In this document: positions 1-64,000 of the stretch, in pieces
Layout: each line of letters opens with the position of its first letter
How positions within the stretch are numbered: the first letter of the stretch is position 1
Source: Patescibacteria group bacterium
Lineage (GTDB): Bacteria; Patescibacteriota; Patescibacteriia; Magasanikbacterales; GWA2-37-8
Length of the DNA: 64,000 bases
Direction of reading: 5' to 3'
Assembly (NCBI GenBank): GCA_004321885.1
Contig: SCQK01000013.1
Location: 111,929-175,928, forward strand
Notes under the pieces: generated by a model
What the model saw: the letters and a program-made list of their open reading frames with translations, nothing else
Told to the model about the DNA's origin: nothing
The model's database searches: none
Made by a program: the position numbers and the translations under genes

Positions 1-133
1 GCGCAAATTAACTACATGGGCGAAGAGCCGAATTTTACCGCCGGCATGAAACATTTCAAGCATTTACTGTCCAGTTTTCAGTTGACTTCGGCCGCGCCGT
101 AGGATATAATGCAATAACTAAAAAATTTCAGAT

Positions 134-769
134 ATGCGAACTTCCCTTCCATTTACCCATCGCCAGCTCTCCCCTTCGCCGCCTTCGCGGCATGAGAAAG
201 GGGAGAGGGGGACGACTGCAATATTGCCAGCTATATTGCTCATCGCGTTTGGCATTGCGGCGAGATTTTTGCCCCATCCGGCGAACTTTACTCCCATCGG
301 CGCCATTGCTATTTTTGGCGGACTGTATCTGCCCAAAAAACTTTCTGTTTGGCTGCCTCTCTCGGCCATGCTTATCAGCGATATTTTTATCGGCTTTTAT
401 TCATTGCCGATTATGGCCAGCGTGTACGTCGGCTTTATGTTCGCCAATCTGCTATCCTTGACAGCGCGGGGCAAACTCGCATATACAAAAACCGCCTTTG
501 GGCGGTTTGGGACTATTGCCGGCGCCACGGCGCTAAGTTCAGCCATTTTTTACCTCTTGACAAACGCGGCGGTTTGGGCATTCGGCTCTATGTATCCGCA
601 CAATTTCACCGGCCTTTTGGAATCATACTACCTGGCTCTCCCCTTCTTCCGAAACAGCCTGGCGGGCGACGTTTTCTTCACTTTCGTTTTAGTAGGCGGG
701 ATGGAGTTGCTAAAACATACGTTAAGGGATTCCTCCGCTCTCCGCCGGCTGGCGAATCGATCGGAATGA
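134..769 (+). CDS. polytopic membrane protein (ECF-transporter S-component-like), start uncertain; a TTG near 224 is possible
   Basis: Five to six hydrophobic segments in the ORF translation. The N-terminal 30 aa are charged and low-complexity and probably not translated. This is the only plus-strand gene at the left edge. Confidence 0.45.
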   Translation: MRTSLPFTHRQLSPSPPSRHEKGERGTTAILPAILLIAFGIAARFLPHPANFTPIGAIAIFGGLYLPKKLSVWLPLSAMLISDIFIGFYSLPIMASVYVGFMFANLLSLTARGKLAYTKTAFGRFGTIAGATALSSAIFYLLTNAAVWAFGSMYPHNFTGLLESYYLALPFFRNSLAGDVFFTFVLVGGMELLKHTLRDSSALRRLANRSE

Positions 770-771
770 CA

Positions 772-2190
772 TTATCCATACGGTAACTCCTCTGGCTCTG
801 GCGGTTCTTCTTTTCTCTCTTCTTCCACAGCAGGCCCGACAGGCAAATCCAAATCAATGGGCAAGCCAAACGGCGGCTCCGAGCGCTTGGTGGCGGATTT
901 CTGCAACAACGGGGTCTTCACACTCGGCAACGGGAAGTGCCACAAAGTGGCCAGCTCTTCTATGTTCAAAATATAGGGCGTGCCGTACACTTTAATCTTG
1001 CGCTTCTTAAACGCGTTCACGAATTTGCGTTTTTTCCAAACCACTATAAGCTTCTTAAACGCGTAGTAGGCCTTGGTCACCACGTAGGGCGTGAGCTGGT
1101 TGCGGTTGACCATGCTAAATTGCTTTAGCGAGCCGACATAGCCGTCCAAGCACCGCGAGGGATTGAAAACTTCCTTGCGCGCCACATACAGGGCGCGTAT
1201 TTTTGTCTTAAAGCCGACCTTGGCGATTTTGTCTTCCACGGCCTGCACCGTATTTTTCAGGCCCGGCGGCAATTCGCTCACTTTGCCGGCCACGACCTCT
1301 TCCCTTTTGACTTCTTTTTCCTTTGGTTCAAAGTTCCAATTCCACACGTCCATGAGCATCTCAAACAGCTTGGCCGGCAAACCCAAAATGCCGCCCAGAA
1401 TGCCGGCCTTGGCCGGGGCTTTTTTTTGCGCGATGATTTCCTTTACCAGACTGATGCCGGCGGCCTGCCAGGTATCGGCCACTGGCTCAATCACGATTTG
1501 CGTGAAAAAATTCTCGCCCGCCCCGAGTCGCGTGAAATTTTCCAGCACCGCGGCCATAGGGTCGTTGAACATGGCGTCTTTGGTCACGCTGTGCTCAAAC
1601 TCGGGATAGGTGCGGATGGGGTAGGCATTGTGGCCGGCTAAAGTGAATTCCACGCCGAAGACGTCTTCCGCGTCATTGGGAAATTTTGTCGGAATGACGC
1701 CGACATAATCCTCTATTTCCGTGATTTCGGCCGTCGGGTATTGGGCGTAAATGGCCGCTTCCACCACGTCGCGAAATTCTTGCTCGGTATAAATTAAAAA
1801 TTGAATATAGCCGGCCATGGAAATAATCTCAAAGCTGAACCACTTTTGTTTTTTGCCCAGCCAAAATTTTTCGCCGACATTGGGCCCGACCAGCGCGCCC
1901 GACAGGTGCGAAAAAAGCTGTTCCACGGCCTTGGGGCTTTGAATCACCTCTTGCGGAATCTCAATGGCCAGCACGAGCCATTTCCATTTGCTTGTGTAAA
2001 GCCCCTGCCGATACCACAGCCACAGCTCCTGCCCCATGTAGAAAAAAATTAAGAGCAAAATAGCCCAGCCGATGATGCCAAACAGGGCCAAAATTATTTT
2101 TCCGCTGGACCACGTAAGCAATTGGTCCCAAAACGAAAAATTTAGATTGAATGAGACTCCGCCAAAAGGCGACTCCATGCCAGTGGGCAT
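772..2190 (-). CDS. hypothetical membrane-anchored protein (472 aa)
   Basis: Long ORF with an N-terminal TM helix (ILALFGIIGWAILLLIFFYM) and a basic K-rich C-terminal region. It lies immediately downstream of secF on the same strand. No family recognised. Confidence 0.5.
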   Translation of the reverse strand: MPTGMESPFGGVSFNLNFSFWDQLLTWSSGKIILALFGIIGWAILLLIFFYMGQELWLWYRQGLYTSKWKWLVLAIEIPQEVIQSPKAVEQLFSHLSGALVGPNVGEKFWLGKKQKWFSFEIISMAGYIQFLIYTEQEFRDVVEAAIYAQYPTAEITEIEDYVGVIPTKFPNDAEDVFGVEFTLAGHNAYPIRTYPEFEHSVTKDAMFNDPMAAVLENFTRLGAGENFFTQIVIEPVADTWQAAGISLVKEIIAQKKAPAKAGILGGILGLPAKLFEMLMDVWNWNFEPKEKEVKREEVVAGKVSELPPGLKNTVQAVEDKIAKVGFKTKIRALYVARKEVFNPSRCLDGYVGSLKQFSMVNRNQLTPYVVTKAYYAFKKLIVVWKKRKFVNAFKKRKIKVYGTPYILNIEELATLWHFPLPSVKTPLLQKSATKRSEPPFGLPIDLDLPVGPAVEEERKEEPPEPEELPYG

Positions 2191-2191
2191 A

Positions 2192-2353
2192 TCATTTATT
2201 TATAAACCGGTACACGCCGCCATAGATAATCAAAACCCCTAACACTGTCCACCACCAGCCAAACAAACCCGAAACATAGCCGGCGTAATAGGCAATAACG
2301 CAAATGATGGTGGCAATAGCCGCCACCATGTGACGCACGAGATTATCGGTCAT
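2192..2353 (-). CDS. small membrane protein (53 aa), absent from the ORF track
   Basis: ATG at 2351-2353(-) reads MTDNLVRHMVAAIATIICVIAYYAGYVSGLFGWWWTVLGVLIIYGGVYRFINK, then TGA at 2192-2194. Two predicted TM helices, packed between secF and the downstream ORF. Confidence 0.4.
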   Translation of the reverse strand: MTDNLVRHMVAAIATIICVIAYYAGYVSGLFGWWWTVLGVLIIYGGVYRFINK

Positions 2354-2378
2354 AGATAATAATTACCACGTTAGTATA

Positions 2379-3293
2379 TCACACAACCGCCCGCCTTTGC
2401 CATTTTTCCGCCAGCACCAGCAGAGGGGCGGCGATAAAAATGGAAGAATACGCCCCGCTGGCAAAACCAATAAGCAGGGCCAGGGCGAAGTAATGGATAG
2501 AAGCGCCGCCAAAGAGATAAAGGGCGATAAGGGCGAACAAAGTGGTAACGGTCGTGTTGATAGAGCGCATTAAAGTCTGGTTCAGACCGTTGTTAACCAC
2601 CTCGGCAAAGTCTTCGTTGCGCCGGCGCAATAAATTTTCCCTGATGCGGTCGTAGACCACGATGGTGTCGTGCACGGAAAAACCCAGCACGGTTAAGAGA
2701 GCCACCACGAAAGCAATATCCACCTCCACGCCCCAGCCATGCCCCAAAACCGAAAAAATACCCATCACCAAAAAGACGTCATGCACCACCGCGATTATGG
2801 CCAACAGGCCGTATTTCCAGCTGGCCACGGGCCGCGACACCTTGCGAAAGGCATAGGCGATATACAATATAATGCCCAGGTTGACGAAGATAATGGCCCA
2901 CACCGCCCGCGTGCGCAATTGCTTGCTTACGGCCGAGCCGATTGTTTCAAAACTAATTTCCTTCACCGTGTTTTCTTTGGTCTGAAAATTTTGCGTCAAG
3001 CGCTTTAGCGCCTCCTGATGTTTTTCTTCGCTCAAAAATTCGGTGCGGATAATAATGCTGTCTTCGCCGACGTTTTGAACTTGAACATTTTTCAAATCCA
3101 CTTCGGCAAAAACTTTTTGCACATCAGCGGCCGGCGGCCGGTTGCGGCTAAACGATATTTCCAACAGAGAACCGCCGGTAAAGTCAATGCCCGGCTTTAG
3201 CCCCCACATAAATATCAAAACAAAGGCGGCCACAGTTACCAGTCCGCTGAAACTAAGCAGTACCTTGGAATACTTTATGAATGGTATGGTCAT
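2379..3293 (-). CDS. secF: protein translocase subunit SecF
   Basis: 304 aa with a six-TM SecF topology and conserved SecD/F motifs (LKPGIDFTGGS, GFSVHDTIVVYDRIREN). Directly downstream of secD. Confidence 0.9.
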   Translation of the reverse strand: MTIPFIKYSKVLLSFSGLVTVAAFVLIFMWGLKPGIDFTGGSLLEISFSRNRPPAADVQKVFAEVDLKNVQVQNVGEDSIIIRTEFLSEEKHQEALKRLTQNFQTKENTVKEISFETIGSAVSKQLRTRAVWAIIFVNLGIILYIAYAFRKVSRPVASWKYGLLAIIAVVHDVFLVMGIFSVLGHGWGVEVDIAFVVALLTVLGFSVHDTIVVYDRIRENLLRRRNEDFAEVVNNGLNQTLMRSINTTVTTLFALIALYLFGGASIHYFALALLIGFASGAYSSIFIAAPLLVLAEKWQRRAVV

Positions 3294-3302
3294 AGTGAAA
3301 AA

Positions 3303-5405
3303 TTATGTATGGGATTGCTTCCCGCCAGAGGCGGGCAGGCGCTCTTCGCTCGCAATGACATTTTTTTTATGCCCCAAAAACATCCAATTGCCATACTCAT
3401 TGAACCAGCGGAAAACAATGCGGATATTGATGCGGGTAACGGTAATGGCCGTAAACATGGAGACCAACGTGCCGATGGCCAACGTGACGGCAAAGCCCTG
3501 CACAAACCCGGTGCCAAACCATATAAGGAATCCGCAACTGATAAGGGTGGTGATATTGCTGTCGCGAATGGACGGCCAGGCGCGCGCGAACGACTCCTCG
3601 GCCGCCGACAGCAAACTGCGGCCATTGCGTAATTCTTCTTTCATGCGCTCAAACACCAGCACATTGGCGTCTACGGCCATACCGATAGACAAAATAAAGC
3701 CGGCAATGCCCGACAAGGTTAAAGTTACTCCGATAATCTTAAAGATGGCCAAACTTAAAAGGGCGTAGACGAGCAGAGAAACATTGGCCAACAAGCCGGG
3801 AAAGCGATAATAGCCAATCATGAAAAGCAAAACTAAAATCAAACCAACAATGCCGGCGAAAAAACTTTTACGCAGATACTCGGAACCCAAAGTGGCGTCC
3901 ACTTTCTGCTGGCTGATGAGGTCTACGGCCACGGGCAAAGCGCCGGCGTTGAGGCGCTGGGACAAAAGCCGCGCTTCGCCGAGCGTGAAACTGCCCGAGA
4001 TGACGGCCGAGCCGCTGGTGATGGCTTCGTTCACGCGCGGAATGCTAATGGGCTCACCGTCCAAAAATATGGCCACGTTCTTGCCCACATTGCGCGTGGT
4101 GATATCGCCGAACAATTTTGTGCCTTCTTCGTTGAATTGCAGATTGACCTGCACTTGTCCGGACTGATTATCCTGGGTTACCTCGGCGCGCTTGAGCTGC
4201 TTGCCCGACAAGCCCGAGCTTTTCCATTCCTCGGCCGGCGGCACGACATCGGAAGCCTGTTTAGTCTTCACGTACACGCGGGCCACCTCATATTCCCTGG
4301 ACGGCTTTTCATCTTTTTTGTAAATAATGTGAAAACCGAATTTTGTTTCCACCGCATTGGACACAGCGCCCTTGGGCATCGCGCCCGCCGCCTCTTCAAA
4401 CTCCGGCACCATTTGGCCCTTCTTAAACCAGCCCAGCTCTTCGCCGCGCACTTCCAATTTTTTATCCGGAGAATATTGCTGTACCAACTGGGCAAAATTG
4501 GCGGGCGACGCCTGGGCTTTTATTTCACCGGCTCTTTGGCGGGCCTGGTCTTTGTTCAATTTGCTTTCACACCCTTCGGCGCCGGCATAACAAACCAACA
4601 AGTGCGACGCGTTTATCATTTTTTCGCCGTCGCGGCCGGAGAGCCGTTTTACCACGTTCAAGCCGTCAAAACTTTTCACCAGGGTTTTGCCCGCCTGGCC
4701 GTCTTTGGCTTTCTCGGCCCAAGCAAAAATTTCCGGATAAATTTCTTTGGTAATAAATCCCAGATTGCCGCCCTTGTCTTTGCTGGCCTGGTCTTCGGAA
4801 TATTGGGCCGCGATTTTGCCGAAATCGGCCCCGGGTTTTAGGGCCGCGGTTAGAGCTGTTTTGGCTTTTTTATCGGCCGCGCTGTTAAAAACGTCCAGGT
4901 CTTTTTTTTCTTGGGGTGTCAAATCGCGGGCCGGGTCGTGATTTTCTTCCTTAAATTCCAGTATCGGAGTTTCGCCAATCATTTTGATGGCCTGATTGAC
5001 ATCGGTAACGCCGGGCAATTCCACAATCACGCGATAATCGCCGCCGACCTTGGTGGTTTGCACCAATGGCTCGGCCACGCCCAGGCCCCCGCGCACGCGC
5101 CGCTCTATCACGTCGCGCACGCCTTCCACGGCGTCGCCGCGGTCGCCTTCGGGAATGGTTTCTGTTTTGGCCTGATAAACCAAATGCGCGCCGCCCTGCA
5201 AATCCAGGCCCAGATTAAAGCCCTTATCCGGCAAGCGGGGCAAACCGATGTTGGCCGCGTTGTTGAGCCAGTCTATGCCGCGGTTGGCGAACGCCGGCAA
5301 AACAATAAGCAGGGTGGCAATGGCCAAAGCGACCACGCCGGCCGCGTGCCATTTTAATTTTTTCGCCGACGAAACCTTGTTGGAAATTTTTACTGCCATA
5401 AACAC
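3303..5405 (-). CDS. secD: protein translocase subunit SecD carrying two parvulin-type PPIase domains in the periplasmic P1 head
   Basis: 700 aa. N-terminal TM plus the P1 head (GLDLQGGAHLVYQA) and a C-terminal six-TM SecD core. Two rotamase-like segments lie in between: a weaker one (FGKIAAQYSEDQASKDKGGNLGFITKEIYPEIF) and a clear one (ASHLLVCYAG...ELGWFKKGQMVPEFEEAA...KFGFHIIYK). Confidence 0.85.
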   Translation of the reverse strand: MFMAVKISNKVSSAKKLKWHAAGVVALAIATLLIVLPAFANRGIDWLNNAANIGLPRLPDKGFNLGLDLQGGAHLVYQAKTETIPEGDRGDAVEGVRDVIERRVRGGLGVAEPLVQTTKVGGDYRVIVELPGVTDVNQAIKMIGETPILEFKEENHDPARDLTPQEKKDLDVFNSAADKKAKTALTAALKPGADFGKIAAQYSEDQASKDKGGNLGFITKEIYPEIFAWAEKAKDGQAGKTLVKSFDGLNVVKRLSGRDGEKMINASHLLVCYAGAEGCESKLNKDQARQRAGEIKAQASPANFAQLVQQYSPDKKLEVRGEELGWFKKGQMVPEFEEAAGAMPKGAVSNAVETKFGFHIIYKKDEKPSREYEVARVYVKTKQASDVVPPAEEWKSSGLSGKQLKRAEVTQDNQSGQVQVNLQFNEEGTKLFGDITTRNVGKNVAIFLDGEPISIPRVNEAITSGSAVISGSFTLGEARLLSQRLNAGALPVAVDLISQQKVDATLGSEYLRKSFFAGIVGLILVLLFMIGYYRFPGLLANVSLLVYALLSLAIFKIIGVTLTLSGIAGFILSIGMAVDANVLVFERMKEELRNGRSLLSAAEESFARAWPSIRDSNITTLISCGFLIWFGTGFVQGFAVTLAIGTLVSMFTAITVTRINIRIVFRWFNEYGNWMFLGHKKNVIASEERLPASGGKQSHT

Positions 5406-5415
5406 AATTATTATG

Positions 5416-5440
5416 TCATTCCGGGCTTGACCCGGAATCT
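5416..5440. repeat. GTCATTCC...GGAATGAC-family palindromic hairpin between tRNA-Val and the secD start
   Basis: gtcattccgggcttgacccggaatc. The same arm motif recurs at about a dozen other sites in the window. Confidence 0.7.
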
Positions 5441-5449
5441 ATTTCCGTG

Positions 5450-5522
5450 TGGACGGTGCAGGACTCGGACCTGCGGCCCTTGCGATGTAAACGCAATGCT
5501 CTACCAACTGAGCTAACCGTCC
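5450..5522 (-). tRNA. tRNA-Val (anticodon TAC)
   Basis: Reverse complement folds as a canonical cloverleaf: GGACGGT-TA-GCTC-AGTTGGTA-GAGC-A-TTGCG-TTTACAT-CGCAA-GGGCC-GCAGG-TCCGAGT-CCTGC-ACCGTCC-A. No encoded CCA. TTGCCA-N17-TAAAAT promoter at about 5530-5575(-). Confidence 0.9.
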
Positions 5523-5609
5523 GTCCGCATCTCGGCTATGATTTTACCCCTTTTTGCCTTTTTTGGCAAGAACCATTGTCATTCCTGCGCAAGTAGGAAT
5601 CCACAATCA

Positions 5610-5912
5610 TTACGATTCGTCCAAAATTATCTTTTCTTTGAATCCTCCCCTGTCTTCGGCCTTGGTGGCGCGTATTTTTTCCAGCTCAACGGCGTCATAA
5701 CCCTTGAAATCGCGCATGGAATTGAGAACTTCGTAAAGGTCGCCCAAATCATGTGGCGATTCCGAGGAAAAAAACTCTCCCAGCTCCTCCAGCAGTTTTT
5801 CCTTCAACTTTTTCCAGTATTCCTCACTGCCGGCGATATGGTACACCGCCTGTCCGCCTTTGGCTTTGATGATTTCGGGAATCTTGTCCCGCACGAGTTT
5901 ATTGTATTTCAT
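5610..5912 (-). CDS. MazG-like nucleotide pyrophosphohydrolase (small all-alpha NTP-PPase)
   Basis: 100 aa, MKYNKLVRDKIPEIIKAKG...EELGEF...DLGDLYEVL. This matches the MazG/HisE-type NTP-PPase signature, including the EExxE-like acidic motif. Confidence 0.65.
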   Translation of the reverse strand: MKYNKLVRDKIPEIIKAKGGQAVYHIAGSEEYWKKLKEKLLEELGEFFSSESPHDLGDLYEVLNSMRDFKGYDAVELEKIRATKAEDRGGFKEKIILDES

Positions 5913-5924
5913 ATAATCTAATCG

Positions 5925-6010
5925 CTGTCATTGCGAGCGAGCCACAAGCGAGCGCGGCAATCCCTTCCGTGTTTGGGATTGCTTCGCCCCTTCGGGGCTC
6001 GCAATGACAT
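5925..6010. repeat. composite nested palindrome (GTCATTGCGAGCGAGCC ... GGCTCGCAATGAC with an inner GCAATCCC/GGGATTGC hairpin)
   Basis: Direct reading. The outer 17-bp arms at 5927-5943 and 5996-6009 are inverted repeats. A near-identical element occurs at 47827-47920. Confidence 0.8.
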
Positions 6011-6039
6011 TTAAGTTTCAAAATAATTTTTACCTGTTT

Positions 6040-6267
6040 TTATCGCTTCCAACATGAAACGAACTTCAAATTTCCTATTTCAACGCCCAGTTCCTCCGTC
6101 GCTTCTCGTTTCACCGTTTCCATGGGGCTTTCTCCAAACTCCACGTGTCCGCCGATGGAACCATAACAACCGTCCGCGTGCGCGCCCTTGCGTTTGGCGA
6201 GCAAGGTCTTGCCATCTTTTATTATCACCGCCCCGGCGCCCACTTTGATTATTTTATCTTCCGACAT
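6040..6267 (-). pseudogene. NUDIX hydrolase remnant, ends about 12 aa after the Nudix box
   Basis: MSEDKIIKVGAGAVIIKDGKTLLAKRKG...GGHVEFGESPMETVKREATEELGVE is a clear Nudix box (GX5EX7REUXEEXGU). The protein then stops after KFVSCWKR, directly abutting the 5925-6010 palindrome. The upstream 80 codons of the ORF-track ORF lie in GC-rich non-coding-looking DNA. Confidence 0.5.
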
Positions 6268-6329
6268 AATTGAAACTTCGAACTTCTGATTATTTGACTT
6301 AAAAATATGATTATGGTAGGGTGTTTTTG

Positions 6330-6596
6330 CCGTCAGAGAGTGCTCGAAGGCCCTACTCCGGAAGACGTCCCGGAGCCAGGAGGAGAAGCCGTCCCACCAT
6401 TCCATGCCGCCGGCCACAGTCCGGCCGCGAGGTGCGCGCGCTCCGCTTCCAAAGGGGCATCTCGAAAACTGTGCCGGGGTGGTTTGGCGTCTTTGCGCCA
6501 GATTGCACCCCACATGGACAGCGTCCTCCTACGGGGAGGACTATGGTTGCTTAGCGCCATCAACCCTCTCTGACGGCGCTTTTTTTTTATTTGTAT
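6330..6596 (+). ncRNA. GC-rich (~64%) structured element closed by an 11-bp terminal helix and followed by a U-run; class unknown
   Basis: gccgtcagagag at 6330-6341 pairs with ctctctgacggc at 6568-6579. There are internal hairpins such as gtcctcc-tacg-gggaggac, and a T9 run at 6588-6596. ORFs are open on both strands in all frames, as expected for non-coding GC-rich DNA. Confidence 0.3.
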
Positions 6597-6805
6597 TTCT
6601 TCAACAACTCATCTAATTTTTTCATGATTGGCGCGCGCCAGTCGTCAATCATTTGCGTCCTGATAAATTTTACCATTTTTTTGTCTTCCGCCGTCATCTT
6701 TTTACTCTCAAGTTCGTAAATTTTTCCCAAAATAAAATAATCTCTATCTTCCTTCAAAACATAACGTTTTTTGTCAATCGGACGAATTTTTGGTAATTTG
6801 TTCAT
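6587..6805 (-). CDS. hypothetical small protein (72 aa; start at MNKLPKIRP)
   Basis: AT-rich ORF. The N-terminal extension in the ORF track runs through the 6825-6912 palindromic element, so the internal Met is the likely start. Confidence 0.4.
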   Translation of the reverse strand: MNKLPKIRPIDKKRYVLKEDRDYFILGKIYELESKKMTAEDKKMVKFIRTQMIDDWRAPIMKKLDELLKKYK

Positions 6806-6824
6806 ACTACACAATTCGTTGTGG

Positions 6825-6912
6825 CAACAATCGTCATCCTGAACTTGTTTCAGGATCCCCACTGTCCAATTCGCCGACTCGCTCGATCGGAGATGCCGAA
6901 ACAAGTTCGGCA
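6825..6912. repeat. pair of palindromic hairpins (CCTGAAC-TTG-TTTCAGG and GCCGAA-CAAGT-TCGGC, ending CATGAC)
   Basis: Direct reading. A related hairpin ending ...TTCAGCATGACAT occurs at 7237-7275. Confidence 0.7.
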
Positions 6913-6937
6913 TGACAGTGACGCGGCTGGAAACTTA

Positions 6938-7231
6938 TCACTCCCATTCGTCGCTCAAGTCTTTCAAAGTGGGATTAAGTCCTTTTACTAAATTTATTTT
7001 CCACTGACGATGCCAATTTTTGATTTGTTTCTCTCTGTTAATTGCGTCACGTGGATCCAAAAAAACTTCGTAATAAACTAACTTTTTCAGATTATACTGT
7101 TTTGTAAATCCCTCATTGATTCCATTTTTATGTTCTTCAAGCCGACGTTCTAGATTGTTCGTTATACCTACATATAAAACCGTGTTGATGATGTTTGTTA
7201 AAATATACACATAAAATGTTTTCCCCTCCAT
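6938..7231 (-). CDS. GIY-YIG nuclease family protein (small stand-alone)
   Basis: 97 aa. MEGKTFYVYIL...VLYVGITNNLERRLEEHK gives GIY..YVG motifs plus the conserved R and E. AT-rich (~38% GC). Confidence 0.85.
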   Translation of the reverse strand: MEGKTFYVYILTNIINTVLYVGITNNLERRLEEHKNGINEGFTKQYNLKKLVYYEVFLDPRDAINREKQIKNWHRQWKINLVKGLNPTLKDLSDEWE

Positions 7232-7273
7232 ACGATTTGCGATTGGAGATGCTGAAATAAATTCAGCATGACA

Positions 7274-10117
7274 TTACTGGCCGTGACAGCGCTTGTATTT
7301 CTTCCCGCTGCCGCAAGGGCAAGGGTCGTTGCGGCCCACCACTTTGCCGGCCTCGTCGCGCACTTTTTTCCCGGCCGGCGCGGCGCCGTTGTCGCTGGTC
7401 TTGCTGGCCCCGCTAAACATCAGATTCCCCGCCTGCATCACCGACGGCGCTATCTGTATTCCCAAATTTACTTTATAAACCAAATACACCACTTCTTTTT
7501 GAATGTAATTAAGCAGTTCGTTGAACATCCGGTAGGTTTCTTTTTTGTATTCCACCAGCGGGTCGTGCTGGGCATAGCCGCGCAGGCCAATGCCGGTGCG
7601 CAAATAATCCACGGCCACCAAATGTTCCACCCACAGATTGTCTATGGCGCGCAGCAATACTTGTTTTTCTATCTCGGCCATCATCTCGGGCGGGGCTTGT
7701 TTGACCAGCAGTTCCTCGTATTTATACTTGGCCGTTTCTATCAAAAATTCTATGAGTTGCGTCCTAATCGTAACATCATCAACCCGCCCGCCCACCGGCG
7801 GGGCGCCAAATTCTCCGATTTTTTTCTTTTCATCGTCAGACAGCGGGAAAATGGTCGTCATTGTTTCGGCAATTTCTTTCACATTCCAGTCACTGCGGTC
7901 TTCGGCGTTGGTATGGAACGAAACCACCTCTTCAATTTCCTGTTCTATCATTTCCAAAATCATGACGCGCAAATTTTTTACCCCCTCTTTCGTCTCCCCC
8001 TTATCAAGGGGGAGAGAAGCGGTGGACGTCTCCGCCATATCACGAGAGAGAGAAGCGGTTGATTCAAAAGCGCGCAATACCTCGCGCCGTTTGCCGTAAA
8101 TCACCTCGCGGTGCTTGTTGAGCACGTCATCGTACTCCAGCAAATGTTTGCGCGTGTCAAAATGCAAACCCTCCACTTTGCGCTGGGCGCTTTCTATAAT
8201 GCGCGTAATCATCCCCTGCTCTATGGGCATGTCATCTGGCACTTTAAGGGCGTTCATTACCCCGCGTATTCTGTCGCCGGCAAAAATACGCATCAGGTCG
8301 TCTTCGGTGGAAAGGAAAAATTGCGACTGCCCCGGGTCGCCCTGGCGCCCGCTGCGGCCGCGCAACTGGTTGTCTATACGCCGGCTCTCGTGGCGCTCGG
8401 TGCCCAGCACAAACAAACCGCCGGCCGCGCGCACGCGCCCGGCTTCTTCGGGTACAGGCGGATTACCGCCCAAAATTATATCCACTCCCCTGCCGGCCAT
8501 GTTGGTGGCCAGGGTCACGCGCCCGGGCTGGCCGGCCTGCGCGATTATCTCGCCCTCGCGCTCATGATTCTTGGCGTTTAGAATTTCATGCGCTATTCCC
8601 TCTCTTTGCAAATGCAAACTCAAGGCCTCGTTTTTCTCCACTGATACCGTGCCTATCAAAACCGGCTGGCCCTTGGCCTGTAATTCTTTTACCATCTGGG
8701 CGATGGCCTTGTGCTTGGCCTCTTCGGTTTTATAAATCCTGTCCGGAAAATTCGTGCGCTGGCTGGGTTTGTTCGGCGGAATTACCACCACTTCCAGTTT
8801 GTAAATTTTGCCGAACTCTTCGGCCTCGGTGACGGCCGTGCCGGTCATGCCCGACAGCTTTTCGTACAAACGGAAATAATTTTGAAAAGTAACCGTGGCC
8901 ATGGTCTGACTTTCATGTTGAATGACCACGTTTTCTTTGGCTTCTATGGCCTGATGCAAGCCCTCGCTATAGCGGCGGCCCGGCATTTTGCGGCCGGTAA
9001 ATTCGTCCACTATGAGCACCTCGCTGTTTTCCACGATATAGTCGCGGTCGCGCAAGAAAAGCGTCTGCGCCCGCAAAGCCTGCTCCACGTGGTGCACGGT
9101 ACGCACCCCGCCCTCGGCGTAAATATTGTCCACGCCCAGCCATTTTTCCATTTTAGCGATGCCGGCTTCGGAAAGCGTGGCCGAGCGCATTTTTTCGTCT
9201 ATGTTAAAGTCCTCGTTTTCTTTCAAGCGGCGCACCAGCTCGGCGAATTTGTAATACATGTCGGCCGCTTTTTCGGCCGGCGCGGAAATAATCAAGGGGG
9301 TGCGGGCTTCGTCTATTAAAATGGAGTCAACCTCGTCCACGATGGCGTAAAAAAACGGCCGCTGTACCATCTCGCTCAAATTTTGCACCATGTTGTCGCG
9401 CAAATAATCAAAGCCATATTCGTTGTTGGTGCCATAAGTGACGTCGCAGCCGTAGGCCTCTTGGCGCGAGCAGGGTTCCAAAAATTCCGTTTCCACTTTG
9501 TACATTCCTTTGGCGTCGCGTTCTTTGTCTGCTTCACTGCCCTCCTGTAACCCCACCCCCTGCCACCACACCAAAGATTTTGGTGTGGTGGCCTGCCCAT
9601 CCCCTAATAGGGGAGGGGTTTTTGCGTAGCGAAAAGAAACACCAAGCTGTTGAATCACGCCCACGCTCAATCCCAAAGCATCATATATCTGCCCCATCCA
9701 CACAGCGTCGCGTTTGGCCAAATAATCATTCACAGTCACCACGTGCACTCCCCTGCCGGCCAAGCCGTTTAGATACACAGGCAAGGTAGCCACCAGGGTT
9801 TTGCCCTCGCCAGTGCCCATCTCAGCGATAGCGCCGCTATGCAAAGCCATGCCGCCCTTTAGCTGGACGTCAAAATGGCGCATACCAGTCAAACGTTTTG
9901 ATGTTTCGCGCACCACGGCAAACGCCTCGGGCAAAATATCGTCCAGGGTGGCGCCGTCGGCCAAACGCTTTTTGAACTCATCGGTTTTGCCCCGCAACTG
10001 TTCCAAACTCAAAGACGCCATCCCGCTTTCCAGGGCATTGATTCTTTCCACGAGCGGCTTGTATCCGGCAATCACTTTCGCATTCGGGTCGCCAAAAATT
10101 CTGCTAAAAAAAGACAT
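7274..10117 (-). CDS. secA: preprotein translocase ATPase SecA (start at MSFFSRIFGD; the ORF track extends to 10228)
   Basis: N-terminus MSFFSRIFGDPNAKVIAGYKP. Walker A GEGKT, the DEAD-like motor, YGTNNEYGFDYLRDNM, and the C-terminal zinc finger CPCGSGKKYKRCHG. Two in-frame repeat-element insertions sit at 9563-9620 and 7978-8045. Confidence 0.95.
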   Translation of the reverse strand: MSFFSRIFGDPNAKVIAGYKPLVERINALESGMASLSLEQLRGKTDEFKKRLADGATLDDILPEAFAVVRETSKRLTGMRHFDVQLKGGMALHSGAIAEMGTGEGKTLVATLPVYLNGLAGRGVHVVTVNDYLAKRDAVWMGQIYDALGLSVGVIQQLGVSFRYAKTPPLLGDGQATTPKSLVWWQGVGLQEGSEADKERDAKGMYKVETEFLEPCSRQEAYGCDVTYGTNNEYGFDYLRDNMVQNLSEMVQRPFFYAIVDEVDSILIDEARTPLIISAPAEKAADMYYKFAELVRRLKENEDFNIDEKMRSATLSEAGIAKMEKWLGVDNIYAEGGVRTVHHVEQALRAQTLFLRDRDYIVENSEVLIVDEFTGRKMPGRRYSEGLHQAIEAKENVVIQHESQTMATVTFQNYFRLYEKLSGMTGTAVTEAEEFGKIYKLEVVVIPPNKPSQRTNFPDRIYKTEEAKHKAIAQMVKELQAKGQPVLIGTVSVEKNEALSLHLQREGIAHEILNAKNHEREGEIIAQAGQPGRVTLATNMAGRGVDIILGGNPPVPEEAGRVRAAGGLFVLGTERHESRRIDNQLRGRSGRQGDPGQSQFFLSTEDDLMRIFAGDRIRGVMNALKVPDDMPIEQGMITRIIESAQRKVEGLHFDTRKHLLEYDDVLNKHREVIYGKRREVLRAFESTASLSRDMAETSTASLPLDKGETKEGVKNLRVMILEMIEQEIEEVVSFHTNAEDRSDWNVKEIAETMTTIFPLSDDEKKKIGEFGAPPVGGRVDDVTIRTQLIEFLIETAKYKYEELLVKQAPPEMMAEIEKQVLLRAIDNLWVEHLVAVDYLRTGIGLRGYAQHDPLVEYKKETYRMFNELLNYIQKEVVYLVYKVNLGIQIAPSVMQAGNLMFSGASKTSDNGAAPAGKKVRDEAGKVVGRNDPCPCGSGKKYKRCHGQ
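9563..9620. repeat. CCACCACACCAAA...TTTGGTGTGGTGG hairpin plus CCCCTAATAGGGGAGGGG hairpin inserted in frame in secA (near-identical copy at 30724-30777)
   Basis: Encodes ...TPPLLGDGQATTPKSLVWWQGVGLQEG... in a SecA loop that is about 10 aa long in E. coli. Confidence 0.85.
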
Positions 10118-10248
10118 AGAACCACTAATCTTTTTCGCTAATCTCACTAATCGCGAACGCCGTAATTCTATCATATTTACGCGGAAAAGCAAGGGGTCGC
10201 GCGGTACACTGGCTCGCGCGATGAACAAATTTATGCTATAATATCCCC

Positions 10249-11970
10249 ATGGCCGAAAACATCTTTTTGCAAATAAGCCTGCTGTTGGCCCTCACGGTGG
10301 GCGCGGCTTTCATTCTGCGCCTCCTGCGCCAGCCCCTGATTATCGCTTACCTGGCCGTGGGCGTGCTGGCCGGCCCCATGTTTTTCAATCTGCTCAAAGG
10401 CGGGGCAAATGTTTACGACGCGTTCGCCAAAATCGGCGTGGTGCTTTTGCTGTTTGTCGTGGGCCTCAATCTCAATCTCGGCTATCTCAAAAAAATCGGC
10501 AAAGTGGCCATCATCACCGGCCTGGCCCAGGTTACGCTCACCGCTCTCATCGGCATGGCCATCTTGCAGGCGCTCAAATTTTCCCTGCTCTCTTCCATCT
10601 ATCTGGCCGTCGCCATCACCTTTTCTTCCACCATCATCATCACCAAGCTGCTCAATGAAAAAAAACACACTGAAAGCATGTACGGCCGCTATGTCATCGG
10701 CCTGATGCTGATGCAGGATTTTGTCGCCATTATTATAATGATGATTCTGGGCATCACCCGCCAGCAGGCCGAATTTTCCGCCGGCGCGCCCCTGGCCCTG
10801 AAAATTATTTTTCTGGCTGGCTTTATTCTGGCTCTAACAAAATACATTGCCCCCGCCATCTTAAAACGCGTGGCCGACTCCGGGGAATTTTTGTTTGTCT
10901 TTACCCTGGCCTGGTGCCTGGGCATCGCCAGCATCACCTATTGGCTGGGCTTTCCGGTGGAAGTCGGGGCCATCATCGCCGGCCTCACCCTGGGCTCAAC
11001 GCCCTATCAGCCAGAAATTTCCAGCCGCGTCAAACCATTGCGCGATTTTTTCATTGTTTTGTTTTTCATCATTCTGGGCGGCAGTTTGGAGCTAAACAAT
11101 TTGCGCGCTTCCCTCGCGCCCGGCCTCATTCTTTCGCTTTATATCCTCATTGGCAACCCGCTCATTCTTTACATCCTTTATCGCCTGCACAAATTCAACC
11201 GTCGCAACAGCTTTTTATCGGCCCTTACCGCGGCCCAGGTGAGCGAGTTCGGCTTTATATTGCTTTACACCGGCGCCGGCATCGGCCACCTGGGGAAAAA
11301 CGAGATTCCTGTTTTTACTCTGGTTGCCTTAATCACAATCTTCATTTCTTCCTACCTTATTACTTACAATGAAAGAATTTATCATTTTTTGAAGCCGTTT
11401 TTTGCCCTGTTCGGCAAAGACAACCGAACGCAAAAAGAAGACGATGCCGCCTCTTATGATGTCTGGGTCTTCGGCTATCATCGCATCGGCTGGAAGGTTT
11501 GCGAAGCATTGATTGAAAAAAAGATTAAATTCGCGGTGGTGGATTACAATCCGGAAATTATTTCCAAATTAAAAAAACGCGGGGTGCCCAGTTATTTCGG
11601 CGATGCCTCGGATATAGAATTTTTAGACGCCTTGCCTCTGGGCGAGGCTAAACTTATTATTTCCACTTTGCCCACGGTAGAAGACCAGCGCGCCCTGATA
11701 GCGCATGTAAAGCACAACGGCAAAATTAGACGCGGGCGGGCGCGCCAGGCCCCGTTTTTCATCGCCAGCTTGTACGACGACGCCTACCTACAGGAGCTGT
11801 ATGAAATGGGCGCGGATTATGTGATGATGCCGCATCTGCTGGGCGGCCAGCGCATTTACGATGTTTTGAAACGCGGGCATTGGGCCAAAGAAGGCTTGAA
11901 AAAATTAAGGCAGTACCAAAAAGACGAGCATAATTCGCGCTTTGAGGCGCTGGGCGCCCGCCATTGTTAA
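10249..11970 (+). CDS. CPA2-family cation:proton antiporter (KefB-like) with a C-terminal RCK/TrkA-N domain
   Basis: 573 aa with about 12 TM helices, followed by a Rossmann-type TrkA-N segment (VWVFGYHRIGWKVCEALIEKKIKFAVVD). Confidence 0.8.
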   Translation: MAENIFLQISLLLALTVGAAFILRLLRQPLIIAYLAVGVLAGPMFFNLLKGGANVYDAFAKIGVVLLLFVVGLNLNLGYLKKIGKVAIITGLAQVTLTALIGMAILQALKFSLLSSIYLAVAITFSSTIIITKLLNEKKHTESMYGRYVIGLMLMQDFVAIIIMMILGITRQQAEFSAGAPLALKIIFLAGFILALTKYIAPAILKRVADSGEFLFVFTLAWCLGIASITYWLGFPVEVGAIIAGLTLGSTPYQPEISSRVKPLRDFFIVLFFIILGGSLELNNLRASLAPGLILSLYILIGNPLILYILYRLHKFNRRNSFLSALTAAQVSEFGFILLYTGAGIGHLGKNEIPVFTLVALITIFISSYLITYNERIYHFLKPFFALFGKDNRTQKEDDAASYDVWVFGYHRIGWKVCEALIEKKIKFAVVDYNPEIISKLKKRGVPSYFGDASDIEFLDALPLGEAKLIISTLPTVEDQRALIAHVKHNGKIRRGRARQAPFFIASLYDDAYLQELYEMGADYVMMPHLLGGQRIYDVLKRGHWAKEGLKKLRQYQKDEHNSRFEALGARHC

Positions 11971-12030
11971 GTTTTGAATATTAAAAACTCGCACACGAAA
12001 ACATAGAAAAAGATATCCACAGCCCCGCGC

Positions 12031-12059
12031 TTGACACTAAGCGGGGTGTAAAGTATCAT
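12031..12059 (+). promoter_or_regulatory. consensus sigma70-type promoter (TTGACA-N17-TATCAT) driving the GC-rich island gene
   Basis: TTGACA at 12031-12036, a 17-nt spacer, then TATCAT at 12054-12059. It is followed by a ~110-nt leader with several hairpins (ccgtc-ggtt-gacgg, agggct...agccct, ctcgc-atga-gcgag) and GGAGAG 5 nt before the ATG. Confidence 0.5.
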
Positions 12060-12173
12060 ATACCGGCTTCGGAAAGTGGTAACGGGCCCATCCGTCGGTT
12101 GACGGAGAATTAGGGCTACGTGCCAATCCTCTAAAGCCCTCGCATGAGCGAGGCAACGAACAAGGAGAGACGG

Positions 12174-12557
12174 ATGGAAACCAAGACGCAGAAGGGGAAC
12201 CTCGCCGTGCCCGTCATCGCCCCCGACACGGACCAGCTCCAAAAGGCAATCTTCACGCACGAGCCCACCCCGATCGTCTACAAGAACGAGAAGGGCGAGC
12301 TGGTGCGCTGCTGGGCGGCCTTCAACGCCGTCCACGCCGAGACCGCCGACAAGAGCGTGTTCGTGCTGCGGGGCAAGATCGTGGCCGGCGACGCGAACTT
12401 CCTGCGCGCGCACGAGAACGCGGTGCGCCGGAACTACGAGGCGTCCCTCATCTACAAGCTCGGGCAGGACTACGCCCAGCTGGAGATGTGGGACAAGTCC
12501 GGCAAGGACGAGATCCCGCCGGGCACGTTCTCGAGCGACGACCACCGCGCGCGATAG
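12174..12557 (+). CDS. hypothetical protein (127 aa) in a very GC-rich foreign-looking island
   Basis: Start METKTQKGN, preceded by AAGGAGAG. Third-position GC is very high (GAG/CTC/GCC/CGC codons), unlike the rest of the window. A ~180-nt 3' UTR ends in the terminator gacc-cagcaacagca-ggtc-T6. The antisense 265-aa ORF 11967..12764 is a composition artefact. Confidence 0.55.
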   Translation: METKTQKGNLAVPVIAPDTDQLQKAIFTHEPTPIVYKNEKGELVRCWAAFNAVHAETADKSVFVLRGKIVAGDANFLRAHENAVRRNYEASLIYKLGQDYAQLEMWDKSGKDEIPPGTFSSDDHRAR

Positions 12558-12747
12558 CGCCACCGACAGAACCACGGCGCTAACCGCAACCGCACATTCC
12601 CACCAGTCGTCCCCTCCCCAATTCGGGACGCATCTCACAGTAGACTGTGAACCCCATCGCGACACGCGTCGCGGTAGCGCGGTTCCCTCTGCGAGACACA
12701 ACACAAGAGGCCCGACCCAGCAACAGCAGGTCGGTCTTTTTCGTTTA

Positions 12748-12776
12748 CAAAAAACCCCGCTCATTGCGGGGTCTAT
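12748..12776 (-). terminator. intrinsic terminator for the 12808..13449 gene
   Basis: On the minus strand: CCCCGCAATGAGCGGGG followed by TTTTTT. Confidence 0.6.
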
Positions 12777-12807
12777 AGCTTTATAACTTGATAACTTTCT
12801 ACTTCAA

Positions 12808-13449
12808 TCACGGTTCCACCAAAATCTGCGCCGCGCCGCCGCCATCGCACGTGATGAAGAACTTGCCCACATACTTGGCCGTGGCAATGGCGAAACCGTA
12901 TTTGGGCACATAGTACGACTGCTTGCCGAAAGCAACGGTGTGCGCCTTGGCATCGCGGTTGTCCAGCATAAACTGCTTGCCTTTTTTCATGGTCAAAGAC
13001 CCGGGCGTGCCTTTGCATTTATAAAACTGATAATAATACCCGGATTTGCGATAGATACTTAAAGCCTTAGTGTAACTTAATGTGGCCGAAGGGCTGACGC
13101 CTGTTTTAGCGCCAGTACCCGTAACACCACCTGTGCCTGGCACCGTGGATGCGGCGGTAGTGGCGGTAGTGGCGGTTTTATCCGTGGACGGCTGTTCCCC
13201 TGCCTCGGTAGTGGTCGCGGTCTGCTCTTCGCCCGGCGCCGGACTGACGGCCGGTTTCTTGCCCCATTTATTCCAGGCCAGCAAAGCCACCACAATCGCC
13301 ACAATCACGATAATTGTGGGCAGATTGCCTTTTTTGTCCGCCGGCGGCGCTTCGGGCGCCGACTGCCCGCCTGTTGGCGGGTTTCCCGCTCCGCCAACTG
13401 GCGGATTGGTATTTTGGTTGTCCATAAAGTCAAAAATTACATTACTCAC
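12808..13449 (-). CDS. membrane-anchored secreted protein with a T/A/P-rich linker (GTG start)
   Basis: GGAGGGAAAGT then GTG. N-terminal TM (LPTIIVIVAIVVALLAW), a low-complexity linker, and a ~100-aa C-terminal globular domain. TTGACT-N17-TATATT promoter at about 13455-13490(-). Confidence 0.6.
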   Translation of the reverse strand: MSNVIFDFMDNQNTNPPVGGAGNPPTGGQSAPEAPPADKKGNLPTIIVIVAIVVALLAWNKWGKKPAVSPAPGEEQTATTTEAGEQPSTDKTATTATTAASTVPGTGGVTGTGAKTGVSPSATLSYTKALSIYRKSGYYYQFYKCKGTPGSLTMKKGKQFMLDNRDAKAHTVAFGKQSYYVPKYGFAIATAKYVGKFFITCDGGGAAQILVEP

Positions 13450-13561
13450 ACTTTCCCTCCGCTATCATCAATATACCCCAACCCGCTCAAAAAGTCAACG
13501 ATTGCGGGATCCCCGCCGCGTTTACAAAAAATCCCCGACTTAGCCGGGAATTTTTTACTTG

Positions 13562-13632
13562 CAGGGGCTGAGGGAATCGGACCCCCAACTTCTCTTTTGG
13601 AGAGAGGTGTTATACCACTTAACTAAGCCCCC
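13562..13632 (-). tRNA. tRNA-Trp (anticodon CCA)
   Basis: Reverse complement: GGGGGCT-TA-GTTA-AGTGGTA-TAAC-A-CCTCT-CTCCAAA-AGAGA-AGTT-GGGGG-TCCGATT-CCCTC-AGCCCCT-G. It is followed on the minus strand by the hairpin CCCGGCTAAGTCGGGG plus T6 (13520-13550). Confidence 0.8.
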
Positions 13633-13649
13633 GAGAGGGGCGGCTCTTA

Positions 13650-13805
13650 TTATTTCGTCTCTTTGTGCATGGTATGTTTTTTGCAATGCCGGCAGAATTT
13701 TTTCATCTCCAAGCGGTTTTTGAGAGTTTTTTTGTTGCGGGTGCTGAAATAATTCGCGCGCTTGCATTGCGAGCATTCCAACTTGGCCAAATTATCTTGA
13801 GACAT
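13650..13805 (-). CDS. rpmG: 50S ribosomal protein L33, absent from the ORF track
   Basis: [51 protein letters not shown]. This has the typical L33 length, the CxxC...CxxC zinc ribbon and the KNxxxRLExKKyC motif. Confidence 0.9.
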
Positions 13806-13830
13806 AATAAAATATTAGGCTTGGTGGAGT

Positions 13831-13860
13831 GTAGCACACTTCACGCGAATTGTCAAAATT
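13831..13860 (-). promoter_or_regulatory. sigma70-type promoter for rpmG (TTGACA-N17-TACACT)
   Basis: Minus-strand reading TTGACAATTCGCGTGAAGTGTGCTACACT, about 25 nt upstream of the rpmG ATG. Confidence 0.55.
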
Positions 13861-13911
13861 ATTTCCCTCTTGACAACTCATACACAGGAGGTATGATAAA
13901 AGTAGACGAAC

Positions 13912-14127
13912 CTTTTATTTCATACTGTATGGGGACGCGAAAGTGCGGGCGCGCCTAGGCTAACCGAGGCGCCTCTTTACAAGGAACCGCTGGCTGAAAA
14001 ACAACCGGTTCGGGGCAAGAGTCCCGAAACAAGCGCTTGGCGCACGGATTGTTTTTCAACCCCAGGTCGGCTGGGTCTGCCCGCAGTGTAGAGTTAAAAA
14101 CAGTCCCGACTTAGTCGGGACTGTTTT
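13912..14127 (+). ncRNA. candidate ~215-nt structured small RNA, divergent from rpmG; class unknown
   Basis: Plus-strand promoter TTGACA (13878-13883), N16, TATGAT. The transcript begins GGGGACGCGAAAGUGCGGGCGCGCC, contains multiple GC hairpins, and ends at the bidirectional terminator cagtcccgac-ttag-tcgggactg plus a U-run (14101-14127). No ORF. Confidence 0.3.
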
Positions 14128-14133
14128 GGCGCG

Positions 14134-14395
14134 AGCCGATGAGCGGATTTGAACCGCTGACCACCTCCTTCGCTTATACTTTATATTGCTATAAAGACTA
14201 GACTGTATCTTTGGCTTATCCTTTACCGGACTTAGCCACCCTTGTCAGTCGTTCGCCCGCGATTAGCGGGACGGTCTTGTCCCAATTTATTTAGGGATAT
14301 TAACCGTTATTCGGGATTCACCACGATGTTTCCATCGTGATGGGCGAGGCTTGCGGCTCACCATGGAGGTGCTCTACCAACTGAGCTACATCGGC
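14134..14395 (-). tRNA. tRNA-Thr (anticodon GGU, tentative) interrupted by a 189-nt group I intron in the anticodon loop
   Basis: Exon 1 at 14360-14395: GCCGATG-TA-GCTC-AGTTGGTA-GAGC-A-CCTCC-ATGGT. Exon 2 at 14134-14170: AA-GGAGG-TGGTC-AGCGG-TTCAAAT-CCGCT-CATCGGC-T. Acceptor and anticodon stems pair perfectly across the insertion. The spliced anticodon loop is AUGGUAA. Confidence 0.75.
14171..14359 (-). mobile_element. group I intron (ORF-less) in tRNA-Thr
   Basis: The 5' exon ends in U and the intron ends in G. Contains CACGATG-GAAA-CATCGTG (GNRA hairpin), CCCGC-TAATC-GCGGG, a P7-like GACTG/CAGTC pair, and AAAGATACAGTCT resembling the conserved group I S element. Confidence 0.6.
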
Positions 14396-14400
14396 ATTTT

Positions 14401-15060
14401 CTAATTTTTTTTATTTTCCAAAATCCTCATTAATTCATCTCTCATTTTTTTATTATGGTAATAAACTGTTAAAACTCCATGTCTACTTTTTTCGCGATAA
14501 GTACCTTTTCTAACAGACATTGTTATCGTGCTTTTGTAAAATTGATTTTTATTTACCTTTATTTGCCCCTTCCAAAACCTTAGCGCTTCAGTCACTGAAA
14601 TGTCATTGAATAACTGAAGGCTAAACTTAAGGTCTTTTCTTCTAATGGAAAAAAATTTAACTAAAAAGTCAATAAATTTCTTGACCAATCTTGGGTCAGT
14701 ATTTCCCAACCTAACTGTGCATTTATCCGCTTTTGTTCCCTCCCCCCAGTATAACCCAAGTCCAAAACCATATAAAATTCCCTCTTTTAATGTATGTGGA
14801 TACTTTATGACAAATGGATCACCGTTTGGGTTATTTTTTTTGTAAATAGCTTCACTGATAGATCTACACGTAATCGAATATTTTTCCATCCAATAACGTA
14901 TTTTATTTACTGAACATTCGAAAATATTGGCAATTTCTTGTGCCGACTTTCCCTGATTTTGATATAATTTTTGCAAAACACCTTTGCTTATCATATCACA
15001 AATTATATCATAGCCGACTGAATAGTACAAGTAACCCCAAGTAGATAATATGGTTGTCAA
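14401..15060 (-). CDS. LAGLIDADG-type homing-endonuclease-like protein with an N-terminal HTH, free-standing between two intron-bearing tRNA genes
   Basis: 219 aa, TTG start 4 nt after AAGG. HTH segment GKSAQEIANIFECSVNKIRYWMEKYSI. Single LAGLIDADG-like motif LYGFGLGLYWGEGTK followed by the typical ...GNTDPRLVKKFIDFLVKFF helix. AT-rich (~33% GC). Spacers to the flanking tRNAs are 5 and 9 nt. Confidence 0.55.
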   Translation of the reverse strand: MTTILSTWGYLYYSVGYDIICDMISKGVLQKLYQNQGKSAQEIANIFECSVNKIRYWMEKYSITCRSISEAIYKKNNPNGDPFVIKYPHTLKEGILYGFGLGLYWGEGTKADKCTVRLGNTDPRLVKKFIDFLVKFFSIRRKDLKFSLQLFNDISVTEALRFWKGQIKVNKNQFYKSTITMSVRKGTYREKSRHGVLTVYYHNKKMRDELMRILENKKN

Positions 15061-15069
15061 TGAACCTTG

Positions 15070-15363
15070 TGGGTGGAGTAGGATTCGAACCTACGAAGGC
15101 AGAGCCAGCAGATTTCATTTATCCAAAAGTTTCCTTCTAGCATGGACTATATCTTTATCCTATCCGCCAATCTGGCCGATAGGATACTCTGGTATCTAGT
15201 CTCTACGGCGCCCCCGACTTTGCCGGGGTTCCCACGGTATTAGCATGCCCGCCAGTTGGCGGATTTAGCTTTCACCGTTATCCCAGAGAGTTCATCCTAA
15301 AGTTACCTTTAGGAGCTGCGTTTCAACACAGTCTGCTCCAGTTGACCACTTTGGTATCCACCC
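15070..15363 (-). tRNA. tRNA-Tyr (anticodon GUA, class II) interrupted by a 212-nt group I intron
   Basis: Exon 1 at 15328-15363: GGGTGGA-TA-CCA-AAGTGGTCAAC-TGG-A-GCAGA-CTGT. Exon 2 at 15070-15115: AAA-TCTGC-TGGCTCTGCCTTC (long variable arm)-GTAGG-TTCGAAT-CCTAC-TCCACCC-A. Spliced loop CUGUAAA. Confidence 0.8.
15116..15327 (-). mobile_element. group I intron (ORF-less) in tRNA-Tyr
   Basis: Carries AAAGATATAGTCC (group I S element), GAGACTAGATACC (R/P7-like) and AAATCCGCCAACTGGCGGG (Q/P4-like). The 5' exon ends in U and the intron ends in G. Confidence 0.75.
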
Positions 15364-15382
15364 ATCTTCTTAAATTTTCTTG

Positions 15383-15454
15383 AGCCGCCTCAGGGATTCG
15401 GACCCTGGACCTACGGTTTACAAAACCGTTGCTCTACCGCTGAGCTAAGGCGGC
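15383..15454 (-). tRNA. tRNA-Thr (anticodon UGU)
   Basis: GCCGCCT-TA-GCTC-AGCGGTA-GAGC-A-ACGGT-TTTGTAA-ACCGT-AGGTC-CAGGG-TCCGAAT-CCCTG-AGGCGGC-T. TATAAT sits 4 nt upstream. Confidence 0.9.
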
Positions 15455-15515
15455 AATTATACCGCTGCCTGCCCGCCTTTGGCGGGAGCTAAGGCGGTGT
15501 CTGCGCGCGTTTGAC

Positions 15516-16454
15516 TCAAGCGGCTACTGCCCTAGTCACCTCTGGCGACCGCACTTCCATTTTTTTTATTCTTTCCCTAAAACCATCCAATTTGTTGTTG
15601 TCGGGATTGACCATCCGCAAACCATTCATTCCCTTCTCAGCCAGCTCTTTGTCGCCGCATATTATAGCAATTTCCGTCATTAAGTCAAGGTACTTGGGGT
15701 TTTGCGGTTCCAATTCCGCGGCCGCCACTATGGCCTCGCGCGCGGTTTTGGGCTGATTCACTCGCAAGAGCAGTTCGGCGATGTGGTAATAGCGCGGGGA
15801 AAAAGAATCATTAAGCAAAACCGCCTGCTGATAATACCCAATCGCTTCTTCCAAATCACCCTGGCTCTCGGCGATTTCGGCCAGCTTCACCAAAACGCTG
15901 TCATCATCAGGCTCCAGTTGAAGCAAAAAGCGATATGTCTGCCGCGCCTCCTCCAAAGAATTCTTAGCCGCGTAAGTGTCGCCCAATCCTCGGTAAGCGG
16001 AGGCGGCTTTGGGGTCAACTTTAACCGCGGAAATAAACAAATTTTCCGCTTTTTCAAAATCTCCTAATTTTAAGTACTGCTCAGCCTCCTGCACCAGATG
16101 GCTCAATTTGATTTCGCGCTCCTGCGGGTCTTGGTCTGCGCGCTGTTCTCTCGCCTTTACGCTTTGCTCGTGCCGCAACAGTGTTTCCACCTTGGCGAAA
16201 TACGAACGAAAGCGCGTCTGCGCGTCGCCCCAGACGCGCCCCAGGGGCCGCAGGGTCTTTTTTACGTTCTCGCGCAAACGATTGCCGCGCTCTTCCACTC
16301 GCTTTATAATTATTTCTTTTTTCTTTTGCAAAATTTTTTCTTCTGATAAATTATTCACGTCCAAATTGGCCACTCGCGGAAATTTACGCCCCAAAATTAC
16401 CGCTATAACGGCCGCGCAAACTACAATAATGACAAGCGGTATTATATAGAGCAT
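15516..16454 (-). CDS. membrane-anchored TPR-repeat protein (start at MLYIIPLVIIVV)
   Basis: N-terminal TM plus at least four TPR-like repeats (AENLFISAVKVDPKAASAYRGLGDTY, ARQTYRFLLQLEPDDDSVLVKLAEIA, etc). The upstream 46 codons of the ORF-track ORF run through a hairpin repeat. Confidence 0.65.
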   Translation of the reverse strand: MLYIIPLVIIVVCAAVIAVILGRKFPRVANLDVNNLSEEKILQKKKEIIIKRVEERGNRLRENVKKTLRPLGRVWGDAQTRFRSYFAKVETLLRHEQSVKAREQRADQDPQEREIKLSHLVQEAEQYLKLGDFEKAENLFISAVKVDPKAASAYRGLGDTYAAKNSLEEARQTYRFLLQLEPDDDSVLVKLAEIAESQGDLEEAIGYYQQAVLLNDSFSPRYYHIAELLLRVNQPKTAREAIVAAAELEPQNPKYLDLMTEIAIICGDKELAEKGMNGLRMVNPDNNKLDGFRERIKKMEVRSPEVTRAVAA

Positions 16455-16465
16455 AACAAAGTACT

Positions 16466-17266
16466 TTACTTTTCCCTCCCTTTTATAAGGGGAGGGGCAG
16501 GGAGGGGTAGAACAGCATTCTTCGCGATGTCCAGCCATGTTTCCAGCTTGGCCGAAGCGCCCCCCACCAGCACGCCGGAAACGTTCTCGCATTTCAGGTA
16601 GCCGGCGATGTTTTCCGGCCGCACGCTGCCGCCGTACAAAATTATTACAGCAGCCGCAGGCAAAAGTTCAACGGCCAATTTATCTATAAAATTGTGCGCC
16701 ACGGCGCAGGCCTCCGTATCATCGCAAGCGTTGCCGGTGCCAATGGCCCATACCGGTTCGTAGGCGATAAAAAGCGGCCTTTCGTCTTCTTTCGGCCAGG
16801 CCAAATTTTGCAAAGCGGCCCGAAGTTGGATTTCCAAAACTTCCTCTGTCTTACCCTCTTCTCTTTCCTTGGCTGTCTCGCCCACACACAGCACGGGCGT
16901 GAGTCCGGCTGCCAAAATCGCTTCCAATTTTTGCCTCACTTCATGATTGCTTTCGCCAAATTGATGCCGGCGCTCGGAGTGGCCGACCAGCGCGTATTCG
17001 CAACCGGCCGCCTGAAACATCTGGGCCGAAACTTCGCCGGTGTAGCCGCCCTTGTCCACCCAATAAACGTTTTGCGCGCCCACGCCGATGCCGGCGTCGC
17101 GCAGTACCTGGCCAGCGCTGTATAAAGAAAGCGCGCTTGGAAAAACAGTCATTTTCACGTTCGTCGGAAATTTTTCCGCCTCGCCGGCCAAAGCGTTGGC
17201 CAAAATATTGCTCTCGTCAAAATCCAAATACATTTTCCAGTTGGCGAAAAGATAAATTTGTTTCAT
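16466..17266 (-). CDS. tpiA: triose-phosphate isomerase with a repeat-encoded C-terminal tail
   Basis: FANWKMY, GHSERR, AYEPVWAIGTG and YGGSV motifs. The ATG overlaps the TGA of the upstream M16 gene (ATGA). The last 14 aa (LPLPAPPLIKGREK) are encoded by the CCCTCCC..GGGGAGGGG hairpin element at 16470-16510. Confidence 0.92.
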   Translation of the reverse strand: MKQIYLFANWKMYLDFDESNILANALAGEAEKFPTNVKMTVFPSALSLYSAGQVLRDAGIGVGAQNVYWVDKGGYTGEVSAQMFQAAGCEYALVGHSERRHQFGESNHEVRQKLEAILAAGLTPVLCVGETAKEREEGKTEEVLEIQLRAALQNLAWPKEDERPLFIAYEPVWAIGTGNACDDTEACAVAHNFIDKLAVELLPAAAVIILYGGSVRPENIAGYLKCENVSGVLVGGASAKLETWLDIAKNAVLPLPAPPLIKGREK

Positions 17267-18651
17267 ACGAGTAATTTCAAAATTTCTTCTTTTGATTTCG
17301 GCCCGATTACCGCCAACCGCATTCGCTTCCAATCAAAAAATCTTCGTGCCGCGCCACGCACCTGCCCGGCCGTAACGCGCTCTATTTTTTCCAACTGCTG
17401 TTCCGGCGTCTCTATTTTATCAGCGAACCAGTGCTGGCGCGCGAACCACTCGGCCACGGCGCTGGAATTTTCCATGGATAGCGCCATGCGGCCCGAAATG
17501 TTTGTTTTGGCGTCGTCTAATTCTTTTTTGCTGATGCCTTTATCCGCAATTTTTTTCAGTTCGCTTTTAATTACCGAAAGCGCTTCGCCCAGCCGGTTGG
17601 AATCCAAACCAGCGTTAATGGTGATAACGCCGGTTTCGTTGTGGCTGACCCCGCCGGCGTGAATCATATAGGCCAATCCCCTTTTCTCGCGCACCTCCAC
17701 GAACAAACGTGAACTCATGCCGGAGCCGAGCACGGTAAGCAATACCGCGTTCGCGTACCTGATAGGATCGTTGTAGGCGAAACCCGCGAACCCCATCACA
17801 ACGTGCGACTGATCTATTTTTCTCTGTTCAACGCTAACCCGTTTTTCCAACGGCAATTCGCCCGCCGGCCAGCTGAATTTTATAAAATTTTCTTTGTTGA
17901 AATACCCCTCCTTCCCGCTCCCCTTTATAAGGGGAGGGAAACTATCGGCAGTTCCTCCCCCTTGATAAGGGGGAGGCTCGCCACCACACCAAATGCTTTG
18001 GTGTGGTGGCGAGGAGGGGGTATTCGCGAAATACTTCGCGGCCAACTTTTTTATTTTTTCCCGCGGCGCGTTGCCCGACACCGCCAGCGCCATATTCGCG
18101 GGCGTGTAAGCATTTTTGTAATACGCGAACAGCTCGTCCCGCGTAATATTTTTTACTGTCTCGGCCGTGCCGGCCACATCCCGCCCCAGTGGATTGCCGC
18201 CAAACACCGTGCGGTCAAAAACCAGCTCCACGGCCATGCTCGGATTATCTTCATACATCTTTATTTCTTCGGCAATCACTCCCCGCTCTTTGGTGATTTC
18301 TTTTTCGTCAAAAGTGGAATCAAAGAGCATGTCCGCCAAAATATCAAAAGCCAATTCCACCCGCCGGCCGTCTATTTTAATATAATAGCCGGTATAATCC
18401 TTGTAGGTAAAGGCGTTATAATCCGCGCCCACCGCGTCCAACTCGCGCGAAATATGCTGGGCCGTGGGACGTTTTTTTGTTCCTTTGAACATCAGATGCT
18501 CCACAAAGTGCGAAGCCCCGGAAATTTTCGCTGTCTCATAGCGCGAACCCACCGGCAATAAAACCATCACCGTGACGGCTTTGGTGCCGCCCGTCGGCGC
18601 CGTGATTAGCGACAAGCCATTTTTTAATTTTGATAGCCGATGCATAATCAC
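17263..18651 (-). CDS. M16-family zinc peptidase (insulinase-like) with an in-frame repeat-element insertion
   Basis: HFVEHLMFKGT gives the HxxEH zinc motif. 462 aa. Residues ...PPHQSIWCGGEPPPYQGGGTADSFPPLIKGSGKEG are encoded by a three-hairpin composite at 17920-18010. Confidence 0.85.
   Translation of the reverse strand: MIMHRLSKLKNGLSLITAPTGGTKAVTVMVLLPVGSRYETAKISGASHFVEHLMFKGTKKRPTAQHISRELDAVGADYNAFTYKDYTGYYIKIDGRRVELAFDILADMLFDSTFDEKEITKERGVIAEEIKMYEDNPSMAVELVFDRTVFGGNPLGRDVAGTAETVKNITRDELFAYYKNAYTPANMALAVSGNAPREKIKKLAAKYFANTPSSPPHQSIWCGGEPPPYQGGGTADSFPPLIKGSGKEGYFNKENFIKFSWPAGELPLEKRVSVEQRKIDQSHVVMGFAGFAYNDPIRYANAVLLTVLGSGMSSRLFVEVREKRGLAYMIHAGGVSHNETGVITINAGLDSNRLGEALSVIKSELKKIADKGISKKELDDAKTNISGRMALSMENSSAVAEWFARQHWFADKIETPEQQLEKIERVTAGQVRGAARRFFDWKRMRLAVIGPKSKEEILKLLV
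17920..18010. repeat. composite hairpin train (CTCCCCTTTATAAGGGGAGGG + CCTCCCCCTTGATAAGGGGGAGG + CGCCACCACACCAAATGCTTTGGTGTGGTGGCG) inside the M16 ORF
   Basis: Direct reading. All three are perfect or near-perfect palindromes, and the reading frame is maintained through them. Confidence 0.85.
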
Positions 18652-18881
18652 TCAACACCCAACAGCTTGCGTAAATTTTTATTGGCAAACTCAAGTTTTC
18701 TGATTTGCCAATCTTCCAGATTGTTTCCGCCGGCAACTTCAATTGACTTAGTTTCGGCGTTCCAGTCAGCGTCTATGCCGTCATCCTTCAAGCTCCTTAA
18801 AACCACCGCTATATTGCCTTTATATACGGTTTCTTCTTTCTCTAACATCCCAAACCTCTGCCTTGGCACGTCGTTGGTCAT
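18648..18881 (-). CDS. hypothetical small protein (77 aa)
   Basis: ORF tightly overlapping both glyS (upstream) and the M16 gene (downstream) in 4-nt overlaps. Confidence 0.45.
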   Translation of the reverse strand: MTNDVPRQRFGMLEKEETVYKGNIAVVLRSLKDDGIDADWNAETKSIEVAGGNNLEDWQIRKLEFANKNLRKLLGVE

Positions 18882-20203
18882 ACAAATTTTTCTTTTAAGT
18901 AATTACTTAAATCTTTTATTGCCACCCTGTTTTGCTTCATGGTATCACGGTCGCGCACGGTGATTTTTTTGTCTTCCAGCGAATCAAAGTCCACTGTCAC
19001 GCAATACGGGGTGCCGATTTCATCCTGCCGGCGATAGCGCTTGCCGATGCTTTGGGTGTCGTCGTAATCTACCGCGAAATCAGCGCGCAAAGCCGCGGCC
19101 ACCTCTTTAGCTACCTTAGCCAGATTTTCTTTTTTAGACAAGGGCAAAACAGCGACCTGTACCGGCGCCAAATGTTTGGGAAATTTCATCACCACGCGCG
19201 TTTCGGTTTCGCCTTTTTCCGCCGTGGGGGCCTGTTCTTCGTGATACGCTTCCAACAAACACACCAGCAACGTGCGGTCTATGCCAAAGGTTGGCTCTAT
19301 CACGTGCGGCAAAAACTTTTCGCCGGTTTCCGGGTCAGTATAATGCAAATCCTGCCCGCTCACAGCCTCGTGGCGCGACAAATCAAAATCCGTGCGATAG
19401 GCAATGCCGTGCAACTCTTGCGTTCCAAACGGGTATTTGTATTCAATATCCACCGTGCGCTTGCTGTAGTGGGCGCGCTCGTTGTCCGGTATTTCGCGCC
19501 AGACCAGATTATCCGTGTTTACTTGCATGGCATCTTTCCACCAGCGCTTGATTTCACTAAGCCACATTTCAAAAACTTTTTCCCATTCATCGGGCTTGAT
19601 AAAATATTCCAGCTCGCCGATTTCAAATTCGCGCGTGCGGAAAATAAAATTGCCGGGCGTAATTTCATTGCGGAAACATTTGCCGATTTGGGCGATACCG
19701 AAAGGCAAACGGCGGCGAGTAGTGTTGACGATGTTTTTGAAATTGACGAACATGCCGCCGGCGGTCTCCGGGCGCAAATAAGCCGTGGTGGCGGTGTCTT
19801 CGGTGGTGCCCAAAAACGTCTTGAACATCAAATTAAAACTTTTTGGCGCGGTCAGCGCGCCGCCGCAGTCCGAACATTTTTTCCTTTTGGGGAGCTGGTC
19901 GCTGCGAAAACGATGATGGCACTTTTTACACTCCACCAGCTCATCGGAAAAATTTTGCAAATGCCCCGAGGCCTCCCAGGCCTTGGGGTTCATGATGATG
20001 GCGCTATCCAGCGGCACCATATCCTCGCGCTCTTGCACGAAAAATTTCCACCACAGTGATTTGATATTTTGTTTTAGCAAATGCCCGAGCGGGCCATAAT
20101 CCCAGCTGTTAGCCAGTCCGCCGTAAATCTCACTGCCCGGGAACACAAACCCGCGCCGTTTGCACAGCGACACGATTTTATCCATCAGGTCATTTTCTGG
20201 CAT
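18878..20203 (-). CDS. glyQS: glycine--tRNA ligase (dimeric class II GlyRS)
   Basis: 441 aa. N-terminus MPENDLMDKIVSLCKRRGFVFPGSEIYGGLANSWDYGPLG is diagnostic of the alpha2-type GlyRS. Class II motifs and the anticodon-binding domain follow. Confidence 0.9.
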   Translation of the reverse strand: MPENDLMDKIVSLCKRRGFVFPGSEIYGGLANSWDYGPLGHLLKQNIKSLWWKFFVQEREDMVPLDSAIIMNPKAWEASGHLQNFSDELVECKKCHHRFRSDQLPKRKKCSDCGGALTAPKSFNLMFKTFLGTTEDTATTAYLRPETAGGMFVNFKNIVNTTRRRLPFGIAQIGKCFRNEITPGNFIFRTREFEIGELEYFIKPDEWEKVFEMWLSEIKRWWKDAMQVNTDNLVWREIPDNERAHYSKRTVDIEYKYPFGTQELHGIAYRTDFDLSRHEAVSGQDLHYTDPETGEKFLPHVIEPTFGIDRTLLVCLLEAYHEEQAPTAEKGETETRVVMKFPKHLAPVQVAVLPLSKKENLAKVAKEVAAALRADFAVDYDDTQSIGKRYRRQDEIGTPYCVTVDFDSLEDKKITVRDRDTMKQNRVAIKDLSNYLKEKFV

Positions 20204-20246
20204 AAAATTTCAAATATTAATTCCATCAAACCCTTGACAAATGACG

Positions 20247-20370
20247 ATTATGTGTTACACTATAATCAAATGTTAGCTGAACACTGACCGTATGGCAGGT
20301 GTCCCGGGGCGACTTGGGAATAGGCTATTCCCCCTTAAATGGGGGTTTTATTTTTTTATAATTCTAACAC
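20247..20370 (+). ncRNA. candidate ~90-nt small RNA (promoter plus transcript plus intrinsic terminator), antisense to the glyS upstream region
   Basis: TTGACA at 20247-20252, N16, TACACT. The ~90-nt stretch contains hairpins (gggaatag-gc-tattccc) and ends in ccccc-ttaaat-ggggg followed by ttttattttttt. Confidence 0.25.
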
Positions 20371-20382
20371 AAAAATCATTTT

Positions 20383-21306
20383 TTATAATACAATCTTATC
20401 TATTTGCTTGCTTAAATTTTTTCCACTAGACATAAACTTTAACGTTGCGAGCAAATCTGTTTGTGTTTGTGACAACTTTTCACCTAAAATTTTATCTTGT
20501 TTGAATTTACCCGTATTTTCGCCATTTTTTTTCCGTTCTTTAAATGTTTTTGAGACGAAATGTTTGCCTAATTCCTCCAATAACGTCGCTCTTTCATTCT
20601 CACAATTTTTTATCCTTTCTTCGGCCATTGAATTATAATCCTCCGAAATTTCTATTCCTAAATAATCGCAACCCAATAATTTAGCCGCAACTAAAGTTGA
20701 ACCGCTTCCCGAATATGGATCCAAGACAACCCCTCTTTTTCCGTCTAAAACCGAAAAAATTGCTCTTGCCGGCAGAATCATCGGAAATGGCGCGGGATGA
20801 TTCACACATCGTTCCGGTGGAAATCGCCAAATAGACGTTAGTAAAGCATGTCTTGAGGCCAACTCCTCACCAATTTTATTACCTGCGGGCTTATGCAACC
20901 AGTAAATACGTTCATCTACCTGCCAGAATCGCCATCCTCTGATATTGGCTGCTATCATTCTATCCCAAATTATTTCCTGGCGCATGGTCCAATCCGATTT
21001 AGATAGCCAACTAATTGGATGTATCATCTCACCTTTTTCCCATCTCACTTTATGATTATAAAAAAAAGATCCGCCCGGTTTCGTTATACGAAAAATTTCG
21101 TTTAAAATTTCAACCTGTTCGTTTTGATACTCTTCTTCATTCTTGGCGTCACTAATCGCATTATACAAAACATTTTTTACAAGCCAACCCTTATTTTTTT
21201 CCTTTTTATTATAAGGGGGTGAAGTAACGCAAACATCTATGATATTTGAATCAATCGTCTTTAAAATATCTAATGTATTACCTTGTAAAATCTGATTGAC
21301 TCTCAT
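20383..21306 (-). CDS. site-specific DNA methyltransferase (beta-class N6A/N4C, DPPY) with a ~70-aa C-terminal extension
   Basis: DVCVTSPPY (motif IV) precedes the AdoMet motif DPYSGSGSTLVAAKLLG, in beta-class order. AT-rich (~33% GC). The start overlaps the upstream ORF's stop (ATGA). Confidence 0.8.
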   Translation of the reverse strand: MRVNQILQGNTLDILKTIDSNIIDVCVTSPPYNKKEKNKGWLVKNVLYNAISDAKNEEEYQNEQVEILNEIFRITKPGGSFFYNHKVRWEKGEMIHPISWLSKSDWTMRQEIIWDRMIAANIRGWRFWQVDERIYWLHKPAGNKIGEELASRHALLTSIWRFPPERCVNHPAPFPMILPARAIFSVLDGKRGVVLDPYSGSGSTLVAAKLLGCDYLGIEISEDYNSMAEERIKNCENERATLLEELGKHFVSKTFKERKKNGENTGKFKQDKILGEKLSQTQTDLLATLKFMSSGKNLSKQIDKIVL

Positions 21307-21980
21307 TTTGCCTTTTCGGTTAAAAAATTATAAAATTTTCCGTTAAAATTGGAACGATTATCTTTTAGAGCCTTTACGTTAATATAAACGATTTTTAATT
21401 TTTTGCAATTTTGATAATCCCGAAAACCAAAGGAAGCACTTCGTAAAAAAGTCCCCTTCTCTCGACTCTTATTTTTGAATCTTTTCTTTAATTTAAGCTT
21501 CAAACAGCTTGTAAATCCCTCGTTACAAAAAGGAAATTCCAAAATATAAATTAATTGCCCGTCAATAAAACCGCTAACCAAAATGTTTAGATTTGCCGCT
21601 AAATCTTTTTTAAGCCGCTCCGGTGTATAATCAGTGAAATTGCCACCTCCGTCAAGTTTTCTCGGCGTCTTACGATTATTATTATCGCCGGTACAAATAT
21701 TTCTCGGTTTTGCTTCACAAGCAATAAATTCACCGCCGATACTCACACTTTGTTTAAAACCATTGTAACCTATTTTTTTGTTGCTGTGCGTATAGCCAGC
21801 CAAAGTTATCGTAATGAATTCTCTAATAGTAGAAGAATTTTTATCATTTATATAAATGGTAAGCAAATCATTAAATAACGATATTAAATCATCTTTAGAT
21901 TTATCCAACAAAAGAGCATTCAACTCCTTATGCGGTTTGGTGGCGTATGTAATTAAAATATCAGATAACGCGTTATTCAT
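21303..21980 (-). CDS. putative Type II restriction endonuclease, partner of the methyltransferase
   Basis: 225 aa, no recognisable family. Same AT-rich composition as the methyltransferase and translationally coupled to it. The pair is inserted between the housekeeping genes glyS and frr. Confidence 0.45.
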   Translation of the reverse strand: MNNALSDILITYATKPHKELNALLLDKSKDDLISLFNDLLTIYINDKNSSTIREFITITLAGYTHSNKKIGYNGFKQSVSIGGEFIACEAKPRNICTGDNNNRKTPRKLDGGGNFTDYTPERLKKDLAANLNILVSGFIDGQLIYILEFPFCNEGFTSCLKLKLKKRFKNKSREKGTFLRSASFGFRDYQNCKKLKIVYINVKALKDNRSNFNGKFYNFLTEKAK

Positions 21981-21991
21981 AAGCAGAAAAT

Positions 21992-22540
21992 TTACACCGT
22001 ATTTATCTCCCCCTCTTTTTTCTCCCCCACTTCCTCAATTTTCTCGTTAAATTCTTTCACCATCTTGTCCAGCTCCTCCTGCAAGCGAAATTTTTCGTCT
22101 TCGCCGATTTCCTTGTCCGCCTCGGCCTGTTTCACCATCTCTTTGATTTCCTCGCGTGTCTTGCGCACGGAAATGCGCGCCTGCTCTAATTTTTGGTGTA
22201 AAACTTTTATCAACTCGGCGCGGCGCTCGGTGGTGAGCTCGGGTAAAAATATGCGCACCGAATTGCCGTTGTTGACCGGATTTAACCCCAGCCCGCTGTC
22301 GCGCACCGCTTTTTCAATCGCGGCCAGCACGCTCTTATCCCACGGTTCTATGTTCACCGTCTTCTGGTCGGGCACAGTAATGGACGCCATTGCTTTTACC
22401 GGCTGTTTCACGCCATAAGCCTCTACCTGAATATCTTCCACGATAGCCGTGGAGGCGCGGCCCGTGCGCAAGCCAGACACGTCTTTTTTCAGGAACTCCA
22501 CTATCTGGTCAAAGTCCGATTTGAAGTCATTGATGTTCAT
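21992..22540 (-). CDS. frr: ribosome recycling factor
   Basis: 182 aa. VEDIQVEAYG...IEPWDKS...NPVNNGNSVRIFLPELTTERR is the RRF signature. Confidence 0.92.
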   Translation of the reverse strand: MNINDFKSDFDQIVEFLKKDVSGLRTGRASTAIVEDIQVEAYGVKQPVKAMASITVPDQKTVNIEPWDKSVLAAIEKAVRDSGLGLNPVNNGNSVRIFLPELTTERRAELIKVLHQKLEQARISVRKTREEIKEMVKQAEADKEIGEDEKFRLQEELDKMVKEFNEKIEEVGEKKEGEINTV

Positions 22541-22569
22541 AAATGAAATGTAACATTAATTTTACGAAT

Positions 22570-22645
22570 GCGGCCGAATATGTTCGTAGCGCCTTGTGCT
22601 GTCAAAGCGGCACGGCCGAGGCCTCGCGGCCGAGGAAAGCGAGAA
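22570..22645. repeat. long palindrome (CGGCCGAATATGTTCG ... CGAGAACATATCCGGCCG) downstream of frr
   Basis: The 15-16 bp inverted-repeat arms are separated by ~40 bp containing CGGCCGAGGCCTCGCGGCCGAGG. Confidence 0.6.
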
Positions 22646-22668
22646 CATATCCGGCCGCATGAGTTATA

Positions 22669-23751
22669 TTATTTGTCAGCGGTGGTAAACCCTAAAAACA
22701 ACGTATTGCCGGATTTCTTGTGCGCCAGCATATCCACCGGAATGGTATTGGTCGGCAACTTGCGCGTCACCCAATTCTTGCCCCCGTCCACGGACTTGTA
22801 AAACGTGGAACGCGCGTTCGCTCCACCCTCGCCCAATATCGTGCCGGTGTAATAGAGCTCGGACTGATTCTGCGGATTGACGGCGAACGCGTAAATGTTC
22901 ACGCTTCCCGGCGGGGTAAGCAGTTTCAAATCAACCCATGTTTCGCCCGAGTCGTCGGAGCGCAAAATGCCGTATTTGGAAATCCAAAACAAGCTGTTGG
23001 CCTGGGCCGGATTCAAAATCAGTTTATAAAAATCCTTGCTGCCGCTGAAATTTTCCAGCGGCTTGCTCATGTCCTGCCAGCTGTTGCCATTGTCATCGGA
23101 CCGAAACAGCCCGCTCCCCAGCGTGGCCGCGTACAAACGCCCGGGTTTGGCCGGGTCGGCCAAAAGATACCGCGTGTCAACTCCAAACCGGTGCACGATT
23201 CTCCAGCTCGCCCCGCTGTCGCGGCTGCGCAAGACGTCCCCGCCCAATTCCGCGCCGTAAATCGTTTTTGAATCCCCGGCGTCCACGGCCACCGCGGCCA
23301 AGCGCTGGTCCGGCCTTTCTTCGGTAAACACCATTTTCCAGGTGCGCGCGCAGTCGTCTGTTTTATAAATATGCCCTCCGTCGCTGGCGTAGATATTGCA
23401 CTTGTCTCTCGGGTCCACGGCCAGCGCGTAAATAAATTTGCCCTGCATGTCCTTGGCCAGTTGCCAGGTCTGCCCGTTGTTGTAGGAATAAAAAAGCCCC
23501 TGCCCGCGCGAGCCCAAGTACAAAGCGTTTGGGTCGCTCGGGTCTGTAAAAAATTTGTACGCCTTCACCAGGCCGATGCTTTTTATCCCCTGGTCCGTAA
23601 GCAGGGTAAAAGCCGGCTGCCACGACTCGCCCTTATCGCCCGAACGAAATACGCCCATGGCCCCGCTGCCCTTTTTGCTAAAACTCACGCACCCCTGGCC
23701 GGCGAGCAATAAAAAAGCCGCCAGGCCGATTAAAATTTTCTTTTTTAACAT
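22669..23751 (-). CDS. secreted BNR/Asp-box repeat beta-propeller protein
   Basis: Signal peptide ending LLLAGQGC. Multiple S-x-D-x-G-x-T-W boxes (SDDSGETW, SRDSGASW, SDDNGNSW, TDDCARTW, SYNNGQTW, SVDGGKNW). Confidence 0.75.
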   Translation of the reverse strand: MLKKKILIGLAAFLLLAGQGCVSFSKKGSGAMGVFRSGDKGESWQPAFTLLTDQGIKSIGLVKAYKFFTDPSDPNALYLGSRGQGLFYSYNNGQTWQLAKDMQGKFIYALAVDPRDKCNIYASDGGHIYKTDDCARTWKMVFTEERPDQRLAAVAVDAGDSKTIYGAELGGDVLRSRDSGASWRIVHRFGVDTRYLLADPAKPGRLYAATLGSGLFRSDDNGNSWQDMSKPLENFSGSKDFYKLILNPAQANSLFWISKYGILRSDDSGETWVDLKLLTPPGSVNIYAFAVNPQNQSELYYTGTILGEGGANARSTFYKSVDGGKNWVTRKLPTNTIPVDMLAHKKSGNTLFLGFTTADK

Positions 23752-23812
23752 ACTATTTACCCTTACCTCCCTCCCCCTTAAAAAAGGAGAGGACAGGAGG
23801 GGGTATTCAATT

Positions 23813-24709
23813 TTACCAATTTAACAAAAGTTGCTCCACGGCCAAGCGCTGATTTACGTTTTGCCGCAAGAGCGCTCTGGTCTGGCCGATGCTGTCTATA
23901 ATTGCGGCCGCCTGACAAGCCGCCGGGCCCGGTCTTTTCCCCAACATCACCTCGCGCCACAATGTCTGCCATATTTCCAAAACCTCATTCATCCGGTCTT
24001 TGTTAAGTCCCTTCTCGTCTTTCTCCAATAAATTTTCCATTTTTTTCATGCGCTCGTAAACCGGCCGGCCGATGATTTCCTCCCAGCGCTTTACCTCGCC
24101 GAGCCATCCATTCAGGCGCTCTTCGTTCTCGGCCAAGTCAATCGCCAGCCCTGGTTTGCCCAACGCCAGCTTGGCCGCCATGGCCGCGCGCTCGCCATAG
24201 CCCGCTTCCGCCAAACCAGCGCGTATTTCTTCTGCGGGCGCTGGCGCGAAGTAAAAAACCTGACAGCGCGAGCGGATGGTCGGCAACAAGCCCGTGTCAT
24301 CCGCGGTCAAAAGAAAAAAAACGCTTCTTCCGGCCGATTCTTCCAAAACTCTAAGCAGGGCATTGCCCGATTCTTTGTTTAGCTTCTCGGCTTCGTCTAT
24401 GATGCCTACTTTGTACCCACCCATCCAGGCACGCCGGTTGGCAAACTCTTTGAACTGCCGCGCCTGGGCCACGGAAATATCCTGATTTAGTTTGCCGGTT
24501 TTTTCGTTTACCTGCCGCTCTACATAATAATAATCCGTGTGCGAAGATAGTTTTGCCGCCTCCACCGCCAGCAATTTAGCCGCGACATAATTCGCCATTG
24601 TCCTCTTGCCCGTCTGGTCGCGCCCCACAAAGCAATACGCGTGCGCCAAATTGCCGTTTTTTATACAGTTTTCAAAAAAAGACAACGCTTTTTGGTGGCC
24701 GATTAACAT
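23813..24709 (-). CDS. holB: DNA polymerase III delta-prime subunit
   Basis: AHAYCFVGRDQTGKRT is a P-loop-like motif, IIDEAEKLN a DExx box, and TIRSRCQ an SRC-like motif. Confidence 0.8.
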   Translation of the reverse strand: MLIGHQKALSFFENCIKNGNLAHAYCFVGRDQTGKRTMANYVAAKLLAVEAAKLSSHTDYYYVERQVNEKTGKLNQDISVAQARQFKEFANRRAWMGGYKVGIIDEAEKLNKESGNALLRVLEESAGRSVFFLLTADDTGLLPTIRSRCQVFYFAPAPAEEIRAGLAEAGYGERAAMAAKLALGKPGLAIDLAENEERLNGWLGEVKRWEEIIGRPVYERMKKMENLLEKDEKGLNKDRMNEVLEIWQTLWREVMLGKRPGPAACQAAAIIDSIGQTRALLRQNVNQRLAVEQLLLNW

Positions 24710-24804
24710 ATAAACATTTTACCAAAAAAACACAGAACTGGCAATGACAGCGACATTGCTACCCCTCCCAACCCTCCCCTTATCAAAGGGAGGGATTATA
24801 GGGA

Positions 24805-25842
24805 TTATTTGGTTGCCAAAATACTGCGCTTATAATTATCCAAATTGTCCAGCGCGATGCCCGTACCTTTTGATACGCACAAAAGCGGCTCTTCGGCCAC
24901 ATAGGTGGACACGCCAGTGGCCTGGGCAATCAGCTCGTCCAGATTGCGCAACATGGCCGAGCCGCCGGATAAAATAATGCCCTTGTCTATCACATCAGCC
25001 GCCAGCTCGGGCGGAGTCTTGTGCAAAACCTCTTTCACGGCTTCTATTAAGTGCTCTAAATCCGTGCGCAGGGCCTCGGTGGTGTCGTCCGAGGTTGCAG
25101 TCAGGGTGCGCGGCAAGCCGCTAATCATATCCAACCCTTTTATCTCCATGGAAATTGGCTTGTCCATAAACATGGCCGAACCCACTTTTATTTTCATTTC
25201 TTCGGCCATGCGTTCGCCAATAGCCAGATTGTATTTGTGGCGCACGTAATCCACGATGGCTTTGTCAAATTTATTGCCGCCAATGCGCGCCGAGCCCCAC
25301 GATACAATGCCGCCCAAGGAAATGACCGCGATTTCGGCGGTGCCGCCGCCAATGTCTATAATCATGTGCCCCGAAGCCGCGCCAATGGGAATGTCGGCGC
25401 CGATGGCCGCCACTATCGGTTCCTTTATTATATATGCGGCGCGCGCTCCGGCCGCGATGGTGGCGTCTATCACCGCGCGCCTCTCGGTGGAAGTGATGCC
25501 GGCCGGCACCGACACCATCACCTCGGGCCGAAACAAATGCACCCCGCCCAGCGCCTTGTTGATAAAGTATCTTAACATCGCCTCGGTGGTGTGGTAGTTG
25601 GCGATTACGCCGTCTTTGAGCGGACGCTCGGCGATAATACTGTCCGGCGCGCGGCCAATCATGTCTTTGGCTTCCAGCCCGACAGCCAAAACTTTGCCAT
25701 CGGCTTTGGAAATGGCCACCACGCTGGGCTCGTTCACCACAATGCCTTTTTTGGGAACATAAACAAGCACGTTGGTGGTGCCGAGGTCAATGCCGATTTT
25801 TTTGATGAACATATTTTGAAAATTCCAATTACCAATATCCAA
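24805..25842 (-). CDS. mreB: rod shape-determining actin homologue MreB (likely start at MFIKKIGIDLGT, 25809)
   Basis: IGIDLGTTN, DIGGGTAEIAV and the overall actin-fold motifs. Confidence 0.92.
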   Translation of the reverse strand: MDIGNWNFQNMFIKKIGIDLGTTNVLVYVPKKGIVVNEPSVVAISKADGKVLAVGLEAKDMIGRAPDSIIAERPLKDGVIANYHTTEAMLRYFINKALGGVHLFRPEVMVSVPAGITSTERRAVIDATIAAGARAAYIIKEPIVAAIGADIPIGAASGHMIIDIGGGTAEIAVISLGGIVSWGSARIGGNKFDKAIVDYVRHKYNLAIGERMAEEMKIKVGSAMFMDKPISMEIKGLDMISGLPRTLTATSDDTTEALRTDLEHLIEAVKEVLHKTPPELAADVIDKGIILSGGSAMLRNLDELIAQATGVSTYVAEEPLLCVSKGTGIALDNLDNYKRSILATK

Positions 25843-25928
25843 TGACCAATTATTTCGCTTCGCTCAATGAATACAAATGTCAAATTTTGACATTTGGATT
25901 TTGAAATTGATTTGACATTGGAAATTTG

Positions 25929-27386
25929 TCATTTGAACTTTACAACTATCTCCCTGTCCTCTCGCAGATCAGTGACTAAATCATAACGCGTGTCTCCGTG
26001 CTTGGCGCTCGGTTCTCCGGGCGCCGCGAATACCACACTTTTACCAAAATCCAGGCCCAGAGTCAATCCAGGCGCCACGGTGCCAATTTGTTTTTGTACC
26101 AGCAAATCATAAGCGCCGGTTTTAATCTGGCCGGCTATTTCCGGTGCGACCGCGTACCTAAATTCCAATCCGCCGGTCCCACCCGGCTCCACGGAAATAA
26201 ACGCGCCAAACCACTGACGCCCGTTTTCCAGGCCCTGGTCCGCGGACGCGGTTTTCTTTTTACCCTCGGGCATGGCGCCGGAAACCGCGATAATTTTACT
26301 GCCCGCCGGCACATATATACGCGCGTAATCGCGATAGCGCGTGGTGCGCCAGTCAAATTTGCCGTTGTGCTTGAATTTCATTTTGGCCGTGGCGATAAAA
26401 CTGCCTTTGCCGTCGGGCGCCAGGGAATACGACAGCTCACGCGTGATGCTGGCGTCGGTTTTCAGCGCGGCTAAATTGGCGTCGGCCCACAGCAAATAAT
26501 CGCCGCTGGTCTGGCGCATCTGGCCGGAAATTTTTTTCAGCGCCAAAACCGGCTGGACCGCGGGCGACGGCGAAAAAACAACGATTTGCTTTTCACGCAA
26601 CAATTTTTCCACCAAAGTTAGATACTTGGGCCAACGCAAGAGCACGCGCGTTTTCAAATCGTCTATGAACGCGCGCGTCAATTCGCCGAGCAGGCGCTTG
26701 CGCTCGTCAAAACTGATTCCCTTTTTGGCATAGCCATACTCCACTTCATATTCCAGCTTTTCGGTAAAATTTTCCGCGGTAAATTCCAGGCCGCCGGCTT
26801 TCACCGGCCCGCTTAAGCGCAAAATTTCTTCAATCACGGTGGGTGTAATTCCGATGACCGCGTCTATGACATCGGCCGCTTCTCCCCTTTCCAATTTATA
26901 CAATTCCAGGGCCTTGGCCGAAGACAAGGCGAAATCCGGCGACCAATTGCTGTCGCGAAACTCCCAGCGCTTGATGCCCAAATATTTTGAGAGGGGCTCG
27001 GGCGGCTCGGCCGCGAAATCATTGGGCGAAGAGTTATCCAAAATCTCGGTGCCTTCCACTTTCAAAACCTGGGGCACGGCTTTATCCATCCGCACCACCG
27101 CGTAAGTGCCGATAAAACCCCCGCCCGGACGCAATTCCGTGTTGTTCAAAAACAACAGCAGATAAGTGCGCGGCCCGGTGTAGCCCAAAATTTCCTGCAT
27201 CGGATTGCCCGCAGGCAAATTGAGTTTCTGGCTGATTTTTTCTCCGGCCTTTTCCACCAGCGCGTCTTTCAGGCCGAAATACTTAAACCAAACCCATAAG
27301 GCGAGCACACTTGAAGCCAATAACACAAAAAAGATAACAATCACTAATTTAAATTTTGACATAATAGCGATAGCCTTAAATCCCAA
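25929..27386 (-). CDS. membrane-anchored DUF4012-like protein
   Basis: N-terminal TM, then LLLFLNNTELRPGGGFIGTYAV typical of DUF4012. 485 aa. Confidence 0.5.
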   Translation of the reverse strand: MGFKAIAIMSKFKLVIVIFFVLLASSVLALWVWFKYFGLKDALVEKAGEKISQKLNLPAGNPMQEILGYTGPRTYLLLFLNNTELRPGGGFIGTYAVVRMDKAVPQVLKVEGTEILDNSSPNDFAAEPPEPLSKYLGIKRWEFRDSNWSPDFALSSAKALELYKLERGEAADVIDAVIGITPTVIEEILRLSGPVKAGGLEFTAENFTEKLEYEVEYGYAKKGISFDERKRLLGELTRAFIDDLKTRVLLRWPKYLTLVEKLLREKQIVVFSPSPAVQPVLALKKISGQMRQTSGDYLLWADANLAALKTDASITRELSYSLAPDGKGSFIATAKMKFKHNGKFDWRTTRYRDYARIYVPAGSKIIAVSGAMPEGKKKTASADQGLENGRQWFGAFISVEPGGTGGLEFRYAVAPEIAGQIKTGAYDLLVQKQIGTVAPGLTLGLDFGKSVVFAAPGEPSAKHGDTRYDLVTDLREDREIVVKFK

Positions 27387-27489
27387 TTACCAATTAATGA
27401 CCAAACCCCCCAATGACCAATTCGCGAATTGGACATTTGAACATTGGAACTTGATTGGGCATTGGACATTGGGATTTGAAATTTTTTAT

Positions 27490-28974
27490 TCACGTCCTCT
27501 GTTTGGCCGACACATTAAACCCCAAATACTTTCCAAACATCAGATGCGTGACCGCGTCTATACATGGAAAAGCCGAGAAAAAAATGAGCGACACGGGCAG
27601 CAGCAGCCATTGCAAAATCATGTACAGGTATTTGTGCGGCGAGTGCGCCTGGGGACGGCGCGGCAAAATCAGCAGGCTCATCAGCATAGAAACCAACAGC
27701 CCCAGCATGGCAATGCTCATCAGAATTTCCAAAATGTTCGGGGTATTGAAAAACAGCGCGCTTTGACGGACATCGTTTCCGGCCACCCACAGCGGCAGGC
27801 GCCCGACCACAGTGATTAAAATCGCCACCACGGCCCAGCTCCATTTGCCTTCCCACTCGTGGAAAAGCGCCACGAATTTTTTTGTCCAGGGCACCATTTT
27901 GTTTTTGCGCAAATTCCACAGCAAATACGGAATATGCTCGGCGCCCCAGGCCCAGCGCCTCTGCTGAAAATACAAATTTTTCAAACTCTGCCACCAATTT
28001 TCCGCGCGCGCCGTATCCATGGATACCGGAATATACAACGGGGTCACTTCGTAATCGCCGTTGTATTTCAGCCAGCATTGAAAAAATATGCGCGAATCCT
28101 CGCTGACAATGTCTTTGGCGTGGCCCCCGCAGTCCATCACCGCCTTAAAACTCATGCTGTGGGAAGAAAAAGTAACCAGGTTGTCCAAACGCGCCAGGGA
28201 AAACAGCATCCAAAAACTGGTGCCAAAGGCCATGATGCGCAAGACCGAGGGCGACTCCCACAAATTGTTATTGTACAAAGTGATGGGTTGGAAAGAACTG
28301 CGCTCGGGACGCGGATGCAACGAGTACATATAAGTAAGATGGCTGAAAAACTGCGGGTGCACCACTGTGTCCACGTCCAACACTGAAATAATTATGTCTT
28401 CATAACGCCAGCCTTTGGCATCGGCGTATTTTTTGAACTGCCATTCGGCGTAGTTGACATTGGAACCCTTGCCCGGAATTTCATCGGGCAAATCCTGGGG
28501 GTGCGTGTAGAGCAAAATGTCGGCAAACTTGCCGGCGTAATTTTTTTTGATTTCATTTTGAATTTCCTGCCAGTGCGTTAGCTGGCGCGCCTCGCCCGAG
28601 ACCACCAGATAAAGTTTTTCCGGCGGATAGGTGGACTCAGCAATGCCTTTGAGGGTGCAATTCACGACACCCCAACTTTCATTATACAATGGCAAAAAAA
28701 TTACATTCTTCTTTTCTTCCCAATTTGGGAATTCCTTTTTGAGTCGTGCCAGCCAGTCCACTTTGATGGCGCGGCGAAACCGGCGCCAGGAAAGAAACAG
28801 ATAAAAAGAAAAATACGCCACCCGAATCACCCAATAGATGTCAAAGATTATTATAAAGTATATCATCCAAAGCGGTTTTACGAAAGAGACGACAATGCCG
28901 GCGATAAGCGTCGCCCAAATACTGGCCCCGGGCAAAATTTCGTAGATGCGATAGCGAGTAAAATCCGAGAGCAT
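27490..28974 (-). CDS. processive family-2 glycosyltransferase (cellulose/chitin-synthase-like, polytopic)
   Basis: LPLYNES, VLDVDT (DxD), SEDSRI, and QQRRWAWG matching the QxxRW motif. TM helices at both ends. Confidence 0.8.
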   Translation of the reverse strand: MLSDFTRYRIYEILPGASIWATLIAGIVVSFVKPLWMIYFIIIFDIYWVIRVAYFSFYLFLSWRRFRRAIKVDWLARLKKEFPNWEEKKNVIFLPLYNESWGVVNCTLKGIAESTYPPEKLYLVVSGEARQLTHWQEIQNEIKKNYAGKFADILLYTHPQDLPDEIPGKGSNVNYAEWQFKKYADAKGWRYEDIIISVLDVDTVVHPQFFSHLTYMYSLHPRPERSSFQPITLYNNNLWESPSVLRIMAFGTSFWMLFSLARLDNLVTFSSHSMSFKAVMDCGGHAKDIVSEDSRIFFQCWLKYNGDYEVTPLYIPVSMDTARAENWWQSLKNLYFQQRRWAWGAEHIPYLLWNLRKNKMVPWTKKFVALFHEWEGKWSWAVVAILITVVGRLPLWVAGNDVRQSALFFNTPNILEILMSIAMLGLLVSMLMSLLILPRRPQAHSPHKYLYMILQWLLLPVSLIFFSAFPCIDAVTHLMFGKYLGFNVSAKQRT

Positions 28975-29127
28975 ACTACTTGTTTAATTTCCTCACAACC
29001 CCTCTTTCCGCCCCGTCATTCGACGGGGCTTCGCGCGGTCAATGTATTTTCCTTACTATTCCGCGCTCCGCGTCCACCCCGCACCAAAACTCTCTTCGCT
29101 CATTTGGTGCGGGGCATGCTTCCACCA

Positions 29128-30186
29128 TTACTGTTCTATTCTCTTCACTATACCCTTGTTCGCATCAACTTCAACGAGGTCGCCGTCTTTAAAAACTTTG
29201 GTGGCTATTTCGGTTCCAATGATGCATGGCTTTTTCAGTTCACGCGCCACAATGGCGGCATGTGAAAGCAGACCACCCGCGTCGGTTACAAACGCCGCCG
29301 ACATCTTCATTAAAGATAAATACTCTGGCCGCGTCATCCCCGCCACCAAAACATCACCCGGCTTAAAATCAGTATCCGCTTTAGGATCAAAAACCACGCG
29401 TACGCGGCCGCGCGCCATCCCTTTGTATGCGACCATACCTTTTATTTCAGAACCTGGCAGTCCAGCCACTATCCCCTCCATTATTTTCTTAAATTCCTCA
29501 CCTTTATACAGATTAAATTTACCGTCGGCATCGTATAAAATCGCGCAACCACGATACCTCTCGGTCAACTCTTCCGCATCCGGTAAATTACCATTCAAAA
29601 AATATTCACGGATTTCTTCTTTAAGAAGCACAGAAATTTCTTGAGTGGAAAATCTTTTCCCGATTAAAAAATCCAAAATTTTCTGGAATATCCGCTCTGT
29701 TTCATTATAAATTGGTTCGCAATGAAGCCGCGCGCGTCTGAACGTATCTAAATATTTTTCCATTAATTCTTGCGGCAAAAAATTAATTACTTGTTTTATA
29801 GAAAAATTCGCGCTCGTCATTGCCAATAGTAAATCCTGAAATTTAAAAAAATCCGCCGGCGAAAAAGTATTTCTTGAGTCTAATTCTCGGATAAACTCAT
29901 AAATTTTATCCGCGCCCATTGTCAGCTGGCTGGCCCATTGACCAGGCTTTACGGAATCCTTTATTATTATTGAAACCAAAAGCTGGCAGTAAGCGCTCAA
30001 TTCACTACGAACCAGATAATTTGAACTGGTTCCAGATTCAAAAACGATCAGATTGTGCGCCAAGCCTTGGCCAGCCAATTCTTTGATACTTCTCGCATAA
30101 AAATCGCCGTACAGACTGACAAAAGGCAGGCCCCACTGACCCGACCAATTTTTTGTCCAAATTTCATTGGTAAAAATTTTATTCAT
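29128..30186 (-). CDS. PEP-utilising-enzyme mobile (phosphohistidine swivel) domain protein
   Basis: C-terminal VLVAGMTRPEYLSLMKMSAAFVTDAGGLLSHAAIVARELKKPCIIG is the PEP-utilizers signature. The N-terminal ~270 aa are unassigned. Start taken at MNKIFTNEIW. Confidence 0.65.
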   Translation of the reverse strand: MNKIFTNEIWTKNWSGQWGLPFVSLYGDFYARSIKELAGQGLAHNLIVFESGTSSNYLVRSELSAYCQLLVSIIIKDSVKPGQWASQLTMGADKIYEFIRELDSRNTFSPADFFKFQDLLLAMTSANFSIKQVINFLPQELMEKYLDTFRRARLHCEPIYNETERIFQKILDFLIGKRFSTQEISVLLKEEIREYFLNGNLPDAEELTERYRGCAILYDADGKFNLYKGEEFKKIMEGIVAGLPGSEIKGMVAYKGMARGRVRVVFDPKADTDFKPGDVLVAGMTRPEYLSLMKMSAAFVTDAGGLLSHAAIVARELKKPCIIGTEIATKVFKDGDLVEVDANKGIVKRIEQ

Positions 30187-30224
30187 AATAATTACCCCTC
30201 CCTCACCCTCCTCCTGAAACAAGT

Positions 30225-30704
30225 TCAGGACAGGCTCTTAAAAAGGGGCGGGCTGGATGGGGTCACCCGCGCTTCGCCGCTGTATTGGGGGGCGATGTAG
30301 CGGCCGGGTTTAGCTCTTTTGAAACGCGCCAGCGCCTGGGCCGGAGTCCAGCCGGGTTCCAGAGAGATTACCGGGATTTTCAGGGCGTAGGCCATGGTGT
30401 TGCCGAACGTAGCGGCCAGACGACTGGCGGTAAAACTCTCGGCGCCGCTCACCACCCCGATGCCTTTAATTTTTTTCAGCGGCAATTTTTGTTTTTTCAG
30501 GAATTTGTCAAATGCTTCCACGATGGATGTCCTATTACCACTAGATTCCCCCGTACTTAGTCGGGGGAATGACAATCGGGCTCCACAGGCCTTCGGCACT
30601 ATGGAGCCAGCGATAATTCCACAGGCCTTCGGCACTATGGAGCCAGCGATAATTCCGGAAACGCAAATAGCCCCTTCTTGGTTATTATCTACAATAAGAA
30701 ACAT
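30225..30704 (-). CDS. tsaB: TsaB (YeaZ)-like t6A-biosynthesis partner protein carrying an in-frame tandem-repeat insertion
   Basis: MFLIVDNNQEGAICVS...GIGVVSGAESFTASRLAATFGNTMAYALKIPV aligns with the TsaB N-terminal domain (compare GPGSFTGVRIGIGIAQGLA). A 2 x 36-bp tandem repeat (GIIAGSIVPKAC twice) and a hairpin replace the first beta-hairpin. Confidence 0.6.
   Translation of the reverse strand: MFLIVDNNQEGAICVSGIIAGSIVPKACGIIAGSIVPKACGARLSFPRLSTGESSGNRTSIVEAFDKFLKKQKLPLKKIKGIGVVSGAESFTASRLAATFGNTMAYALKIPVISLEPGWTPAQALARFKRAKPGRYIAPQYSGEARVTPSSPPLFKSLS
30583..30654. repeat. perfect 36-bp x 2 tandem repeat inside the tsaB-like ORF
   Basis: cacaggccttcggcactatggagccagcgataattc at 30583-30618 repeats exactly at 30619-30654. 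Each copy is itself hairpin-forming (ggctccacag / ctatggagcc). A related sequence is at 45485-45540. Confidence 0.9.
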
Positions 30705-30785
30705 AAAAAAAACCCACCCCCTGCCACCACACCAAAATCTTTGGTGTGGTGGCCTGCCCCTCCCCTAATAGGGGAGGGTAGCTCG

Positions 30786-31394
30786 CTATGTTAGCTCATC
30801 AATCACTGTCGTATGCTTGCCCTCAAACACGCTATACAAAAACTTATCACCTATTTCTCGCCTTTCACTAAACTCTTTCTCGCTTAACGTAGTGTACCTA
30901 ATAGGCTTTCCCAGATATTTTTCATATGCCGCGATGGTCTTGGCCACCACCAGCGGCTTCAAATTGCCCACTAAAAGCACATCAGTCACATTTTCCGAAC
31001 CGGTAAAAAGTCCGGTCAGCATAAAAAGCTTCAAACGGCCGGCTTTTGTTTTTAAGTCCTCAATCAATTTTTGCTCTTTAATCAGATTCTCTTTGGCCAA
31101 AAGCGACTTTAATTCAAAAAACAGGGTGCAGTCGGTTTGCAGACGGTAGTATTTGGAGCGCGTGGTGCCGGCGTTGTCCGGGTCCTTGGCTATTTTTTCC
31201 AAGGATGAAACCGGCGCGAGCAAACCGATGTCTTCCAAATTGGCCAGCTCGCGGCGCACCGCGTTCATCTGCCCCTCTATTTCGCGCACTATTTCGCGCA
31301 CGTAAAACGACCTCTGCGGGTGCTTAAAAAGCAGGCTCAAAATCTTGATTCTGGTCTTTGAACCAAAAAGTTGTTCAAGCATATAATGTACCAA
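30786..31394 (-). CDS. winged-helix (ArsR-like) transcriptional regulator with a C-terminal extension
   Basis: The N-terminal MLEQLFGSKTRIKILSLLFKHPQRSFYVREIVREIEGQMNAVRRELANLEDIGLL is an ArsR/wHTH signature. Confidence 0.55.
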   Translation of the reverse strand: MVHYMLEQLFGSKTRIKILSLLFKHPQRSFYVREIVREIEGQMNAVRRELANLEDIGLLAPVSSLEKIAKDPDNAGTTRSKYYRLQTDCTLFFELKSLLAKENLIKEQKLIEDLKTKAGRLKLFMLTGLFTGSENVTDVLLVGNLKPLVVAKTIAAYEKYLGKPIRYTTLSEKEFSERREIGDKFLYSVFEGKHTTVIDELT

Positions 31395-31506
31395 TCTCCC
31401 CCTCTCCTTTTAGAAGGGGAGGGACAGGGAGGGGTAAATTATCAATTGCGCTATTCTTTAATACATAGTATAATAATTACACTTCAAAAAGTAAAGATGC
31501 GCCAAT

Positions 31507-33738
31507 ATGCGGCCGGTTTTGCAATTACACGAATTTTTTGTGGAAGGCAACGACCCTTTCGCCTCGCACGTCCTGCTAAACATCACCGAACCATCCACTC
31601 CCGAAGAAATGGACAAGGGGTATTTTTTCGCGGTCTGCGAGATTAGCGGCGGAGACAACAAATACATCAGCCGTGCCCAGGAAATGGTGGATGAAATTGA
31701 AAACAGCTATTACGAAACCGGAGACGAAGCCGACAGAAACTCGCTGGAAATAATCCTGGACAAAATCAACCAGCAGTTCATGGCTATCGCCAAAAAGGAT
31801 TCTCCGCTCAACTGCGCGCTGGGAGCCATCCGGCAGGGCGATGTTATCTTCAGCTTTTGCGGCCAGCCGCAAATGCTTTTGTTTTACAAGCACCGCGACC
31901 AGTACGACAAAATGGACCTTATCGCCGAAAATACCGGCGATGAAAACCCGGAAGACAGGCAACTGTTTTCGCAAATCGTGCAGGGCAAAATCAGCGCCAA
32001 TGATTTTTTCTATGTCAGCACCTCGCGCGTGGCCGATTACTTCAGCCACGACCGCCTGCAAAAAATTATTTCCTCGCGTCCACCGCGCCAAAGCGCCGAA
32101 CATCTGCAGAAAGTGCTATCTGAACTGAAAAATAATTTGTCTTTCGGCGGCATTATCATTCATCGCGAGTCCGAGGGCGACGAGGGCGTAATGCCGAAAA
32201 TCAGCCTGCCCAAAAAAGGCTCGGTAAAATCTTTGGCCAACTTGTTTCATACCGAGCAAAACACGGCGCGCATTTTGTCCCCGTCCATATTCCCGCGCCT
32301 GCCGGATAAAGCGCCGCCCGGCGAAGAGCGGGCCTTGCCCGCGCGCCCGGCCCCTGCCCGCCTGGCCCATTTGCGCCAGCACGCGTCCAGAACCGCGCCA
32401 GCCAAACGAATTGATTACAGCGCCGCCTTGCGCGCGCTTGCCCGCGGAGCCGCGGCCTTTCTCCGGTTTCTCACAAACGCTCTAATCTGGCTGGCCAAGT
32501 TTTTCATCGCTGTTTTTGCCGGCATCGGCAAGGGTCTTGGCTTAATATTCATCGTCGCGATAAATTATCAGAACAGGCGCGGACTGGTGCTAGGGCACTA
32601 CGGCCGCCAGTGGCGGGCGTACAAAGATTTCATCAAGCGCATGCCGCTTCTCACTAAAATTTTAATCGCAACCGGATTTTTGGCGGCCATTGGACTGGTC
32701 GCCGGGGTCAGTTATTTAAAAATGAAACAAAAACAAGATAACGAGGAACGCGCCGCCAAAAGCGCGATAGAAACAATCAGGGGCCAGCTCACTTCGGCCG
32801 AAAGCGCGCTCATTTACAACAACTCGGCCGCCGCGCTCGGGCAATTAACCGAAGCCGAAGCGCTTTTGCAAAAATTAAACTGCGAGAAAAAACCCGGCGA
32901 ATGCGGCGAATTAAAATCCCAGTTGGACGCCCTTTTTGCCAAAACCAGAAAAGAAACCCGCGCCCGGGCCGAGATGCTGGCTGATTGGAGCGCGCTGTCC
33001 CCGGGCCTGGCATTAAAGCTCGTGGCGATGAATAAAGAAATTTTCGGCTACGGCCCCACTACCAGTCTTTTGTATTACAACTTCGTCAGCAAAGAAAGCG
33101 CGCTTGTCCCCGGTTCGCTGGCCGTGAACGGATTCGCGCGAGCCGCGGCGCCAAAAGAAAACGATTTTATCGCGCTGTTAAATGATGACTTAAAAAACTT
33201 GTCCGTATTCAAACCCAAAGACCGCGCCTGGCAAAGCATTGACATAGAGCATCCTTCCGCCGGAGCGGCTACTCTCGCCATTTCCGTGTATAACCGCCGG
33301 ATGTACACGGTTTCGGACAAACAAATTTACCGCCACGACGGTATCCGCGCCGGCTATGGCCGGGGCAAAGAGTGGCTAAGCGAGCCGGCGGAACTATCTG
33401 ATACCATAGACCTGGTCATAGACGGAGATTTGTGGACTCTTTCCAAAACCGGCCGCTTGCAAAAATTTACCGGCGGCAAAAAGCAGGCCTTTGAAATTAC
33501 CGGGCTTAATCCGGCGCTTGATTCGGCCGATGATATTTGGACCTACACGGACCTGAACTACTTGTATATTTTAGACGGCGCGCGCGAGCGCATTGTGCTC
33601 CTAGGCAAAGACGGCCAACTGCAAAGGCAAATCACGGCGCTCGAGCTGAAAGGCGCCACGGGCATGGCGGTGGATGAAACAAATATGAGCGCGATTTTTG
33701 TCAGCCAAGGGAAGTTGTACCAAATTTCACTAAAATAA
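31507..33738 (+). CDS. large membrane-spanning protein with an N-terminal PPM/SpoIIE-like domain, hypothetical
   Basis: 743 aa and the only long plus-strand gene in the centre of the window. Cytoplasmic N-domain, TM block around residues 300-400, and a large C-terminal extracytoplasmic domain. Confidence 0.5.
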   Translation: MRPVLQLHEFFVEGNDPFASHVLLNITEPSTPEEMDKGYFFAVCEISGGDNKYISRAQEMVDEIENSYYETGDEADRNSLEIILDKINQQFMAIAKKDSPLNCALGAIRQGDVIFSFCGQPQMLLFYKHRDQYDKMDLIAENTGDENPEDRQLFSQIVQGKISANDFFYVSTSRVADYFSHDRLQKIISSRPPRQSAEHLQKVLSELKNNLSFGGIIIHRESEGDEGVMPKISLPKKGSVKSLANLFHTEQNTARILSPSIFPRLPDKAPPGEERALPARPAPARLAHLRQHASRTAPAKRIDYSAALRALARGAAAFLRFLTNALIWLAKFFIAVFAGIGKGLGLIFIVAINYQNRRGLVLGHYGRQWRAYKDFIKRMPLLTKILIATGFLAAIGLVAGVSYLKMKQKQDNEERAAKSAIETIRGQLTSAESALIYNNSAAALGQLTEAEALLQKLNCEKKPGECGELKSQLDALFAKTRKETRARAEMLADWSALSPGLALKLVAMNKEIFGYGPTTSLLYYNFVSKESALVPGSLAVNGFARAAAPKENDFIALLNDDLKNLSVFKPKDRAWQSIDIEHPSAGAATLAISVYNRRMYTVSDKQIYRHDGIRAGYGRGKEWLSEPAELSDTIDLVIDGDLWTLSKTGRLQKFTGGKKQAFEITGLNPALDSADDIWTYTDLNYLYILDGARERIVLLGKDGQLQRQITALELKGATGMAVDETNMSAIFVSQGKLYQISLK

Positions 33739-33743
33739 CTTCG

Positions 33744-34148
33744 TTATTTTAACGCCGCCTTCCCACCCGCTTCTTCTATTTTTTTCTTCATGGCTTCGGC
33801 TTCTTCTTTTTTCACGCCTTCTTTTATCACCTTGGGCGCGCCATCCACCAGCGCTTTGGCGTCGGCCAAACCCAGACCGGTGATTTCTTTTATCACCTTG
33901 ATAACATTGATTTTGCTCGCGCCGGCTTCGGTGAGTTCAACGTTGAACTCAGTTTTTTCCTCCGCGGCCGGGGCCGCGCCGGCAGCTGGAGCAGCCATCA
34001 TCATAGCCGGAGCCGCGGCGGATACGCCGAATTTGTCTTCCAGAATTTTGACCAGCTCGGCCAAATCCAGCACGGACATTTTTTCTACTTGTTCCACGAG
34101 GTCTTTGAATTTGGCCGGGACCTCTACGGCCTTTTTTTCTTCGGACAT
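33744..34148 (-). CDS. rplL: 50S ribosomal protein L7/L12
   Basis: Ala-rich hinge, then the C-terminal domain [51 protein letters not shown]. Confidence 0.95.
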
Positions 34149-34152
34149 ATGT

Positions 34153-34674
34153 TTAGGCTTGCGCCTTTGATATATTACTTAACACTGAAACGAAATTGCG
34201 CAACGTTCCGGCCAGCACATTGACGAAACCGGAAATCGGGGCCTGCAAAGAACCAACCATCTGACCGAGCAATTCAGTCTTGCCGGGCAAAAGAGCCAAG
34301 CTCTTTACCGTCGCCTCGTCTATAAACTTGCCTTCCAGCACGCCGCCGAAAAGTTTCACCACTTCGTGGGTCTTGGCAAAGTTGAAAACCAGCTTGGCCG
34401 GAGCCACTTCATCGGCGCCGAAAAAGCTGGCCACGCCGCCCGCGAAAACTTCCGGATTGATATTGTCAAGAGCCGCCTCTTGACAGGCGCGCTTGAGCAA
34501 TGTTTTCTTGGCGGCCAAAACTTTAATGCCTTCCTTGCGGCAGGTCTTGCGCAATTCCTCGGCTTCAGAAACCTTCAGCCCCTGGAAATTGGCAAAAACA
34601 GCCGACTTGGACTGTTTCAGCCCTTCGGTCAGCGAGCTAATCGTTGCTTGCTTTTGCTGTTTTGTCTTTGGCAT
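34153..34674 (-). CDS. rplJ: 50S ribosomal protein L10
   Basis: 173 aa L10 fold immediately upstream of rplL. The leader region at 34690-34740 carries the perfect palindrome cagaactgaattaataaattaattcagttc, a candidate L10 autoregulatory site. Confidence 0.9.
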
Positions 34675-34942
34675 ACTATGAATATAATCTCATTCGCTCA
34701 GAACTGAATTAATAAATTAATTCAGTTCGCTCGCTCATTTCGATTATAAACAAAAAATCTGTGTTTCCACAGACTAATCCCGCCAAAGGCGGGCAAGAGC
34801 GCAAATCGACCTATACTGTCATTCCGGCTTCCGAGCCGGAATCCAGTTCTTTTTTGCACCTCGGCAGGTAATTAAGCCCTTTCGGACACCTGCTGTCTAT
34901 GGTGACAATAATATACAGGAAGCATAAAAAAATGTCAAGAAT

Positions 34943-35626
34943 CTAATAGATTATTGTGCCTCTAATTTGTTCTTGACCGATGGCCCTCCCCAATTCCTCC
35001 AAATCAGTGCCTTTGACAAATAATACTTTCAATTTTAATTTCTGCGCTTCTTGGGCGGCCAGCGGGTCAAAAGGCAGATTAGCTCCGGGCGACCACTTGC
35101 TCCCCACTATTTTTCGCAGTTCAGCCCAGGTCATTTTTTCTATTGGCTTGGCCTGCTTGTCAATTTTCGGGTCGGCCGTATAAACATAGTCAACATTGGA
35201 AGCGTTGAGCACTTCTTTGGCGCCGTAGGTTTTGGCCAGCCAGACCGCGTCTCTGTCCGTGGAACACCCGGGCTTCCAGCCGCCGGCGACAATAATCGGC
35301 TTATTAGTTTTTATTTTCTTGGTCGGGTCAACGACAATTTCCGCGTGCGCAAATTTGCCAAAAAGCAAACGGATAAAATGCGCGTTCAGATGCGTGGCGT
35401 GAATGCCCAGCCAATCCAAATCCGCTTTGCTGGCGCCGTGTGCCTGGCCCAAAGCGCGCTGATACTGGCGGCATGTCGCCCCGCCGCCGATAACCAAAAT
35501 GAACCTCTCCCCTTTTTTGACGCGCTCAATAATTAAATTTTTGAAACGTTTCAAAAATTGTATGTCAAAACCCTCTTTGGGAATCACGATGGAACCGCCC
35601 AGAGAAATTATTTTAAGCAAGCTCAT
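34943..35626 (-). CDS. amino-acid-kinase family protein, archaeal-type UMP kinase-like
   Basis: MSLLKIISLGGSIV...FILVIGGGATCRQY matches the glycine-rich kinase motifs of the AAK family. Confidence 0.5.
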   Translation of the reverse strand: MSLLKIISLGGSIVIPKEGFDIQFLKRFKNLIIERVKKGERFILVIGGGATCRQYQRALGQAHGASKADLDWLGIHATHLNAHFIRLLFGKFAHAEIVVDPTKKIKTNKPIIVAGGWKPGCSTDRDAVWLAKTYGAKEVLNASNVDYVYTADPKIDKQAKPIEKMTWAELRKIVGSKWSPGANLPFDPLAAQEAQKLKLKVLFVKGTDLEELGRAIGQEQIRGTIIY

Positions 35627-35804
35627 AATACCCCCCTCCTCGCCTCCCCCCTAAGAGGGTGGAGAGAGTTAGATGGACCATTATGAGGAAGATTTTGACG
35701 GGAATGCTTTATTTGTTCCGGCCTGTTCGCTTTCCAGCGGCTCGGCGTGCGATAGGCTGTCTTGCCTTTTTGCGCCCGGTTGGATGAATAATTTTTCACA
35801 CCTA

Positions 35805-36026
35805 TTACAATTTATTTTTTAATTCTTTAATTTTATTTTCCATCGCGCCCAGATATTCTTTCATCCCCTTCACCAACTTTATCCCCTCTTCAAACTTTTT
35901 TATCCCCTCCTCTAAATCAATATCTTCTTTCTCAAACCAGCCAACTATTCCTTGCAGCTCCTGATACGATTTAGCGAAATTAAATTTTTTCTCTGGCATA
36001 TCATTAATTAGCGAAAAATACATCAA
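35805..36026 (-). CDS. xseB: exodeoxyribonuclease VII small subunit
   Basis: KSYQELQGIVGWFEKEDIDLEEGIKKFEEGIKLVKGMKEYLGAMENKIKEL is XseB-like. It lies immediately downstream of xseA. Confidence 0.75.
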   Translation of the reverse strand: MMYFSLINDMPEKKFNFAKSYQELQGIVGWFEKEDIDLEEGIKKFEEGIKLVKGMKEYLGAMENKIKELKNKL

Positions 36027-36032
36027 AAATCC

Positions 36033-37241
36033 TTAAACAAACAGCGCGGCCTGACCGGCTTTTTTAGCGCCCGTCCTTACTACCCTGCTCTCTATACTCC
36101 CCTTGCTTAATTCTATCATAATCTCGTCGCCCGCGTCCACCGTTGCCGCGTCGCGTAAAATTCGTCCGCTTTTGTCGCGCGCTATGCCATAGCCGCGACG
36201 CAGAACCCTTTTTGGGTCAACATTTTTAAACAGTCGCTCGGACGACAAAACAAATTCGTTTTTGCGCTGCCGGCTGTTTTCCAGCGCGGAAAATAAACCA
36301 AAAAATTTATCGGCCAGCGCCCGGCCGCGGGCCAGCGGAGCCTCAAAATCAGCGGTCAAAGCGGAAAACGCCGAATCGGTTTGCCAGCGCAGTTTAAGCG
36401 CCCGATGGGACAACGACTCGCTGAAATTATTCAGTTCAAAATCCAGCCGCGACCCGAACTCCCGCTTGTCCGGCACCAGTATTTCCACGGCGTTGGACGG
36501 CGTGGAGGCGCGGACATCGGCCGCGAAATCAGATAAAGACTCGTCGCGCTCATGTCCCACGCCGCAGATGACCGGAATTTTACTGCCATACACGGCGCGC
36601 GCCACTGCTTCGCTGTTGAAAGCGGCCAAGTCCTCCAGTGAGCCGCCGCCGCGAATCAGCGCCAGCGCTTCCGGCCTGTCGTCGTCGGCCAGCGCGTTAA
36701 ACTCCGCGAAAGCCGAAACAATATCTTCCACCGCCCCTTCGCCCTGCACCAAGGCATGTCGCAAAATTAACTCCGTTCCGCCCCAGCGGTTGTTCAAAAT
36801 CCGTTTGAAATCGCCGAAAGCGGCGCTGTCGCGCGAAGCAATCACGCCGATTTTTTGCGGCAAATACGGCAGGGGTCTCTTGCGGCTTTGAGCAAACAGC
36901 CCCTCGGCTTCTAATTTTTGTTTCAATAACAAATACGCGCGTTTAAGAGAACCCTCGCCCACCAGTTCCACGGCCTGCGCCACCAGGCTGAACTTGCCGG
37001 TCTTTTCATAAATATTCGGGTAGCCGGTAACGCGAATTTTCATGCCGTCTGTTAGCTGGACGCGCAATCGCCCCAGGGCCGCGAAACAATTTAACGTCGC
37101 CTTTTCGTCTTTCAAACTAAAAAAAACCCAGCGGCCCTGTGAAACCTGATATTGCGACACCTCGCCCTCCACGATGAACTCGCCGGCGACAAGGCCGTTG
37201 ATTTGCGCGATAAATTCGGAAACAGTGAGGGTTTTTATCAC
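36033..37241 (-). CDS. xseA: exodeoxyribonuclease VII large subunit
   Basis: N-terminal OB fold (LTVSEFIAQINGLV...GEVSQYQVSQGRWVFFSLKDEKATLNCF) plus the catalytic domain. Confidence 0.88.
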   Translation of the reverse strand: MIKTLTVSEFIAQINGLVAGEFIVEGEVSQYQVSQGRWVFFSLKDEKATLNCFAALGRLRVQLTDGMKIRVTGYPNIYEKTGKFSLVAQAVELVGEGSLKRAYLLLKQKLEAEGLFAQSRKRPLPYLPQKIGVIASRDSAAFGDFKRILNNRWGGTELILRHALVQGEGAVEDIVSAFAEFNALADDDRPEALALIRGGGSLEDLAAFNSEAVARAVYGSKIPVICGVGHERDESLSDFAADVRASTPSNAVEILVPDKREFGSRLDFELNNFSESLSHRALKLRWQTDSAFSALTADFEAPLARGRALADKFFGLFSALENSRQRKNEFVLSSERLFKNVDPKRVLRRGYGIARDKSGRILRDAATVDAGDEIMIELSKGSIESRVVRTGAKKAGQAALFV

Positions 37242-37849
37242 AAAATTATACTGCCGCCGACCAGCCAGCTGAAAATCGCGCCAATGATGGGCGAAATCAA
37301 TTCAAACAGAAAAAAAATAAAAATCAGCAGGATAAAAAATCCGTAGCGCTCCAAAAATATTTTTATACTTGAAGCCGAGTCCGGCAAAATAGCGTACAAA
37401 ATCTTGGAGCCGTCCAAGGGCGGAATGGGCACCAGATTAAACACCAAAAGCATGACATTGGCGTAAACAATGATGGCCAAAAAACCGACCAGCTCGCGGC
37501 CAACGGGAGCGAAGCGGATGACGGCCGCAAAAGCCGCGGCCAGCAAAAAATTGGCCATTGGCCCGGCCAAGGCCACCAGGGCCGGCCCCCATTTTTGGTT
37601 GCGCAAATTGTACGGATTATAGGGCACGGGCTTGGCATAGGCGAACAAAAATTGGCCCCGCGTCATTACGAAAAGCATTAAAGGTAAAAGAATGGTGCCC
37701 CACAGGTCAATGTGGGCCTTGGGGTTTAGGGTAAGCCGGCCGGCGTAGCGCGCCGTGGGATCGCCCATGGCATCGGCGGCCCAGCCATGCGCGTATTCGT
37801 GGATAATGGCCGAGGGAATAATGATGAGGAAATAAAAAATGAAATTCAT
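37238..37849 (-). CDS. M50-family site-2 protease (SpoIVFB-like)
   Basis: HEYAHG gives the HExxH motif. The second zinc-ligand motif FNLVPIPPLDGSKIL is present. Polytopic. Confidence 0.85.
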   Translation of the reverse strand: MNFIFYFLIIIPSAIIHEYAHGWAADAMGDPTARYAGRLTLNPKAHIDLWGTILLPLMLFVMTRGQFLFAYAKPVPYNPYNLRNQKWGPALVALAGPMANFLLAAAFAAVIRFAPVGRELVGFLAIIVYANVMLLVFNLVPIPPLDGSKILYAILPDSASSIKIFLERYGFFILLIFIFFLFELISPIIGAIFSWLVGGSIIL

Positions 37850-37853
37850 AGGG

Positions 37854-39080
37854 CTACGACGCGGGCGCGGGTTTGGGATTTTTGGTGGATGTTTCCGGTT
37901 TTATATTCTCGTTCACTTTTTTTATCAACGAGCGATAAAACGGTTCCCCAAGCACGTTTTCGTTTTCGCCGAGCATTTTCTTGAAAACAGCGGCCAAGGC
38001 CGGATTGTTTTGCACGCGCAACACCGAATTATGCGCCGGGTCGTCATCATTTTCCCATGATTCATTCCACCAGGCAAAACCGATAACCCGAGGCCACCGG
38101 CCGAAAAACAGTTCCGTGAGAGCGTCTTTGGCCCAATCTTCCTGCTTGACTGCCGGATGCCCGTTTGTAAATCCCAATTCCAAAATCACTACCGGTTTTG
38201 TCTTGCTTAATTTGGCCAAGCGCGGATAAACCGCGTCCATCATTTCACGCATGGTCTCGGCCTCGGCCATTGGCGTGCCTGCTCCGTAGATGCTCACTCC
38301 CAGCCAATCTATCCACTTGTCGCCGGGGTAATAATTTTCAAATTTATTCCAGGCTGTATTTGGAACATCGTCGCTGTTGATATGAAACGCCCATAAAATA
38401 TTGCTGGCGCCCTCCTCGCGCGACAAACGGATAATTCTTCGGTACGCGTCCTTAAATCTTTCCGGGCCGTCAAATTGTTTTTTATCGCCATAACCAAGCT
38501 TGGCCCCGCCGCCGTTCCATTTCCCGTTCCAGGCAAACCATTCGCCGTTTACTTCGGTGCCGAATTCCGCCAGCAGGGGTGTGCCGAATGTTTTGGCGCC
38601 GCGCGCCCAGGCGCGCAGGTCTTTGTCAAAATCTCCCCTGATGATTCGCGCCAAAGTATATTTCGGCTCTTTCACGTTTTGTTCTTCGCTGGAGCGCAAC
38701 ATCAGGCGAATAAACGGAACACTGCCATTGTCGCGAATCCAGCTCGCGGTTTTGACCGGAAACGGCTTGCCCTTAAACCAGTTGTGCGTGAAATAAACCC
38801 AGACTGCTTTTTTGCCCACCGCCTCCTGATAACTCGCCAACTCTTCTTTTTTTATCTGGTCTTCTTCGGCAAATTCTCCGCCCGGAAAAACCCCGTGATA
38901 ATATTTGCCGGCCCCGGGCGTCGCCACCACCTGCCCTTTGGCCGTGATTCCGTTTAGGGTGGAATTTTGCTGTGAAACGGCTTTGGAGCCGAAATAAAAC
39001 CTAAACAAAGCCAAACCGCCTAAAAAAAGAACAACTAAACCCGCCACCGCGAAGGCCAAATATTTTTGCGCTTTGGGCAT
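37854..39080 (-). CDS. membrane-anchored clan GH-A glycoside hydrolase (GH26/GH113 beta-mannanase-like)
   Basis: Candidate acid/base Glu in FGTEVNGEW and nucleophile Glu in VVILELGFT. An aromatic-rich (beta/alpha)8 pattern (WAFHIN, FAWWNE). Confidence 0.5.
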   Translation of the reverse strand: MPKAQKYLAFAVAGLVVLFLGGLALFRFYFGSKAVSQQNSTLNGITAKGQVVATPGAGKYYHGVFPGGEFAEEDQIKKEELASYQEAVGKKAVWVYFTHNWFKGKPFPVKTASWIRDNGSVPFIRLMLRSSEEQNVKEPKYTLARIIRGDFDKDLRAWARGAKTFGTPLLAEFGTEVNGEWFAWNGKWNGGGAKLGYGDKKQFDGPERFKDAYRRIIRLSREEGASNILWAFHINSDDVPNTAWNKFENYYPGDKWIDWLGVSIYGAGTPMAEAETMREMMDAVYPRLAKLSKTKPVVILELGFTNGHPAVKQEDWAKDALTELFFGRWPRVIGFAWWNESWENDDDPAHNSVLRVQNNPALAAVFKKMLGENENVLGEPFYRSLIKKVNENIKPETSTKNPKPAPAS

Positions 39081-39206
39081 ATATTATGTTATAAAAATAT
39101 ATCGGTATTTTACACCAAAACGCGCAAATATGCCAGTCCGCAATCCAGTTGTTGACAATGCGCGGCGCGGTGTTATATGATAAAAACATACCATATAAGT
39201 ATAAAT

Positions 39207-39605
39207 ATGAGCAAGGCAACCCTAACGACAATCATCGCGATTTTGGCCGCCGCGCTCGCCGGCTATATTATCTGGGCCGCCACCCGGCCCCAGCTTCTGC
39301 CAGCCGGCGGACCGGAACAACCGTCGCCAACCGGCACGGCGACTGCCGCCAAGCCGCAGACATACGGGGTGGAAATAAAAAATTTCACTTTCGCGCCGGC
39401 GAATCTGCGGATAAAAAGCGGCGACACGGTAAAGTGGGAAAATTTTGATTCAGTGCGCCACTCGGTATCTTCCACTTTCTCGGACCTTAATTCCGAGCTT
39501 CTGTCCGTAGGCGAAACGTTTAAATACACCTTCAAAAACGCCGGCGCCTACGACTATGATTGCGGCCCGCACCCGAACATGAAGGGAAAAATCATCGTGG
39601 AATAG
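39207..39605 (+). CDS. membrane-anchored type-1 copper (plastocyanin/azurin-like) protein
   Basis: N-terminal TM, then a cupredoxin domain with ligands H...C-x-x-H-x-x-x-x-M (YDYDCGPHPNMKGKIIVE). Confidence 0.85.
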   Translation: MSKATLTTIIAILAAALAGYIIWAATRPQLLPAGGPEQPSPTGTATAAKPQTYGVEIKNFTFAPANLRIKSGDTVKWENFDSVRHSVSSTFSDLNSELLSVGETFKYTFKNAGAYDYDCGPHPNMKGKIIVE

Positions 39606-39619
39606 CGCGGCGAAAACAG

Positions 39620-40018
39620 CTACTCCGTGGTCTGGCCGTCAAATTCGGCCTCGTTGGCCGTGGCCTCTTCTTTTGTTTGCCGCACTATGCCGTCTTTGTG
39701 GTGGGCCGGGGAATAAATCGTATATAGTTTGAGGTCTTCTGTTTCGGAAGTGTTAATGACATTGTGCTGGGCGCCGGCCGGCACCACAATCACCGCGCCG
39801 TCGCCGATTTCATACTCGTTGCCGTCAATTATACATTTGCCTTGCCCTTGTTCAAAGCGAAAAAACTGGTCGTTGCCCGGGTGCACTTCCATGCCGATTT
39901 CTTCCTTTGGTTTTAAGCTCATCAGCACCAGCTGGCTGTGTTTGCCCGTATAAAGCACCTTGCGAAAATTGTTGTTTTCCAAGGCGTCTTTTTCCATATT
40001 GGTAAAAAATCCTCGCAT
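39620..40018 (-). CDS. cupin-domain protein
   Basis: GMEVHPGNDQFFRFEQGQG...VVPAGAQHNVIN carries the two cupin motifs. Confidence 0.75.
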   Translation of the reverse strand: MRGFFTNMEKDALENNNFRKVLYTGKHSQLVLMSLKPKEEIGMEVHPGNDQFFRFEQGQGKCIIDGNEYEIGDGAVIVVPAGAQHNVINTSETEDLKLYTIYSPAHHKDGIVRQTKEEATANEAEFDGQTTE

Positions 40019-40081
40019 ATTTTTTAACTGTCATCCCGGTCGCCGCAGACAACCGGAATCCAGTGTTAAGAATAATTTTTT

Positions 40082-41086
40082 TTATAAACCGGCCGGGGCG
40101 TTTTCTTTTCTGCTTTTCCACGCCAAGACAAATAATACAAGAGCCGCGATGAACAAAACAACACTGGCATTTTTTACGCCCCGGAATAATTCGTCCAGTC
40201 CGGTTTGCAGAAGGTTCATGATAAACGCGCGCGCCGCCTCGGGCGTGGGCGACAGATGAACCGCGTCGAGCAGGCGCGTTTTGATCTGGGCGGCATTGGC
40301 GAAAAACCATAACGAGCTCGCGGCCAAAGGCGCGGCCAGCCAGGCCAGGAGCGCCTTTTTGTTTTTCTTGTGGATGAGGGCGATGACGGCTAAAAGCGCG
40401 AGTGCGACAACCGCCGCAACGCCCGCGCCCTGTTTGGCGCGAGCCGCGTAAGCCCGCGCCAGGGCGAGCTCGGATTGTTTTGGCGCCAGCGCCTCTCCCA
40501 CATCCACTGTATCGGGAATCTGTTTCAAAAAAATCTTCAATTCAGCGTCAAAATCCCGCATGGCCTTTTCCTCGCTCATCGCGGGGTTCCGGCAGGTTAC
40601 CGCCGGGTTCTCTCCCCTCTGCGCCCGCAGTTGGAAATCTATAATTTCCATGGGCGAACAAACAGGTAAGGCATTGTAATTTTTTCTGACCAGAGCGGAT
40701 AAATTTTTCGCCGCGGCCGCTTTTTGGTCTTTGACGCTGACTGTGAAATCAATGGACGGCTCGGTACCGTTCAAGTAACCCACTACCTGGTCTATGGCTT
40801 TGTCTGAATTGGTCTCCAGCCACTGGGCTGAAAAAATATCCGCCAAAGCGCCGGCAATGTCTGCTTCGGACAAAGACACCGCCGCTTTATTTTCTTTAAT
40901 CAGCTGACTGTAAATAATCCCGGGCGCGAGGCGAAGCGCCTGATTGTAGGCGTCCGCTTTTTTGAGCGTTGTTTTGTAAAACTGCGGCGCCAGCAAATTT
41001 TTGGAAAGCGTGAGCGCTCCCACCGTCGCGATGATGAGCGGCGCCAGGAACAAAACGATGACGAACGAAACGATGTGTCTGGGCAT
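40082..41086 (-). CDS. hypothetical membrane protein
   Basis: 334 aa with an N-terminal TM and two C-terminal TM segments. No family recognised. Confidence 0.45.
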   Translation of the reverse strand: MPRHIVSFVIVLFLAPLIIATVGALTLSKNLLAPQFYKTTLKKADAYNQALRLAPGIIYSQLIKENKAAVSLSEADIAGALADIFSAQWLETNSDKAIDQVVGYLNGTEPSIDFTVSVKDQKAAAAKNLSALVRKNYNALPVCSPMEIIDFQLRAQRGENPAVTCRNPAMSEEKAMRDFDAELKIFLKQIPDTVDVGEALAPKQSELALARAYAARAKQGAGVAAVVALALLAVIALIHKKNKKALLAWLAAPLAASSLWFFANAAQIKTRLLDAVHLSPTPEAARAFIMNLLQTGLDELFRGVKNASVVLFIAALVLFVLAWKSRKENAPAGL

Positions 41087-41257
41087 ATAATTATAAACTA
41101 TCTAAATTAGTCCCATTTTTTCAAACCAATATCTCCACAGACCGGCTCCAAATTCAAATTTTTAGAAAAAAAATTACAAATCATATTTCAAAAACAGCAT
41201 TAACTGTACCAATCAAAAGTGTTCATGAGGTGCGTTAGATATTACACACACAGACTC

Positions 41258-41346
41258 TGGCGGAAGGAGAGGGATTCGAACCCTCGATGGCTTACGCCAA
41301 ACCGCCTTTCCAGAGCGGCGCCATAGACCAACTAGGCGATCCTTCC
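41258..41346 (-). tRNA. tRNA-Ser (anticodon GGA, class II, CCA encoded)
   Basis: GGAAGGA-TC-GCC-...-GGC-G-CCGCT-CTGGAAA-GGCGG-long variable arm TTTGGCGTAAGCCATC-GAGGG-TTCGAAT-CCCTC-TCCTTCC-G-CCA. Confidence 0.85.
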
Positions 41347-41355
41347 AACTCTTTT

Positions 41356-42171
41356 CTAAACCCCACCCTTTGTCTCCCCCCTTACAGAGGAGGGATGTGA
41401 TGTTTGCCCCAATTTACCCCAAAACAGCGCGAAAGTCAATCCGGCGATGAGCGCCAGCATGCCCCACTGGGCCGGGGTAAAATAAAAATAGCGCGCGTCG
41501 CTGACCGGCAAATCAGTGGCGCGTAAAAAATCAAAAAAGAACCGGACCGCCGCGTAAGACAAAACCGAATAAAGCGCGACCAATCCCCAGCGCTTTTTTA
41601 TGAGGCGAGTAAATAATAGATAAAAAACAGCAAATAACGTAAATCCTAAAATAGATTCCAGCAAGCCCAAATCAAAACGCGCGCCGTCTGGTAAATTCAC
41701 GGCCAGAAAAAAATTTGACAGCCTCCCGGGATGCAAATGCGTGAAAAAACAACCCAAACGCCCAACCCCCCACCCCAACCATAAACTTAAAGCGCCGATG
41801 TCCAAATACGGCTTGATTTCCCGACAAGTAAATTTTTTTATTTTTACAAACAAATACAGGGCAACGCCGGCGCCGAAAAATCCGCCCAGCGAAGACGCCC
41901 CGCCCTGCCAAAATTTCAAAATATCGCCCGGGTTCTGCGCGTAATACGCGCTGTCGTAAAAAATCACGTGAAAAACACGCGCCATAATCAACGCGCCAAT
42001 GAGCATCCAGACCCCCATATCCAAAATCACTTCGCCGGACAAAAAATATTTCTTCGCCAGCTTGTAGCCGAATAAAACCGCGGCCAAAATTCCCAGCGAG
42101 ACGAAAAGACCCCAAACATGAATAGTGAGAGGGCCTAAGGAAAAAGATTCAAAGTGAAAGTATGGAAGCAT
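41356..42171 (-). CDS. lgt: prolipoprotein diacylglyceryl transferase with a repeat-encoded C-terminal tail
   Basis: FSLGPLTIHVWGL...Y..G...GR and the Lgt TM pattern. The final ~15 aa overlap the hairpin element at 41360-41400. Confidence 0.85.
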   Translation of the reverse strand: MLPYFHFESFSLGPLTIHVWGLFVSLGILAAVLFGYKLAKKYFLSGEVILDMGVWMLIGALIMARVFHVIFYDSAYYAQNPGDILKFWQGGASSLGGFFGAGVALYLFVKIKKFTCREIKPYLDIGALSLWLGWGVGRLGCFFTHLHPGRLSNFFLAVNLPDGARFDLGLLESILGFTLFAVFYLLFTRLIKKRWGLVALYSVLSYAAVRFFFDFLRATDLPVSDARYFYFTPAQWGMLALIAGLTFALFWGKLGQTSHPSSVRGETKGGV

Positions 42172-42243
42172 AATACCCCCTCCTCTATCCTCCCCCTAAA
42201 AGGGGGAGGAAGTGTTAAAGCCCACCCCCCTTAGATGGAAATT

Positions 42244-43584
42244 TTACAGATATTTCAGCGCTTCGCCGGGTTTGTTTATCACGCGCACGTAATTCTCGTC
42301 CAAATGGCCGATGGTTTTGTGCTTGTCCGCCAACTGATGAATGAAGTCCAAAAGCGGCTGCCAAAAGTCCTGGTCGTAAAGCAAAGTCGGGAGCGGCGTG
42401 ATTTTTTTCGTCTCTTGCAAAGTAAGCAGTTCAAACAACTGATGCATGGTGCCGAGCCCGCCCGGGAAAAATACAAACGCCTTTGACGGCGAAGTGATTA
42501 TCAGCTTGCGCACGAAAGGAAAAAAGAATCCGAGCGATTTAGTGACGTAACTGTTTACCCGTTCGCCGCCCTCAAACCGCATATTCAGACCGATACTGGC
42601 GCCACGCGCTTCAAACGCCCCTTTGTTGGCCGCTTCCATGATGCCAGGGCCGCCGCCGGTGATAGTGGTGAACTTGTTCTTGGCCAAAATTTTGCCGAGC
42701 TCATAAGCCGCTTTGTAATACGGACTGTCGGCGGCGATGCTTTTGGTGCCAAGCACCGTCACATCATCTTTGATGCTGGTCAAAAATTCAAAACCGTCCA
42801 CCAGTTCGGCCATGATTCTGAACACGCTCCAGTCCAAGCCGCCCTGGCAATGAGGATTTGAAGAACCAACTTCGCAAACATTCGGCCTGTCCACGGCGCC
42901 GACTTTGATGCGCGCCAGCGCCTCTTCGGCCGTCTCAACCACATGCCACTTGTCAACGTATGACTCCGGAATGCAACCGGTTTCGCGCGCCGACTTCTGA
43001 CGCAAAAAATTTATCACCGGCTGCCAAAAATCCTTGCCCACCAGAATTATCGGAACGTTGACCATCTGCCCCAGCTCAATATTGTCCACCACTTCAAAAA
43101 ATTCGTCCAAGGTGCCAAAACCGCCCGGGAAAAATACGAAAGCGTTGGCCGGCGAAGTAAGCATCACCTTACGCGTGAAGAAGTAGTAAAAACCGATGGC
43201 CTTGTTGACGTAAGGATTGATGCGCTGTTCGGTCGGGAGCTGGATGTTCAAACCCACCGACTCGCCGCCGGCTTCGTGGGCGCCCTTGTTGGCCGCTTCC
43301 ATAATACCCGGCCCGCCGCCGGTAAGAGTGGTAAAACCGTTTTTCGCCAACAATCGTCCGAGCTCTAACGCGATTTTGTAATATTTATTGTTGGCCGGCA
43401 AACGCGCCGAACCCAAAATAGTAACCTCATTTTTGAGGGTGGATAAAAACTGATACCCTTCCACGAACTCGGTGATGATGCGAAAAATTCTCCAGCTGTC
43501 GCGGTAGTTGACCACTTCACCGGCGGTGACGAGCGGCCTGTCTTTCATGAGTGATTTTAAGGCAAGCGTAGCGTTTTTAGGCAT
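42244..43584 (-). CDS. tandem-duplicated LOG-family (TIGR00730, cytokinin riboside 5'-monophosphate phosphoribohydrolase-like) protein
   Basis: Two complete LOG domains. Each carries GGGPGIMEAANKGA and PGGFGTLDEFFEV / PGGLGTMHQLFEL (the PGGxGTxxE motif). Confidence 0.8.
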   Translation of the reverse strand: MPKNATLALKSLMKDRPLVTAGEVVNYRDSWRIFRIITEFVEGYQFLSTLKNEVTILGSARLPANNKYYKIALELGRLLAKNGFTTLTGGGPGIMEAANKGAHEAGGESVGLNIQLPTEQRINPYVNKAIGFYYFFTRKVMLTSPANAFVFFPGGFGTLDEFFEVVDNIELGQMVNVPIILVGKDFWQPVINFLRQKSARETGCIPESYVDKWHVVETAEEALARIKVGAVDRPNVCEVGSSNPHCQGGLDWSVFRIMAELVDGFEFLTSIKDDVTVLGTKSIAADSPYYKAAYELGKILAKNKFTTITGGGPGIMEAANKGAFEARGASIGLNMRFEGGERVNSYVTKSLGFFFPFVRKLIITSPSKAFVFFPGGLGTMHQLFELLTLQETKKITPLPTLLYDQDFWQPLLDFIHQLADKHKTIGHLDENYVRVINKPGEALKYL

Positions 43585-43641
43585 ATATTCTGGATTCCCG
43601 CTCCCCGCCTTCGCGGGGACAAGCTTCGTGGGAATGATAAT

Positions 43642-45078
43642 TTAGGTTAATTTGTTTCCTACTTGTAAAACAGCTTCTTCGCCCAGGCGCGGGCCGATAA
43701 TCTGCGCGCCGATGGGCAGGCCTTTTTTATTGTTCCCTACCGGCACCGACAGCGCGGGCATGCCAGCCACAGCCGCCGGGGCAACCATCACGTCGGCCAT
43801 GTACATGGCCAGCGGGTCATCGGCCTTTTCGCCGAGGCCGAAGGCCGGAAACGGCGAGGTGGGCGTGAGCAGGACGTCAACATCTTTGAAAACATTTTCA
43901 AAATCATTTTTTATCAGCGTGCGCACTTTTTGCGCTTTCTTGTAATAGGCGTCATAGTAGCCGGCCGACAGGGCGTAGGTGCCGATGAGTATGCGGCGCT
44001 TCACTTCTTCGGGAAAGCCCTGCGCGCGCGATTTGGCGTAAAGGTCATATAAATTTTTCGCGTCGGCGCGTACGCCATAACGCACGCCGTCCAGCCGCCC
44101 CAGATTGGAGCTATCCTCACTGGGCACGATAATATAGTAGACGGCGATGGCATACTTGGTAAAAGGCAAACTGACTTTTTTTATCTCGCACCCGGCCTCT
44201 TTTAATTTTTCCGCTTGCGCCAAAATAATTTCCCGCGTTTCTTTGTCCATTCCCTCCACATCCAAATATTCTTTAGGCAAACCCACTGTCAGGCCTTTGA
44301 CGCTTTTGCTTATCGCCTTCGTGTATTTGGGAACTTTGTCGGCCACGGTCGTGGCGTCCAGCTTATCTTGTCCGGCCATTATTTCCATCAGCAGAGCGAC
44401 GTCTTCTGCGGTCTTGGCCAGGGGGCCGACGGTATCAAGCGAGGAGGCCATTGGCATGATGCCAAAGCGTGAATTACGGCCATAACTGGGGCGCAGACCA
44501 ACGATACCGCAGAAAGCGGCTGGCTGGCGGATAGAGCCGCCTGTGTCTTCGGCAATGGCGTAAATACACATGTTATCGGCCACCGCCGCGGCCGAGCCCC
44601 CCGATGAACCGCCCGCCACTTTGCCGGTGTCGCGCGGATTGCGCACCGGGCCGTACATGCTATTTTCATTACTGGCGCCGTGGCCGAAAGTGTCGCAATT
44701 ATTTTTTCCCACAAGCACTCCGCCTTGCTGACGGATTTTTCTAATTACCGTGGCGTCAAACGGCGGAGTGTAGTTGTCCAAAATTTTTGCCGCGCCGGTG
44801 GAACGGATGCCGGCCGTGCAAATGGCGTCTTTGACCGCGAAAGGAACCCCCGTGAGGACATCACCTTTACCGGACGCCAGTATTTTATCCGCCGCCTTGG
44901 CCTCGGCCAAAGCCGAATCTTCGCAGACAGTAATAAAAGCGTTTATTTCTTTGTTGCGTTTTTTTATTCTATCCAAACAAACCCTGGTAATTTCCACGGA
45001 GGTAAATTCTTTTTTCTTCAGTCCCTCGGCCGCTTGTTTAATTGTCAGTTCGTTTAATTCCATACTACTCTTCGCCAT
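43642..45078 (-). CDS. gatA: Asp/Glu-tRNA amidotransferase subunit A
   Basis: Amidase signature GGSSGGSAAAVA and the Ser-cisSer-Lys triad context. 478 aa. Confidence 0.92.
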   Translation of the reverse strand: MAKSSMELNELTIKQAAEGLKKKEFTSVEITRVCLDRIKKRNKEINAFITVCEDSALAEAKAADKILASGKGDVLTGVPFAVKDAICTAGIRSTGAAKILDNYTPPFDATVIRKIRQQGGVLVGKNNCDTFGHGASNENSMYGPVRNPRDTGKVAGGSSGGSAAAVADNMCIYAIAEDTGGSIRQPAAFCGIVGLRPSYGRNSRFGIMPMASSLDTVGPLAKTAEDVALLMEIMAGQDKLDATTVADKVPKYTKAISKSVKGLTVGLPKEYLDVEGMDKETREIILAQAEKLKEAGCEIKKVSLPFTKYAIAVYYIIVPSEDSSNLGRLDGVRYGVRADAKNLYDLYAKSRAQGFPEEVKRRILIGTYALSAGYYDAYYKKAQKVRTLIKNDFENVFKDVDVLLTPTSPFPAFGLGEKADDPLAMYMADVMVAPAAVAGMPALSVPVGNNKKGLPIGAQIIGPRLGEEAVLQVGNKLT

Positions 45079-45373
45079 TAAAAACTCCGGGGACGACCAG
45101 CTCGTTGTCTGATACTTTCGGCATCTGGGTCAGTAATTCTTTTTTCGTGGCGCAATCACGCGGCGCGTCTTCGCGAGTCACGTCGGACAAACCGGTAACC
45201 TGTGAGGTCGGCTCAATATTTTCCGTATCCACTTCGTTCAAAATCTTCATGTAATCCAAAACCGCCGAAATCGTTTCGGCGTGGCGTTTTTCTTCCGCCG
45301 GAGTGAGTTCTATCCGCGCCAGTTTAGCGATATTTTTTACTTCTTCAATGGTGAGCATAGTGTTTTTTTGCAA
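45065..45373 (-). CDS. gatC: Asp/Glu-tRNA amidotransferase subunit C
   Basis: ~100 aa, MLTIEEVKNIAKLARIELTPAEEKRHAETISAVLDYMKILNEVDT. Overlaps the gatA start. Confidence 0.85.
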   Translation of the reverse strand: MQKNTMLTIEEVKNIAKLARIELTPAEEKRHAETISAVLDYMKILNEVDTENIEPTSQVTGLSDVTREDAPRDCATKKELLTQMPKVSDNELVVPGVFNGEE

Positions 45374-45544
45374 CAGTAATATTTCTACAATTTTTCAAAC
45401 ATTGTGGAAAATATTAAGCCGGACAGAGATTCCTCGGCTTCGCCTCGGAATAACAATCTACTGGATTCCGGCTCGTGGGCCGGAATGACAGCTGGGCTCC
45501 ACAGCCCCGACTGAGTCGGGGACTATGGAGCCAGCAATTGACAA

Positions 45545-46918
45545 TTACCAGCCAAACGTTTTTGCCACATCATCAAGCGTTTCTCGCCGGCGGATAATTT
45601 TTATTTCCCCGTTCTGCGCCAAAAGTTTGACCGGCGAAGAAAGCAGGCAATGGTGCGAAGCCAAGGCGTCTTGATACGCGCCGGTGTCAAAAATCGCCAG
45701 ATACAAGCTGTCGTCTTTTTCCAAATCATCCAAACGCGGCAAAGAAATGTAGCTCCCCTGCCCAGTGTATTTATCGTCGGCGTCGCAAGTCATGCCGGCC
45801 AGCCAGCTCTGGGTTTTATTTTTGCTGTTCAGATAATTCACCGGCACCACATGCCACTTTTGGTGCAAGGCCCAGGTGTCAAGCAAATCGTTCATGAAAC
45901 TGCCATCCACCACGTACCACTTGCGATTCTTGCCCTGCTGGATGTCTTTTTCGCACAATACTTTGTAAATCGTCACCTGGGCCGGCGACACCACATAGCG
46001 CCCCCACTCGCAAACGATATTGGGCGGCGCGATTTGATTTTTCTCACAAAACTCCTTCAAAAATTTTATCAGGTTTTCTATCAAGCTGTCTATACTGTAG
46101 CGGAATTTGCGGTCGTAGGGAATGGGCATGCCGCCGCCGATGTCAAGCGTGTCCAGCGAGGGATTTATCTGCTTTAATTTCAAATACACTTCCATGGCTT
46201 TGCGCACGGGCCGCAAAATATCCTTAAGCAATTCTATCTGCGAGCCGATATGGTAATGCAAGATTTTTAGGTTCTTAATTTTCCCCAAACGGCTGATTTC
46301 TTTTTCCGTCAATCCATACCTGTCCACCTTGTGATTCCAGTGCGAACTCACCTTCACGTCCACGGACAAGCGGATGCCCACATTGCCGCGATACGATTTC
46401 AGATACGCCAGCTCGTTCAAATCCTCTATTATCGGAATGATGTCCAAATTTTTCGTTTTCAGCTCGCCGATGAGGTCTAAATATTCTTTGGTCTTTGGCC
46501 CGTTGCAAATCACTTTAATTTTATTGTTCAAACTGCCGGTGCTCCACATTTTTTTCACCAGCTTCAGCTCGTTGGCCGAGCCGGTCTCCAGATTGGCGCC
46601 TTCGGTTACCAGTGGCAAAATAAATTCTTTGTTCTGGTTCACCTTCATCGGGTAGTGATAAAAAAACTTGGCCGGATAGCGGTAAATCTTGACGTAGGAA
46701 TTAAACAAATCAATCAGCTCATCCACGCGCTCTTCCAAAATGAACGGAAAAACTATCTCCAGAGGCGTGCCATATTTTTTCACGATGTTCATCAGGTCAT
46801 ACTGGTAATTGCCTTCTTTGGCCACCAGATGATTAGCGCTGTTAATATCAAAATACTGGGTGTTGAAATTCTTCACTCCCAGCTTCCAATATTTGCGCAG
46901 GTTTTGCAGTTTTGGCAT
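45545..46918 (-). CDS. speA: biosynthetic arginine decarboxylase (SpeA-like, PLP fold-type III); start at MPKLQN
   Basis: LRKYWKLGVKNFNTQYFDIN matches the SpeA N-terminal region, and TGAYQDALASHHCLL is a C-terminal SpeA motif. The ATG lies 2 nt after the CCA of tRNA-Glu, and the ORF-track N-terminal extension overlaps that tRNA. Confidence 0.75.
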   Translation of the reverse strand: MPKLQNLRKYWKLGVKNFNTQYFDINSANHLVAKEGNYQYDLMNIVKKYGTPLEIVFPFILEERVDELIDLFNSYVKIYRYPAKFFYHYPMKVNQNKEFILPLVTEGANLETGSANELKLVKKMWSTGSLNNKIKVICNGPKTKEYLDLIGELKTKNLDIIPIIEDLNELAYLKSYRGNVGIRLSVDVKVSSHWNHKVDRYGLTEKEISRLGKIKNLKILHYHIGSQIELLKDILRPVRKAMEVYLKLKQINPSLDTLDIGGGMPIPYDRKFRYSIDSLIENLIKFLKEFCEKNQIAPPNIVCEWGRYVVSPAQVTIYKVLCEKDIQQGKNRKWYVVDGSFMNDLLDTWALHQKWHVVPVNYLNSKNKTQSWLAGMTCDADDKYTGQGSYISLPRLDDLEKDDSLYLAIFDTGAYQDALASHHCLLSSPVKLLAQNGEIKIIRRRETLDDVAKTFGW

Positions 46919-46920
46919 AT

Positions 46921-46995
46921 TGGTAGCCCGTACGGGAATCGCACCCGTCTTTTCGCCGTGAGAGGGCGATGTCCTAGCTGATAGACGAACGGGCC
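46921..46995 (-). tRNA. tRNA-Glu (anticodon CUC, CCA encoded)
   Basis: GGCCCGT-TC-GTC-TATCAGCTAG-GAC-A-TCGCC-CTCTCAC-GGCGA-AAAG-ACGGG-TGCGATT-CCCGT-ACGGGCT-A-CCA. Confidence 0.8.
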
Positions 46996-47080
46996 ATCGT
47001 TCGCGCCCGTTCCGAAACGAACGCGCCATTTTTAGCGAAAATATTGTACCAACAAAAAACGTAAAAGTCAATTTGAATGG

Positions 47081-49249
47081 CTATTTTTTCATCAATTTCT
47101 CAATCACCTCCACGTCATTATTTTTCGCGAACGCTCCGTAAATCGCTTTCAATTCCTTTTGATTAAACCCGTAACCCAATTCAAGCGCTTGCTTGGCCGA
47201 GCCGTACGCTTTATCCAAATCATTCTTGTTTAGATAAATCAACGCCAGCATCCAGTGCGATTCGGCAATGCCCGGCGCCAAGTCAATGGCTTCCTGCGCC
47301 AGCTTGATCGCCTCGTCATTCTTGCCTTGCAACATCTTGGCGCGCGCCAAACCCCAGATAATTGTTTGCCGGCGCGGACTGTAGGGCAGAATTTTTTTAT
47401 ACTGCTCCACGGCCGCTTCCAAGTAACCGGGGTTTAGCCAAAAATCATAACCGTCTTGATAGGCCCTGGCCAAAATCGCGCCGGCGCGCGCGTCGGCCGG
47501 ATATTTTTCCAAATAAAATTTCATGGCGCCCTCTCCCACCGAATACATATCCGCGGCCAATTTTCGGTAATCGGAAAAAGCAAAATCCGGGTGCTGGGCC
47601 AGCCATACCAAGAAAAATTGTCCGAATTCAAAAGAGATGTCGTAGGCGTACGGATTTGGTTTTATTTTTATCGCCTCTTTGTGCAGTTTGATGGCCGAGC
47701 CGAAGTCGGTCATCGCTTTTCTGATGGCCAGGGCCGAAATATGGTCGGCCTTGGCCGGAATAATGGAAAAGCGGTTGATGAGAATGAAGGCGGCGAAAAA
47801 AATAAGCAAGATGGCGAGGAGGCGTGTCATTGCGAGAAGCCCCGACGTAACGTCGGGGCGACGCGGCAATCTCTCATTTGCCTGGGATTGCTTCGGCCTT
47901 TCACGCCTCGCAATGACATCCACCCCGGCCAAAAGATAGAAAAAAAATAAATACGATGACTCGTTTTCAAAAACAAACAAATTTTGAACCAGGTGCGCGG
48001 TAAAAAAAGCGCCCAGGCCAATGGCTAAAATCCAATCACGATTATCTGGATTCCGAGCCCGAAGGGCTCCATTCCCACTTGCGCGGGAATGACATATTTT
48101 TTTGAAAAGGCAATAATAAACGCACGAATATATCGCGAGATAGGCAAGCAAACCCAGGATGCCTGTCGTGGCCAACGTGTTAAACAGAATATTATGCGCG
48201 TTGTCGGTCCACTCCTGGGCTTTGTCGTATTTCAAAAACTCGGGCTGATAATGCCTGTTGGCCAAATCGTAAAAATTTTCCCAGCCCCAGCCCAGCCACT
48301 TTTTTTCTTGCCAGCCGATGACCGCTGTTTTCCAAAACAACAAACGGGTGCCGCCGTTGGAAAATTCCAGCGGCTGGGCAAAACGCCCGAGCACGGGCCA
48401 GTTTTTCGCCCCTTCTATTTTTACCAAGGCCAGTAATATGAGCGGCGCCGAGAGCAAAATAATTAGTGAGGAAAGCCAAATTTTGCGCGTTTTCTGCCGG
48501 TAAATTTTGGAAATCGCGAGCGCGAACGCGATAAAAATCAGGCCGGCCCACAGGCCGATGATGTCGCCGCGGGTTTGGGTGGCAAAGAGAGCGATGAGGC
48601 TGGCGAGAGCCGAAAAGAGCCAGAACCACCACACCAAATTCTTTGGTGTGGTGGCATGCCCGCCATCATCCTGGCGCTCTTGACACGCAAAAATTAACGC
48701 CGAAAAAAATAAAAAAAGACAGAACCCGGCGACGTAAATGGGATTGCCGAGCGTGGCAGACATTCTCGCGGAGCCGATATTAAACAAAAACCGCGGGGAA
48801 AAAATTTGATAGACGGCTATCAACGCCACTGGCAAACCAAGAGCCGTGAAAATTTTCCACAGCTTGTACCACTCGTCTTTATTCAAAACCGAGCGCCACA
48901 CCAAAAAAAGCGCGCCATAATGCAACATGGTAAAAACGCCCTGCATGCGCTCGGCCCGGCTCCAAAAACTGCGCCAAAAATCCACGCCGGCCCAGGCCGA
49001 CGCGAGCATGGCCGCGTAAAAAAGGAAAACACTGAAAGACAGCCAGCTAAAACGCGGCCGGTTTTCTCTAAAATGAAACATCAGCAAAATCAAATACAAA
49101 GCGAGAATTACAGCCGCGCCGACTTGCACCCACATTGCTTTGCCAAACACAAAAGGAAAGGTGGAATTGGGAAAAACGACCAGAGGAACAAGAAATAAAA
49201 TCGCGGTGAAAAAAATTATCGCGTTTTTAAGGGAAAAATATTTAAGCAT
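47081..49249 (-). CDS. O-antigen-ligase (Wzy_C/RfaL)-domain membrane protein with C-terminal TPR repeats; three in-frame repeat-element insertions
   Basis: About 12 TM helices, the O-antigen-ligase loop motif (WENFYDLANRHY...AHNILFNTLATTG), and C-terminal TPRs. Palindromic elements at 47827-47920, 48040-48092 and 48627-48665 are read through in frame. Confidence 0.7.
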   Translation of the reverse strand: MLKYFSLKNAIIFFTAILFLVPLVVFPNSTFPFVFGKAMWVQVGAAVILALYLILLMFHFRENRPRFSWLSFSVFLFYAAMLASAWAGVDFWRSFWSRAERMQGVFTMLHYGALFLVWRSVLNKDEWYKLWKIFTALGLPVALIAVYQIFSPRFLFNIGSARMSATLGNPIYVAGFCLFLFFSALIFACQERQDDGGHATTPKNLVWWFWLFSALASLIALFATQTRGDIIGLWAGLIFIAFALAISKIYRQKTRKIWLSSLIILLSAPLILLALVKIEGAKNWPVLGRFAQPLEFSNGGTRLLFWKTAVIGWQEKKWLGWGWENFYDLANRHYQPEFLKYDKAQEWTDNAHNILFNTLATTGILGLLAYLAIYSCVYYCLFKKICHSRASGNGALRARNPDNRDWILAIGLGAFFTAHLVQNLFVFENESSYLFFFYLLAGVDVIARRERPKQSQANERLPRRPDVTSGLLAMTRLLAILLIFFAAFILINRFSIIPAKADHISALAIRKAMTDFGSAIKLHKEAIKIKPNPYAYDISFEFGQFFLVWLAQHPDFAFSDYRKLAADMYSVGEGAMKFYLEKYPADARAGAILARAYQDGYDFWLNPGYLEAAVEQYKKILPYSPRRQTIIWGLARAKMLQGKNDEAIKLAQEAIDLAPGIAESHWMLALIYLNKNDLDKAYGSAKQALELGYGFNQKELKAIYGAFAKNNDVEVIEKLMKK
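47827..47920. repeat. composite nested palindrome, paralogue of the 5925-6010 element, inside the ligase ORF
   Basis: cattgcgagaagccccgacgtaacgtcggggcgacgcggcaatctc...gggattgcttcggcc...cgcctcgcaatgacat. Confidence 0.8.
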
Positions 49250-49375
49250 GAAGACATTTTACAATAAAAAATCTATAAAAACAACCCCCCACCATAAGGG
49301 TGGGGGGTTAAGCCCCGCAGGGCTTCTATCAAACTAACTTCCTGGATTCCGGATCAAGTCCGGAATGACAAGTTA

Positions 49376-52300
49376 TTAGTATTGGTAGGTCTTGCCGTAT
49401 AACGGTACACCGGTCACAGGCGTGGCATTGCCAACTCCGTCATTCCACCTAAAGTTGACCAATTGGAAGGTCACTTTTTCGGTGTTGTTGGCGGAATCAG
49501 AGAAGTCGGTGTCGGTTGTATCAACAACCATGTACACCTGCTTCGTGCCGCTCCACTCATTTTGAGCGGTCAGGGAAACGCTGACAGCAGTGGTGGCCGC
49601 GGTGTCCACACCGGTAATTGTGGCTGTACCCATCAGGTGGGCCGCGTCAAAAGTGCTGCCATTGTACACGTTCAATGTGACAGAGTGGTCGCCGGCCGAG
49701 CTGGCGATGAGGTTGCCAGAGAGGCTCACGGTCAAGGAGTTCAGGGTGGAGTTCTGGGCAGAGCTCGGTTCAGCCGTAGAGGTGAACGTGAACACGCCAA
49801 TCGCATCCTGGGCCTTGGTGGTGTGAGTAACTCCGCCGGCATCGCTTTCAGCCGCGGTTACCTTGGTCTTTCTCACTGTCTGGGCCGTTACATTGGTGTT
49901 GTCCAACAGCACATCATCGGTGGCGCCGTATTTCTTGGCATTGGATGCCTCGCCGAGAACAATGAAGCCGTTGGTCAATTCCTTGTCAGCGACAGTGCCG
50001 CCGGTGGACCACTGCACGGTGGTGGAGGTTTTCTTCAAACCAATCTTCACCGCGTCGCCGGAAGTGGCGCCGTTGGCAACAGTGTTGATGTACGAACCAA
50101 CGGTCAGGAGCGCGCTTTTGTCTTTCTCAATATACATATCCAAAGCGCCGTCGCTGAAGGTCAGGTCGCCATCGCTGTTGAAGTAGCCTTCTTTGGTGAC
50201 GGTGGTGCCGGCCTTGTTCTTGTAGGTCAAGGTGACTTTATCCACGTCAGCCTTGTTGTTGGTGGTCAGGACCGCGCCAACCAAAGTAAAGGCCTCTTGA
50301 GAGCTGGTGAGCTTGTAGGTGGTGAAGCTAACCGGAGCCGAGGAGCCCGTCACAGAAATGTCTGCTAAGGGCGTGGTGCCATCCACAGCCACAGTAACGC
50401 TGCCGCCAGTGGTAACGGTGAGAGAAATAAGCGAGGAAGCGTTGATGTTGGAAGTGGTGTTCTCGGTTACCGCTCGGCCGTCGGCCTGGGTTTCCACGTC
50501 CATGTCATCGTCCGGGTCAATGCCCACGGCCACATAGCGGGTGGCAGTCATGCTGTCTTTCAGGCCAAGCACAGCCACCAATTTCTTGGAGTCGCCGGCC
50601 GCGACAGAATAATTGAGCGATGAGTACTGGACGTAGTAATAGCCGCCCGAACCAATGGTGCCCGACAAATCGGACAAATTCTTGGTGACGAGCGGGGTGC
50701 TGGCGCCGTCTTCATACAAGGCTACCGTGTTCACTGTGGTGTTGGCCGCTGTGTCGCCGGCTTCGGAAGCGCTAATGGAACCAAAAGCCGTGGTAGAGGC
50801 GTACACGCGCAGTTTCAAGCTGGTAATCTTGATGGCATCGGACGTGCCGGCCGTGATGAGCATACCCAAAGCGTTCTGGGTAGAGCCCTTTACAACCGTG
50901 GCCGAAGCCGGAGGAGTGGCGCGGGAAACCGTGATTTGCGCTCCGCTGATGGTCATCTGGTTGCCGGTCAGGGTGTTGGGCACGATGGCTGTCGCGGCAA
51001 CATACTGCGAGTTGTCATCGTACTTCACGGTGCTGGCCACGCTGTGGTCAACCTTGCTGTAAACCTTCATGCTGGTGGGAGCATTGGTATCAATGTCCAC
51101 GACCACGGCAAAATGCCTGGTCTTGCCAGCGGCGATGCTGTAGGCATCGGTGAAGGTCTTGAAATACGAATTGCCGTCAGCCGTACCATTGGTGCCGATA
51201 GCGGCTTCCGGACCGACCACGGTGGCATTGCTGTTGTCCAGGTCCACGATCTTCACGTTCTTTACATAGTTGTAAAGAGTGGCGGAAGAAGTGGCGTTGC
51301 CGGCCGCGTCAATCACGTAAATATACAGCTTGGTGCTCTTGATGGTAACGGCGTTGGTGGCGCTAAAGGAATACTTCTGGATGACAACATTGGTAACATT
51401 CTTGCCGATGTTTCCAGACGCCGGGCCGTTGTTGGCCAAGGTCAAGTCGCCGCCAGTAACAGTGTAAGTCTGGTCGCCCGAAGCCCAGTTGTCGGTAAGC
51501 GTGACGCCATAACCAAATTGAGCGTCAAGAATGCCCACATCGCTAAGCTCATCGGTGTAGAACTTTACAGTGTCATCCACGCGGCCGCCGGTGTTGTCGG
51601 CGTAAACCGTGAAGGTCTTGGTATCGCCCTTGGTAATGACAAGCGGGGTGGCCAAAGTGAACACTACCTTATCGTTAGTCATGGCCGCGACCGTAGCCAC
51701 GTCCGTGCTGCCGATGGTGAGCTTCAAGTTGGTCAGATAGGTGTTGGTCAAAGAGCCGGCGTTGGTAAGCGTCAGGCTCTTTACCTTTACATCATAAGTG
51801 GCAGAGCCGGCATTGATGGTGCCGCGTCCCACTTCAACACCCGTGGCGCCCAAGCGGAAGGTGCCGGATGAGCCGGAATTGTCAACGGTAACGGCTGAAA
51901 CAGCCGCGCCGCCCACGCCCATTGTGTTGCCGGCCACGCCTGTTACGGCGCCGCCATTAACCTCTACGACTTCCAGTCCGTCTTGGTTGCCCGCGCTCGG
52001 AGAGGCGGTTTCCATGTCAACCACGGCGCTTAGTGTCTTGCTTTCGCCCGCGGCCAAAGCTAACTTCAAATTGCTAAAGATTACCTTGTTGGTATCAGAA
52101 GCAATGGTCTTGCCGGTGGTCAAACGGGTGGCGCCGTCATACAAATAGACAGCGAGCAGGTCATCATACGCGCCCACGCCGAATCGCTTTAACACGACAT
52201 CGGTCACAGTGGCCGCGGCCGAACCGGCCTTAACGTTAAACTTCAGGAACGTAACGCCGGTGGCCTTTTGCGGAACAGTGGCCGCGGCCGGAGTGTCTGC

Positions 52301-53140
52301 CGCCAAAGTGACGGAGAGGGTGCCGGTCGTCGGAGCCGGAGTGGAAATGTCTCCATCCTGCGTGCGGTTGGTGATGGTGGAAACCAGGGCCGTAATTTGG
52401 TCGCCGGTGGTTAAGCCATCGGTGTACGCGGCCGGAACAGAATGCACGAAAGTGGTTTTGAACCGATTGGCAGTCATGCCAGCGGCCGTCACTTCGCGCA
52501 ACTTGTTGCCGTCAACATACCAAGTCTTGCTGTCTTTGGAGATGAGCATGCCATCGTGAACCTTGCCGGCGATATCAGCGCCGCGATTCACGTAGCTCGG
52601 CCAAGAAGCGTCACCGACAGTCATCACTTTATAGCTCGCGCCATAAAGGGCTTTGGCATCGGTATCCGAAATCTTGGACAAGGTGTTGCTGGGCAGAACA
52701 ACATACAACTGGTCCGAAGACGGTCTTTTTACAACATAAGAACCGGCTCGGAAATTCACACTCAATGGTGCGACGGTTGGTAATAACAATGAATCAAAAC
52801 ACGCCATGGTTACGGAAATATAACCACCATACGTGTTGTTCACGTTCCAACTCTTGAACTCATCGCCAGTCGGGAAATACATTACTTTCTGGTCTTTATT
52901 GACAGCATAAATGGCTGGCTTGCCAGTAACTTTAATCATGTCGCCGGCCGCGAATGTCTGGGAGCAGGCCGCCGCGTTCGCGACGTCCGGCACCAGGGCG
53001 GCTACGCCCAGTGACCAAAGAATGGTAGTGACCACTACGCCGACAGTAAAGATTTTCTTTCCTAATTTATATACGTCGGACATAAATTTATTAATGATTG
53101 ATATTGTCTCGCCCGTTTTCGAACTACGGACGAGATACAA
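49376..53140 (-). CDS. giant (about 1250-aa) low-complexity T/S/A/G/V-rich cell-surface protein (adhesin or S-layer-like)
   Basis: N-terminal signal/TM (IFTVGVVVTTILWSLGVAALV; the start may be 53083). Very long beta-rich low-complexity body. The C-terminal ~330 aa are paralogous to the 56189..57475 protein, with shared ending ...YGKTYQY. Confidence 0.7.
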   Translation of the reverse strand: MYLVRSSKTGETISIINKFMSDVYKLGKKIFTVGVVVTTILWSLGVAALVPDVANAAACSQTFAAGDMIKVTGKPAIYAVNKDQKVMYFPTGDEFKSWNVNNTYGGYISVTMACFDSLLLPTVAPLSVNFRAGSYVVKRPSSDQLYVVLPSNTLSKISDTDAKALYGASYKVMTVGDASWPSYVNRGADIAGKVHDGMLISKDSKTWYVDGNKLREVTAAGMTANRFKTTFVHSVPAAYTDGLTTGDQITALVSTITNRTQDGDISTPAPTTGTLSVTLAADTPAAATVPQKATGVTFLKFNVKAGSAAATVTDVVLKRFGVGAYDDLLAVYLYDGATRLTTGKTIASDTNKVIFSNLKLALAAGESKTLSAVVDMETASPSAGNQDGLEVVEVNGGAVTGVAGNTMGVGGAAVSAVTVDNSGSSGTFRLGATGVEVGRGTINAGSATYDVKVKSLTLTNAGSLTNTYLTNLKLTIGSTDVATVAAMTNDKVVFTLATPLVITKGDTKTFTVYADNTGGRVDDTVKFYTDELSDVGILDAQFGYGVTLTDNWASGDQTYTVTGGDLTLANNGPASGNIGKNVTNVVIQKYSFSATNAVTIKSTKLYIYVIDAAGNATSSATLYNYVKNVKIVDLDNSNATVVGPEAAIGTNGTADGNSYFKTFTDAYSIAAGKTRHFAVVVDIDTNAPTSMKVYSKVDHSVASTVKYDDNSQYVAATAIVPNTLTGNQMTISGAQITVSRATPPASATVVKGSTQNALGMLITAGTSDAIKITSLKLRVYASTTAFGSISASEAGDTAANTTVNTVALYEDGASTPLVTKNLSDLSGTIGSGGYYYVQYSSLNYSVAAGDSKKLVAVLGLKDSMTATRYVAVGIDPDDDMDVETQADGRAVTENTTSNINASSLISLTVTTGGSVTVAVDGTTPLADISVTGSSAPVSFTTYKLTSSQEAFTLVGAVLTTNNKADVDKVTLTYKNKAGTTVTKEGYFNSDGDLTFSDGALDMYIEKDKSALLTVGSYINTVANGATSGDAVKIGLKKTSTTVQWSTGGTVADKELTNGFIVLGEASNAKKYGATDDVLLDNTNVTAQTVRKTKVTAAESDAGGVTHTTKAQDAIGVFTFTSTAEPSSAQNSTLNSLTVSLSGNLIASSAGDHSVTLNVYNGSTFDAAHLMGTATITGVDTAATTAVSVSLTAQNEWSGTKQVYMVVDTTDTDFSDSANNTEKVTFQLVNFRWNDGVGNATPVTGVPLYGKTYQY

Positions 53141-53247
53141 TGGCTAAGGCGAGTCCCTATGGACCCTCGACCTTTGCTCTAGCCGTGATTAATACTTTCT
53201 CCCTCCTGCGCTGATTCCGACGCTCGGAAGCAACGCAGGGCGGAAAA

Positions 53248-54534
53248 TCACCTTGTCGCGCTGGTTACTATTAAAATGACCGCGGGAACAGTGGTGGCGG
53301 TAGCCGCAGTAGAGGTGGCGGTAATCATGATAGTGGAGGTGGGCAAAACGCCGGGCATGTCCTCTTTGACAACAACCATGGTGGGCAATACATTTTGCAC
53401 TGTCTTTAGGGTGTTGTCAAGCAACCGTTCCGCTTCCTTGTTCACGGTGCTCGCCTCTTTCATCAAGGTAATTGCTTGAGCCAGATTATCGTTGGAAAGC
53501 ATGACCACGGCTTTTGAGGCCGTGTCGCTGGCCGCGGTGGAAATCTGCCGGGTGATTTGAACGGCGCTTTCGGCTTGTTTCGCGACAACGTCAACCTGTT
53601 CGGACAAGGCCTGAGTGGATGTGCTTATCGGCGTAGCGGCGCTCATCTCTTTCACTTCGGTTTTTACCAAATCAACCGCTTTTTTCATCTCATCAACATT
53701 TTGCTTTGAAGCCGCGGCTTCACTCACGGTGGCTTGGAGCTGTTTGACAATAGTTTGCTTAACTTCGGCCGTTGACACGCTGTTATCGCCCTGCAAATGC
53801 TTTTCCACCATCACGGCCACGGCTTTCACGGCCGCGTCTTTAGTCAAGCTCTTGGCCTCGCTGACTTGCGCGGTAAGCTCGCCGCCGGCGGTGGTGCTGG
53901 GGGCAGAGAGCAGGTTGGCTTTTACCTCGGAAAGCACGCCCTTAATTTGCTCGGCATCTTGGGTGATGTTTTTGGCGGTTGAGGCGGCGCTGTCTGAACT
54001 TTTGATTTCTTCTAACTTGGCGCTCATTACGCTGATTTCATCTTTCAAATCGCTCACGGCTCCTTTGGCTTTTTCCATTTTTTGCGGGTCGCTGGTGGAA
54101 ACTAATTTTTTTGTTTCATTGGCGCGGCGCTTGGCAAATTCGGCGTGCAATTTGGTGGACGCGGTTTTTGTGCCCACGGCATCCACCACCGCGGCCCGGG
54201 TTTTTTCCGTGGCGCGCTTGGCCGAGTACAACAAATCGCCGGGCAGGGATTCATAAGACGCCTGCACGGTCGCTATCCAGCCGCCGGCCAACATGGCTAC
54301 AATCAAAATTAGCGCCGTGGCCGGCTTAAGCACGCTGTAAACAAAAGACTTGGGCAAAAATATGGAGAGGCCAAGCCAAAAATTTTCCAAAACAAATTTA
54401 TTTTTCTTGTCCGCGGAAACGGTATTTTTAATTTGAGAAAGCAGAAGCTCGCGATTGCTTTTGAGCCAATGTTGGCTGGGGTTCACATCGCCATGCCGCA
54501 AGGCTTTGAGTTGTGCGATGATTTCACGTCGCAT
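53248..54534 (-). CDS. anti-sigma-factor-like protein (cytoplasmic N-domain, one TM, long coiled-coil extracytoplasmic domain; DUF5667-like)
   Basis: Immediately downstream of the ECF sigma gene with 2-nt spacing. TM at about residue 90 (ATALILIVAMLAGGWIATV), followed by a long A/S/T/K/E-rich coiled region. Confidence 0.6.
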   Translation of the reverse strand: MRREIIAQLKALRHGDVNPSQHWLKSNRELLLSQIKNTVSADKKNKFVLENFWLGLSIFLPKSFVYSVLKPATALILIVAMLAGGWIATVQASYESLPGDLLYSAKRATEKTRAAVVDAVGTKTASTKLHAEFAKRRANETKKLVSTSDPQKMEKAKGAVSDLKDEISVMSAKLEEIKSSDSAASTAKNITQDAEQIKGVLSEVKANLLSAPSTTAGGELTAQVSEAKSLTKDAAVKAVAVMVEKHLQGDNSVSTAEVKQTIVKQLQATVSEAAASKQNVDEMKKAVDLVKTEVKEMSAATPISTSTQALSEQVDVVAKQAESAVQITRQISTAASDTASKAVVMLSNDNLAQAITLMKEASTVNKEAERLLDNTLKTVQNVLPTMVVVKEDMPGVLPTSTIMITATSTAATATTVPAVILIVTSATR

Positions 54535-54536
54535 AA

Positions 54537-55076
54537 TTATTCTTCTAAAAGCTCTTTTAATTTTTTTATGCCCCTATGCAGAGTAACGCGCACCGCTATC
54601 TTGCCCTTGCCCAAGATTTCGGCGATTTCGGCGATTTCCAATCCATCCACATAGCGCAGGGTGACGGCCTCGCGGTATTCTTGTTTTAATTGTTTCAGCC
54701 CCCCCACTATTCTTTCGGCTTCCATTTTTACGCCCAGCTGTTTTGTCCACGCGCCCTGGTCGCCCAATTCCATCTCGCCGATGGCTATGGCCCCGACCTG
54801 GCGATTTTTGGCGCGATACAAATCAATAATCGCGTTTCTGGCCAGTTTGTAGAGCAAGCCGCTGAAACTCTCTATTTTTTTTTGCTCTTTGGTATAATGC
54901 CAGGCTTTGAGAAAAACCTCGGAAGTGATGTCTTCGGCTTCTTCGTGGCCCGCTACTTTAAAAAATATAAACCGATAGATTCTTTTGGCGTACAAATCAT
55001 AAAGCCTGGCGAAAGCTTCCGGGTCGCGCTTGGTTTGCAGTTTGTAGAGCAGTACCTTTTCGTTTAGCTTTGGCAT
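54537..55076 (-). CDS. ECF-subfamily RNA polymerase sigma-70 factor
   Basis: Region 2 (FARLYDLYAKRIYRFIFFKV...AEDITSEVFLKAW) and region 4 HTH (VTLRYVDGLEIAEIAEILGKGKIAVRVTLHRGIKKLK). Confidence 0.85.
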   Translation of the reverse strand: MPKLNEKVLLYKLQTKRDPEAFARLYDLYAKRIYRFIFFKVAGHEEAEDITSEVFLKAWHYTKEQKKIESFSGLLYKLARNAIIDLYRAKNRQVGAIAIGEMELGDQGAWTKQLGVKMEAERIVGGLKQLKQEYREAVTLRYVDGLEIAEIAEILGKGKIAVRVTLHRGIKKLKELLEE

Positions 55077-55517
55077 TATAGTAGACGTTAAAAAGTGGAA
55101 GTTGTTACACTATTGTCATTCCGGTGTCATTCCTGGCTTGACCAGGAATCCACGGTAAAAACAGCGTGAATAAAAATTTACACCCAAAAAACAGGGCTAA
55201 ACCACTACACCTAAAAATTAGGTGCGGTGGTAAACCATACTGGGGTATAGTATAGCAGAAATATTAAAGATGGACAAGATAACTGCATAATGGGTCTGTC
55301 GCCGAATACCATTTCTACTGCAATTTCAGAATTATGGCCAAAATCGCCTCAAAATTTCAAGGGCTGAGACAAGTCAAAATTTATTTTGACTTGCGAAGCT
55401 CGCAGAAATTTGTAAGCTCGCTTCAAATTTTTGGCTCTTGCTGGCTCCATAGCGCTGCGCAGGCGGCTATTGCCGCCGCGCGGCCTGCGGAGCCAACTTT
55501 GTTAATTTTTCCAAAAA

Positions 55518-55624
55518 TTTGTATATACTACTCTATACAAATCGTCAAAATGGCTTCTTTTAACTAACATTAGCATAGAAATGGCACTTTTACGAAAAAA
55601 TTTGTATATACTACTCTATACAAA
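55518..55624. promoter_or_regulatory. two identical 24-bp palindromic boxes (TTTGTATATACTACTCTATACAAA) spaced 83 bp apart, upstream of the HTH gene
   Basis: Copies at 55518-55541 and 55601-55624, each preceded by an A5 tract and each an inverted repeat TTTGTATA-N8-TATACAAA. They sit in a 600-bp AT-rich intergenic region between divergent genes. Confidence 0.55.
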
Positions 55625-55646
55625 CGGTAGGTACGCAAAAAAAGTA

Positions 55647-55675
55647 TTGACTTTTCCGCCTAACTGTGGTATAAT
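55647..55675 (+). promoter_or_regulatory. sigma70-type promoter with an extended -10 (TTGACT-N17-TGgTATAAT); produces an essentially leaderless mRNA
   Basis: TTGACT at 55647-55652 and TATAAT at 55670-55675. The ATG at 55684 leaves no room for a Shine-Dalgarno sequence. Confidence 0.5.
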
Positions 55676-55683
55676 ACTTAATT

Positions 55684-56022
55684 ATGCTGACAGTCGCCAA
55701 ACAACCCAAAGAAATAATCCGTGTCTCGGTTTCCGAAGCAGCCAAGCTGTTTGGCGTGAACGCACAAACCATCAGGCGCGCCATTGCCAGACAGGAAGTT
55801 ACCTATGCCATAGTCGGCGGCCGATACAAAATCAATTTTGAAAGCCTGATAAGATGGTCGCAAACGCGCACCACCACCCGCAATAAATTAGCCAACAGCG
55901 GCATAGGCCAATACGTGGAAAAATGGAAAATCAAAAATCCCCTCTTCTCCCCCAATCCAAAACTCGTGGAATATAAACCAAAGGAAAATCCCAAACGTTC
56001 AGTGGATTCCCCTCCCCTTTAG
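55684..56022 (+). CDS. excisionase/MerR-family HTH DNA-binding protein
   Basis: VSEAAKLFGVNAQTIRRAIARQEVTYAIVGGRYKI is a helix-turn-helix. The C-terminus ends inside a CCCTCCCC..GGGGAGGG hairpin element. Confidence 0.6.
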   Translation: MLTVAKQPKEIIRVSVSEAAKLFGVNAQTIRRAIARQEVTYAIVGGRYKINFESLIRWSQTRTTTRNKLANSGIGQYVEKWKIKNPLFSPNPKLVEYKPKENPKRSVDSPPL

Positions 56023-56188
56023 AAGGGGAGGGCGAGGGAGGGGTATAAACAAAAAACGCCAGCGATAACTGGTGTTTTTTGTATATGACCCGAAGGAGCG
56101 AATGCTCAACCTCGGGTCTGCGGCTGGCCATGGCCGCGCTGTCCGCGCGTCCGAGAACTCGGGAGGCGGAACTTGATTGGATGGCCGG

Positions 56189-57475
56189 CTAGTACAAGTA
56201 CGTCTTTCCGTACATGGCTGATACGCCGATGACTGGGAAAAGCTCGGCATCGGCGACGCCATCAAACCACTTGTATTTTATCAAGTGGAGGGTCAGTTTC
56301 TCTATGGAGTTGGCGCTGTCCACGAAATCCGAATCCGTGGAGTTGACCACAAAATAAACCTGCTTGTCACCGCTCCAGTAGTTCATCGCGTTGATTGGAA
56401 TCTCCGCGATGCTGCTGCCGTGGGTGTCAAGGCCAGTGACCACTCCGAACCCCATCAGAGTCGCGGCGTTGAAAGCGCTGCCACTATAGACAGAGAGTGC
56501 TGTCTGGTTGTCTCCCTGTCCGATGGCGATCAAGCTACCGGAAAGCTTCACGGTAACTGATTTGAGAGTGGAATTCTGGCCGGAATTCGGTTCAGCGGTT
56601 GACTTGAACGTGAACACGCCGACCGCATCCTGCGATTTCGTGGTGTGCGCGATACTCCCGAAGTCGCTCTCGGTCGGTAAGACTTTCGTCTTCCTCACTA
56701 CCTGAAAAGCGAGCTTGGTGTTGTCCACGCTGATGTTGTCCGCGGCTCCGTACAACTTCACGTTGGAGCTCTCGCCCAGCGCGACAAACCCGTTGGTGAG
56801 AGTACTACCCGCGGCCCACTGCGAGGCGACCTTCTTCAGGCCGAGCTTCACACCATCACCGGACACGGCGCCATTCGCGATGGTGTTGAGGTAGGCGTTG
56901 ACAGTCAGGAGCTCGCTTTTCCCTTTGCCGATGTACATATCCAGCGCGCCGTCGGGAAAAATGAAGTCGCCGTTGCTGTCAGGGTAGCCCTCGCGCCACA
57001 CCGTCGTGCTCGCCTTGTTCTTGTAAACAAGAGCCACCTTCGCGACATCATGTTTGTGGGTCGTATGAACCACCGCGCCCACCAGGGTGATTGCCTCGTT
57101 CCTGGCGGTAATGCGATAAGTGGCAAACCCTACTGGCCAGGTTCCACTCACGGCGACGTCGGCGAGCGGCGTGACGTTGTCAACCCCCACGCTGATCGGG
57201 CCGGGCGAAACTCCCTTGTCCGGCTCTGCTATGTGCCGTTCGTCGCGAGGAACAGCATCCGCCGTTGGCAAATCCGTTCTCAACGCGTCGGCCGATAGCA
57301 TATCCGACCGCGCTGGCCCGAGGTCGGGCGCGGGCATGGCGTCGGCGGTAGTGGTTACCGAACGGTGGTCGCAGGCGGAGACGAACAAGCAGAACATCGC
57401 AAACATGATGGCGCTACGCATTATCGTGTCCTTTCGTGAAAAGAGCATCGTTGTTTGGGGAAAATCCCCCTCCAA
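56189..57475 (-). CDS. surface lipoprotein paralogous to the C-terminal third of the giant 49376..53140 protein
   Basis: Likely start at MRSAIMFAMFCLFVSAC (lipobox-like VSAC, about 57421). About 50% identity to the giant protein over ~330 aa. Shared C-terminal motif YGKTYLY. Relatively GC-rich. Confidence 0.65.
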   Translation of the reverse strand: MEGDFPQTTMLFSRKDTIMRSAIMFAMFCLFVSACDHRSVTTTADAMPAPDLGPARSDMLSADALRTDLPTADAVPRDERHIAEPDKGVSPGPISVGVDNVTPLADVAVSGTWPVGFATYRITARNEAITLVGAVVHTTHKHDVAKVALVYKNKASTTVWREGYPDSNGDFIFPDGALDMYIGKGKSELLTVNAYLNTIANGAVSGDGVKLGLKKVASQWAAGSTLTNGFVALGESSNVKLYGAADNISVDNTKLAFQVVRKTKVLPTESDFGSIAHTTKSQDAVGVFTFKSTAEPNSGQNSTLKSVTVKLSGSLIAIGQGDNQTALSVYSGSAFNAATLMGFGVVTGLDTHGSSIAEIPINAMNYWSGDKQVYFVVNSTDSDFVDSANSIEKLTLHLIKYKWFDGVADAELFPVIGVSAMYGKTYLY

Positions 57476-57614
57476 ATCCCCTCTTTGATTCTAACCCAAA
57501 ACGTCTTTATGTAACACAAAAAAACCCTCTTGTCAAGGGTCTTTTCGCTAATTTTCGCTTACATTGTACTAAACCCCTCCCTTTATCCCTCCCCTTATAG
57601 GGGAGGGCTTTTCC

Positions 57615-59666
57615 TTACCTCACCATCACTCCGGTCGCGTCGCCTTCCATCATCGGCATGGGATAATATATCGGGTCGCGGGTGCCGTAGATTACTTCCG
57701 AGAGCTGGCTCAAATCTGACAATTTATGCGCGGTCATTTCATAGTCGGAGAGCGCGTACAAATTATCGCCGATGTAAAGCGAGCGCTTGATGGCCGCCGA
57801 GCCGTAATAATTCACGTATTCTTTTTGCGGCGCTGGCGCGATATGGGTAACCGGGCCCTTAAACTGGAAACCGTTTTCCAAATCCACCTTGTACACGAAC
57901 AGCCCCTGAAAATTCACCGTGCCATAGGCCCACGGGTTGTTCGCCATATCGGCCTTTTGCTCGGGCGAAAGCTGGGCCAGGGTCACAGGAAAGGCGAGCA
58001 AATTTTTGTCTTTTGAAAACAGAAACGCGTGATGGTCTGTCAGCGCGGCCGAATCCGTGCCCCTGTCCCCTATCTCGGTCTTAAACATTTCTTTCGGGTT
58101 ATTAGGATCAGTCACGTCAAACAATCCCAGCTTCAGGCCTTGATACCAAGCAAATCCAGGCGAGTCGGTGTTGGAAACCGCGTTTTTGCCAATGCCGATG
58201 AGATGCGTGTCATCATACGGATGCAGATAAGTGGAATAGCCCGGAATTTTCAGCTCGCCCAATAATTTCGGATTGCGCGCGTCGGCCAGGTCAAACACAA
58301 ACAGCGGGTCGGTTTCCTGAAAAGTCACCACATAAGCGCGCTTGCCCATAAACCGCGCCGAGTAAATTTTTTCGCCCTCACCAAAACTGGCGTACGAGCC
58401 GACGCGGTTCAAATCCTTGTCCAGCACATACAGGCTGTTTTTCTTGCCATACACGCCCTCTTCGCCCCAGTACCCGTTTAGAGTGGTAACCAAACGCAAA
58501 TTGCCCTCAAACTCATCCATGGAAAATTGATTGAGAATCGTGCCGGGCACGTTTTGCGAAGCCGCCAGCTCCACGGATTTTTTATCCAGTTTAAATTTCT
58601 GTATTTCGGTCTGCTCTTTTTTTGGGGCAAACCAGTTGTAGTCAGAATTCACGCCGGCCACGTATAAATTTTGCGCGCTGGCGTAAACCTTGTCCCCGGC
58701 TCCCAAAATAATTTTCTCGCCCGGGTCGGACATCGGGCGCTTCATATCCAAAGACACGATTTGCAAATAGTCGGCGCGGCGGATGGGATAAATATACTCC
58801 ACGCTGGCGCAAGACGCCATTTGCTTAAAAGCAACCGCGCTCGGCTCGTCGGCTTTGGCGCCGCGCCTGTCGCGTTCAACCGGCATCAAATCCACGGCGC
58901 GCCGGCTGATGGCCGCTGACAAGCCCGCTTTAACTCCTGACGCGGCCGCGTCCGAGGCGGCCATCGGCAAAATGTGATACTGCGGCTGGCTGTTGATTAC
59001 CAAATACGCGTAGCCGTTTGTCATTCGCGAAGTGAGCAAATTTCCGCTGTACTCCAAATTGCGCTTGAGCGCCGGTTTTTCCTTGTTGGAAATATCCCAA
59101 ATTTGCGCTGACACGTAATTGTTGTAATAAGGATAGGGATAAATCTGGGGCCTGGCCATCATTTTAGCCGCGTCTTTCATTATGGAATAACCATGGGCGC
59201 TACCCAAGACCAGCAGATAATCGCCTTCAATGTAAATTTCCGCGGCGCTGTTTAGGCCCTCCAATTTGGTTTTGGAAAGGAGCTTGGCGGAATCCGCGGG
59301 CACAGCCGAAGAAATAATCAGATTGCCCTGGGACAAATTGTAAATATATTTGCCGTCGGTTTTCACGATGTCGCCCTCGTCCACGCCCTCCACTTGCACG
59401 TTTGTTTTAGAAAAATTAGAGTCCGAGGCCGGAGCAGATGCCATCGGCGCCATTTCCATGCCCAAAGCGCGCATGCCGATGCCATAGCCCATATTGCCCA
59501 ATGGCAGTTTGGAAATCTTCGCGCGCAAATCAGCGCAGGAAACAAACCGACGCACGGCGCGGGCGCGCAGTTTAGCGGATTTTTTCGGCGCGGCCAAAGC
59601 CGGCGCTATTACCAGCGCTATGGCGAAAACCGCGAAAAGCGCCCCGTATAAAATTTTCTTGGTCAT
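57615..59666 (-). CDS. secreted beta-propeller-domain protein (Beta_propel/PF09826-like)
   Basis: Signal peptide plus a 680-aa body with repeated blade-like segments, and a YQGLKLGLFDVTDPNNPK motif typical of this family. Confidence 0.5.
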   Translation of the reverse strand: MTKKILYGALFAVFAIALVIAPALAAPKKSAKLRARAVRRFVSCADLRAKISKLPLGNMGYGIGMRALGMEMAPMASAPASDSNFSKTNVQVEGVDEGDIVKTDGKYIYNLSQGNLIISSAVPADSAKLLSKTKLEGLNSAAEIYIEGDYLLVLGSAHGYSIMKDAAKMMARPQIYPYPYYNNYVSAQIWDISNKEKPALKRNLEYSGNLLTSRMTNGYAYLVINSQPQYHILPMAASDAAASGVKAGLSAAISRRAVDLMPVERDRRGAKADEPSAVAFKQMASCASVEYIYPIRRADYLQIVSLDMKRPMSDPGEKIILGAGDKVYASAQNLYVAGVNSDYNWFAPKKEQTEIQKFKLDKKSVELAASQNVPGTILNQFSMDEFEGNLRLVTTLNGYWGEEGVYGKKNSLYVLDKDLNRVGSYASFGEGEKIYSARFMGKRAYVVTFQETDPLFVFDLADARNPKLLGELKIPGYSTYLHPYDDTHLIGIGKNAVSNTDSPGFAWYQGLKLGLFDVTDPNNPKEMFKTEIGDRGTDSAALTDHHAFLFSKDKNLLAFPVTLAQLSPEQKADMANNPWAYGTVNFQGLFVYKVDLENGFQFKGPVTHIAPAPQKEYVNYYGSAAIKRSLYIGDNLYALSDYEMTAHKLSDLSQLSEVIYGTRDPIYYPMPMMEGDATGVMVR

Positions 59667-59782
59667 ACTTAAAAATTACTTTTTAACCCCCTCCTCTGTC
59701 CTCCCCCTTACAGGGGGAGGTATATAGATAGTTATACGAAGCAAACTTAGCTTTTGTAACAGCTTCGGTACAGACCCAGACC

Positions 59783-60964
59783 CTAATTCGCCAGTTTCAT
59801 GATGCTCAAAATGGCGGCCAGGGCAAAGGCCGCGAAAACAGGCACTGCCAGAAGCCAAAAATGATGAAGATTATAGCGGCTGGCCGGCAAATCGCCCGCG
59901 GAACGCGCGCGCCAGCACACCAGCACGGTAAGCATGGCGGTAATGCCGATAAAAACCCCGCCCACCACGTCCAGCACCGCCACAAAACTGCGCAGGCCCA
60001 GCATAAACAAAAACAGCGGGAAAAATATCACGAGCAGTTCGGACAAGTGCCGGTTCAATTTGAAATCCCAAATAAACAGTTGTTTCAAGGCCACGCCCTG
60101 GCCGAAAAAAGCCGTGCCCATGGCCAAAATCGCGAACAGGTTGCCGACAAACAGCGCCCCGCGCCCCATTTGCCCCAGCCCCACTGTGGCCACCTCGGTC
60201 GCGCCGGCGCCCATGACCCCAGCCACTGCCAAAGCAAACAACGCGTAAACAGCCACCGGTATCAGGCTGCCGATGACGATGGCCTTTCTAAAATGACGCT
60301 CACTGCCCGGCAAAAGCGCGTGCGCCTCCACCACGGCCGGCCCGGCGTGCAAAGCAAATAAAATCACGCCATAAGGCAAAAACAAATTCGCGATATTGAT
60401 ATACTGCCAATTGGCTACCTGAAATTTTGGCAAAAGAAAAAAAGACAAGCCGGCAATCAGACAAATGACAATGAAACTCAAAACTTTTTCCGCTTTTTTG
60501 GCGGCGCGTAAACCGCGCCAGACAATATAACTGCCGATGCCCCAAAACAGCACGCCCCACCAGACCGGATTGCCGCCGAAAAGAGCCGAGAGCGCCTCGC
60601 CTTCGCCGATAATATAGGCGAGTAAAACCCCGAACGCGGAAAAAATCATCATAAACGAGGTGAGCAGTTTGGCGCCCGGACCCAGATATTTGCCGGCAAA
60701 CCCGGGCAGGTGCATGGGCTCGCGCGTGCGCACCGCGATTTCGCCGAGCATCAAATTCAAGCACATCATCACCGCGCCCAAAATTAAAATATACGCCAGC
60801 CCGATTTTTAATCCGACTTGCGCCACGACATACGGAATGCCCAAAATGCCGGCGCCGATAGTCATGCCGGTGAGCATAAACACGGCCTCGGACACGGAAG
60901 CGACGGGCTTGTAAACGCCCTGATGCAGGATAACTGCCCTGTTATTTTTTAAACCTAAAATCAT
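59783..60964 (-). CDS. amino-acid permease (HAAAP/Trp-Tyr permease-like family)
   Basis: 11 TM helices. N-terminal GMTIGAGILGIPYV is a signature of aromatic amino-acid/HAAAP permeases. Confidence 0.6.
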   Translation of the reverse strand: MILGLKNNRAVILHQGVYKPVASVSEAVFMLTGMTIGAGILGIPYVVAQVGLKIGLAYILILGAVMMCLNLMLGEIAVRTREPMHLPGFAGKYLGPGAKLLTSFMMIFSAFGVLLAYIIGEGEALSALFGGNPVWWGVLFWGIGSYIVWRGLRAAKKAEKVLSFIVICLIAGLSFFLLPKFQVANWQYINIANLFLPYGVILFALHAGPAVVEAHALLPGSERHFRKAIVIGSLIPVAVYALFALAVAGVMGAGATEVATVGLGQMGRGALFVGNLFAILAMGTAFFGQGVALKQLFIWDFKLNRHLSELLVIFFPLFLFMLGLRSFVAVLDVVGGVFIGITAMLTVLVCWRARSAGDLPASRYNLHHFWLLAVPVFAAFALAAILSIMKLAN

Positions 60965-61019
60965 ATCGTTTATCGCCTATCGCTTGATCATCTACCTTGA
61001 AAAAGCGATAGGCGATACT

Positions 61020-62009
61020 CTATTCTTTCCGTACAGTCAATATGTAGTCAACTATCTCGCGGTGTCCTTTCGACGCCAGCCAATACCACCATTCCCCTCC
61101 CCATAAATACGCGCGGGGCATGCCGGTGCGCTCGGCATAACGCAAATTTTTTTCCAGCTGTTTCAGGCTCATGGAGCGCGCCTGGATTTGGAGAGGGGTA
61201 TCGTACACGGATTTGTCCGGCATCCAGGGCTCGCCCTGCAACTCCACGATATACGACTGTTCAAGCGCGCGGCCGTTCAGCCACAGTTTCGCCTTATAGA
61301 CAAAAGGCGAGAGCCAAAAATATTTGAAATAGCCGATAAGCGGATTCCAAACCACGCGATACATGGTGGTGCCGAACAAATCGCCGGCCCTGGCCGTCTT
61401 TGTCCAAAAGCTCAACTCGCCGCTGTCGGTAACCATTATTGGATGGCTGTTGTCGGCGCGCCGCACCGTGTTGATTTCATCTTGCAAATCCACTTTGGAA
61501 ATGGGCCGGCACAACCCAAAGGCCAAAAACGGCTCGTTTTCCACCTGCCATACTTCCAAAGCCGGGTGATTTTTGTACCGGTTGACCGCCACGGACATAT
61601 AATTCAAAAGCTGACGCTTGTAATTTTCGTACGGCCGGTCCTTGGCCCACTCGGGCAAATGGCACTCGGGCCAGCGCGGAGTTTTGCGGCCCAGGGCGAC
61701 CAAAACCTTGGCGCCGCGCAGCGCGGCTTCGTCCATCTGCCAATCCAGCTCGCTGAAATCATACTCGCCTTCTATTTTTTCTATCCGGTCCCATTGCGCG
61801 GTCAGACGGATGTATTTGAACCTCCATTCGTCCAACATGGTTTTCAAAATTAGTTTGGGTTCAAAGCCCAAATAAGAGGCGTACTCGGGATTAAAGCTGA
61901 CTCCGTAAATCATATCTTTGCTTTTACTAAAAAAAGAATAAATGTAAGCGCCTAAAGTTAGTGCCGCGATAATAATAATGGAAATTAAAATTTTTTTCAT
62001 GTGTGTCAT
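61020..62009 (-). CDS. membrane-anchored clan GH-A glycoside hydrolase (GH5-like)
   Basis: WQVENEP carries the NEP acid/base motif and IVELQGEPW a candidate nucleophile. N-terminal TM anchor. Confidence 0.5.
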   Translation of the reverse strand: MTHMKKILISIIIIAALTLGAYIYSFFSKSKDMIYGVSFNPEYASYLGFEPKLILKTMLDEWRFKYIRLTAQWDRIEKIEGEYDFSELDWQMDEAALRGAKVLVALGRKTPRWPECHLPEWAKDRPYENYKRQLLNYMSVAVNRYKNHPALEVWQVENEPFLAFGLCRPISKVDLQDEINTVRRADNSHPIMVTDSGELSFWTKTARAGDLFGTTMYRVVWNPLIGYFKYFWLSPFVYKAKLWLNGRALEQSYIVELQGEPWMPDKSVYDTPLQIQARSMSLKQLEKNLRYAERTGMPRAYLWGGEWWYWLASKGHREIVDYILTVRKE

Positions 62010-62054
62010 TCCAGCCCGCCTTTAGTCCCAGCGAAAGCTGGGATGGAATCTAAT

Positions 62055-62978
62055 TCAAATAATAATGGCCAACCCGGCCGCTATCAATATCACAGCCAGC
62101 GCCTCCATTATTGCCTCTTTTTTACCGTATTCCTCTTTAAACCAGCGCGGCGCGAATTTGGAAAGCAAGGCTACGGCTATAATCAACAGGGCGAACTGCA
62201 AGCCGGCCAGGGCGTTTACCAACGTCACGCTGCCGATGGCGATGGCGTATTGAATTAAAAGCCCGCCAATCACCCCCAATGTTTTATTCGTGAAAATCAA
62301 AACAACGCGGTGGTTTCTCTCCCCCTTTATAAGGGGGAGATTATGAGGGGGTAAATCAAATTTTTTCTTGAACAAATCCGCGCGCACCGACGGCAAAAAC
62401 AGTAGCGGCAAAGCAAATAACCCCAAGGCCCCGCGCGTCCACACCAGACCGCTGTAAAACCCATAACCCTCGTACAGGTATTTTGCGGCCACGTGCGAAA
62501 CCGCGAACAGCAGGCCGGCCAAAACCCCCCAAGCCATGCCGCCGTGCCAGCCATCATGGTTATTGCTTTTTTCAATGGAAATGACAAGCGAGCCGGCGAT
62601 GAGTATAATAATCGCGCCCAGATTGCGCGTGGACAGGGCCTCCGAAAGAAAAGTTTGGCTTAAAATCAAAACAAAAAAAGCCGTGGCCGCGCCAACCAGC
62701 GGCCCGCTGTGGCTGACCTCGCTATCTTTGAAGCCGATATACATGGCCCACAAGCCAAAAGCAAAAGCCAAACCGGAAACTACCGCGACCAGCCAGTCGC
62801 CAAATCCCCGCAACAAATGAACGCCAAAAGGCGACAAAAGCAAAATAGGCAAAACAAACACACAGGAATAAAAAACAAAAACCGCCGGGCGGGGCACTGA
62901 TTTGTTGAGAATGAATTTATCCAAAATAGTGGTCGCGGCCAAAAGCGCGTAAGCGATGGCGGCGATAGTGATGGACAT
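62055..62978 (-). CDS. EamA/DMT-superfamily transporter with an in-frame hairpin-element insertion
   Basis: 10 TM helices as two 5-TM repeats. The loop sequence KFDLPPHNLPLIKGERNH is encoded by the element at 62318-62352 (tctccccctttataagggggaga). Confidence 0.65.
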   Translation of the reverse strand: MSITIAAIAYALLAATTILDKFILNKSVPRPAVFVFYSCVFVLPILLLSPFGVHLLRGFGDWLVAVVSGLAFAFGLWAMYIGFKDSEVSHSGPLVGAATAFFVLILSQTFLSEALSTRNLGAIIILIAGSLVISIEKSNNHDGWHGGMAWGVLAGLLFAVSHVAAKYLYEGYGFYSGLVWTRGALGLFALPLLFLPSVRADLFKKKFDLPPHNLPLIKGERNHRVVLIFTNKTLGVIGGLLIQYAIAIGSVTLVNALAGLQFALLIIAVALLSKFAPRWFKEEYGKKEAIMEALAVILIAAGLAIII

Positions 62979-63170
62979 ATTCCAATTTCGTCTCCCCCTT
63001 TATAAGGGGGAGATTAAGAGGGGGTAAACATAGTATAACATTTTTTTCGGACAAAAAAAAGACGCCCGGACGACTTTGCGCGCGAACACGCTTTGTCGTC
63101 CGGGGTCAGGGGCTGTCTTTGGGCCGTAGCGCTAATTTTAGGTCAGCGCATCATTGGCCACCGGGGTGGG

Positions 63171-63473
63171 CTATGGCTCCACTATCTTGAGCTCGCCGCG
63201 GAACCCGACCATCACCTCGCGAAAGAACTTCGCGAACTCCAGCTTGGCGGCGCGCCTCTCTTTCTTCTCCCCTTGCGCTACTTGAGCGCGAAGGTAGAGA
63301 TCTGCCAGACGCACCCGCTCCGGGTCAATCTCGCTCTGCGGAAAGAAGAGGTTGTGCTCTTGAGCTCGTTGCGCGAGCTCATTCTCCGCTGTGCCGAGCG
63401 CCCGCACGTAATCATCCGCCCATTCCGACATCACCCGCAGGCGATCCTGCAGTTGCCGCCCTCTTTTGTCCAT
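63171..63473 (-). CDS. hypothetical small charged protein in a GC-rich patch (start at MDKRGRQ)
   Basis: The minus-strand reading is helical and charged, whereas the overlapping plus ORF is low-complexity. It is followed by the terminator aatcaccctg...cagggtgatt at 63663-63700. Confidence 0.35.
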   Translation of the reverse strand: MDKRGRQLQDRLRVMSEWADDYVRALGTAENELAQRAQEHNLFFPQSEIDPERVRLADLYLRAQVAQGEKKERRAAKLEFAKFFREVMVGFRGELKIVEP

Positions 63474-64000
63474 CCTTTTTTCTCCGTGTCGCGGACAGAG
63501 GTTTCCACCGTTCCCAATCCCGTTAAACTGTTCACTCGGCGGGAAACAAATCCTTGTTTCCCAGCGGCTGAACACTTTTTTGTTAAAGAGCCACATCCAC
63601 CAAAGGCGGAAAGTTAGCCAGATGGGCTCCCCGCCCTGGCGGGTCACCTCATCGCTAACTTAAATCACCCTGTCGCTTTTGCTGCAGGGTGATTATTTTT
63701 GTGTGCTATTGTTTTTCTTTATCTACGCTTGTATCGCGTCACACAATCACCCTGCGGCATAAAATAAAAGTCCCAAACCTTTACAAAGGTCTTGGACATA
63801 ATCGGGTTAATTGTGTGCGGATTTAACGACATATTCATATTGCCATTTAATGTATCACACCGCTTTTTTTTGTCAATAGAGTGTACAGTTAACACCATAG
63901 GGTAACATATGGTAGTATCAAGGGTTACACCTGTTCACTGTGTGAACAGTAATAATCGCTTAACCATATGGCCTATCCAATGGCAGCTGGTCGTCGGGAA

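Follow-up and report, generated by a model that had tools for sequence, protein, structure and literature searches.

A GC-rich single-gene unit, probably of foreign origin, between two convergent genes of an ultra-small Patescibacteria bacterium

Phages are known to carry morons (the concept of Hendrix and Juhala), which are lone genes of deviant base composition, each bringing its own promoter and terminator, located between conserved genes. The GC-rich island analysed here resembles them in that a sigma-70-type promoter and an intrinsic terminator belong to the gene itself, that the flanking genes are intact, that the product is an orphan, and that the composition is sharply unlike that of both neighbours. 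It differs from them in being located in housekeeping chromosomal DNA and not in a phage or prophage, in being GC-richer than its surroundings, and in having unusually long structured untranslated regions.

Patescibacteria genomes are documented to have received single genes by horizontal transfer (Gios et al., 2025, PMC12455944). The island shares with those transferred genes and small genomic islands the foreign composition, the streamlined CPR genome and the single-gene scale. They were, however, recognised through homologues in donor lineages, whereas the island protein has no homologue among approximately 15 billion proteins. This brings it close to the species-specific prokaryotic orphans (Vakirlis et al., 2024, PMC11293555), which are likewise short, rare (here one sample), without homologues and with structures predicted at low confidence. 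Native orphan genes normally match the GC and GC3 of their own genome (PMC11293555), but GC3 of the island ORF is about 3.9 standard deviations above the host mean, which argues against an origin in place. It should be noted that orphans derived from phages are usually GC-poorer than their hosts (PMC11293555); the island is GC-richer, which counts against such a source.

The leader of the island gene can be compared with translational riboswitches and other sequestor-anti-sequestor leaders. As in these, an element that is the complement of the start region can instead pair within a local hairpin, and the two predicted folds are nearly equal in energy. Unlike them it has no match among 4227 Rfam families and no identifiable aptamer, and its Shine-Dalgarno sequence is not sequestered.

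Organisation of the locus

The island was found in a stretch of 64,000 nucleotides, in the following called the window, from a Magasanikbacteria-related genome of an ultra-small Patescibacteria bacterium. It lies between the gene for a CPA2/Kef-type antiporter and a convergent gene for a membrane protein (Table 1). The first-pass annotation of the window had described a self-contained single-gene unit, and promoter, leader, ribosome-binding site, ORF, 3'UTR and terminator are all found where it had placed them.

Table 1. Features of the GC-rich island and its two neighbours (window positions)
Feature	Position	Strand	Basis or remark
CPA2/Kef-type antiporter gene	10249-11970	+	left neighbour
Left flanking hairpin CCCCGCG-cttgacactaa-GCGGGG	12023-12046		about 50 nt past the antiporter stop; loop holds the -35 hexamer
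Sigma-70-type promoter TTGACA-17 nt-TATCAT	12031-12059	+	consensus scan, 11/12 matches
5' leader, about 108 nt	12066-12173	+	fold prediction, 3-4 hairpins
Anti-start element CCAUCCGUC	12088-12096	+	perfect 9-nt complement of GACGGAUGG
Leader hairpin CCGUC-GGUU-GACGG	12092-12105	+	predicted fold
Leader hairpin AGGGCU...AGCCCU	12112-12140	+	predicted fold
Leader hairpin CCUCGC-AUGA-GCGAGG	12138-12153	+	predicted fold
Shine-Dalgarno AAGGAGAG	12162-12169	+	4 nt upstream of ATG 12174, read from sequence
Start-codon region GACGGAUGG, includes AUG	12169-12177	+	target of the anti-start element
ORF, 127 codons, METKTQKGN...DDHRAR, stop TAG	12174-12557	+	codon-position signal
3'UTR, 188 nt	12558-12745	+	four or five hairpins with C-rich loops
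Intrinsic terminator, core CCGACC/GGUCGG, then UCUUUUUCGUUU	12705-12745	+	fold and partial Thr_leader terminator alignment
Right flanking hairpin CCCCGC-tcatt-GCGGGG	12755-12771		A6 on the + strand side, T6 on the - strand
Membrane-protein gene, convergent	12808-13449	-	right neighbour

The genes examined around the island are housekeeping genes (SecA, SecDF, the CPA2 antiporter, L33, tRNA-Trp, TIM and others), and no phage gene is present within about 10 kb. No integrase, transposase, tRNA target or clear target-site duplication was found among the ORFs examined, the Pfam scan covering the window outside 25.9-49.2 kb. ARAGORN detected no tRNA or tmRNA in the island region, and no part of the island (template or variable repeat of a DGR, or any other repeat) has a second copy within the 64-kb window. 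The closest homologue of the antiporter is 68% identical, is followed by another gene and is not syntenic. In 80 GTDB loci with an antiporter (at most 58% identity) there is no synteny with SecA or the neighbours and no island. Neither an empty site nor an orthologous locus was found in the collections, which contain no close relative.

The promoter, noted earlier as near-perfect, is of a kind which is also present in other intergenic regions of this genome, and it lies in DNA of host-like composition (11971-12065, GC 0.41). Since the promoter is of host type and the DNA around it is host-like, part of the "cassette" may be host-derived. From the position of the promoter, transcription would start at about 12065-12067. 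The resulting leader has very nearly the 110 nt assumed before and is predicted to be structured as proposed, but its fold (MFE -39.3 kcal/mol) is only weakly better than that of shuffled sequences (z = -1.8, 10 of 200 folding equally well). The ribosome-binding site, which had been called strong, is indeed well placed in front of the ATG; the region from Shine-Dalgarno to AUG has a predicted unpaired probability of 0.58-0.69, and few parts of the 5' half of the full-length transcript are paired less. An alternative in-frame ATG at 12144 would give a protein of 137 aa; it is without a Shine-Dalgarno sequence and lies in a hairpin loop.

The 3'UTR, previously put at about 180 nt, is C-rich and poor in G and U (C 0.39, G 0.23, T 0.15). 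Its predicted MFE is -66.8 kcal/mol (z = -4.2), which none of 200 shuffled sequences reached, and it ends as expected from the earlier reading in a hairpin followed by the U-tract of an intrinsic terminator. A simple terminator scan missed this terminator, probably because its 11-nt loop is beyond the loop limit of the scan.

Composition, product and origin of the island

The GC content of the island peaks at 0.66-0.675 (200-nt windows, 12200-12700), compared with 0.505 for the whole window. The deviation is concentrated in the third codon positions of the ORF, where GC1/GC2/GC3 are 0.62/0.39/0.97 and where GC3 is 1.00 across 12250-12550, i.e. for 100 codons. The 44 host ORFs have mean values of 0.52/0.39/0.60 (standard deviations 0.06/0.05/0.09) and a maximum GC3 of 0.74, and the highest GC3 among 144 host windows of 128 codons is 0.77. 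Under host codon usage the probability of finding at least 123 G/C-ending codons out of 127 is 4.6e-24. The synonymous-site composition cannot stem from this genome's own codon usage. Composition and codon usage are thus atypical in the sense used for genomic islands (GC3 0.97 versus 0.60 ± 0.09), and the statement that third positions are almost all G or C holds. The figure of about 50% GC given for the remaining DNA is right for total GC, but not for GC3, which is about 0.60 in the host. The ORF is the sole stretch with such a GC3 in the 64 kb; the other compositionally deviant ORFs of the window are AT-rich and deviate in the opposite direction. The ORF has only four codons ending in A, each either among the first 25 or the final one, and their position towards the 5' end is what one would expect of a translated gene. 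The compositional maximum-scoring segment is 12136-12734, so that the island ends sharply on the right, at the terminator, and has a fuzzy left edge within the leader.

The 127-aa ORF, present as annotated at first, is deposited at NCBI as TAN33049.1, "hypothetical protein EPN28_03555", and no search assigned it to a family. A word-indexed search of 5.8 billion clusters gave nothing but the protein itself, and so did HMMER when run exhaustively on 1.84 billion representatives. Pfam gave no match at E <= 1 except the unrelated weak CTD8, there was no match in NCBIfam, PHROGs or PADLOC, and the PDB sequences gave no family match. Searches of phage and plasmid DNA with the island (blastn, tblastn) found nothing, 50,697 phage records being without similarity. 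Peptide-pattern scans of viral and metagenome contigs found no relative of the protein, exact and gapped patterns of the leader and the 3'UTR were absent from such contigs, and neither the window nor 82 fetched loci contain a paralogue. Seen in one sample, the protein is a strict orphan, and none of the searches revealed a donor or a relative, be it for the protein, the leader or the 3'UTR.

Two single-sequence AlphaFold2 models had pLDDT values of 46.6 and 55.7 and suggest, at low confidence, a helix followed by 4-5 strands and a long C-terminal helix. Foldseek comparison of the models with PDB and BFVD gave no match with E < 0.1 (TM <= 0.35 on the query) and was not usable. The coat genes of ssRNA phages have the same size of about 130 codons, and their RNA is similarly structured. 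The island protein gave no Pfam match to Levi_coat, a coat family of the Leviviricetes, and no such coat protein appeared among the PDB sequence matches with E <= 10 or among the Foldseek matches, this fold comparison resting on models of pLDDT 47-56, which are too poor for a fold test. An ORF of 265 aa on the antisense strand was considered as a gene and rejected: it is GC1-saturated, has no Pfam match and is a by-product. All first codon positions in its core are G or C, so that only ten amino-acid types occur there.

We consider it fairly probable that the island represents a real protein-coding orphan gene, present in a single copy and acquired horizontally, and that it resides as a complete moron-like cassette in an intergenic "safe harbour" between convergent chromosomal genes. 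Saturation of the third positions with G and C suggests that the synonymous sites of the donor, which could be a high-GC bacterium or a phage or plasmid of one, are very GC-rich, and that the transfer took place not long ago. The earlier proposal of a recent acquisition from a high-GC donor is borne out as far as the alien GC3 and the lack of paralogues and homologues are concerned; on the other side no donor was found, "recent" means a lack of amelioration only, and GC2 is host-like. In a genome of about 70% GC the classic codon-position relationships lead to an expected GC2 of about 0.50. GC2 of the island ORF equals the host mean of 0.39, and the simple picture of a gene from a high-GC bacterium therefore fits imperfectly. 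Such a GC2, together with the preference for Lys over Arg (10 versus 7 in the product), is not typical of genes native to a genome of that kind and counts against the reading preferred here.

A foreign cassette of this kind might work as follows. The near-consensus promoter, judged by its sequence to be of the type the host uses, would give a transcript of about 680 nt starting near 12066. The leader and the 3'UTR of this transcript are predicted to fold into stable hairpins which leave the Shine-Dalgarno sequence open. From the codon-position signal we infer that translation would start at ATG 12174 and yield a soluble protein of 127 aa, neither secreted nor membrane-bound, and transcription would stop at the terminator hairpin with its U-tract. 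Stabilisation of the mRNA would be the most plausible role of the 3' hairpins and of the base-paired 5' end. As an alternative prediction the 9-nt anti-start element could sequester the AUG and thereby form a possible on/off translational switch. Orphan single-gene cassettes typically carry accessory or conflict-type proteins of mobile-element origin, and by analogy the product might have a role in e.g. immunity, anti-defence or exclusion; this guess is a doubtful one.

Competing explanations and the leader RNA

The abrupt change in composition and the fact that the gene is a singleton known from one sample could suggest that a GC-rich contaminant has been misjoined into a Patescibacteria contig. 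An independently assembled Logan contig of SRR8426592 (4,820 bp) is 100% identical over window 9569-14388 and covers both junctions; it and the NCBI MAG contig (175,928 bp) are two assemblies of one read set, and their agreement base for base over the island and its junctions makes a misjoin by a particular assembler unlikely. A chimeric assembly had been named at the outset as what would refute the first reading. Moreover, a chimera would need two precise misjoins which leave an intact promoter-gene-terminator unit exactly between intact host genes and terminators, and we regard it as highly improbable. Hardly better is the chance that the unit is a non-autonomous hairpin-bounded element (an IS200/IS605-type PATE or REP-associated) with a passenger gene, or was inserted via duplication of a host terminator hairpin, which we hold to be very unlikely. 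The unit is bracketed by hairpins with the same 6-bp stem and by similar 3' flanks, which share GCGGGGTnTAnAG, and CCCCGC-N(3-14)-GCGGGG is rare, with three copies in the window (0.22 expected), two of which flank the island. Yet the unit and its ends are single-copy in the window and absent from the viral and metagenome scans, the ORFs examined include no Y1 transposase or TnpB, and each hairpin can be explained as the terminator of the adjacent convergent gene. The right one reads from its sequence as the intrinsic terminator of the convergent gene, and would also be a backstop for the island transcript. An integron gene cassette was ruled out, the attC cores R'' (RYYYAAC) and R' (GTTRRRY) being absent from both strands of 12541-12800 and the unit having its own promoter, which such cassettes lack. 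A different possibility is that the gene is native or long-resident, and that selection on a dual-function structured RNA/mRNA, and not descent from a donor, has kept the third positions saturated with G and C. The host-like GC2 would agree with this, and the whole transcript does fold far better than shuffled sequences (z = -5.8); the CDS alone has z = -3.9 versus codon-order shuffles and -2.55 versus synonymous-codon permutation (0 of 100 in each case), compared with -1.0 ± 1.06 for host gene windows. However, with one host window at the minimum of -3.3 the excess, though unusual, is not unique. Good folding is likewise predicted for the antisense strand (z = -4.4), so the structure signal is not strand-specific, and structure requires complementarity, not 100% G/C in third positions. 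As there is in addition no homologue in any relative, we find this explanation distinctly unlikely. Very improbable in our view is the idea that the G/C saturation of third positions and the excess pairing throughout leader, coding region and 3'UTR reflect a transcript which is, or descends from, a functional, highly structured RNA. The gene could then have been taken as DNA from an RNA replicon, the coat genes of ssRNA phages being one example, or it could encode a dual-function riboregulatory mRNA; in a milder variant of this idea it came from a high-GC host cell of the episymbiont. The argument for retro-capture from a foreign block coinciding exactly with the transcript is weakened, the left compositional edge being at about 12136 within the leader and not at the transcription start.

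For the leader of the presumed foreign gene the first-pass annotation had suggested a riboswitch or an RNA thermometer. The former suggestion is conceivable in a modified form. Scanning the whole window at Rfam gathering scores left the island region without a match, and a permissive scan (E <= 10, 11900-12850) produced terminator-driven noise and "hya" at E = 8.5 only, so the leader belongs to no Rfam family at that threshold. It does contain the unusual anti-start element; in 5000 dinucleotide shuffles of the leader a complement of at least 9 nt to the start region has a probability of 0.004. The element overlaps the 5' arm of the first leader hairpin, which makes the two pairings mutually exclusive, and the 3' arm of that hairpin, GACGGAG, mimics GACGGAU of the start region. 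The predicted ddG separating the two folds varies with the length of downstream RNA taken into account, from -2.9 to +3.4 kcal/mol, and lengthening of this RNA makes the MFE switch between them. The leader might thus be an uncharacterised riboswitch-like or protein-responsive translational switch, off when CCAUCCGUC pairs with GACGGAUGG and on when it is held in the hairpin, a ligand, a protein or an sRNA choosing between the folds. This would refine the main explanation and not replace it. Against a switch are the marginal z-score of the leader fold as a whole, the predicted advantage of 3.4 kcal/mol for the AUG-free fold in the full-length transcript, and the leader being without relatives, with no aptamer-like conserved core definable. 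The Shine-Dalgarno sequence is predicted to stay open in the alternative pairing, and the leader has no attenuator U-tract. On balance we judge such a switch to be unlikely, if worth keeping in mind. The thermometer finds no support in the predictions. A start region paired in the cold and melting open in the warm would be conceivable, as the anti-start pairing does form in some contexts, but where it forms, the AUG is predicted to be 100% paired at any temperature between 5 and 45 C, with the Shine-Dalgarno sequence 63-72% unpaired throughout this range. ROSE and fourU thermometers are built on weak helices, whereas the anti-start helix of 9 bp has six G-C pairs. A thermometer is extremely improbable.

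Implications for ultra-small symbionts

The island is a curiosity; it is not a new kind of system, it is a singleton, and by itself it leaves the current understanding unchanged. Its leader is a small candidate translational switch which can be tested. The codon signature could point to the donor or to a host in the same sample, and it would be a fingerprint of the episymbiont's high-GC host cell if the milder variant mentioned above were true. If the main reading, a horizontally acquired orphan gene, is true, the island would be a clean natural case in which the core chromosome of a streamlined CPR bacterium has taken up an entire foreign promoter-gene-terminator unit, whose composition is unusual in its direction, i.e. 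GC-richer than the host. It would then provide a concrete target for studying what ultra-small symbionts import and keep.

Composition and layout of the island

The window comes from a Patescibacteria MAG, on a contig of 175,928 bp, and the closest relatives of the antiporter next to the island come from Magasanikbacteria. The GC-rich single-gene island noticed in the first-pass annotation is confirmed; it is placed between two convergent genes and its ORF product is TAN33049.1 at NCBI ('hypothetical protein EPN28_03555'). The promoter is of the host type, since near-consensus sigma-70 promoters are present elsewhere in the host. Both flanking hairpins have the stem CCCCGC/GCGGGG followed by GCGGGGTnTAnAG. 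This likeness might stem from a terminator duplicated at insertion, and each hairpin is also simply accounted for as a terminator.

Features of the island and its flanks, followed by other features observed in the window
Feature	Position	Strand	Remarks
CPA2-type cation/proton antiporter	10249-11970	+	Na_H_Exchanger and TrkA_N domains
Left hairpin CCCCGCG-N11-GCGGGG	12023-12046		Read from sequence
Promoter TTGACA-17-TATCAT	12031-12059	+	-35 hexamer within loop of left hairpin
Leader, ~108 nt		+	Promoter to ORF
Shine-Dalgarno AAGGAGAG	12162-12169	+	Read from sequence
127-codon ORF	12174-12557	+	From ATG to end of TAG
3'UTR, 188 nt		+	C-rich, downstream of ORF
Terminator hairpin, then UCUUUUUCGUUU	12705-12745	+	
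Right hairpin CCCCGC-N5-GCGGGG	12755-12771		Read on the minus strand, textbook terminator of the convergent gene
213-aa gene	12808-13449	-	ORF call; hydrophobic (probable transmembrane) segment
SecD-like protein	3303-5405	-	PPIC-type peptidyl-prolyl isomerase (rotamase) domains between SecD_1st and P1-head; unusual fusion
Candidate unannotated small RNA	13870-14130	+	Host-type promoter TTGACA-16-TATGAT (13870-13897), then GC-rich ~230 nt closing with clean terminator hairpin (about 14098-14130)
Intron-bearing tRNA gene	14133-14395	-	189-nt intron; anticodon uncertain (gcg by ARAGORN, CAU by eye)
219-aa ORF	14401-15060	-	Very AT-rich (GC3 0.30); between the intron-bearing tRNAs
Intron-bearing tRNA-Tyr(gta)	15069-15363	-	212-nt intron, Rfam group I intron match 15123-15335
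N6_N4 DNA methylase and 225-aa ORF	20383-21980	-	GC3 0.32 and 0.30
Tandem repeat	30582-30653		36-nt unit, perfect duplication
Intergenic palindromes	e.g. 16470-16496, 56006-56032, 9549-9617, 30710-30778		CCCTCCCC..GGGGAGGG; CCACCACACC..GGTGTGGTGG inside 69-nt unit (93% identity between two sites)
aaatttgtatatactactctatacaaa x2	55500-55640		Upstream of consensus promoter and HTH_17 gene
Small HTH_17 (excisionase/MerR-like) gene	55684-56022	+	

The compositional anomaly is real: GC3 is 0.97 in the island ORF, against a mean of 0.60 in host ORFs. By codon position the values are 0.62/0.39/0.97 and 0.52/0.39/0.60 (n=44), respectively, and between 12250 and 12550 all third positions are G or C. The maximum among host 128-codon windows is 0.77, and no second stretch like the island occurs anywhere in the 64 kb. 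If the protein were encoded in the host's codon usage, the GC3 of its ORF would come to 0.61, and the probability of at least 123 of the 127 codons ending in G or C would be 4.6e-24. Synonymous codons ending in C and in G both occur, and the four codons ending in A are confined to the first 25 and the final codon; the pattern looks like natural high-GC usage, not a one-codon-per-residue design. The maximum-scoring compositional segment (12136-12734) has its right edge at the terminator and its left edge inside the leader, and the promoter region (GC 0.41) resembles host intergenic DNA.

The plus-strand frame is the coding frame. A 265-aa antisense ORF was rejected as a gene, as it merely reflects the missing A/T at forward third positions; its core uses just ten amino-acid types and it has no Pfam match.

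The other deviant ORFs of the window are AT-rich. The methylase and its neighbour, a 225-aa ORF with no Pfam match, form a second compositional outlier opposite in direction to the island and are probably an imported restriction-modification pair. The 219-aa ORF (no Pfam match at E <= 0.01) may be a putative homing-endonuclease-like gene. The two tRNA genes beside it, interrupted in the anticodon loop, were overlooked by default ARAGORN and called when introns were allowed. Beyond 13958 the candidate small RNA contains no ORF of 40 aa or more, and it has no gathering-level match in Rfam. The palindrome families, spread over the window, look like REP-like or terminator elements, and 55500-56022 may be a mobile-element remnant or a regulatory operator pair.

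The protein and its transcript

The island protein is a strict orphan. Among 5.8 billion protein clusters it matches only itself (E = 7e-80), in a cluster whose two members are the NCBI and Logan gene calls at this very locus, and an exhaustive HMMER search of 1.84 billion cluster representatives gave nothing further. There was no match under E = 0.09 in Pfam, PHROGs, NCBIfam, PADLOC or PDB sequences, none by tblastn (E <= 1) in phage and plasmid collections, none when viral and metagenome contigs were scanned with peptide patterns, and no paralogue in the window. A ssRNA-phage coat protein was considered; the sequence tests (Pfam, PDB sequences) came out negative. Two AlphaFold2 models built from the single sequence are of low quality (pLDDT 46.6 and 55.7). 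They agree in suggesting that a helix at the N-terminus is followed by four or five strands and then by a long C-terminal helix, and Foldseek against PDB and BFVD gave insignificant matches only. By inspection there is no N-terminal hydrophobic segment, so the protein is probably cytoplasmic.

The leader had been described as structured and as a possible riboswitch or RNA thermometer. It does fold into three or four hairpins, but the fold barely beats shuffles (z = -1.8), and the structure by itself is therefore weak evidence. The stronger RNA features are a start-region complement and unusual pairing over the whole transcript. CCAUCCGUC (12088-12096) is perfectly complementary to the stretch that takes in the start codon, GACGGAUGG (12169-12177); 0.4% of leader dinucleotide shuffles contain a complement at least 9 nt long. 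The 3' half of 12088-12096 can alternatively pair in a local hairpin, CCGUC/GACGG (12092-12105). The difference between the AUG-free and AUG-sequestered folds ranges from -2.9 to +3.4 kcal/mol with the length of downstream RNA that is included, and the predicted MFE flips between them; the Shine-Dalgarno is predicted to be open throughout. As predicted from a single sequence, the leader possibly has the parts of a translational switch. The thermometer idea finds no support, because the start-region pairing is predicted to be independent of temperature from 5 to 45 C, and a known riboswitch is excluded, no Rfam family matching the island RNA. An uncharacterised switch sequestering the start codon is a reasonable and testable hypothesis.

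Folding compared with shuffles gives z = -5.8 for the whole transcript and -4.2 for the 3'UTR; the coding region has -3.9 with codon-order shuffles and -2.55 with synonymous-codon permutation, and host gene windows have -1.0 +/- 1.06 (minimum -3.3). The G/C saturation may have arisen by selection on RNA structure. Folding is good for the antisense strand as well (z = -4.4), so the signal cannot tell which strand is functional. Capture of the island as a DNA copy of an RNA, matching the transcript exactly, is weakened by the fuzzy left compositional boundary.

Origin of the cassette

An assembly artefact, the chimera against which the first-pass annotation had advised a check, is improbable. 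The Logan assembly of run SRR8426592 also encodes the antiporter protein, and its 4,820-bp contig is 100% identical to 9569-14388, a span that takes in the island with its two junctions and the genes on either side; two assemblers working from the same reads thus agree on the island.

The reading with the best support is horizontal acquisition of an orphan gene in a complete moron-like cassette, that is, a single gene with its own promoter and terminator as in phage morons, between convergent genes, where insertion breaks nothing. Single-gene transfers into Patescibacteria are on record (PMC12455944). Native orphans usually follow genome GC and GC3, which makes an origin in place unlikely; phage-derived orphans are GC-poorer, and the GC-rich deviation is thus unusual in direction (PMC11293555). 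The foreign, self-contained unit first proposed is largely supported by codon usage and the complete expression unit, but no donor was found. The examined neighbours are housekeeping genes (SecDF, NUDIX, SecA, antiporter, L33, tRNA-Trp, TIM, M16 peptidase, RRF, MreB and others), with no integrase, transposase or phage genes near the island, and the rest of the window contains nothing that resembles it. The collections hold no close relative genome; the gene downstream of the best antiporter homologue (68% identity) is not the same as here, and synteny is absent from 80 GTDB loci with homologues at <= 58% identity.

A native gene of a ~70% GC genome is expected to have a GC2 near 0.5 from the classic codon-position relationships. 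The island ORF encodes more Lys than Arg and has a GC2 equal to the host mean; as the shortfall is ~2 sd for 127 codons, it is a caveat rather than a contradiction.

Its singleton status restricts what computation can teach about the island. Cassettes of orphan genes gained by horizontal transfer are a known kind of thing; this one is unusually clean and unusually GC-rich.

What the first reader, a model, noticed from the sequence alone, without database searches (positions are those of the whole stretch)
14134..15454. tRNA operon with two group I intron-containing tRNAs and a free-standing LAGLIDADG-like gene between them
tRNA-Thr(UGU), tRNA-Tyr(GUA) and tRNA-Thr(GGU) are co-oriented on the minus strand. 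The Tyr gene carries a 212-nt insert and the Thr(GGU) gene a 189-nt insert in the anticodon loop. In both cases the acceptor, D, anticodon and T arms pair perfectly across the insert, the 5' exon ends in U and the insert ends in G. Both inserts contain S-element-like AAAGATA(T/C)AGTC(C/T) and P7-like GACTR/YAGTC pairs. A 219-aa AT-rich ORF with an HTH plus a single LAGLIDADG-like motif (LYGFGLGLYWGEG...TDPRLVKKFIDFL) fills the Tyr-to-Thr spacer with only 5- and 9-nt gaps. Introns at anticodon-loop positions 35/36 and 36/37, intron sizes near the lower limit for group I, and a homing-endonuclease-like gene outside the introns form an unusual combination. The endonuclease may be a domesticated or trans-acting maturase or homing enzyme.
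Basis: partly seen in the sequence, partly recalled or inferred. Interest (0 to 1): 0.7.

Follow-up and report, generated by a model that had tools for sequence, protein, structure and literature searches.

The report
tRNA-flanking homing-endonuclease-like gene plus introns
Two tRNA genes of an ultra-small (Patescibacteria) bacterium are split by self-splicing introns of already published kinds, but the gene between them belongs to an undescribed family of likely selfish DNA-cutting enzymes that always sits at the front edge of one particular tRNA gene.

Summary
On the minus strand lie tRNA-Thr(UGU), tRNA-Tyr(GUA) with a 212-nt insert at 35/36, a 197-aa gene, and tRNA-Thr(GGU) with a 189-nt insert at 36/37. 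Both inserts are group I introns. The Tyr intron passes Rfam's threshold. The Thr intron fails it, but 48 homologues support P1-P9 with the P3/P7 pseudoknot by covariation. Both intron classes were published for Patescibacteria in 2026, so they are not new.

It is best read as a free-standing homing-endonuclease gene tied to this tRNA, possibly homing together with the intron. Its target and activity are untested.

The parts
15661..15688 (-). Promoter-like site upstream of the tRNA cluster (TTGACT, 16 nt, TATAAT, with TG)
   Evidence: Consensus scan, 11 of 12 matches. Function is not shown.
15382..15454 (-). tRNA-Thr(UGU), uninterrupted
   Evidence: ARAGORN. Rfam tRNA 71.2 bits.
15328..15363 (-). 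tRNA-Tyr(GUA) 5' exon, ending in U35
   Evidence: In-silico splicing gives a clean type-II tRNA-Tyr(gta).
15116..15327 (-). 212-nt group I intron at position 35/36 of tRNA-Tyr. It has no ORF.
   Evidence: Rfam Intron_gpI 61.7 bits against a gathering score of 50, full model 1-253. There is a U.G pair at the 5' splice site within CUGUG/CGCAG, and the 3' end is G. The same class is listed in PMC13011429 Table 1.
15070..15115 (-). tRNA-Tyr(GUA) 3' exon
15002..15010 (-). Extended -10 promoter-like element TGATATAAT, ending 7 nt before the ATG, which implies a leaderless mRNA
   Evidence: Read from the sequence. The same arrangement occurs in 35 of 73 related loci against 1.1 expected from shuffles.
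14401..14994 (-). 197-aa gene for an HTH plus LAGLIDADG-like protein (putative free-standing homing endonuclease). NCBI names it hypothetical protein EPN28_03575.
   Evidence: GC is 31-34%.
14833..14985 (-). N-terminal helix-turn-helix domain (residues about 4-54)
   Evidence: Weak Pfam HTH_28 and HTH_23 hits. PHROG 'HNH endonuclease' families match residues 4-53, E 7.5e-07. The AF2 model shows helices here.
14731..14775 (-). LAGLIDADG-like motif LYGFGLGLYWGEGTK. Glu85, the putative catalytic residue, is at 14740-14742.
   Evidence: G76, G78, G80, L81, Y82, W83, G84, E85, G86 and K88 are invariant in 28 sequences.
14360..14395 (-). tRNA-Thr(GGU) 5' exon, ending in U36
   Evidence: The exons match those of intron-less tRNA-Thr(GGU) in related loci.
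14171..14359 (-). 189-nt divergent group I intron at position 36/37 of tRNA-Thr(GGU). It has no ORF.
   Evidence: Rfam gives only 26.9 bits and the match is misaligned. On 48 homologues, P1-P9 with the P3/P7 pseudoknot is 94.8% paired, 33 of 51 pairs have compensatory changes, and slid controls give 30-44%. The class is listed in PMC13011429.
14134..14170 (-). tRNA-Thr(GGU) 3' exon
14096..14124 (-). Terminator-like hairpin ACAGTCCCGAC-TAA-GTCGGGACTGT followed by a T run, just after tRNA-Thr(GGU)
   Evidence: Read directly from the sequence. The simple scan did not list it.

Best explanation
The locus is a Patescibacteria tRNA cluster arranged Thr(UGU)-Tyr(GUA)-[gene]-Thr(GGU).

**Introns.** tRNA-Tyr and tRNA-Thr(GGU) each carry a small ORF-less group I intron in the anticodon loop. 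These are presumed to self-splice. They belong to intron classes already published for this phylum.

**The gene.** The gene between the two tRNAs is a free-standing homing-endonuclease-type selfish gene. It has an N-terminal HTH DNA-binding module and one divergent LAGLIDADG-like catalytic domain, which by analogy with single-domain LAGLIDADG enzymes would act as a homodimer. Across the phylum it is locked to the 5' edge of tRNA-Thr(GGU).

It brings its own extended -10 promoter and starts translation on a leaderless mRNA. It ends inside the tRNA or a few nucleotides before it; in this window it ends 5 nt before. Its mRNA is therefore the 5' leader of the pre-tRNA, and the insertion need not silence the tRNA.

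**Inferred mechanism.** The enzyme cuts tRNA-Thr(GGU) alleles that lack the gene. Recombinational repair from a gene-bearing donor then copies the gene, and with it the adjacent tRNA and any intron. This is intronless homing, or collaborative (trans) homing where the intron travels too.

**Shown here:** the anatomy, the intron structure by covariation, the strict linkage to this tRNA, the patchy presence with empty sites and truncated remnants, and the enrichment of intron with gene. **Inferred:** nuclease activity, dimerisation, target site, leaderless expression and splicing.
For: **Introns.**
- Tyr intron: RF00028 at 61.7 bits, above the gathering score of 50.
- Thr intron: invariant U.G at the 5' splice site and invariant terminal G. 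All three P3 pairs, 3 of 4 P6 pairs, all four P8 pairs and 5 of 6 P9 pairs show compensatory changes. P4 and P7 are invariant.
- Both classes are published.

**Protein.**
- AF2 mean pLDDT 83.
- The top BFVD Foldseek hit is a phage LAGLIDADG endonuclease, E 3e-3.
- PF14528 LAGLIDADG_3 matches weakly in 9 of 28 members.
- The Glu of the GEG motif is invariant.
- The N-terminal HTH matches phage 'HNH endonuclease' PHROGs.

**Linkage to the tRNA.**
- In 80 of 80 genome loci the gene is followed by tRNA-Thr(GGU), within about 0-120 nt.
- Most often the stop codon is tRNA nt 8-10. In a few loci it is the D-loop TAG.

**Selfish-element signs.**
- GC of 31-34% against 50-58% in the flanks.
- Of 46 intron-bearing loci found through the intron alone, 13 have an intact gene, 4 have fragments and 29 have none. 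One empty site has tRNA-Tyr, 25 nt, then tRNA-Thr.
- L088 and L095 hold 5'-truncated remnants that still end in the tRNA.
- L140, which lacks the gene, retains about 50 nt of the gene's 3' end. Similarity between L094 (no gene) and L131 (gene) starts exactly at tRNA nt 1.

**Expression.** An extended -10 lies 5-8 nt before the start codon in 35 of 73 loci, against 1.1 expected.

**Intron and gene together.** 53 of 80 gene-bearing loci have the intron, against 3 of 95 complete Patescibacteria genomes in PMC13011429.

**Precedent.** Free-standing endonucleases and collaborative homing are established concepts (PMC3984707).
Against: - No significant sequence-profile match to any LAGLIDADG family for this protein.
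- Foldseek against the PDB finds nothing.
- The model has an extra helix between strands compared with the canonical alpha-beta-beta-alpha-beta-beta-alpha core.
- Gene clusters by protein identity broadly follow the host tRNA type (CCA encoded or not), and identity stays at 50-68%. This fits long vertical retention under selection as well as it fits homing.
- L036 carries the gene beside an intron-less tRNA whose anticodon arm equals the spliced exons of intron-bearing loci. This argues against the intron insertion site being the target.
- tRNA exons do not differ between loci with and without the gene, so no protective polymorphism is visible.
- The enrichment of intron with gene is not corrected for phylogeny.
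- No activity data exist.
Confidence: 0.6

Rival explanations
1. The gene is a domesticated LAGLIDADG/HTH protein. It would be a DNA-binding regulator like WhiA, or an RNA chaperone or maturase, serving expression or maturation of tRNA-Thr(GGU) rather than its own spread.
For: - The family is conserved at 50-68% identity with many invariant residues.
- It is always at the same position, and its clusters by protein identity follow the host tRNA type.
- It supplies a promoter that would also drive the tRNA.
- Two thirds of gene-bearing loci have the intron.
Against: - Presence is patchy. 29 of 46 intron-bearing loci lack it, and 27 of 80 gene-bearing loci have no intron to mature.
- Truncated remnants and deletion scars exist.
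- GC is far below that of the host.
- The motif's acidic residue is invariant. From my own knowledge, WhiA has lost its catalytic residues.
Confidence: 0.2
2. This is collaborative homing in the strict sense. The enzyme's target would be the intron insertion site in the anticodon loop of intron-less tRNA-Thr(GGU). The intron would protect the carrier genome, and gene and intron would move together.
For: - The gene lies about 40 bp from the intron insertion site.
- 66% of gene-bearing loci carry the intron, against roughly 3% of complete genomes.
- A single-domain, presumably homodimeric enzyme would suit the inverted-repeat DNA of an anticodon stem. This is inference only.
- There is precedent in phages (PMC3984707).
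Against: - L036, L061 and L064 carry the gene next to intron-less tRNAs. L036 has the same anticodon arm as the spliced exons of intron-bearing loci.
- Whole clusters of intron-less loci whose tRNA genes encode the 3' CCA keep the gene.
- Most intron-bearing loci lack the gene.
Confidence: 0.25
3. The protein is not a LAGLIDADG relative at all. It would be an unrelated HTH DNA-binding protein whose C-terminal alpha/beta domain resembles LAGLIDADG enzymes only superficially.
For: - No Pfam, NCBIfam or PDB profile hit.
- Foldseek PDB top hits are IspF-like and OmpA-like folds at E above 0.02.
Against: - The same holds in BFVD.
- PF14528 recurs weakly in 9 of 28 members.
- A GxGxxxGEG motif with an invariant Glu sits at the C-terminal end of a long helix, as in the family.
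Confidence: 0.12

Closest known systems
Group I introns in Patescibacteria tRNA genes (Nakagawa et al., mSystems 2026, PMC13011429)
   Same: - The host phylum, the tRNAs and the positions match: Tyr(GUA) 35/36 and Thr(GGU) 36/37.
- The introns have no ORF.
- The Thr intron is missed by RF00028, and ARAGORN miscalls it as Arg(GCG). I saw exactly this here.
   Different: - That paper reports no gene flanking the Thr intron and concludes that most tRNA introns lack endonuclease genes.
- Here both introns sit in one cluster.
- Some relatives of the Thr intron are 178-182 nt, just under the paper's 184-nt minimum.
Collaborative or trans homing: cyanophage S-PM2 F-CphI with the psbA intron, and T4 mobE with the I-TevIII intron (PMC3984707, PMC6083498, PMC2790892)
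   Same: A free-standing endonuclease gene lies next to a gene interrupted by an ORF-less or defunct group I intron. The two elements are separable but tend to be found together.
   Different: - Those cases are in phages and in protein-coding genes, and they use Endo VII-like or HNH enzymes.
- Here the host is a cellular bacterium, the gene is a tRNA gene, and the protein is LAGLIDADG-like.
- The target site is unknown, and one locus (L036) argues against the intron insertion site.
Single-domain LAGLIDADG homing endonucleases of CPR rRNA introns (I-ShaI, PMC11270868) and I-CreI/I-CeuI
   Same: - One LAGLIDADG-type domain of about 130 aa.
- Same phylum.
- Target in a conserved RNA gene.
   Different: - Those enzymes are intron-encoded and hit Pfam LAGLIDADG_1/2 clearly.
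- This family is free-standing, has an added N-terminal HTH, and is too divergent for the HMMs.
Phage T4 SegB, a free-standing endonuclease inside the T4 tRNA gene cluster (recalled from the literature, not read here)
   Same: A free-standing homing endonuclease gene is embedded among tRNA genes and promotes inheritance of that region.
   Different: - SegB is a GIY-YIG enzyme.
- It is in a phage.
- It does not overlap a tRNA.
WhiA (PDB 3hyi, 8dy9)
   Different: - WhiA has two degenerate domains and a C-terminal HTH.
- It is near-universal in Gram-positive bacteria and is a transcription factor (my own knowledge).
- This family has one domain, an N-terminal HTH, an invariant acidic residue and patchy distribution.

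Membership tests
Group I intron (tRNA-Tyr insert) | Match to the curated covariance model RF00028 at or above the gathering score | tested here: met
   61.7 bits against 50, full-length model match.
Group I intron (tRNA-Tyr insert) | [quoted passage not shown] | tested here: met
   CUGU|G pairs with CGCAG, and the intron ends ...AAAUG.
Group I intron (tRNA-Thr(GGU) insert) | Match to RF00028 at the gathering score | tested here: not met
   26.9 bits, with the match misaligned into the ORF. The same failure is reported for this class in PMC13011429.
Group I intron (tRNA-Thr(GGU) insert) | Conserved core: P3-P7 pseudoknot, P4-P6 domain and P8, supported by covariation | tested here: met
   - 51 pairs are 94.8% paired in 48 sequences, and 33 pairs have compensatory changes.
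- All three P3 pairs covary. P6 shows GG/CC, CC/GG and AG/CU.
- Slid controls give 30-44%.
Group I intron (tRNA-Thr(GGU) insert) | U.G at the 5' splice site, terminal G, and a J8/7-P7 sequence like the consensus (AAGAUAYAGUC) | tested here: met
   The U.G pair occurs in 48 of 48 sequences and the last base is G in 48 of 48. AAGATACAGTC is nearly invariant.
Group I intron (both inserts) | Guanosine-dependent self-splicing that yields ligated exons | not testable with these tools
   PMC13011429 shows it in vitro only for the related Asn and Asp 35/36 introns.
LAGLIDADG homing endonuclease | Significant match to a LAGLIDADG profile (Pfam LAGLIDADG_1/2/3, NCBIfam, PDB sequences) | tested here: not met
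   - The window protein matches only weak HTH families.
- The family profile against the PDB finds none.
- PF14528 appears weakly in 9 of 28 relatives, best E 0.0055, below the cut-off.
LAGLIDADG homing endonuclease | The LAGLIDADG fold, with a motif helix followed by a beta sheet | tested here: inconclusive
- BFVD top hit is a LAGLIDADG endonuclease at E 3e-3.
- Foldseek PDB is negative.
- There is an extra helix between strands.
LAGLIDADG homing endonuclease | A conserved acidic residue at the end of the motif helix | tested here: met
   Glu85 in GLGLYWGEG is invariant in 28 sequences.
LAGLIDADG homing endonuclease | Site-specific double-strand cleavage, and dimerisation of single-domain forms | not testable with these tools
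Free-standing homing endonuclease gene (intronless homing) | Located outside any intron or intein, at a fixed genomic site | tested here: met
   It lies between the 3' exon of tRNA-Tyr and the 5' exon of tRNA-Thr. It is immediately 5' of tRNA-Thr(GGU) in 80 of 80 loci.
Free-standing homing endonuclease gene (intronless homing) | Sporadic presence, with empty sites and decayed copies (a cycle of gain, degeneration and loss) | tested here: met
   - Of 46 loci, 13 are intact, 4 are fragments and 29 are absent.
- Truncated copies occur in L088 and L095.
- L140 has a deletion scar, and L094/L131 show a break at tRNA nt 1.
Free-standing homing endonuclease gene (intronless homing) | The enzyme cleaves alleles lacking the gene near its insertion site | not testable with these tools
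   The target is unknown. No exon polymorphism separates loci with and without the gene.
Collaborative (trans) homing | An ORF-less intron lies in the gene next to the endonuclease gene | tested here: met
   True in the window, and in 53 of 80 loci.
Collaborative (trans) homing | The endonuclease target coincides with the intron insertion site | not testable with these tools
   There is indirect evidence against it: L036 has the gene plus an intron-less tRNA with the same anticodon arm.

The most novel reading that the evidence does not exclude
[quoted passage not shown] That would be a living intermediate in the birth of mobile introns.

The endonuclease would be expressed from a leaderless mRNA that doubles as the pre-tRNA 5' leader and uses the tRNA's own U8-A9-G10 as its stop codon. 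RNase P processing and endonuclease translation would then compete on the same transcript.
Probability: 0.3. Interest if true: 0.75.

Novelty: new variant of a known kind. Interest (0 to 1): 0.58.

Why it matters
The introns add little, because they are members of classes published in 2026.

The flanking gene is the useful part. It defines a large family that public annotation leaves as 'hypothetical protein' or generic HTH-domain protein, and whose biology can be read from its anatomy. It is a compact cassette of promoter, leaderless ORF and a stop codon borrowed from the tRNA, and it has colonised one specific tRNA gene across much of the Patescibacteria.

The recent survey concluded that tRNA introns there mostly lack endonucleases and that horizontal transfer is limited. 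It looked only inside introns. An endonuclease encoded next to the intron would change that conclusion for the Thr(GGU) intron.

If activity is confirmed, the family would also supply a new, very divergent branch of LAGLIDADG-like enzymes with an added HTH. It would also give a natural system for testing how mobile introns are assembled.

Tried and rejected
**Searches that found nothing useful**
- Pfam, NCBIfam and PDB-sequence HMM searches gave no LAGLIDADG hit for the window protein.
- Foldseek against the PDB was uninformative.
- The afdb50 library was not available.
- A tFind preprint and a CPR rRNA-intron paper do not mention this gene.

**Tool artefacts and my own errors**
- ARAGORN with introns miscalls the Thr gene as Arg(gcg) or His(gtg) by shifting the boundary. 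I corrected this using the U.G pair, the terminal G and intron-less homologues.
- My first shuffle control for the promoter motif was flawed because part of the motif was left unshuffled. I replaced it.
- The anticodon-stem column was wrong, because the regex matched the D loop. I ignored it.
- About half of the 15-mer metagenome matches were chance hits. I filtered them out by requiring flanking intron motifs.

**Ideas tested and dropped**
- Maturase for the Tyr intron: ARAGORN called no intron in any tRNA-Tyr gene of the related loci.
- Housekeeping gene filling the usual tRNA-Gly slot of the thrU-tyrU-glyT-thrT cluster: rejected because of empty sites and remnants.
- Protective substitutions in the tRNA exons of gene-bearing loci: none were found.
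Full report
**1. What is there**

The window comes from a Patescibacteria (CPR) metagenome-assembled genome. The protein encoded at 14994-14401 is 100% identical to NCBI 'hypothetical protein EPN28_03575 [Patescibacteria group bacterium]'.

On the minus strand the order is as follows:
- tRNA-Thr(UGU), 15454-15382
- tRNA-Tyr(GUA), 15363-15070, with a 212-nt insert at 15327-15116
- an AT-rich ORF
- tRNA-Thr(GGU), 14395-14134, with a 189-nt insert at 14359-14171
- an 11-bp hairpin with a T run, 14124-14096

Removing the inserts in silico gives clean cloverleaf tRNA-Tyr(gta) and tRNA-Thr(ggt).

**2. The inserts are group I introns of published kinds**

The Tyr insert matches Rfam Intron_gpI over the whole model at 61.7 bits, above the gathering score of 50. 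The Thr insert reaches only 26.9 bits and is misaligned.

I therefore collected 48 non-identical homologues of the Thr insert from related loci. I wrote a P1-P9 structure with the P3/P7 pseudoknot and counted pairs:
- 94.8% of cells are paired, against 30-44% when partners are slid.
- 33 of 51 pairs have changes on both sides.
- No shuffle of 500 reaches the observed covariation.
- All three P3 pairs covary. P6 shows GG/CC, CC/GG and AG/CU. P2, P5, P8 and P9 covary heavily.
- P4 and P7 are invariant.
- The U.G pair at the 5' splice site and the terminal G are invariant.

The class is not new. Nakagawa et al. (mSystems 2026, PMC13011429) list tRNA-Tyr(GUA) 35/36 and tRNA-Thr(GGU) 36/37 introns in Patescibacteria. 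They note that the Thr introns are 'divergent', are missed by RF00028, and are miscalled by ARAGORN as Arg(GCG). I saw exactly that. They demonstrated self-splicing for the related Asn and Asp 35/36 introns, not for these two.

**3. The gene**

*Start and composition.* The mechanical ORF of 219 aa starts at TTG 15060. Homologues and the NCBI model start at ATG 14994, giving 197 aa. GC is 31-34% against 50-58% around it.

*Sequence searches.* Pfam, NCBIfam and PDB-sequence profiles give only weak HTH matches. There is no LAGLIDADG hit.

*Structure.* The AlphaFold model has mean pLDDT 83. It shows an N-terminal helical HTH domain and a C-terminal alpha/beta domain that begins with a long helix carrying LYGFGLGLYWGEG.
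- Foldseek against viral models puts a phage LAGLIDADG endonuclease first, at E 3e-3.
- Foldseek against the PDB finds nothing.

*Family-level hints.* Nine of 28 family members weakly match PF14528 LAGLIDADG_3. The Glu of GEG is invariant. The N-terminal HTH resembles HTH modules of phage 'HNH endonuclease' PHROGs.

I conclude that it is a very divergent LAGLIDADG-like protein with an added HTH. The assignment is probable, not proven.

**4. The decisive context**

The family has more than 1,100 clusters at 90% identity. None carries a functional name, and the source names that are given are Patescibacteria lineages or unclassified bacteria.

*Linkage to the tRNA.*
- In 80 genome loci found through the protein, every one has tRNA-Thr(GGU) downstream of the gene, within about 0-120 nt.
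- In the largest class the ORF runs 10 nt into the tRNA, so its last codons are xxG-CCN-NNG-TAG. The stop codon is then tRNA nucleotides U8-A9-G10.
- In a few loci the D-loop TAG serves as the stop.
- Where the ORF stops short, it sometimes ends in a duplicated tRNA-5'-like GCCnnnGTAG (L008, L028, L068, L080).
- In the window it stops 5 nt before the tRNA.

*Promoter.* An extended -10 (TGnTAnnnT) ends 5-8 nt, mostly 6, before the start codon in 35 of 73 loci. Shuffles predict 1.1. The window has TGATATAAT at 15010-15002, 7 nt before the ATG. The gene therefore appears to bring its own promoter, to be translated from a leaderless mRNA, and to be co-transcribed with the tRNA.

**5. Relation to the intron**

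Of the 80 gene-bearing loci, 53 have the Thr intron and 27 do not. Most of the 27 fall in a few gene clusters whose tRNA genes encode the 3' CCA. Going by the record titles, these include Peribacteria and Saccharimonadia lineages.

I also scanned metagenomes with a 15-mer from the intron core, which is independent of the gene. This gave 63 true introns. Among the 46 with at least 700 nt upstream:
- 13 have an intact gene;
- 4 have fragments;
- 29 have none, for example tRNA-Tyr, 25 nt, tRNA-Thr in L159.

L088 and L095 hold 5'-truncated copies that lack the HTH and the catalytic motif yet still end in the tRNA. L140, which has no gene, keeps about 50 nt resembling the gene's 3' end. The L094/L131 pair is 88% identical from exactly tRNA nt 1 onward and differs upstream.

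Gene and intron are therefore separable. They are nonetheless found together far more often than the roughly 3% intron frequency in complete genomes would predict (3 of 95). That comparison is not corrected for phylogeny.

ARAGORN called no intron in any tRNA-Tyr gene of the related loci. The gene is therefore not tied to the Tyr intron.

**6. Mechanism**

The best reading is a free-standing homing-endonuclease-type selfish gene specific for the tRNA-Thr(GGU) locus. The grounds are its fixed site in a conserved RNA gene, its foreign composition, its patchy presence with empty sites and decayed copies, and a conserved putative catalytic residue.

Whether it targets the 5' junction (intronless homing) or the intron insertion site (collaborative homing, PMC3984707) cannot be decided here.
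- L036 carries the gene beside an intron-less tRNA whose anticodon arm equals the spliced exons. That speaks against the insertion site as the target.
- tRNA exons do not differ between loci with and without the gene.

A domesticated, WhiA-like role remains possible. The gene's clusters by protein identity broadly follow the host tRNA type, and the family is under clear purifying selection.

**7. Novelty and score**

The introns are already known. The flanking gene family and its anatomy are not mentioned in the papers I could search. That anatomy is the tRNA-supplied stop codon, the leaderless promoter and the strict tRNA-Thr(GGU) linkage.

The 2026 survey looked for endonucleases only inside introns, and concluded that most tRNA introns lack them and that transfer is limited.

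I rate the whole as a new variant of a known kind, namely a free-standing endonuclease beside an ORF-less intron. Interest is moderate to fairly high, pending a cleavage assay.

Noticed in passing
window 14353-14355 with 14171-14173 (intron nt 5-7 with the last three intron nt); alignment A2 columns 13-15 with 291-293: A covarying 3-bp helix pairs the P1 loop (CGC) with the intron's 3' terminal GCG, including the terminal G. The observed pairings are CGC/GCG, CAC/GUG, CAU/AUG and CGU/ACG. Cells are 92% paired, and two of the three pairs show compensatory changes. It would close the whole intron next to the anticodon stem. It also explains why ARAGORN reads an Arg(GCG) or His(GUG) anticodon.
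   Followed up: partly
L003, L004, L009, L021 and many others, about 45-50 of the 76 gene-bearing loci for which one search gives an offset: The ORF's stop codon is the tRNA's own U8-A9-G10 (TAG), or the D-loop TAG in L017, L020, L022, L038 and L050. RNase P cleavage at tRNA nt 1 would therefore leave a non-stop mRNA.
   Followed up: partly
L008:3300-3365, L028:3574-3640, L068:3574-3600, L080:734-840: Where the ORF does not overlap the tRNA, it still ends in a tRNA-5'-like GCCnnnGTAG. The real tRNA follows 14-92 nt later. This looks like a duplicated tRNA 5' end at the cassette's 3' boundary.
   Followed up: no
L118:39-440 and L195:753-915 (coordinates in the orientation used): Family-like ORF fragments lie directly upstream of tRNA-Thr(UGU) rather than Thr(GGU). 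This hints at a sister lineage that targets the other threonine tRNA.
   Followed up: no
Proteins P0131, P0135, P0142, P0148, P0158 and others: The 50%-identity representative library contains proteins of 350-820 aa made of 5-14 tandem copies of the module that forms this family's N-terminal HTH.
   Followed up: no
L079, L072, L077: tRNA-Thr(GGU) introns of 178, 180 and 182 nt. These are slightly shorter than the 184-nt minimum reported for bacterial tRNA group I introns in PMC13011429.
   Followed up: no
L077:685-972 (complement strand): A tRNA-Asp(GUC) with a 213-nt intron lies about 2.6 kb from the gene and tRNA-Thr pair. This is a known Patescibacteria intron class.
   Followed up: no
window 13650-13805 and 13561-13632 (minus strand): Downstream of the cluster lie a 51-aa ORF that I read as ribosomal protein L33 (not searched) and tRNA-Trp. 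The locus is thus a remodelled version of the classical bacterial thrU-tyrU-glyT-thrT ... rpmG-trpT neighbourhood. It lacks tRNA-Gly and tuf at this position.
   Followed up: no
window 34743-34920 (minus strand): Rfam L10_leader at 53.6 bits, above its gathering score. The rplJ operon leader is therefore far from the tRNA cluster in this genome.
   Followed up: no

Follow-up and report, generated by a model that had tools for sequence, protein, structure and literature searches.

A five-gene cassette found in many ultra-small Patescibacteria/CPR joins a probable S-layer gene to an ECF sigma factor, a membrane partner, a small DNA-binding protein and an RNA leader. The copy described here occupies positions 49376-57475 of the window, the 64,000-nucleotide stretch of contig SCQK01000013.1 (Patescibacteria group bacterium, GCA_004321885.1) that was analyzed. 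The gene order, p580 <- HTH_17 / ECF sigma -> DUF5667 -> SLP, was near-invariant in 80 metagenomic loci (47/47, 34/34, 31/31 and 46/50, the first three fractions giving the presence of the sigma, DUF5667 and large surface protein genes among informative loci), and the same synteny was observed at loci L002, L008, L009 and L010. Because the 80 loci were gathered through similarity to the HTH_17 protein, these figures apply to HTH_17-containing lineages and not to all SLP homologs. The sigma, DUF5667 and SLP genes lie on the same strand with SLP directly downstream of the pair, while HTH_17 is divergent. We judge it rather probable that the locus is a Patescibacteria (CPR) S-layer-type surface-protein cassette with the full regulatory reading given below. 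The open reading frames confirmed the positions of the five genes named in a preliminary description of this region, and the linkage counts bear out the tie it proposed between the sigma and DUF5667 genes and the large surface protein. The genes and the leader are as follows.

47081..49249, minus strand: Wzy_C (O-antigen-ligase-type) and TPR membrane protein (Pfam), directly downstream of the SLP gene
49376..53083, minus strand: putative SLP gene; ORF with exact database product P0118 (1235 aa), NCBI hypothetical EPN28_03760
53084..53247, minus strand: structured intercistronic/leader RNA between the DUF5667 and SLP genes
53248..54534, minus strand: DUF5667 protein gene, 428 aa (Pfam DUF5667, 30.3 bits, cut-off 27)
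54537..55076, minus strand: ECF sigma gene, 179 aa (Pfam Sigma70_r2, r4_2, Sigma70_ECF)
55684..56022, plus strand: HTH_17 gene, 112 aa (Pfam and NCBIfam), excisionase-type small DNA-binding protein
56189..57421, minus strand: lipoprotein gene, 410 aa (product P0001), shared part 56192-57202

The sizes given earlier for the two surface proteins, ~1250 and 428 aa, hold for the ORFs (49376-53140, minus strand, 1254 codons; 56189-57475, minus strand, 428 aa) but not for the products of 1235 and 410 aa. Translation of the SLP most likely begins at the ATG at 53083, as in database product P0118, and the true start of the lipoprotein is at 57421. The SLP consists of a signal peptide (MSDVYKLGKKIFTVGVVVTTILWSLGVAALVPDVANA/AA, cleavage ...VANA/AA, read from the sequence and kept in homologs), a ~200-aa N-terminal domain built from three beta-beta-beta-alpha repeats, then a disordered linker and ~8-9 Ig-like beta-sandwich units. 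It had been described as low-complexity, which is contradicted by a confident all-beta multidomain AF2 model (mean pLDDT 87.8). The family is made up of uniform ~1200-1270-aa Patescibacteria proteins with a signal peptide, an N-terminal wall-binding-type domain and an Ig-like chain; it gave 117 profile matches and >214 word-search matches, nearly all 1150-1280 aa long and collinear, with apparently one copy per locus. Pfam returned no match for the family or for the N-terminal repeat domain, and relatives carry SLH (P0213 and P0220) or PG_binding_1 (P0023) at this end. It is from this substitution only that we argue that the N-terminal repeat domain may anchor the SLP.

In its passages on Patescibacteria, a 2024 preprint describes a family of SLPs, 1131-1274 aa in length, that has Ig-like assembly domains and a likeness to the H. 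volcanii SLP, presents confident hexagonal lattice predictions for it, and reports numerous, highly expressed homologs across Patescibacterial classes, with A0A1G2EN61, A0A1F5NRV7, A0A0G1WWP5, A0A1F4NSF7 and GMX59286.1 as examples (10.1101/2024.05.28.596244). High expression of secreted PG-binding/Ig-like proteins was also noted by Kuroda 2024 (PMC10936435). As far as those passages of the preprint go, the window protein is like its family in phylum, size (1235 aa), signal peptide, series of Ig-like units, H. volcanii SLP resemblance, abundance of homologs in Patescibacterial classes and the presence of relatives with N-terminal PG-binding domains. The window family is probably the one already proposed there, the agreement being in size, phylum and architecture only, and the putative S-layer identity of the window protein draws on the preprint's predictions together with this architecture.

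The same protein could instead serve an episymbiont as an adhesin or fibre for attachment to its host, with the cassette regulating adhesin display. The Foldseek matches are generic Ig/cohesin-like folds that fit an adhesin equally well, but adhesin repeats vary in length, whereas the SLP family is near-constant in length, collinear and apparently single-copy at each locus. The SLH or PG-binding N-termini of relatives, the lattice predictions and H. volcanii SLP resemblance in the preprint's Patescibacteria passages, and the presence of 7ptp_A among the best fold matches also speak against an adhesin, which we consider unlikely.

Just past the stop codon of the putative S-layer gene lies a hairpin that likely marks the end of the transcription unit:

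49282..49310, minus strand: strong intrinsic-terminator-like hairpin, 12-bp stem and T-run

The Wzy_C gene beyond it also follows the SLP gene at loci L001, L002 and L008 and at 15/25 metagenomic loci, and in relatives sugar-nucleotide genes come next. The Wzy_C/TPR protein is a candidate S-layer glycosylation or attachment enzyme, and it may glycosylate the SLP.

The identification of the ECF sigma factor was upheld by Pfam Sigma70_r2 and r4_2. It has regions 2 and 4 only, as in ECF (group 4) factors, and scored 76.3 bits against NCBIfam TIGR02937 sigma70-ECF (cut-off 42.9). It fell below the cut-offs of all NCBIfam equivalogs (BldN, SigW, SigX, SigM and others), with 116 vs 206 for the BldN family and 71 vs 243 for SigW; among full-length relatives with a solved structure, B. 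subtilis SigW came closest (E 2e-15). The following elements were located between the sigma and HTH_17 genes.

55084..55109, minus strand: ECF-type promoter TGTAAC-N16-CGTC, -10 element 7 nt from the sigma ATG
55249..55277, minus strand: sigma-70-type promoter-like site TTGTCC-17-TATACT, TG-extended, upstream of the ECF promoter
55519..55540, no strand assigned: operator-like 22-bp palindrome, copy 1, TTGTATATACTACTCTATACAA
55602..55623, no strand assigned: operator-like 22-bp palindrome, copy 2, TTGTATATACTACTCTATACAA, ending ~24 nt upstream of the HTH_17 -35 element
55647..55675, plus strand: HTH_17 promoter TTGACT-17-TGgTATAAT, near-consensus sigma-70, ending 8 nt before the ATG

The ECF promoter motif GTGTAACA-N15-CGTCTnCTATAATG adjoined the start codon of the sigma gene in 57/60 loci (and in 5/5 of a smaller set), and 61 of its 64 occurrences in 716 kb of flanks, which cover only +/-10 kb per genome, were at sigma starts. 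Since the -10 element is only 7 nt from the ATG, the sigma gene is probably autoregulated from its own ECF-type promoter and its mRNA would be leaderless. The site at 55249..55277, which has an analog of the form TTGACC-N17-TGnTAnnAT in at least 27/57 loci, may serve as the basal promoter for the sigma operon.

The DUF5667 gene begins 2 nt past the sigma stop codon, and its product, earlier called DUF5667-like, is a true match to that Pfam family. In the AF2 model two short N-terminal cytoplasmic helices (of low confidence) precede a single TM helix (~62-83), beyond which an all-alpha ectodomain of ~290 aa is followed by a disordered tail rich in Thr/Ser; homologs are uniformly 440-450 aa. The protein fits the gene layout of a membrane anti-sigma factor, adjoining the sigma gene in 34/34 loci and being single-pass with ~60 cytoplasmic residues. 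No known type of anti-sigma domain (class I ASD, zf-HC2 HxxxCxxC, RskA or similar) could be recognised in it, as Pfam detected only DUF5667 and NCBIfam nothing; residues 1-60 hold no Cys/His motif, and Foldseek gave no match at E<=1e-3. The DUF5667 protein is a candidate anti-sigma factor or sensor.

The spacer between the DUF5667 and SLP genes encodes a previously undescribed structured RNA leader, in which a long pyrimidine/purine hairpin right at the DUF5667 stop is followed by a core motif, a third hairpin, an AT-rich stretch and the ATG, with no SD before it. The leader folds at -66.6 kcal/mol (z -5.68), and its core is the following.

53135..53193, minus strand: leader core motif, P1 (8 bp), 5' bulge AAGGUCGA, P2 (6 bp) and loop, then CAUUGUA

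The covariance model CM R1 scored the window core at 59.1 bits (E 1e-11) and found 41 matches in 795 kb, one per locus and always in the same spacer and strand. Twelve of the 14 pairs were compensatory, a covariation score reached by 0/500 shuffles. A search of Rfam 15 left the window without a match, whether judged by the gathering threshold or by E<=1, and four other loci likewise had none; the motif was not found in L006 and L007, distant homologs on short contigs. Just 5' of P1 many loci have a -10-like TTAAT/TAAAAT. Given this box, an unrecognised promoter at the core hairpin is a possible alternative start for the SLP mRNA.

We propose that the sigma, DUF5667 and SLP genes form one operon with basal transcription from the sigma-70 promoter; co-transcription is argued only from strand, spacing, the lack of a canonical terminator and the conservation of the spacer as RNA. 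The DUF5667 protein would be an anti-sigma factor or sensor in the membrane, with a long helical ectodomain that reaches the wall/S-layer space. Once this protein frees the sigma factor, transcription of the sigma, DUF5667 and SLP genes would be amplified from the ECF promoter, which would couple SLP supply to the state of the envelope. The structured spacer RNA may set the SLP:regulator ratio by processing, by stabilising a 5' end or by controlling translation from the SD-less start.

A different arrangement, in which sigma and DUF5667 form a general envelope-stress module with its true regulon elsewhere, while the SLP gene has a constitutive spacer promoter and the RNA is a stabilising 5' UTR, would account for the finding that no ECF motif precedes the SLP gene in any locus examined. 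The -10-like AT-rich box just 5' of the P1 hairpin would suit such a promoter, the long hairpin past the DUF5667 stop could be a terminator lacking a U-tract, and hairpins at the 5' terminus classically stabilise abundant mRNAs. However, the three genes were linked in 31/31 loci in fixed order and strand with ~160-260-nt spacing despite protein identities of 30-60%, the spacer yielded no conserved -35/-10 pair and, on the minus strand of the window, no terminator-like site, and the ECF motif had essentially no other targets in the ~716 kb of flanks. We therefore regard a general stress module as doubtful and retain the operon model.

HTH_17 is the most conserved cassette protein (56-78% identical across loci), with at least 470 relatives in metagenomes; its best match to a solved structure had an E of 0.38, which is no sequence match. 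Its promoter ends 8 nt before the ATG, as would suit an mRNA with little or no leader. The duplicated operator-like boxes noticed previously proved to be two 22-bp palindromes, identical to each other and each imperfect, that belong with the HTH gene to the same conserved unit as the sigma, DUF5667 and SLP genes. Across loci the palindromes are perfect or near-perfect, 22-24 bp long and in arrays of 2-4, and 201/201 copies fell in the HTH_17-sigma spacer. By binding these palindromes HTH_17 may control its own transcript, which normally takes in p580; the divergent sigma promoters could be further targets. A role as an excisionase was rejected because no integrase is nearby.

On the other side of HTH_17, the window genome departs from the common layout. 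The usual occupant of this slot, p580, is a TM-anchored DUF11-type protein unrelated to the SLP; it is missing here, and the lipoprotein gene stands in its place.

49379..50404, minus strand: duplicated SLP C-terminal region, ORF residues 913-1254, last ~3 beta-sandwich units
57488..57541, minus strand: lipoprotein sigma-70-like promoter candidates, TTGACA-17-TACATA by eye and GTTACA-16-TAGAAT by scan

By inspection, P0001 has a lipobox of the bacterial-lipoprotein form [LVI][ASTVI][GAS]C (FVSA/C; MRSAIMFAMFCLFVSA/C), followed by a ~70-aa Pro/Asp/Ala-rich tether. BLASTP aligned SLP ORF residues 913-1254 with lipoprotein ORF residues 92-428 (198/345 identical, 57%, E 3e-126), so the C-terminal paralogy suggested earlier is real, but its identity is above the ~50% estimated. 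Both proteins carry the YGKTY(Q/L)Y end described (SLP ...LYGKTYQY*, lipoprotein ...MYGKTYLY*), which a six-frame scan of the 64 kb window found in these two ORFs only. The closest relative of the lipoprotein is the window's own SLP, orthologs reaching <=49%; the DNA identity is 62-66%, and codons are identical at only 96/198 identical residues. Judged by sequence, the lipoprotein is an old lineage-specific SLP duplicate, in the opposite orientation where p580 normally sits. A paralog of the large protein on the HTH side was absent from 80/80 related loci, so the bracketing of the regulators by two paralogs is true of the window but peculiar to its genome.

The preliminary description took this arrangement for an ECF system that switches between the two surface proteins, whose common C-terminal tail would serve in sorting or anchoring. 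The position of both genes at the flanks of the regulators and the 57% identity over their last 345 residues, tail included, agree with such a switch. Against it, the lipoprotein is missing from all 80 related loci, and its gene has an SD-like sequence and its own sigma-70-like promoter, while no ECF motif, palindrome or leader motif was found upstream; without these cassette elements nothing points to a switch. Nor could the lipoprotein replace the SLP, whose putative N-terminal anchor and first ~6 domains it does not have. The tail is the closing beta-strand of the terminal Ig-like domain (E1192-1197 of the AF2 model) and is clade-specific, varying in the family as YGDTYSY, QYKTFTY, GTLSYTL, NGGALLF, TTLTMSK and others; it has neither a hydrophobic helix nor a basic tail, which rules it out as a signal for sorting or anchoring. 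The switch is thus largely refuted and very improbable. The ECF-type promoters anticipated upstream of the surface genes were found at neither, the motif occurring only at the sigma gene; this absence is one half of what the preliminary description had named as counting against its own proposal. Known C-terminal sorting signals (LPXTG, PEP-CTERM, GlyGly-CTERM, PGF-CTERM) were rejected, as neither C-terminus has a hydrophobic stretch or basic tail, and so was an outer-membrane beta-barrel beta-signal of the form xGxx-aromatic-x-aromatic, since the GxxYxY likeness is superficial, the model is a beta-sandwich chain and the tail varies in the family. The lipoprotein is most likely a membrane-tethered S-layer-associated protein that would use the same domain contacts as the SLP, and would not form an alternative S-layer under the sigma factor.

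The preprint's passages on Patescibacteria, CPR and candidate phyla, and its supplement passages, do not mention the sigma/DUF5667/HTH_17/p580 cassette, its promoters, operators and leader RNA, or the lipoprotein paralog (10.1101/2024.05.28.596244). H. volcanii csg (PDB 7ptp) shares the chain of Ig-like domains with the window SLP (Foldseek E 1.2e-13), a likeness in predicted fold only, with an identity of 14% that is the highest in the Foldseek top ten and is equalled or exceeded at ranks 45-50; however, csg is archaeal and has a C-terminal PGF-CTERM lipid anchor, whereas the window SLP has a likely N-terminal anchor and a plain beta-strand C-terminus. The Bacillus SigW-RsiW, SigX and SigM operons similarly encode a two-domain sigma factor with a TGTAAC-N16-CGTC-type promoter before its own gene and a single-pass membrane partner directly downstream, and sigM and sigX have an additional sigma-70 promoter, as in the cassette. 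Unlike in Bacillus, the partner has a DUF5667 helical ectodomain and neither an anti-sigma domain nor a zinc motif that could be recognised, the sigma mRNA is apparently leaderless, and the operon seems to run on through a structured RNA into one very large structural gene. Long structured 5' UTRs precede highly expressed envelope genes such as Lactobacillus slpA and E. coli ompA, and the leader resembles them as a stable, hairpin-rich leader before an abundant surface-protein gene; it differs in being intercistronic and in its conserved covarying core (P1, AAGGUCGA bulge, P2), kept while the proteins are ~30-60% identical. Streptomyces BldC, an excisionase/MerR-like HTH_17 regulator, is matched by the small size of the cassette protein and by multiple repeated promoter-region sites (binding predicted), although the sites here are 22-24-bp palindromes in arrays of 2-4 confined to the HTH_17-sigma spacer. 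Finally, S-layer O-glycosylation clusters include the Wzy_C-domain oligosaccharyltransferases WsaB/WsfB and PglL, and although Wzy_C adjacency is limited to 15/25 loci and glycosylation is putative here, the window likewise has a Wzy_C membrane protein, here with TPR, directly downstream of the SLP gene.

The two outer ORFs of the sigma-factor module, listed here with their neighbours, are paralogous, with 198 of 345 residues identical (57%, E 3e-126; residues 913-1254 versus 92-428, BLASTP), and the tail YGKTY(Q/L)Y terminates both, whereas no further reading frame in the window carries one.

Genes of the module and its surroundings in the window (position, strand, product, source)
47081-49249, minus strand, Wzy_C plus TPR protein (ORF listing, Pfam)
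49376-53140, minus strand, 1254-codon ORF, putative S-layer protein, SLP (ORF listing)
53248-54534, minus strand, 428-aa DUF5667 protein (ORF listing, Pfam/NCBIfam)
54537-55076, minus strand, 179-aa ECF sigma factor, regions 2 and 4 (ORF listing, Pfam/NCBIfam)
55684-56022, plus strand, 112-aa HTH_17/excisionase-type protein (ORF listing, Pfam/NCBIfam)
56189-57475, minus strand, 428-codon ORF, lipoprotein (ORF listing)
57615-59666, minus strand, Beta_propel protein (ORF listing, Pfam)

Pfam/NCBIfam identified the three inner genes as ECF sigma, DUF5667 and HTH_17/excisionase-type, in agreement with the preliminary description, and gave no match for the SLP or the lipoprotein. Corrected start codons lie at 53083 for the SLP gene (database product 1235 aa) and at 57421 for the lipoprotein gene (410 aa).

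Four long contigs with SLP homologs (L002, L008, L009 and L010) all displayed one layout, in which a ~580-aa protein (p580) and HTH_17 occupy one strand and the sigma, DUF5667 and SLP genes diverge on the other; identities to the window proteins (tblastn) were 57-65% for sigma, 42-50% for DUF5667 and 56-78% for HTH_17. With HTH_17 as the anchor, a scan of metagenomes detected at least 470 relatives, and 80 loci were returned. Where the flank was long enough to count, a divergent sigma gene was present in 47/47 loci, DUF5667 in 34/34, the SLP in 31/31 and p580, following HTH_17, in 46/50; an SLP-like paralog on the HTH side was found in 0/80. The bracketing of the module by paralogs with a common tail is therefore present in the window but is a lineage-specific side issue, and the proposed switch between alternative surface proteins is contradicted both by the absence of the paralog from the 80 loci and by the lack of cis elements shared by the two genes. 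A Wzy_C/TPR gene was located 3′ of the SLP gene in 15 of 25 loci and in the window. Wzy_C-domain enzymes are O-oligosaccharyltransferases of S-layer glycosylation clusters, and the adjacency hints, as a suggestion only, at SLP glycosylation. Other neighbours in the window are the secreted Beta_propel protein (PF09826, E 1.6e-156) and an aromatic amino-acid permease (59783-60964, minus strand). The permease frequently lies on the p580 side of related loci; for Beta_propel a tblastn match was obtained there in only 2 of the 80, at 53% identity and in the window's orientation in L045, and at 25% identity and on the opposite strand in L012.

A profile of the region shared by the SLP and the lipoprotein retrieved 117 relatives from 1.8 billion representative proteins, and a word-based search with the mature SLP retrieved more than 214 clusters. 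These relatives, from Magasanikbacteria, Uhrbacteria, Parcubacteria, Gribaldobacteria and Microgenomates MAGs, are nearly all 1150-1280 aa long, collinear with and 27-60% identical to the window SLP from signal peptide to C-terminus, and annotated as hypothetical throughout, with no Pfam family match; known wall-binding modules occur in three of them (SLH in P0213 and P0220, PG_binding_1 in P0023). A narrow-alignment profile search of genome contigs returned a single, already known locus, and the contigs of P0006, P0007 and P0013 are gene-sized only, with no wider context. In the confident AlphaFold2 model of the SLP (48-sequence alignment, mean pLDDT 87.8), three beta-beta-beta-alpha repeats make up an N-terminal domain of ~200 residues, which a disordered linker joins to approximately 8-9 beta-sandwich units. 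Self-BLAST detected no internal sequence repeats in the SLP, whose domains are repetitive in structure only. In L002, from a related genome, a 96-aa ORF (9512-9802, plus strand) separates DUF5667 from the leader and SLP gene; it repeats the SLP signal peptide (74% identity with the window's over 38 aa), a remnant of rearrangement around the SLP gene's 5′ end.

A 2024 preprint (10.1101/2024.05.28.596244) describes proteins of 1131-1274 aa as a putative family of Patescibacteria S-layer proteins, with Ig-like assembly domains, a striking likeness to the H. volcanii SLP and numerous homologs across the phylum. The window SLP fits this description in each checkable respect and probably belongs to the family, with membership assigned by description; the SLP family has probably been proposed there already. 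Members of the preprint family belong to the secreted proteins with the highest expression in the metatranscriptomes of Kuroda et al. (PMC10936435), labelled there as PG-binding/Ig-like proteins. A less likely rival makes the large protein an adhesin rather than an S-layer protein: Kuroda et al. favour adhesion, and the fold matches of the large protein are generic; the likeness to the preprint family points to the S-layer protein.

The idea that the C-terminal tail is a sorting or anchoring signal was rejected, because the tail is variable in the SLP family (YGDTYSY, YSDTYSY, QYKTFTY, GTLSYTL, NGGALLF, TTLTMSK and others), has no hydrophobic or basic segment and, as YGKTYQY, is modelled as the last beta-sandwich strand of the SLP (E1192-1197). 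The fit to an outer-membrane beta-signal (GxxYxY) is superficial and the likeness coincidental, because the fold is composed of beta-sandwiches and is not a barrel.

ECF-type promoters were searched for from strict to loose stringency in the window and nine further loci (L001-L003, L005-L010), with GTAAC-N16-CGT[CT] additionally searched over the 80 metagenomic loci. The sole GTAAC-N15-17-CGT of the window abuts the sigma start (55085-55108, minus strand). The consensus GTGTAACA-N15-CGTCT(A/T)CTATAATG, with the ATG inside, was present in 57/60 loci, and 61 of the 64 occurrences of GTAAC-N16-CGT[CT] in 716 kb were at sigma starts. Throughout the window, the nine loci and the 80 metagenomic loci, no such motif preceded the SLP, lipoprotein or p580 genes, so the ECF-type promoters anticipated upstream of the surface genes are absent. 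Because the −10 element lies 7 nt from the sigma ATG, the sigma mRNA made from the ECF promoter should be leaderless. Upstream of it the window has a second, sigma-70-type promoter (TTGTCC-17-TATACT, 55249-55277), and TTGACC-N17-TGnTAnnAT was found in at least 27 of 57 loci, mostly 35-55 nt upstream of the ECF promoter (range 28-228). Several hairpins, among them CCACCGCACCTAATTTTTAGGTGTAGTGG, which a T-rich run follows, and GGATTCCTGGTCAAGCCAGGAATG, lie in the ~140 nt separating the two promoters in the window (55109-55248, minus strand); this stretch could be an attenuator or a small RNA.

The duplicated operator-like boxes of the preliminary description proved to be identical 22-bp imperfect palindromes (55519-55540 and 55602-55623). 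All 201 copies of the palindrome TTGTATACACTAGTGTATACAA (≤4 mismatches) in 716 kb were inside the HTH_17-sigma spacer, typically three per locus, one of which overlaps the HTH transcription start elsewhere; the window has two, with the proximal copy missing. The HTH gene has a sigma-70 promoter (11/12) ending 8 nt upstream of its ATG. No terminator-like site was found on the coding strand between DUF5667 and the SLP gene, and a strong one follows the SLP stop (49282-49310). The sigma, DUF5667 and SLP genes would form a single transcription unit, with basal transcription from a sigma-70 promoter and an ECF promoter under autoregulation. A rival explanation gives the SLP gene an independent promoter and a stabilising 5′ UTR and places the sigma regulon elsewhere; the lack of an ECF motif before the SLP gene speaks for this explanation, the missing terminator and the constant gene order against it.

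The DUF5667-SLP spacer is conserved as RNA structure. After the stop codon it contains, in order, a long pyrimidine/purine hairpin, a core hairpin (stem P1, AAGGUCGA bulge, stem P2), CAUUGUA, variable hairpins and an AT-rich, SD-less start. A covariance model of 34 sequences matched 41 times in 795 kb, exactly once per locus, always in this spacer and on the same strand, including the window (53135-53193, 59.1 bits). Compensatory changes affected 12 of 14 pairs of the core, with 87.9% of cells paired, and the covariation score was 0.493 versus 0.238 for shuffles (0/500 reached it) and ≤0.207 for slid controls. The whole spacer of the window folded at −66.6 kcal/mol (z −5.7), and Rfam 15 contained no match for the leader RNA. 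Between the core hairpin and the ATG, many loci (L013, L018, L020, L022, L029, L057, L043, L075 and others) have a second conserved domain composed of an outer stem, (T/C)TGAC(C), a hairpin and GCGC(G)CAA, which is absent from the window (53084-53134), L040 and L081; a possible pseudoknot could form between its UUGACC and the invariant bulge GGUCGA.

Two other RNA features of the window are separate from the cassette. A group I intron (Rfam RF00028, 61.7 bits, 15123-15335) apparently interrupts the anticodon loop of a tRNA-Tyr(GUA)-like gene (15064-15365, minus strand), which lies 47 nt after tRNA-Thr(UGU); the exons of the gene, assigned by eye, are GGGTGGATACCAAAGTGGTCAACTGGAGCAGACTGT... and ...AAATCTGCTGGCTCTGCCTTCGTAGGTTCGAATCCTACTCCACCCAC, and ARAGORN did not call the gene. 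An ordinary ribosomal protein L10 leader (Rfam, 53.6 bits) lies in a ribosomal-protein region (34743-34920, minus strand).

DUF5667 homologs have a uniform length of 440-450 aa. In the AlphaFold2 model (pLDDT 75.8), two short low-confidence N-terminal helices precede a TM helix (62-83); the ectodomain (100-385) is all-alpha and confidently modelled, and the Thr/Ser-rich tail is disordered. Foldseek returned nothing at E≤1e-3, neither an anti-sigma domain nor a zinc motif was detectable, and no mention of DUF5667 was found in the literature searched. The protein is a candidate anti-sigma factor by its position, coupling (2-nt gap), topology and invariant co-occurrence, all typical of ECF partners. 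For HTH_17, a sequence search against solved structures was uninformative.

The lipoprotein consists of a lipobox (FVSA|C), a ~70-residue Pro/Asp/Ala-rich tether and a copy of the last three beta-sandwich units of the SLP. Its closest relative is the window's own SLP (57% versus ≤49% for orthologs from other genomes), which excludes a foreign origin of these domains, and its only database match besides itself was a partial SLP ortholog. It is an old duplication inside this lineage, because DNA identity to the SLP is only 62-66% and the same codon is used at only 96 of 198 conserved residues; that identity and saturated synonymous sites exclude recent duplication or gene conversion. The palindromic hairpin CCTCCCCT-N3-5-AGGGGAGG occurs three times in the window versus 0 expected by chance (30759-30777, 56011-56031 and 57588-57606), with two copies flanking the lipoprotein gene, one of them overlapping the HTH_17 stop codon. 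The hairpin is probably a terminator or REP-like element spread through the genome. Mobile insertion of the gene between the copies at 56011 and 57588 is weakened: the hairpins are generic, because the copy at 30759 sits in an unrelated spacer, no integrase was found in this context, and HTH_17 is a conserved cassette gene and no excisionase.

The lipoprotein gene, with its own sigma-70-like promoter, occupies the p580 slot in opposite orientation, and tblastn found no p580 homolog in the window. p580 is N-terminally membrane-anchored with DUF11 and Arrestin_C-like beta-sandwich domains; with these domains and an empty BLASTP (E>0.8), it was rejected as a distant SLP/lipoprotein paralog. As our weakest inference, the lipoprotein may be an accessory protein associated with the S-layer, possibly in place of p580 as the membrane-side partner; the paralog itself is a minor, lineage-specific curiosity.

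Starting from the observed gene order, exclusive promoter motif, palindrome array, RNA structure and paralogy, the following mechanism can be drawn. DUF5667 would keep sigma at the membrane until an envelope or S-layer cue released it, and SLP output would be tuned by the spacer RNA through processing, 5′ stabilisation or translational control. HTH_17 bound to the palindromes would regulate the operon to which it belongs, usually together with p580, and possibly also the sigma promoters on the divergent side. The SLP would be anchored via its N-terminal domain, with the Wzy_C/TPR enzyme perhaps glycosylating it. That the cassette is, in addition, a phylum-wide S-layer homeostasis circuit of a kind undescribed so far is a rather unlikely proposition. 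In such a circuit the ~290-residue helical ectodomain and Thr/Ser-rich tail of DUF5667 would span the wall, sense the S-layer state or unassembled SLP, and gate an ECF sigma dedicated to transcribing its own gene, DUF5667 and the SLP gene together as a leaderless operon. The spacer RNA, covarying and marked by an invariant AAGGUCGA bulge, would be a new cis-regulatory RNA, serving as a protein/ligand binding site or processing site that sets SLP per transcript. HTH_17 and the palindrome array would control the membrane partner p580 as a second, divergent arm. In this genome the distal SLP domains, copied and lipid-tethered, would have replaced p580 in position and perhaps in role.

Patescibacteria/CPR account for a large part of bacterial diversity; almost none are in culture, they have very few regulators, and the envelope is a central element of their episymbiotic lifestyle. 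If this reading is correct, the cassette would make sigma-DUF5667-leader-SLP plus HTH_17 a genomic marker for the S-layer gene in any CPR genome, give DUF5667 and the widespread HTH_17 protein their first candidate functions, provide a new structured RNA motif with strong covariation, and define DNA targets (GTAAC-N16-CGTC and the 22-bp palindrome) testable in vitro or in heterologous hosts, with relevance to CPR biology, ECF signalling and RNA-motif discovery. The literature searched contained no account of a fixed phylum-wide combination of these elements, and none of the leaderless consensus for the ECF promoter, of the private array of palindromes or of the covarying leader motif; nor did it contain a report tying DUF5667 to an S-layer gene or placing an S-layer gene under an ECF sigma/anti-sigma pair. 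Operons of an ECF sigma and its anti-sigma factor, leaders of S-layer genes and regulators of the HTH_17 type are themselves known kinds of element, to which the cassette, if read correctly, would add an example of an S-layer gene under an ECF sigma/anti-sigma pair.
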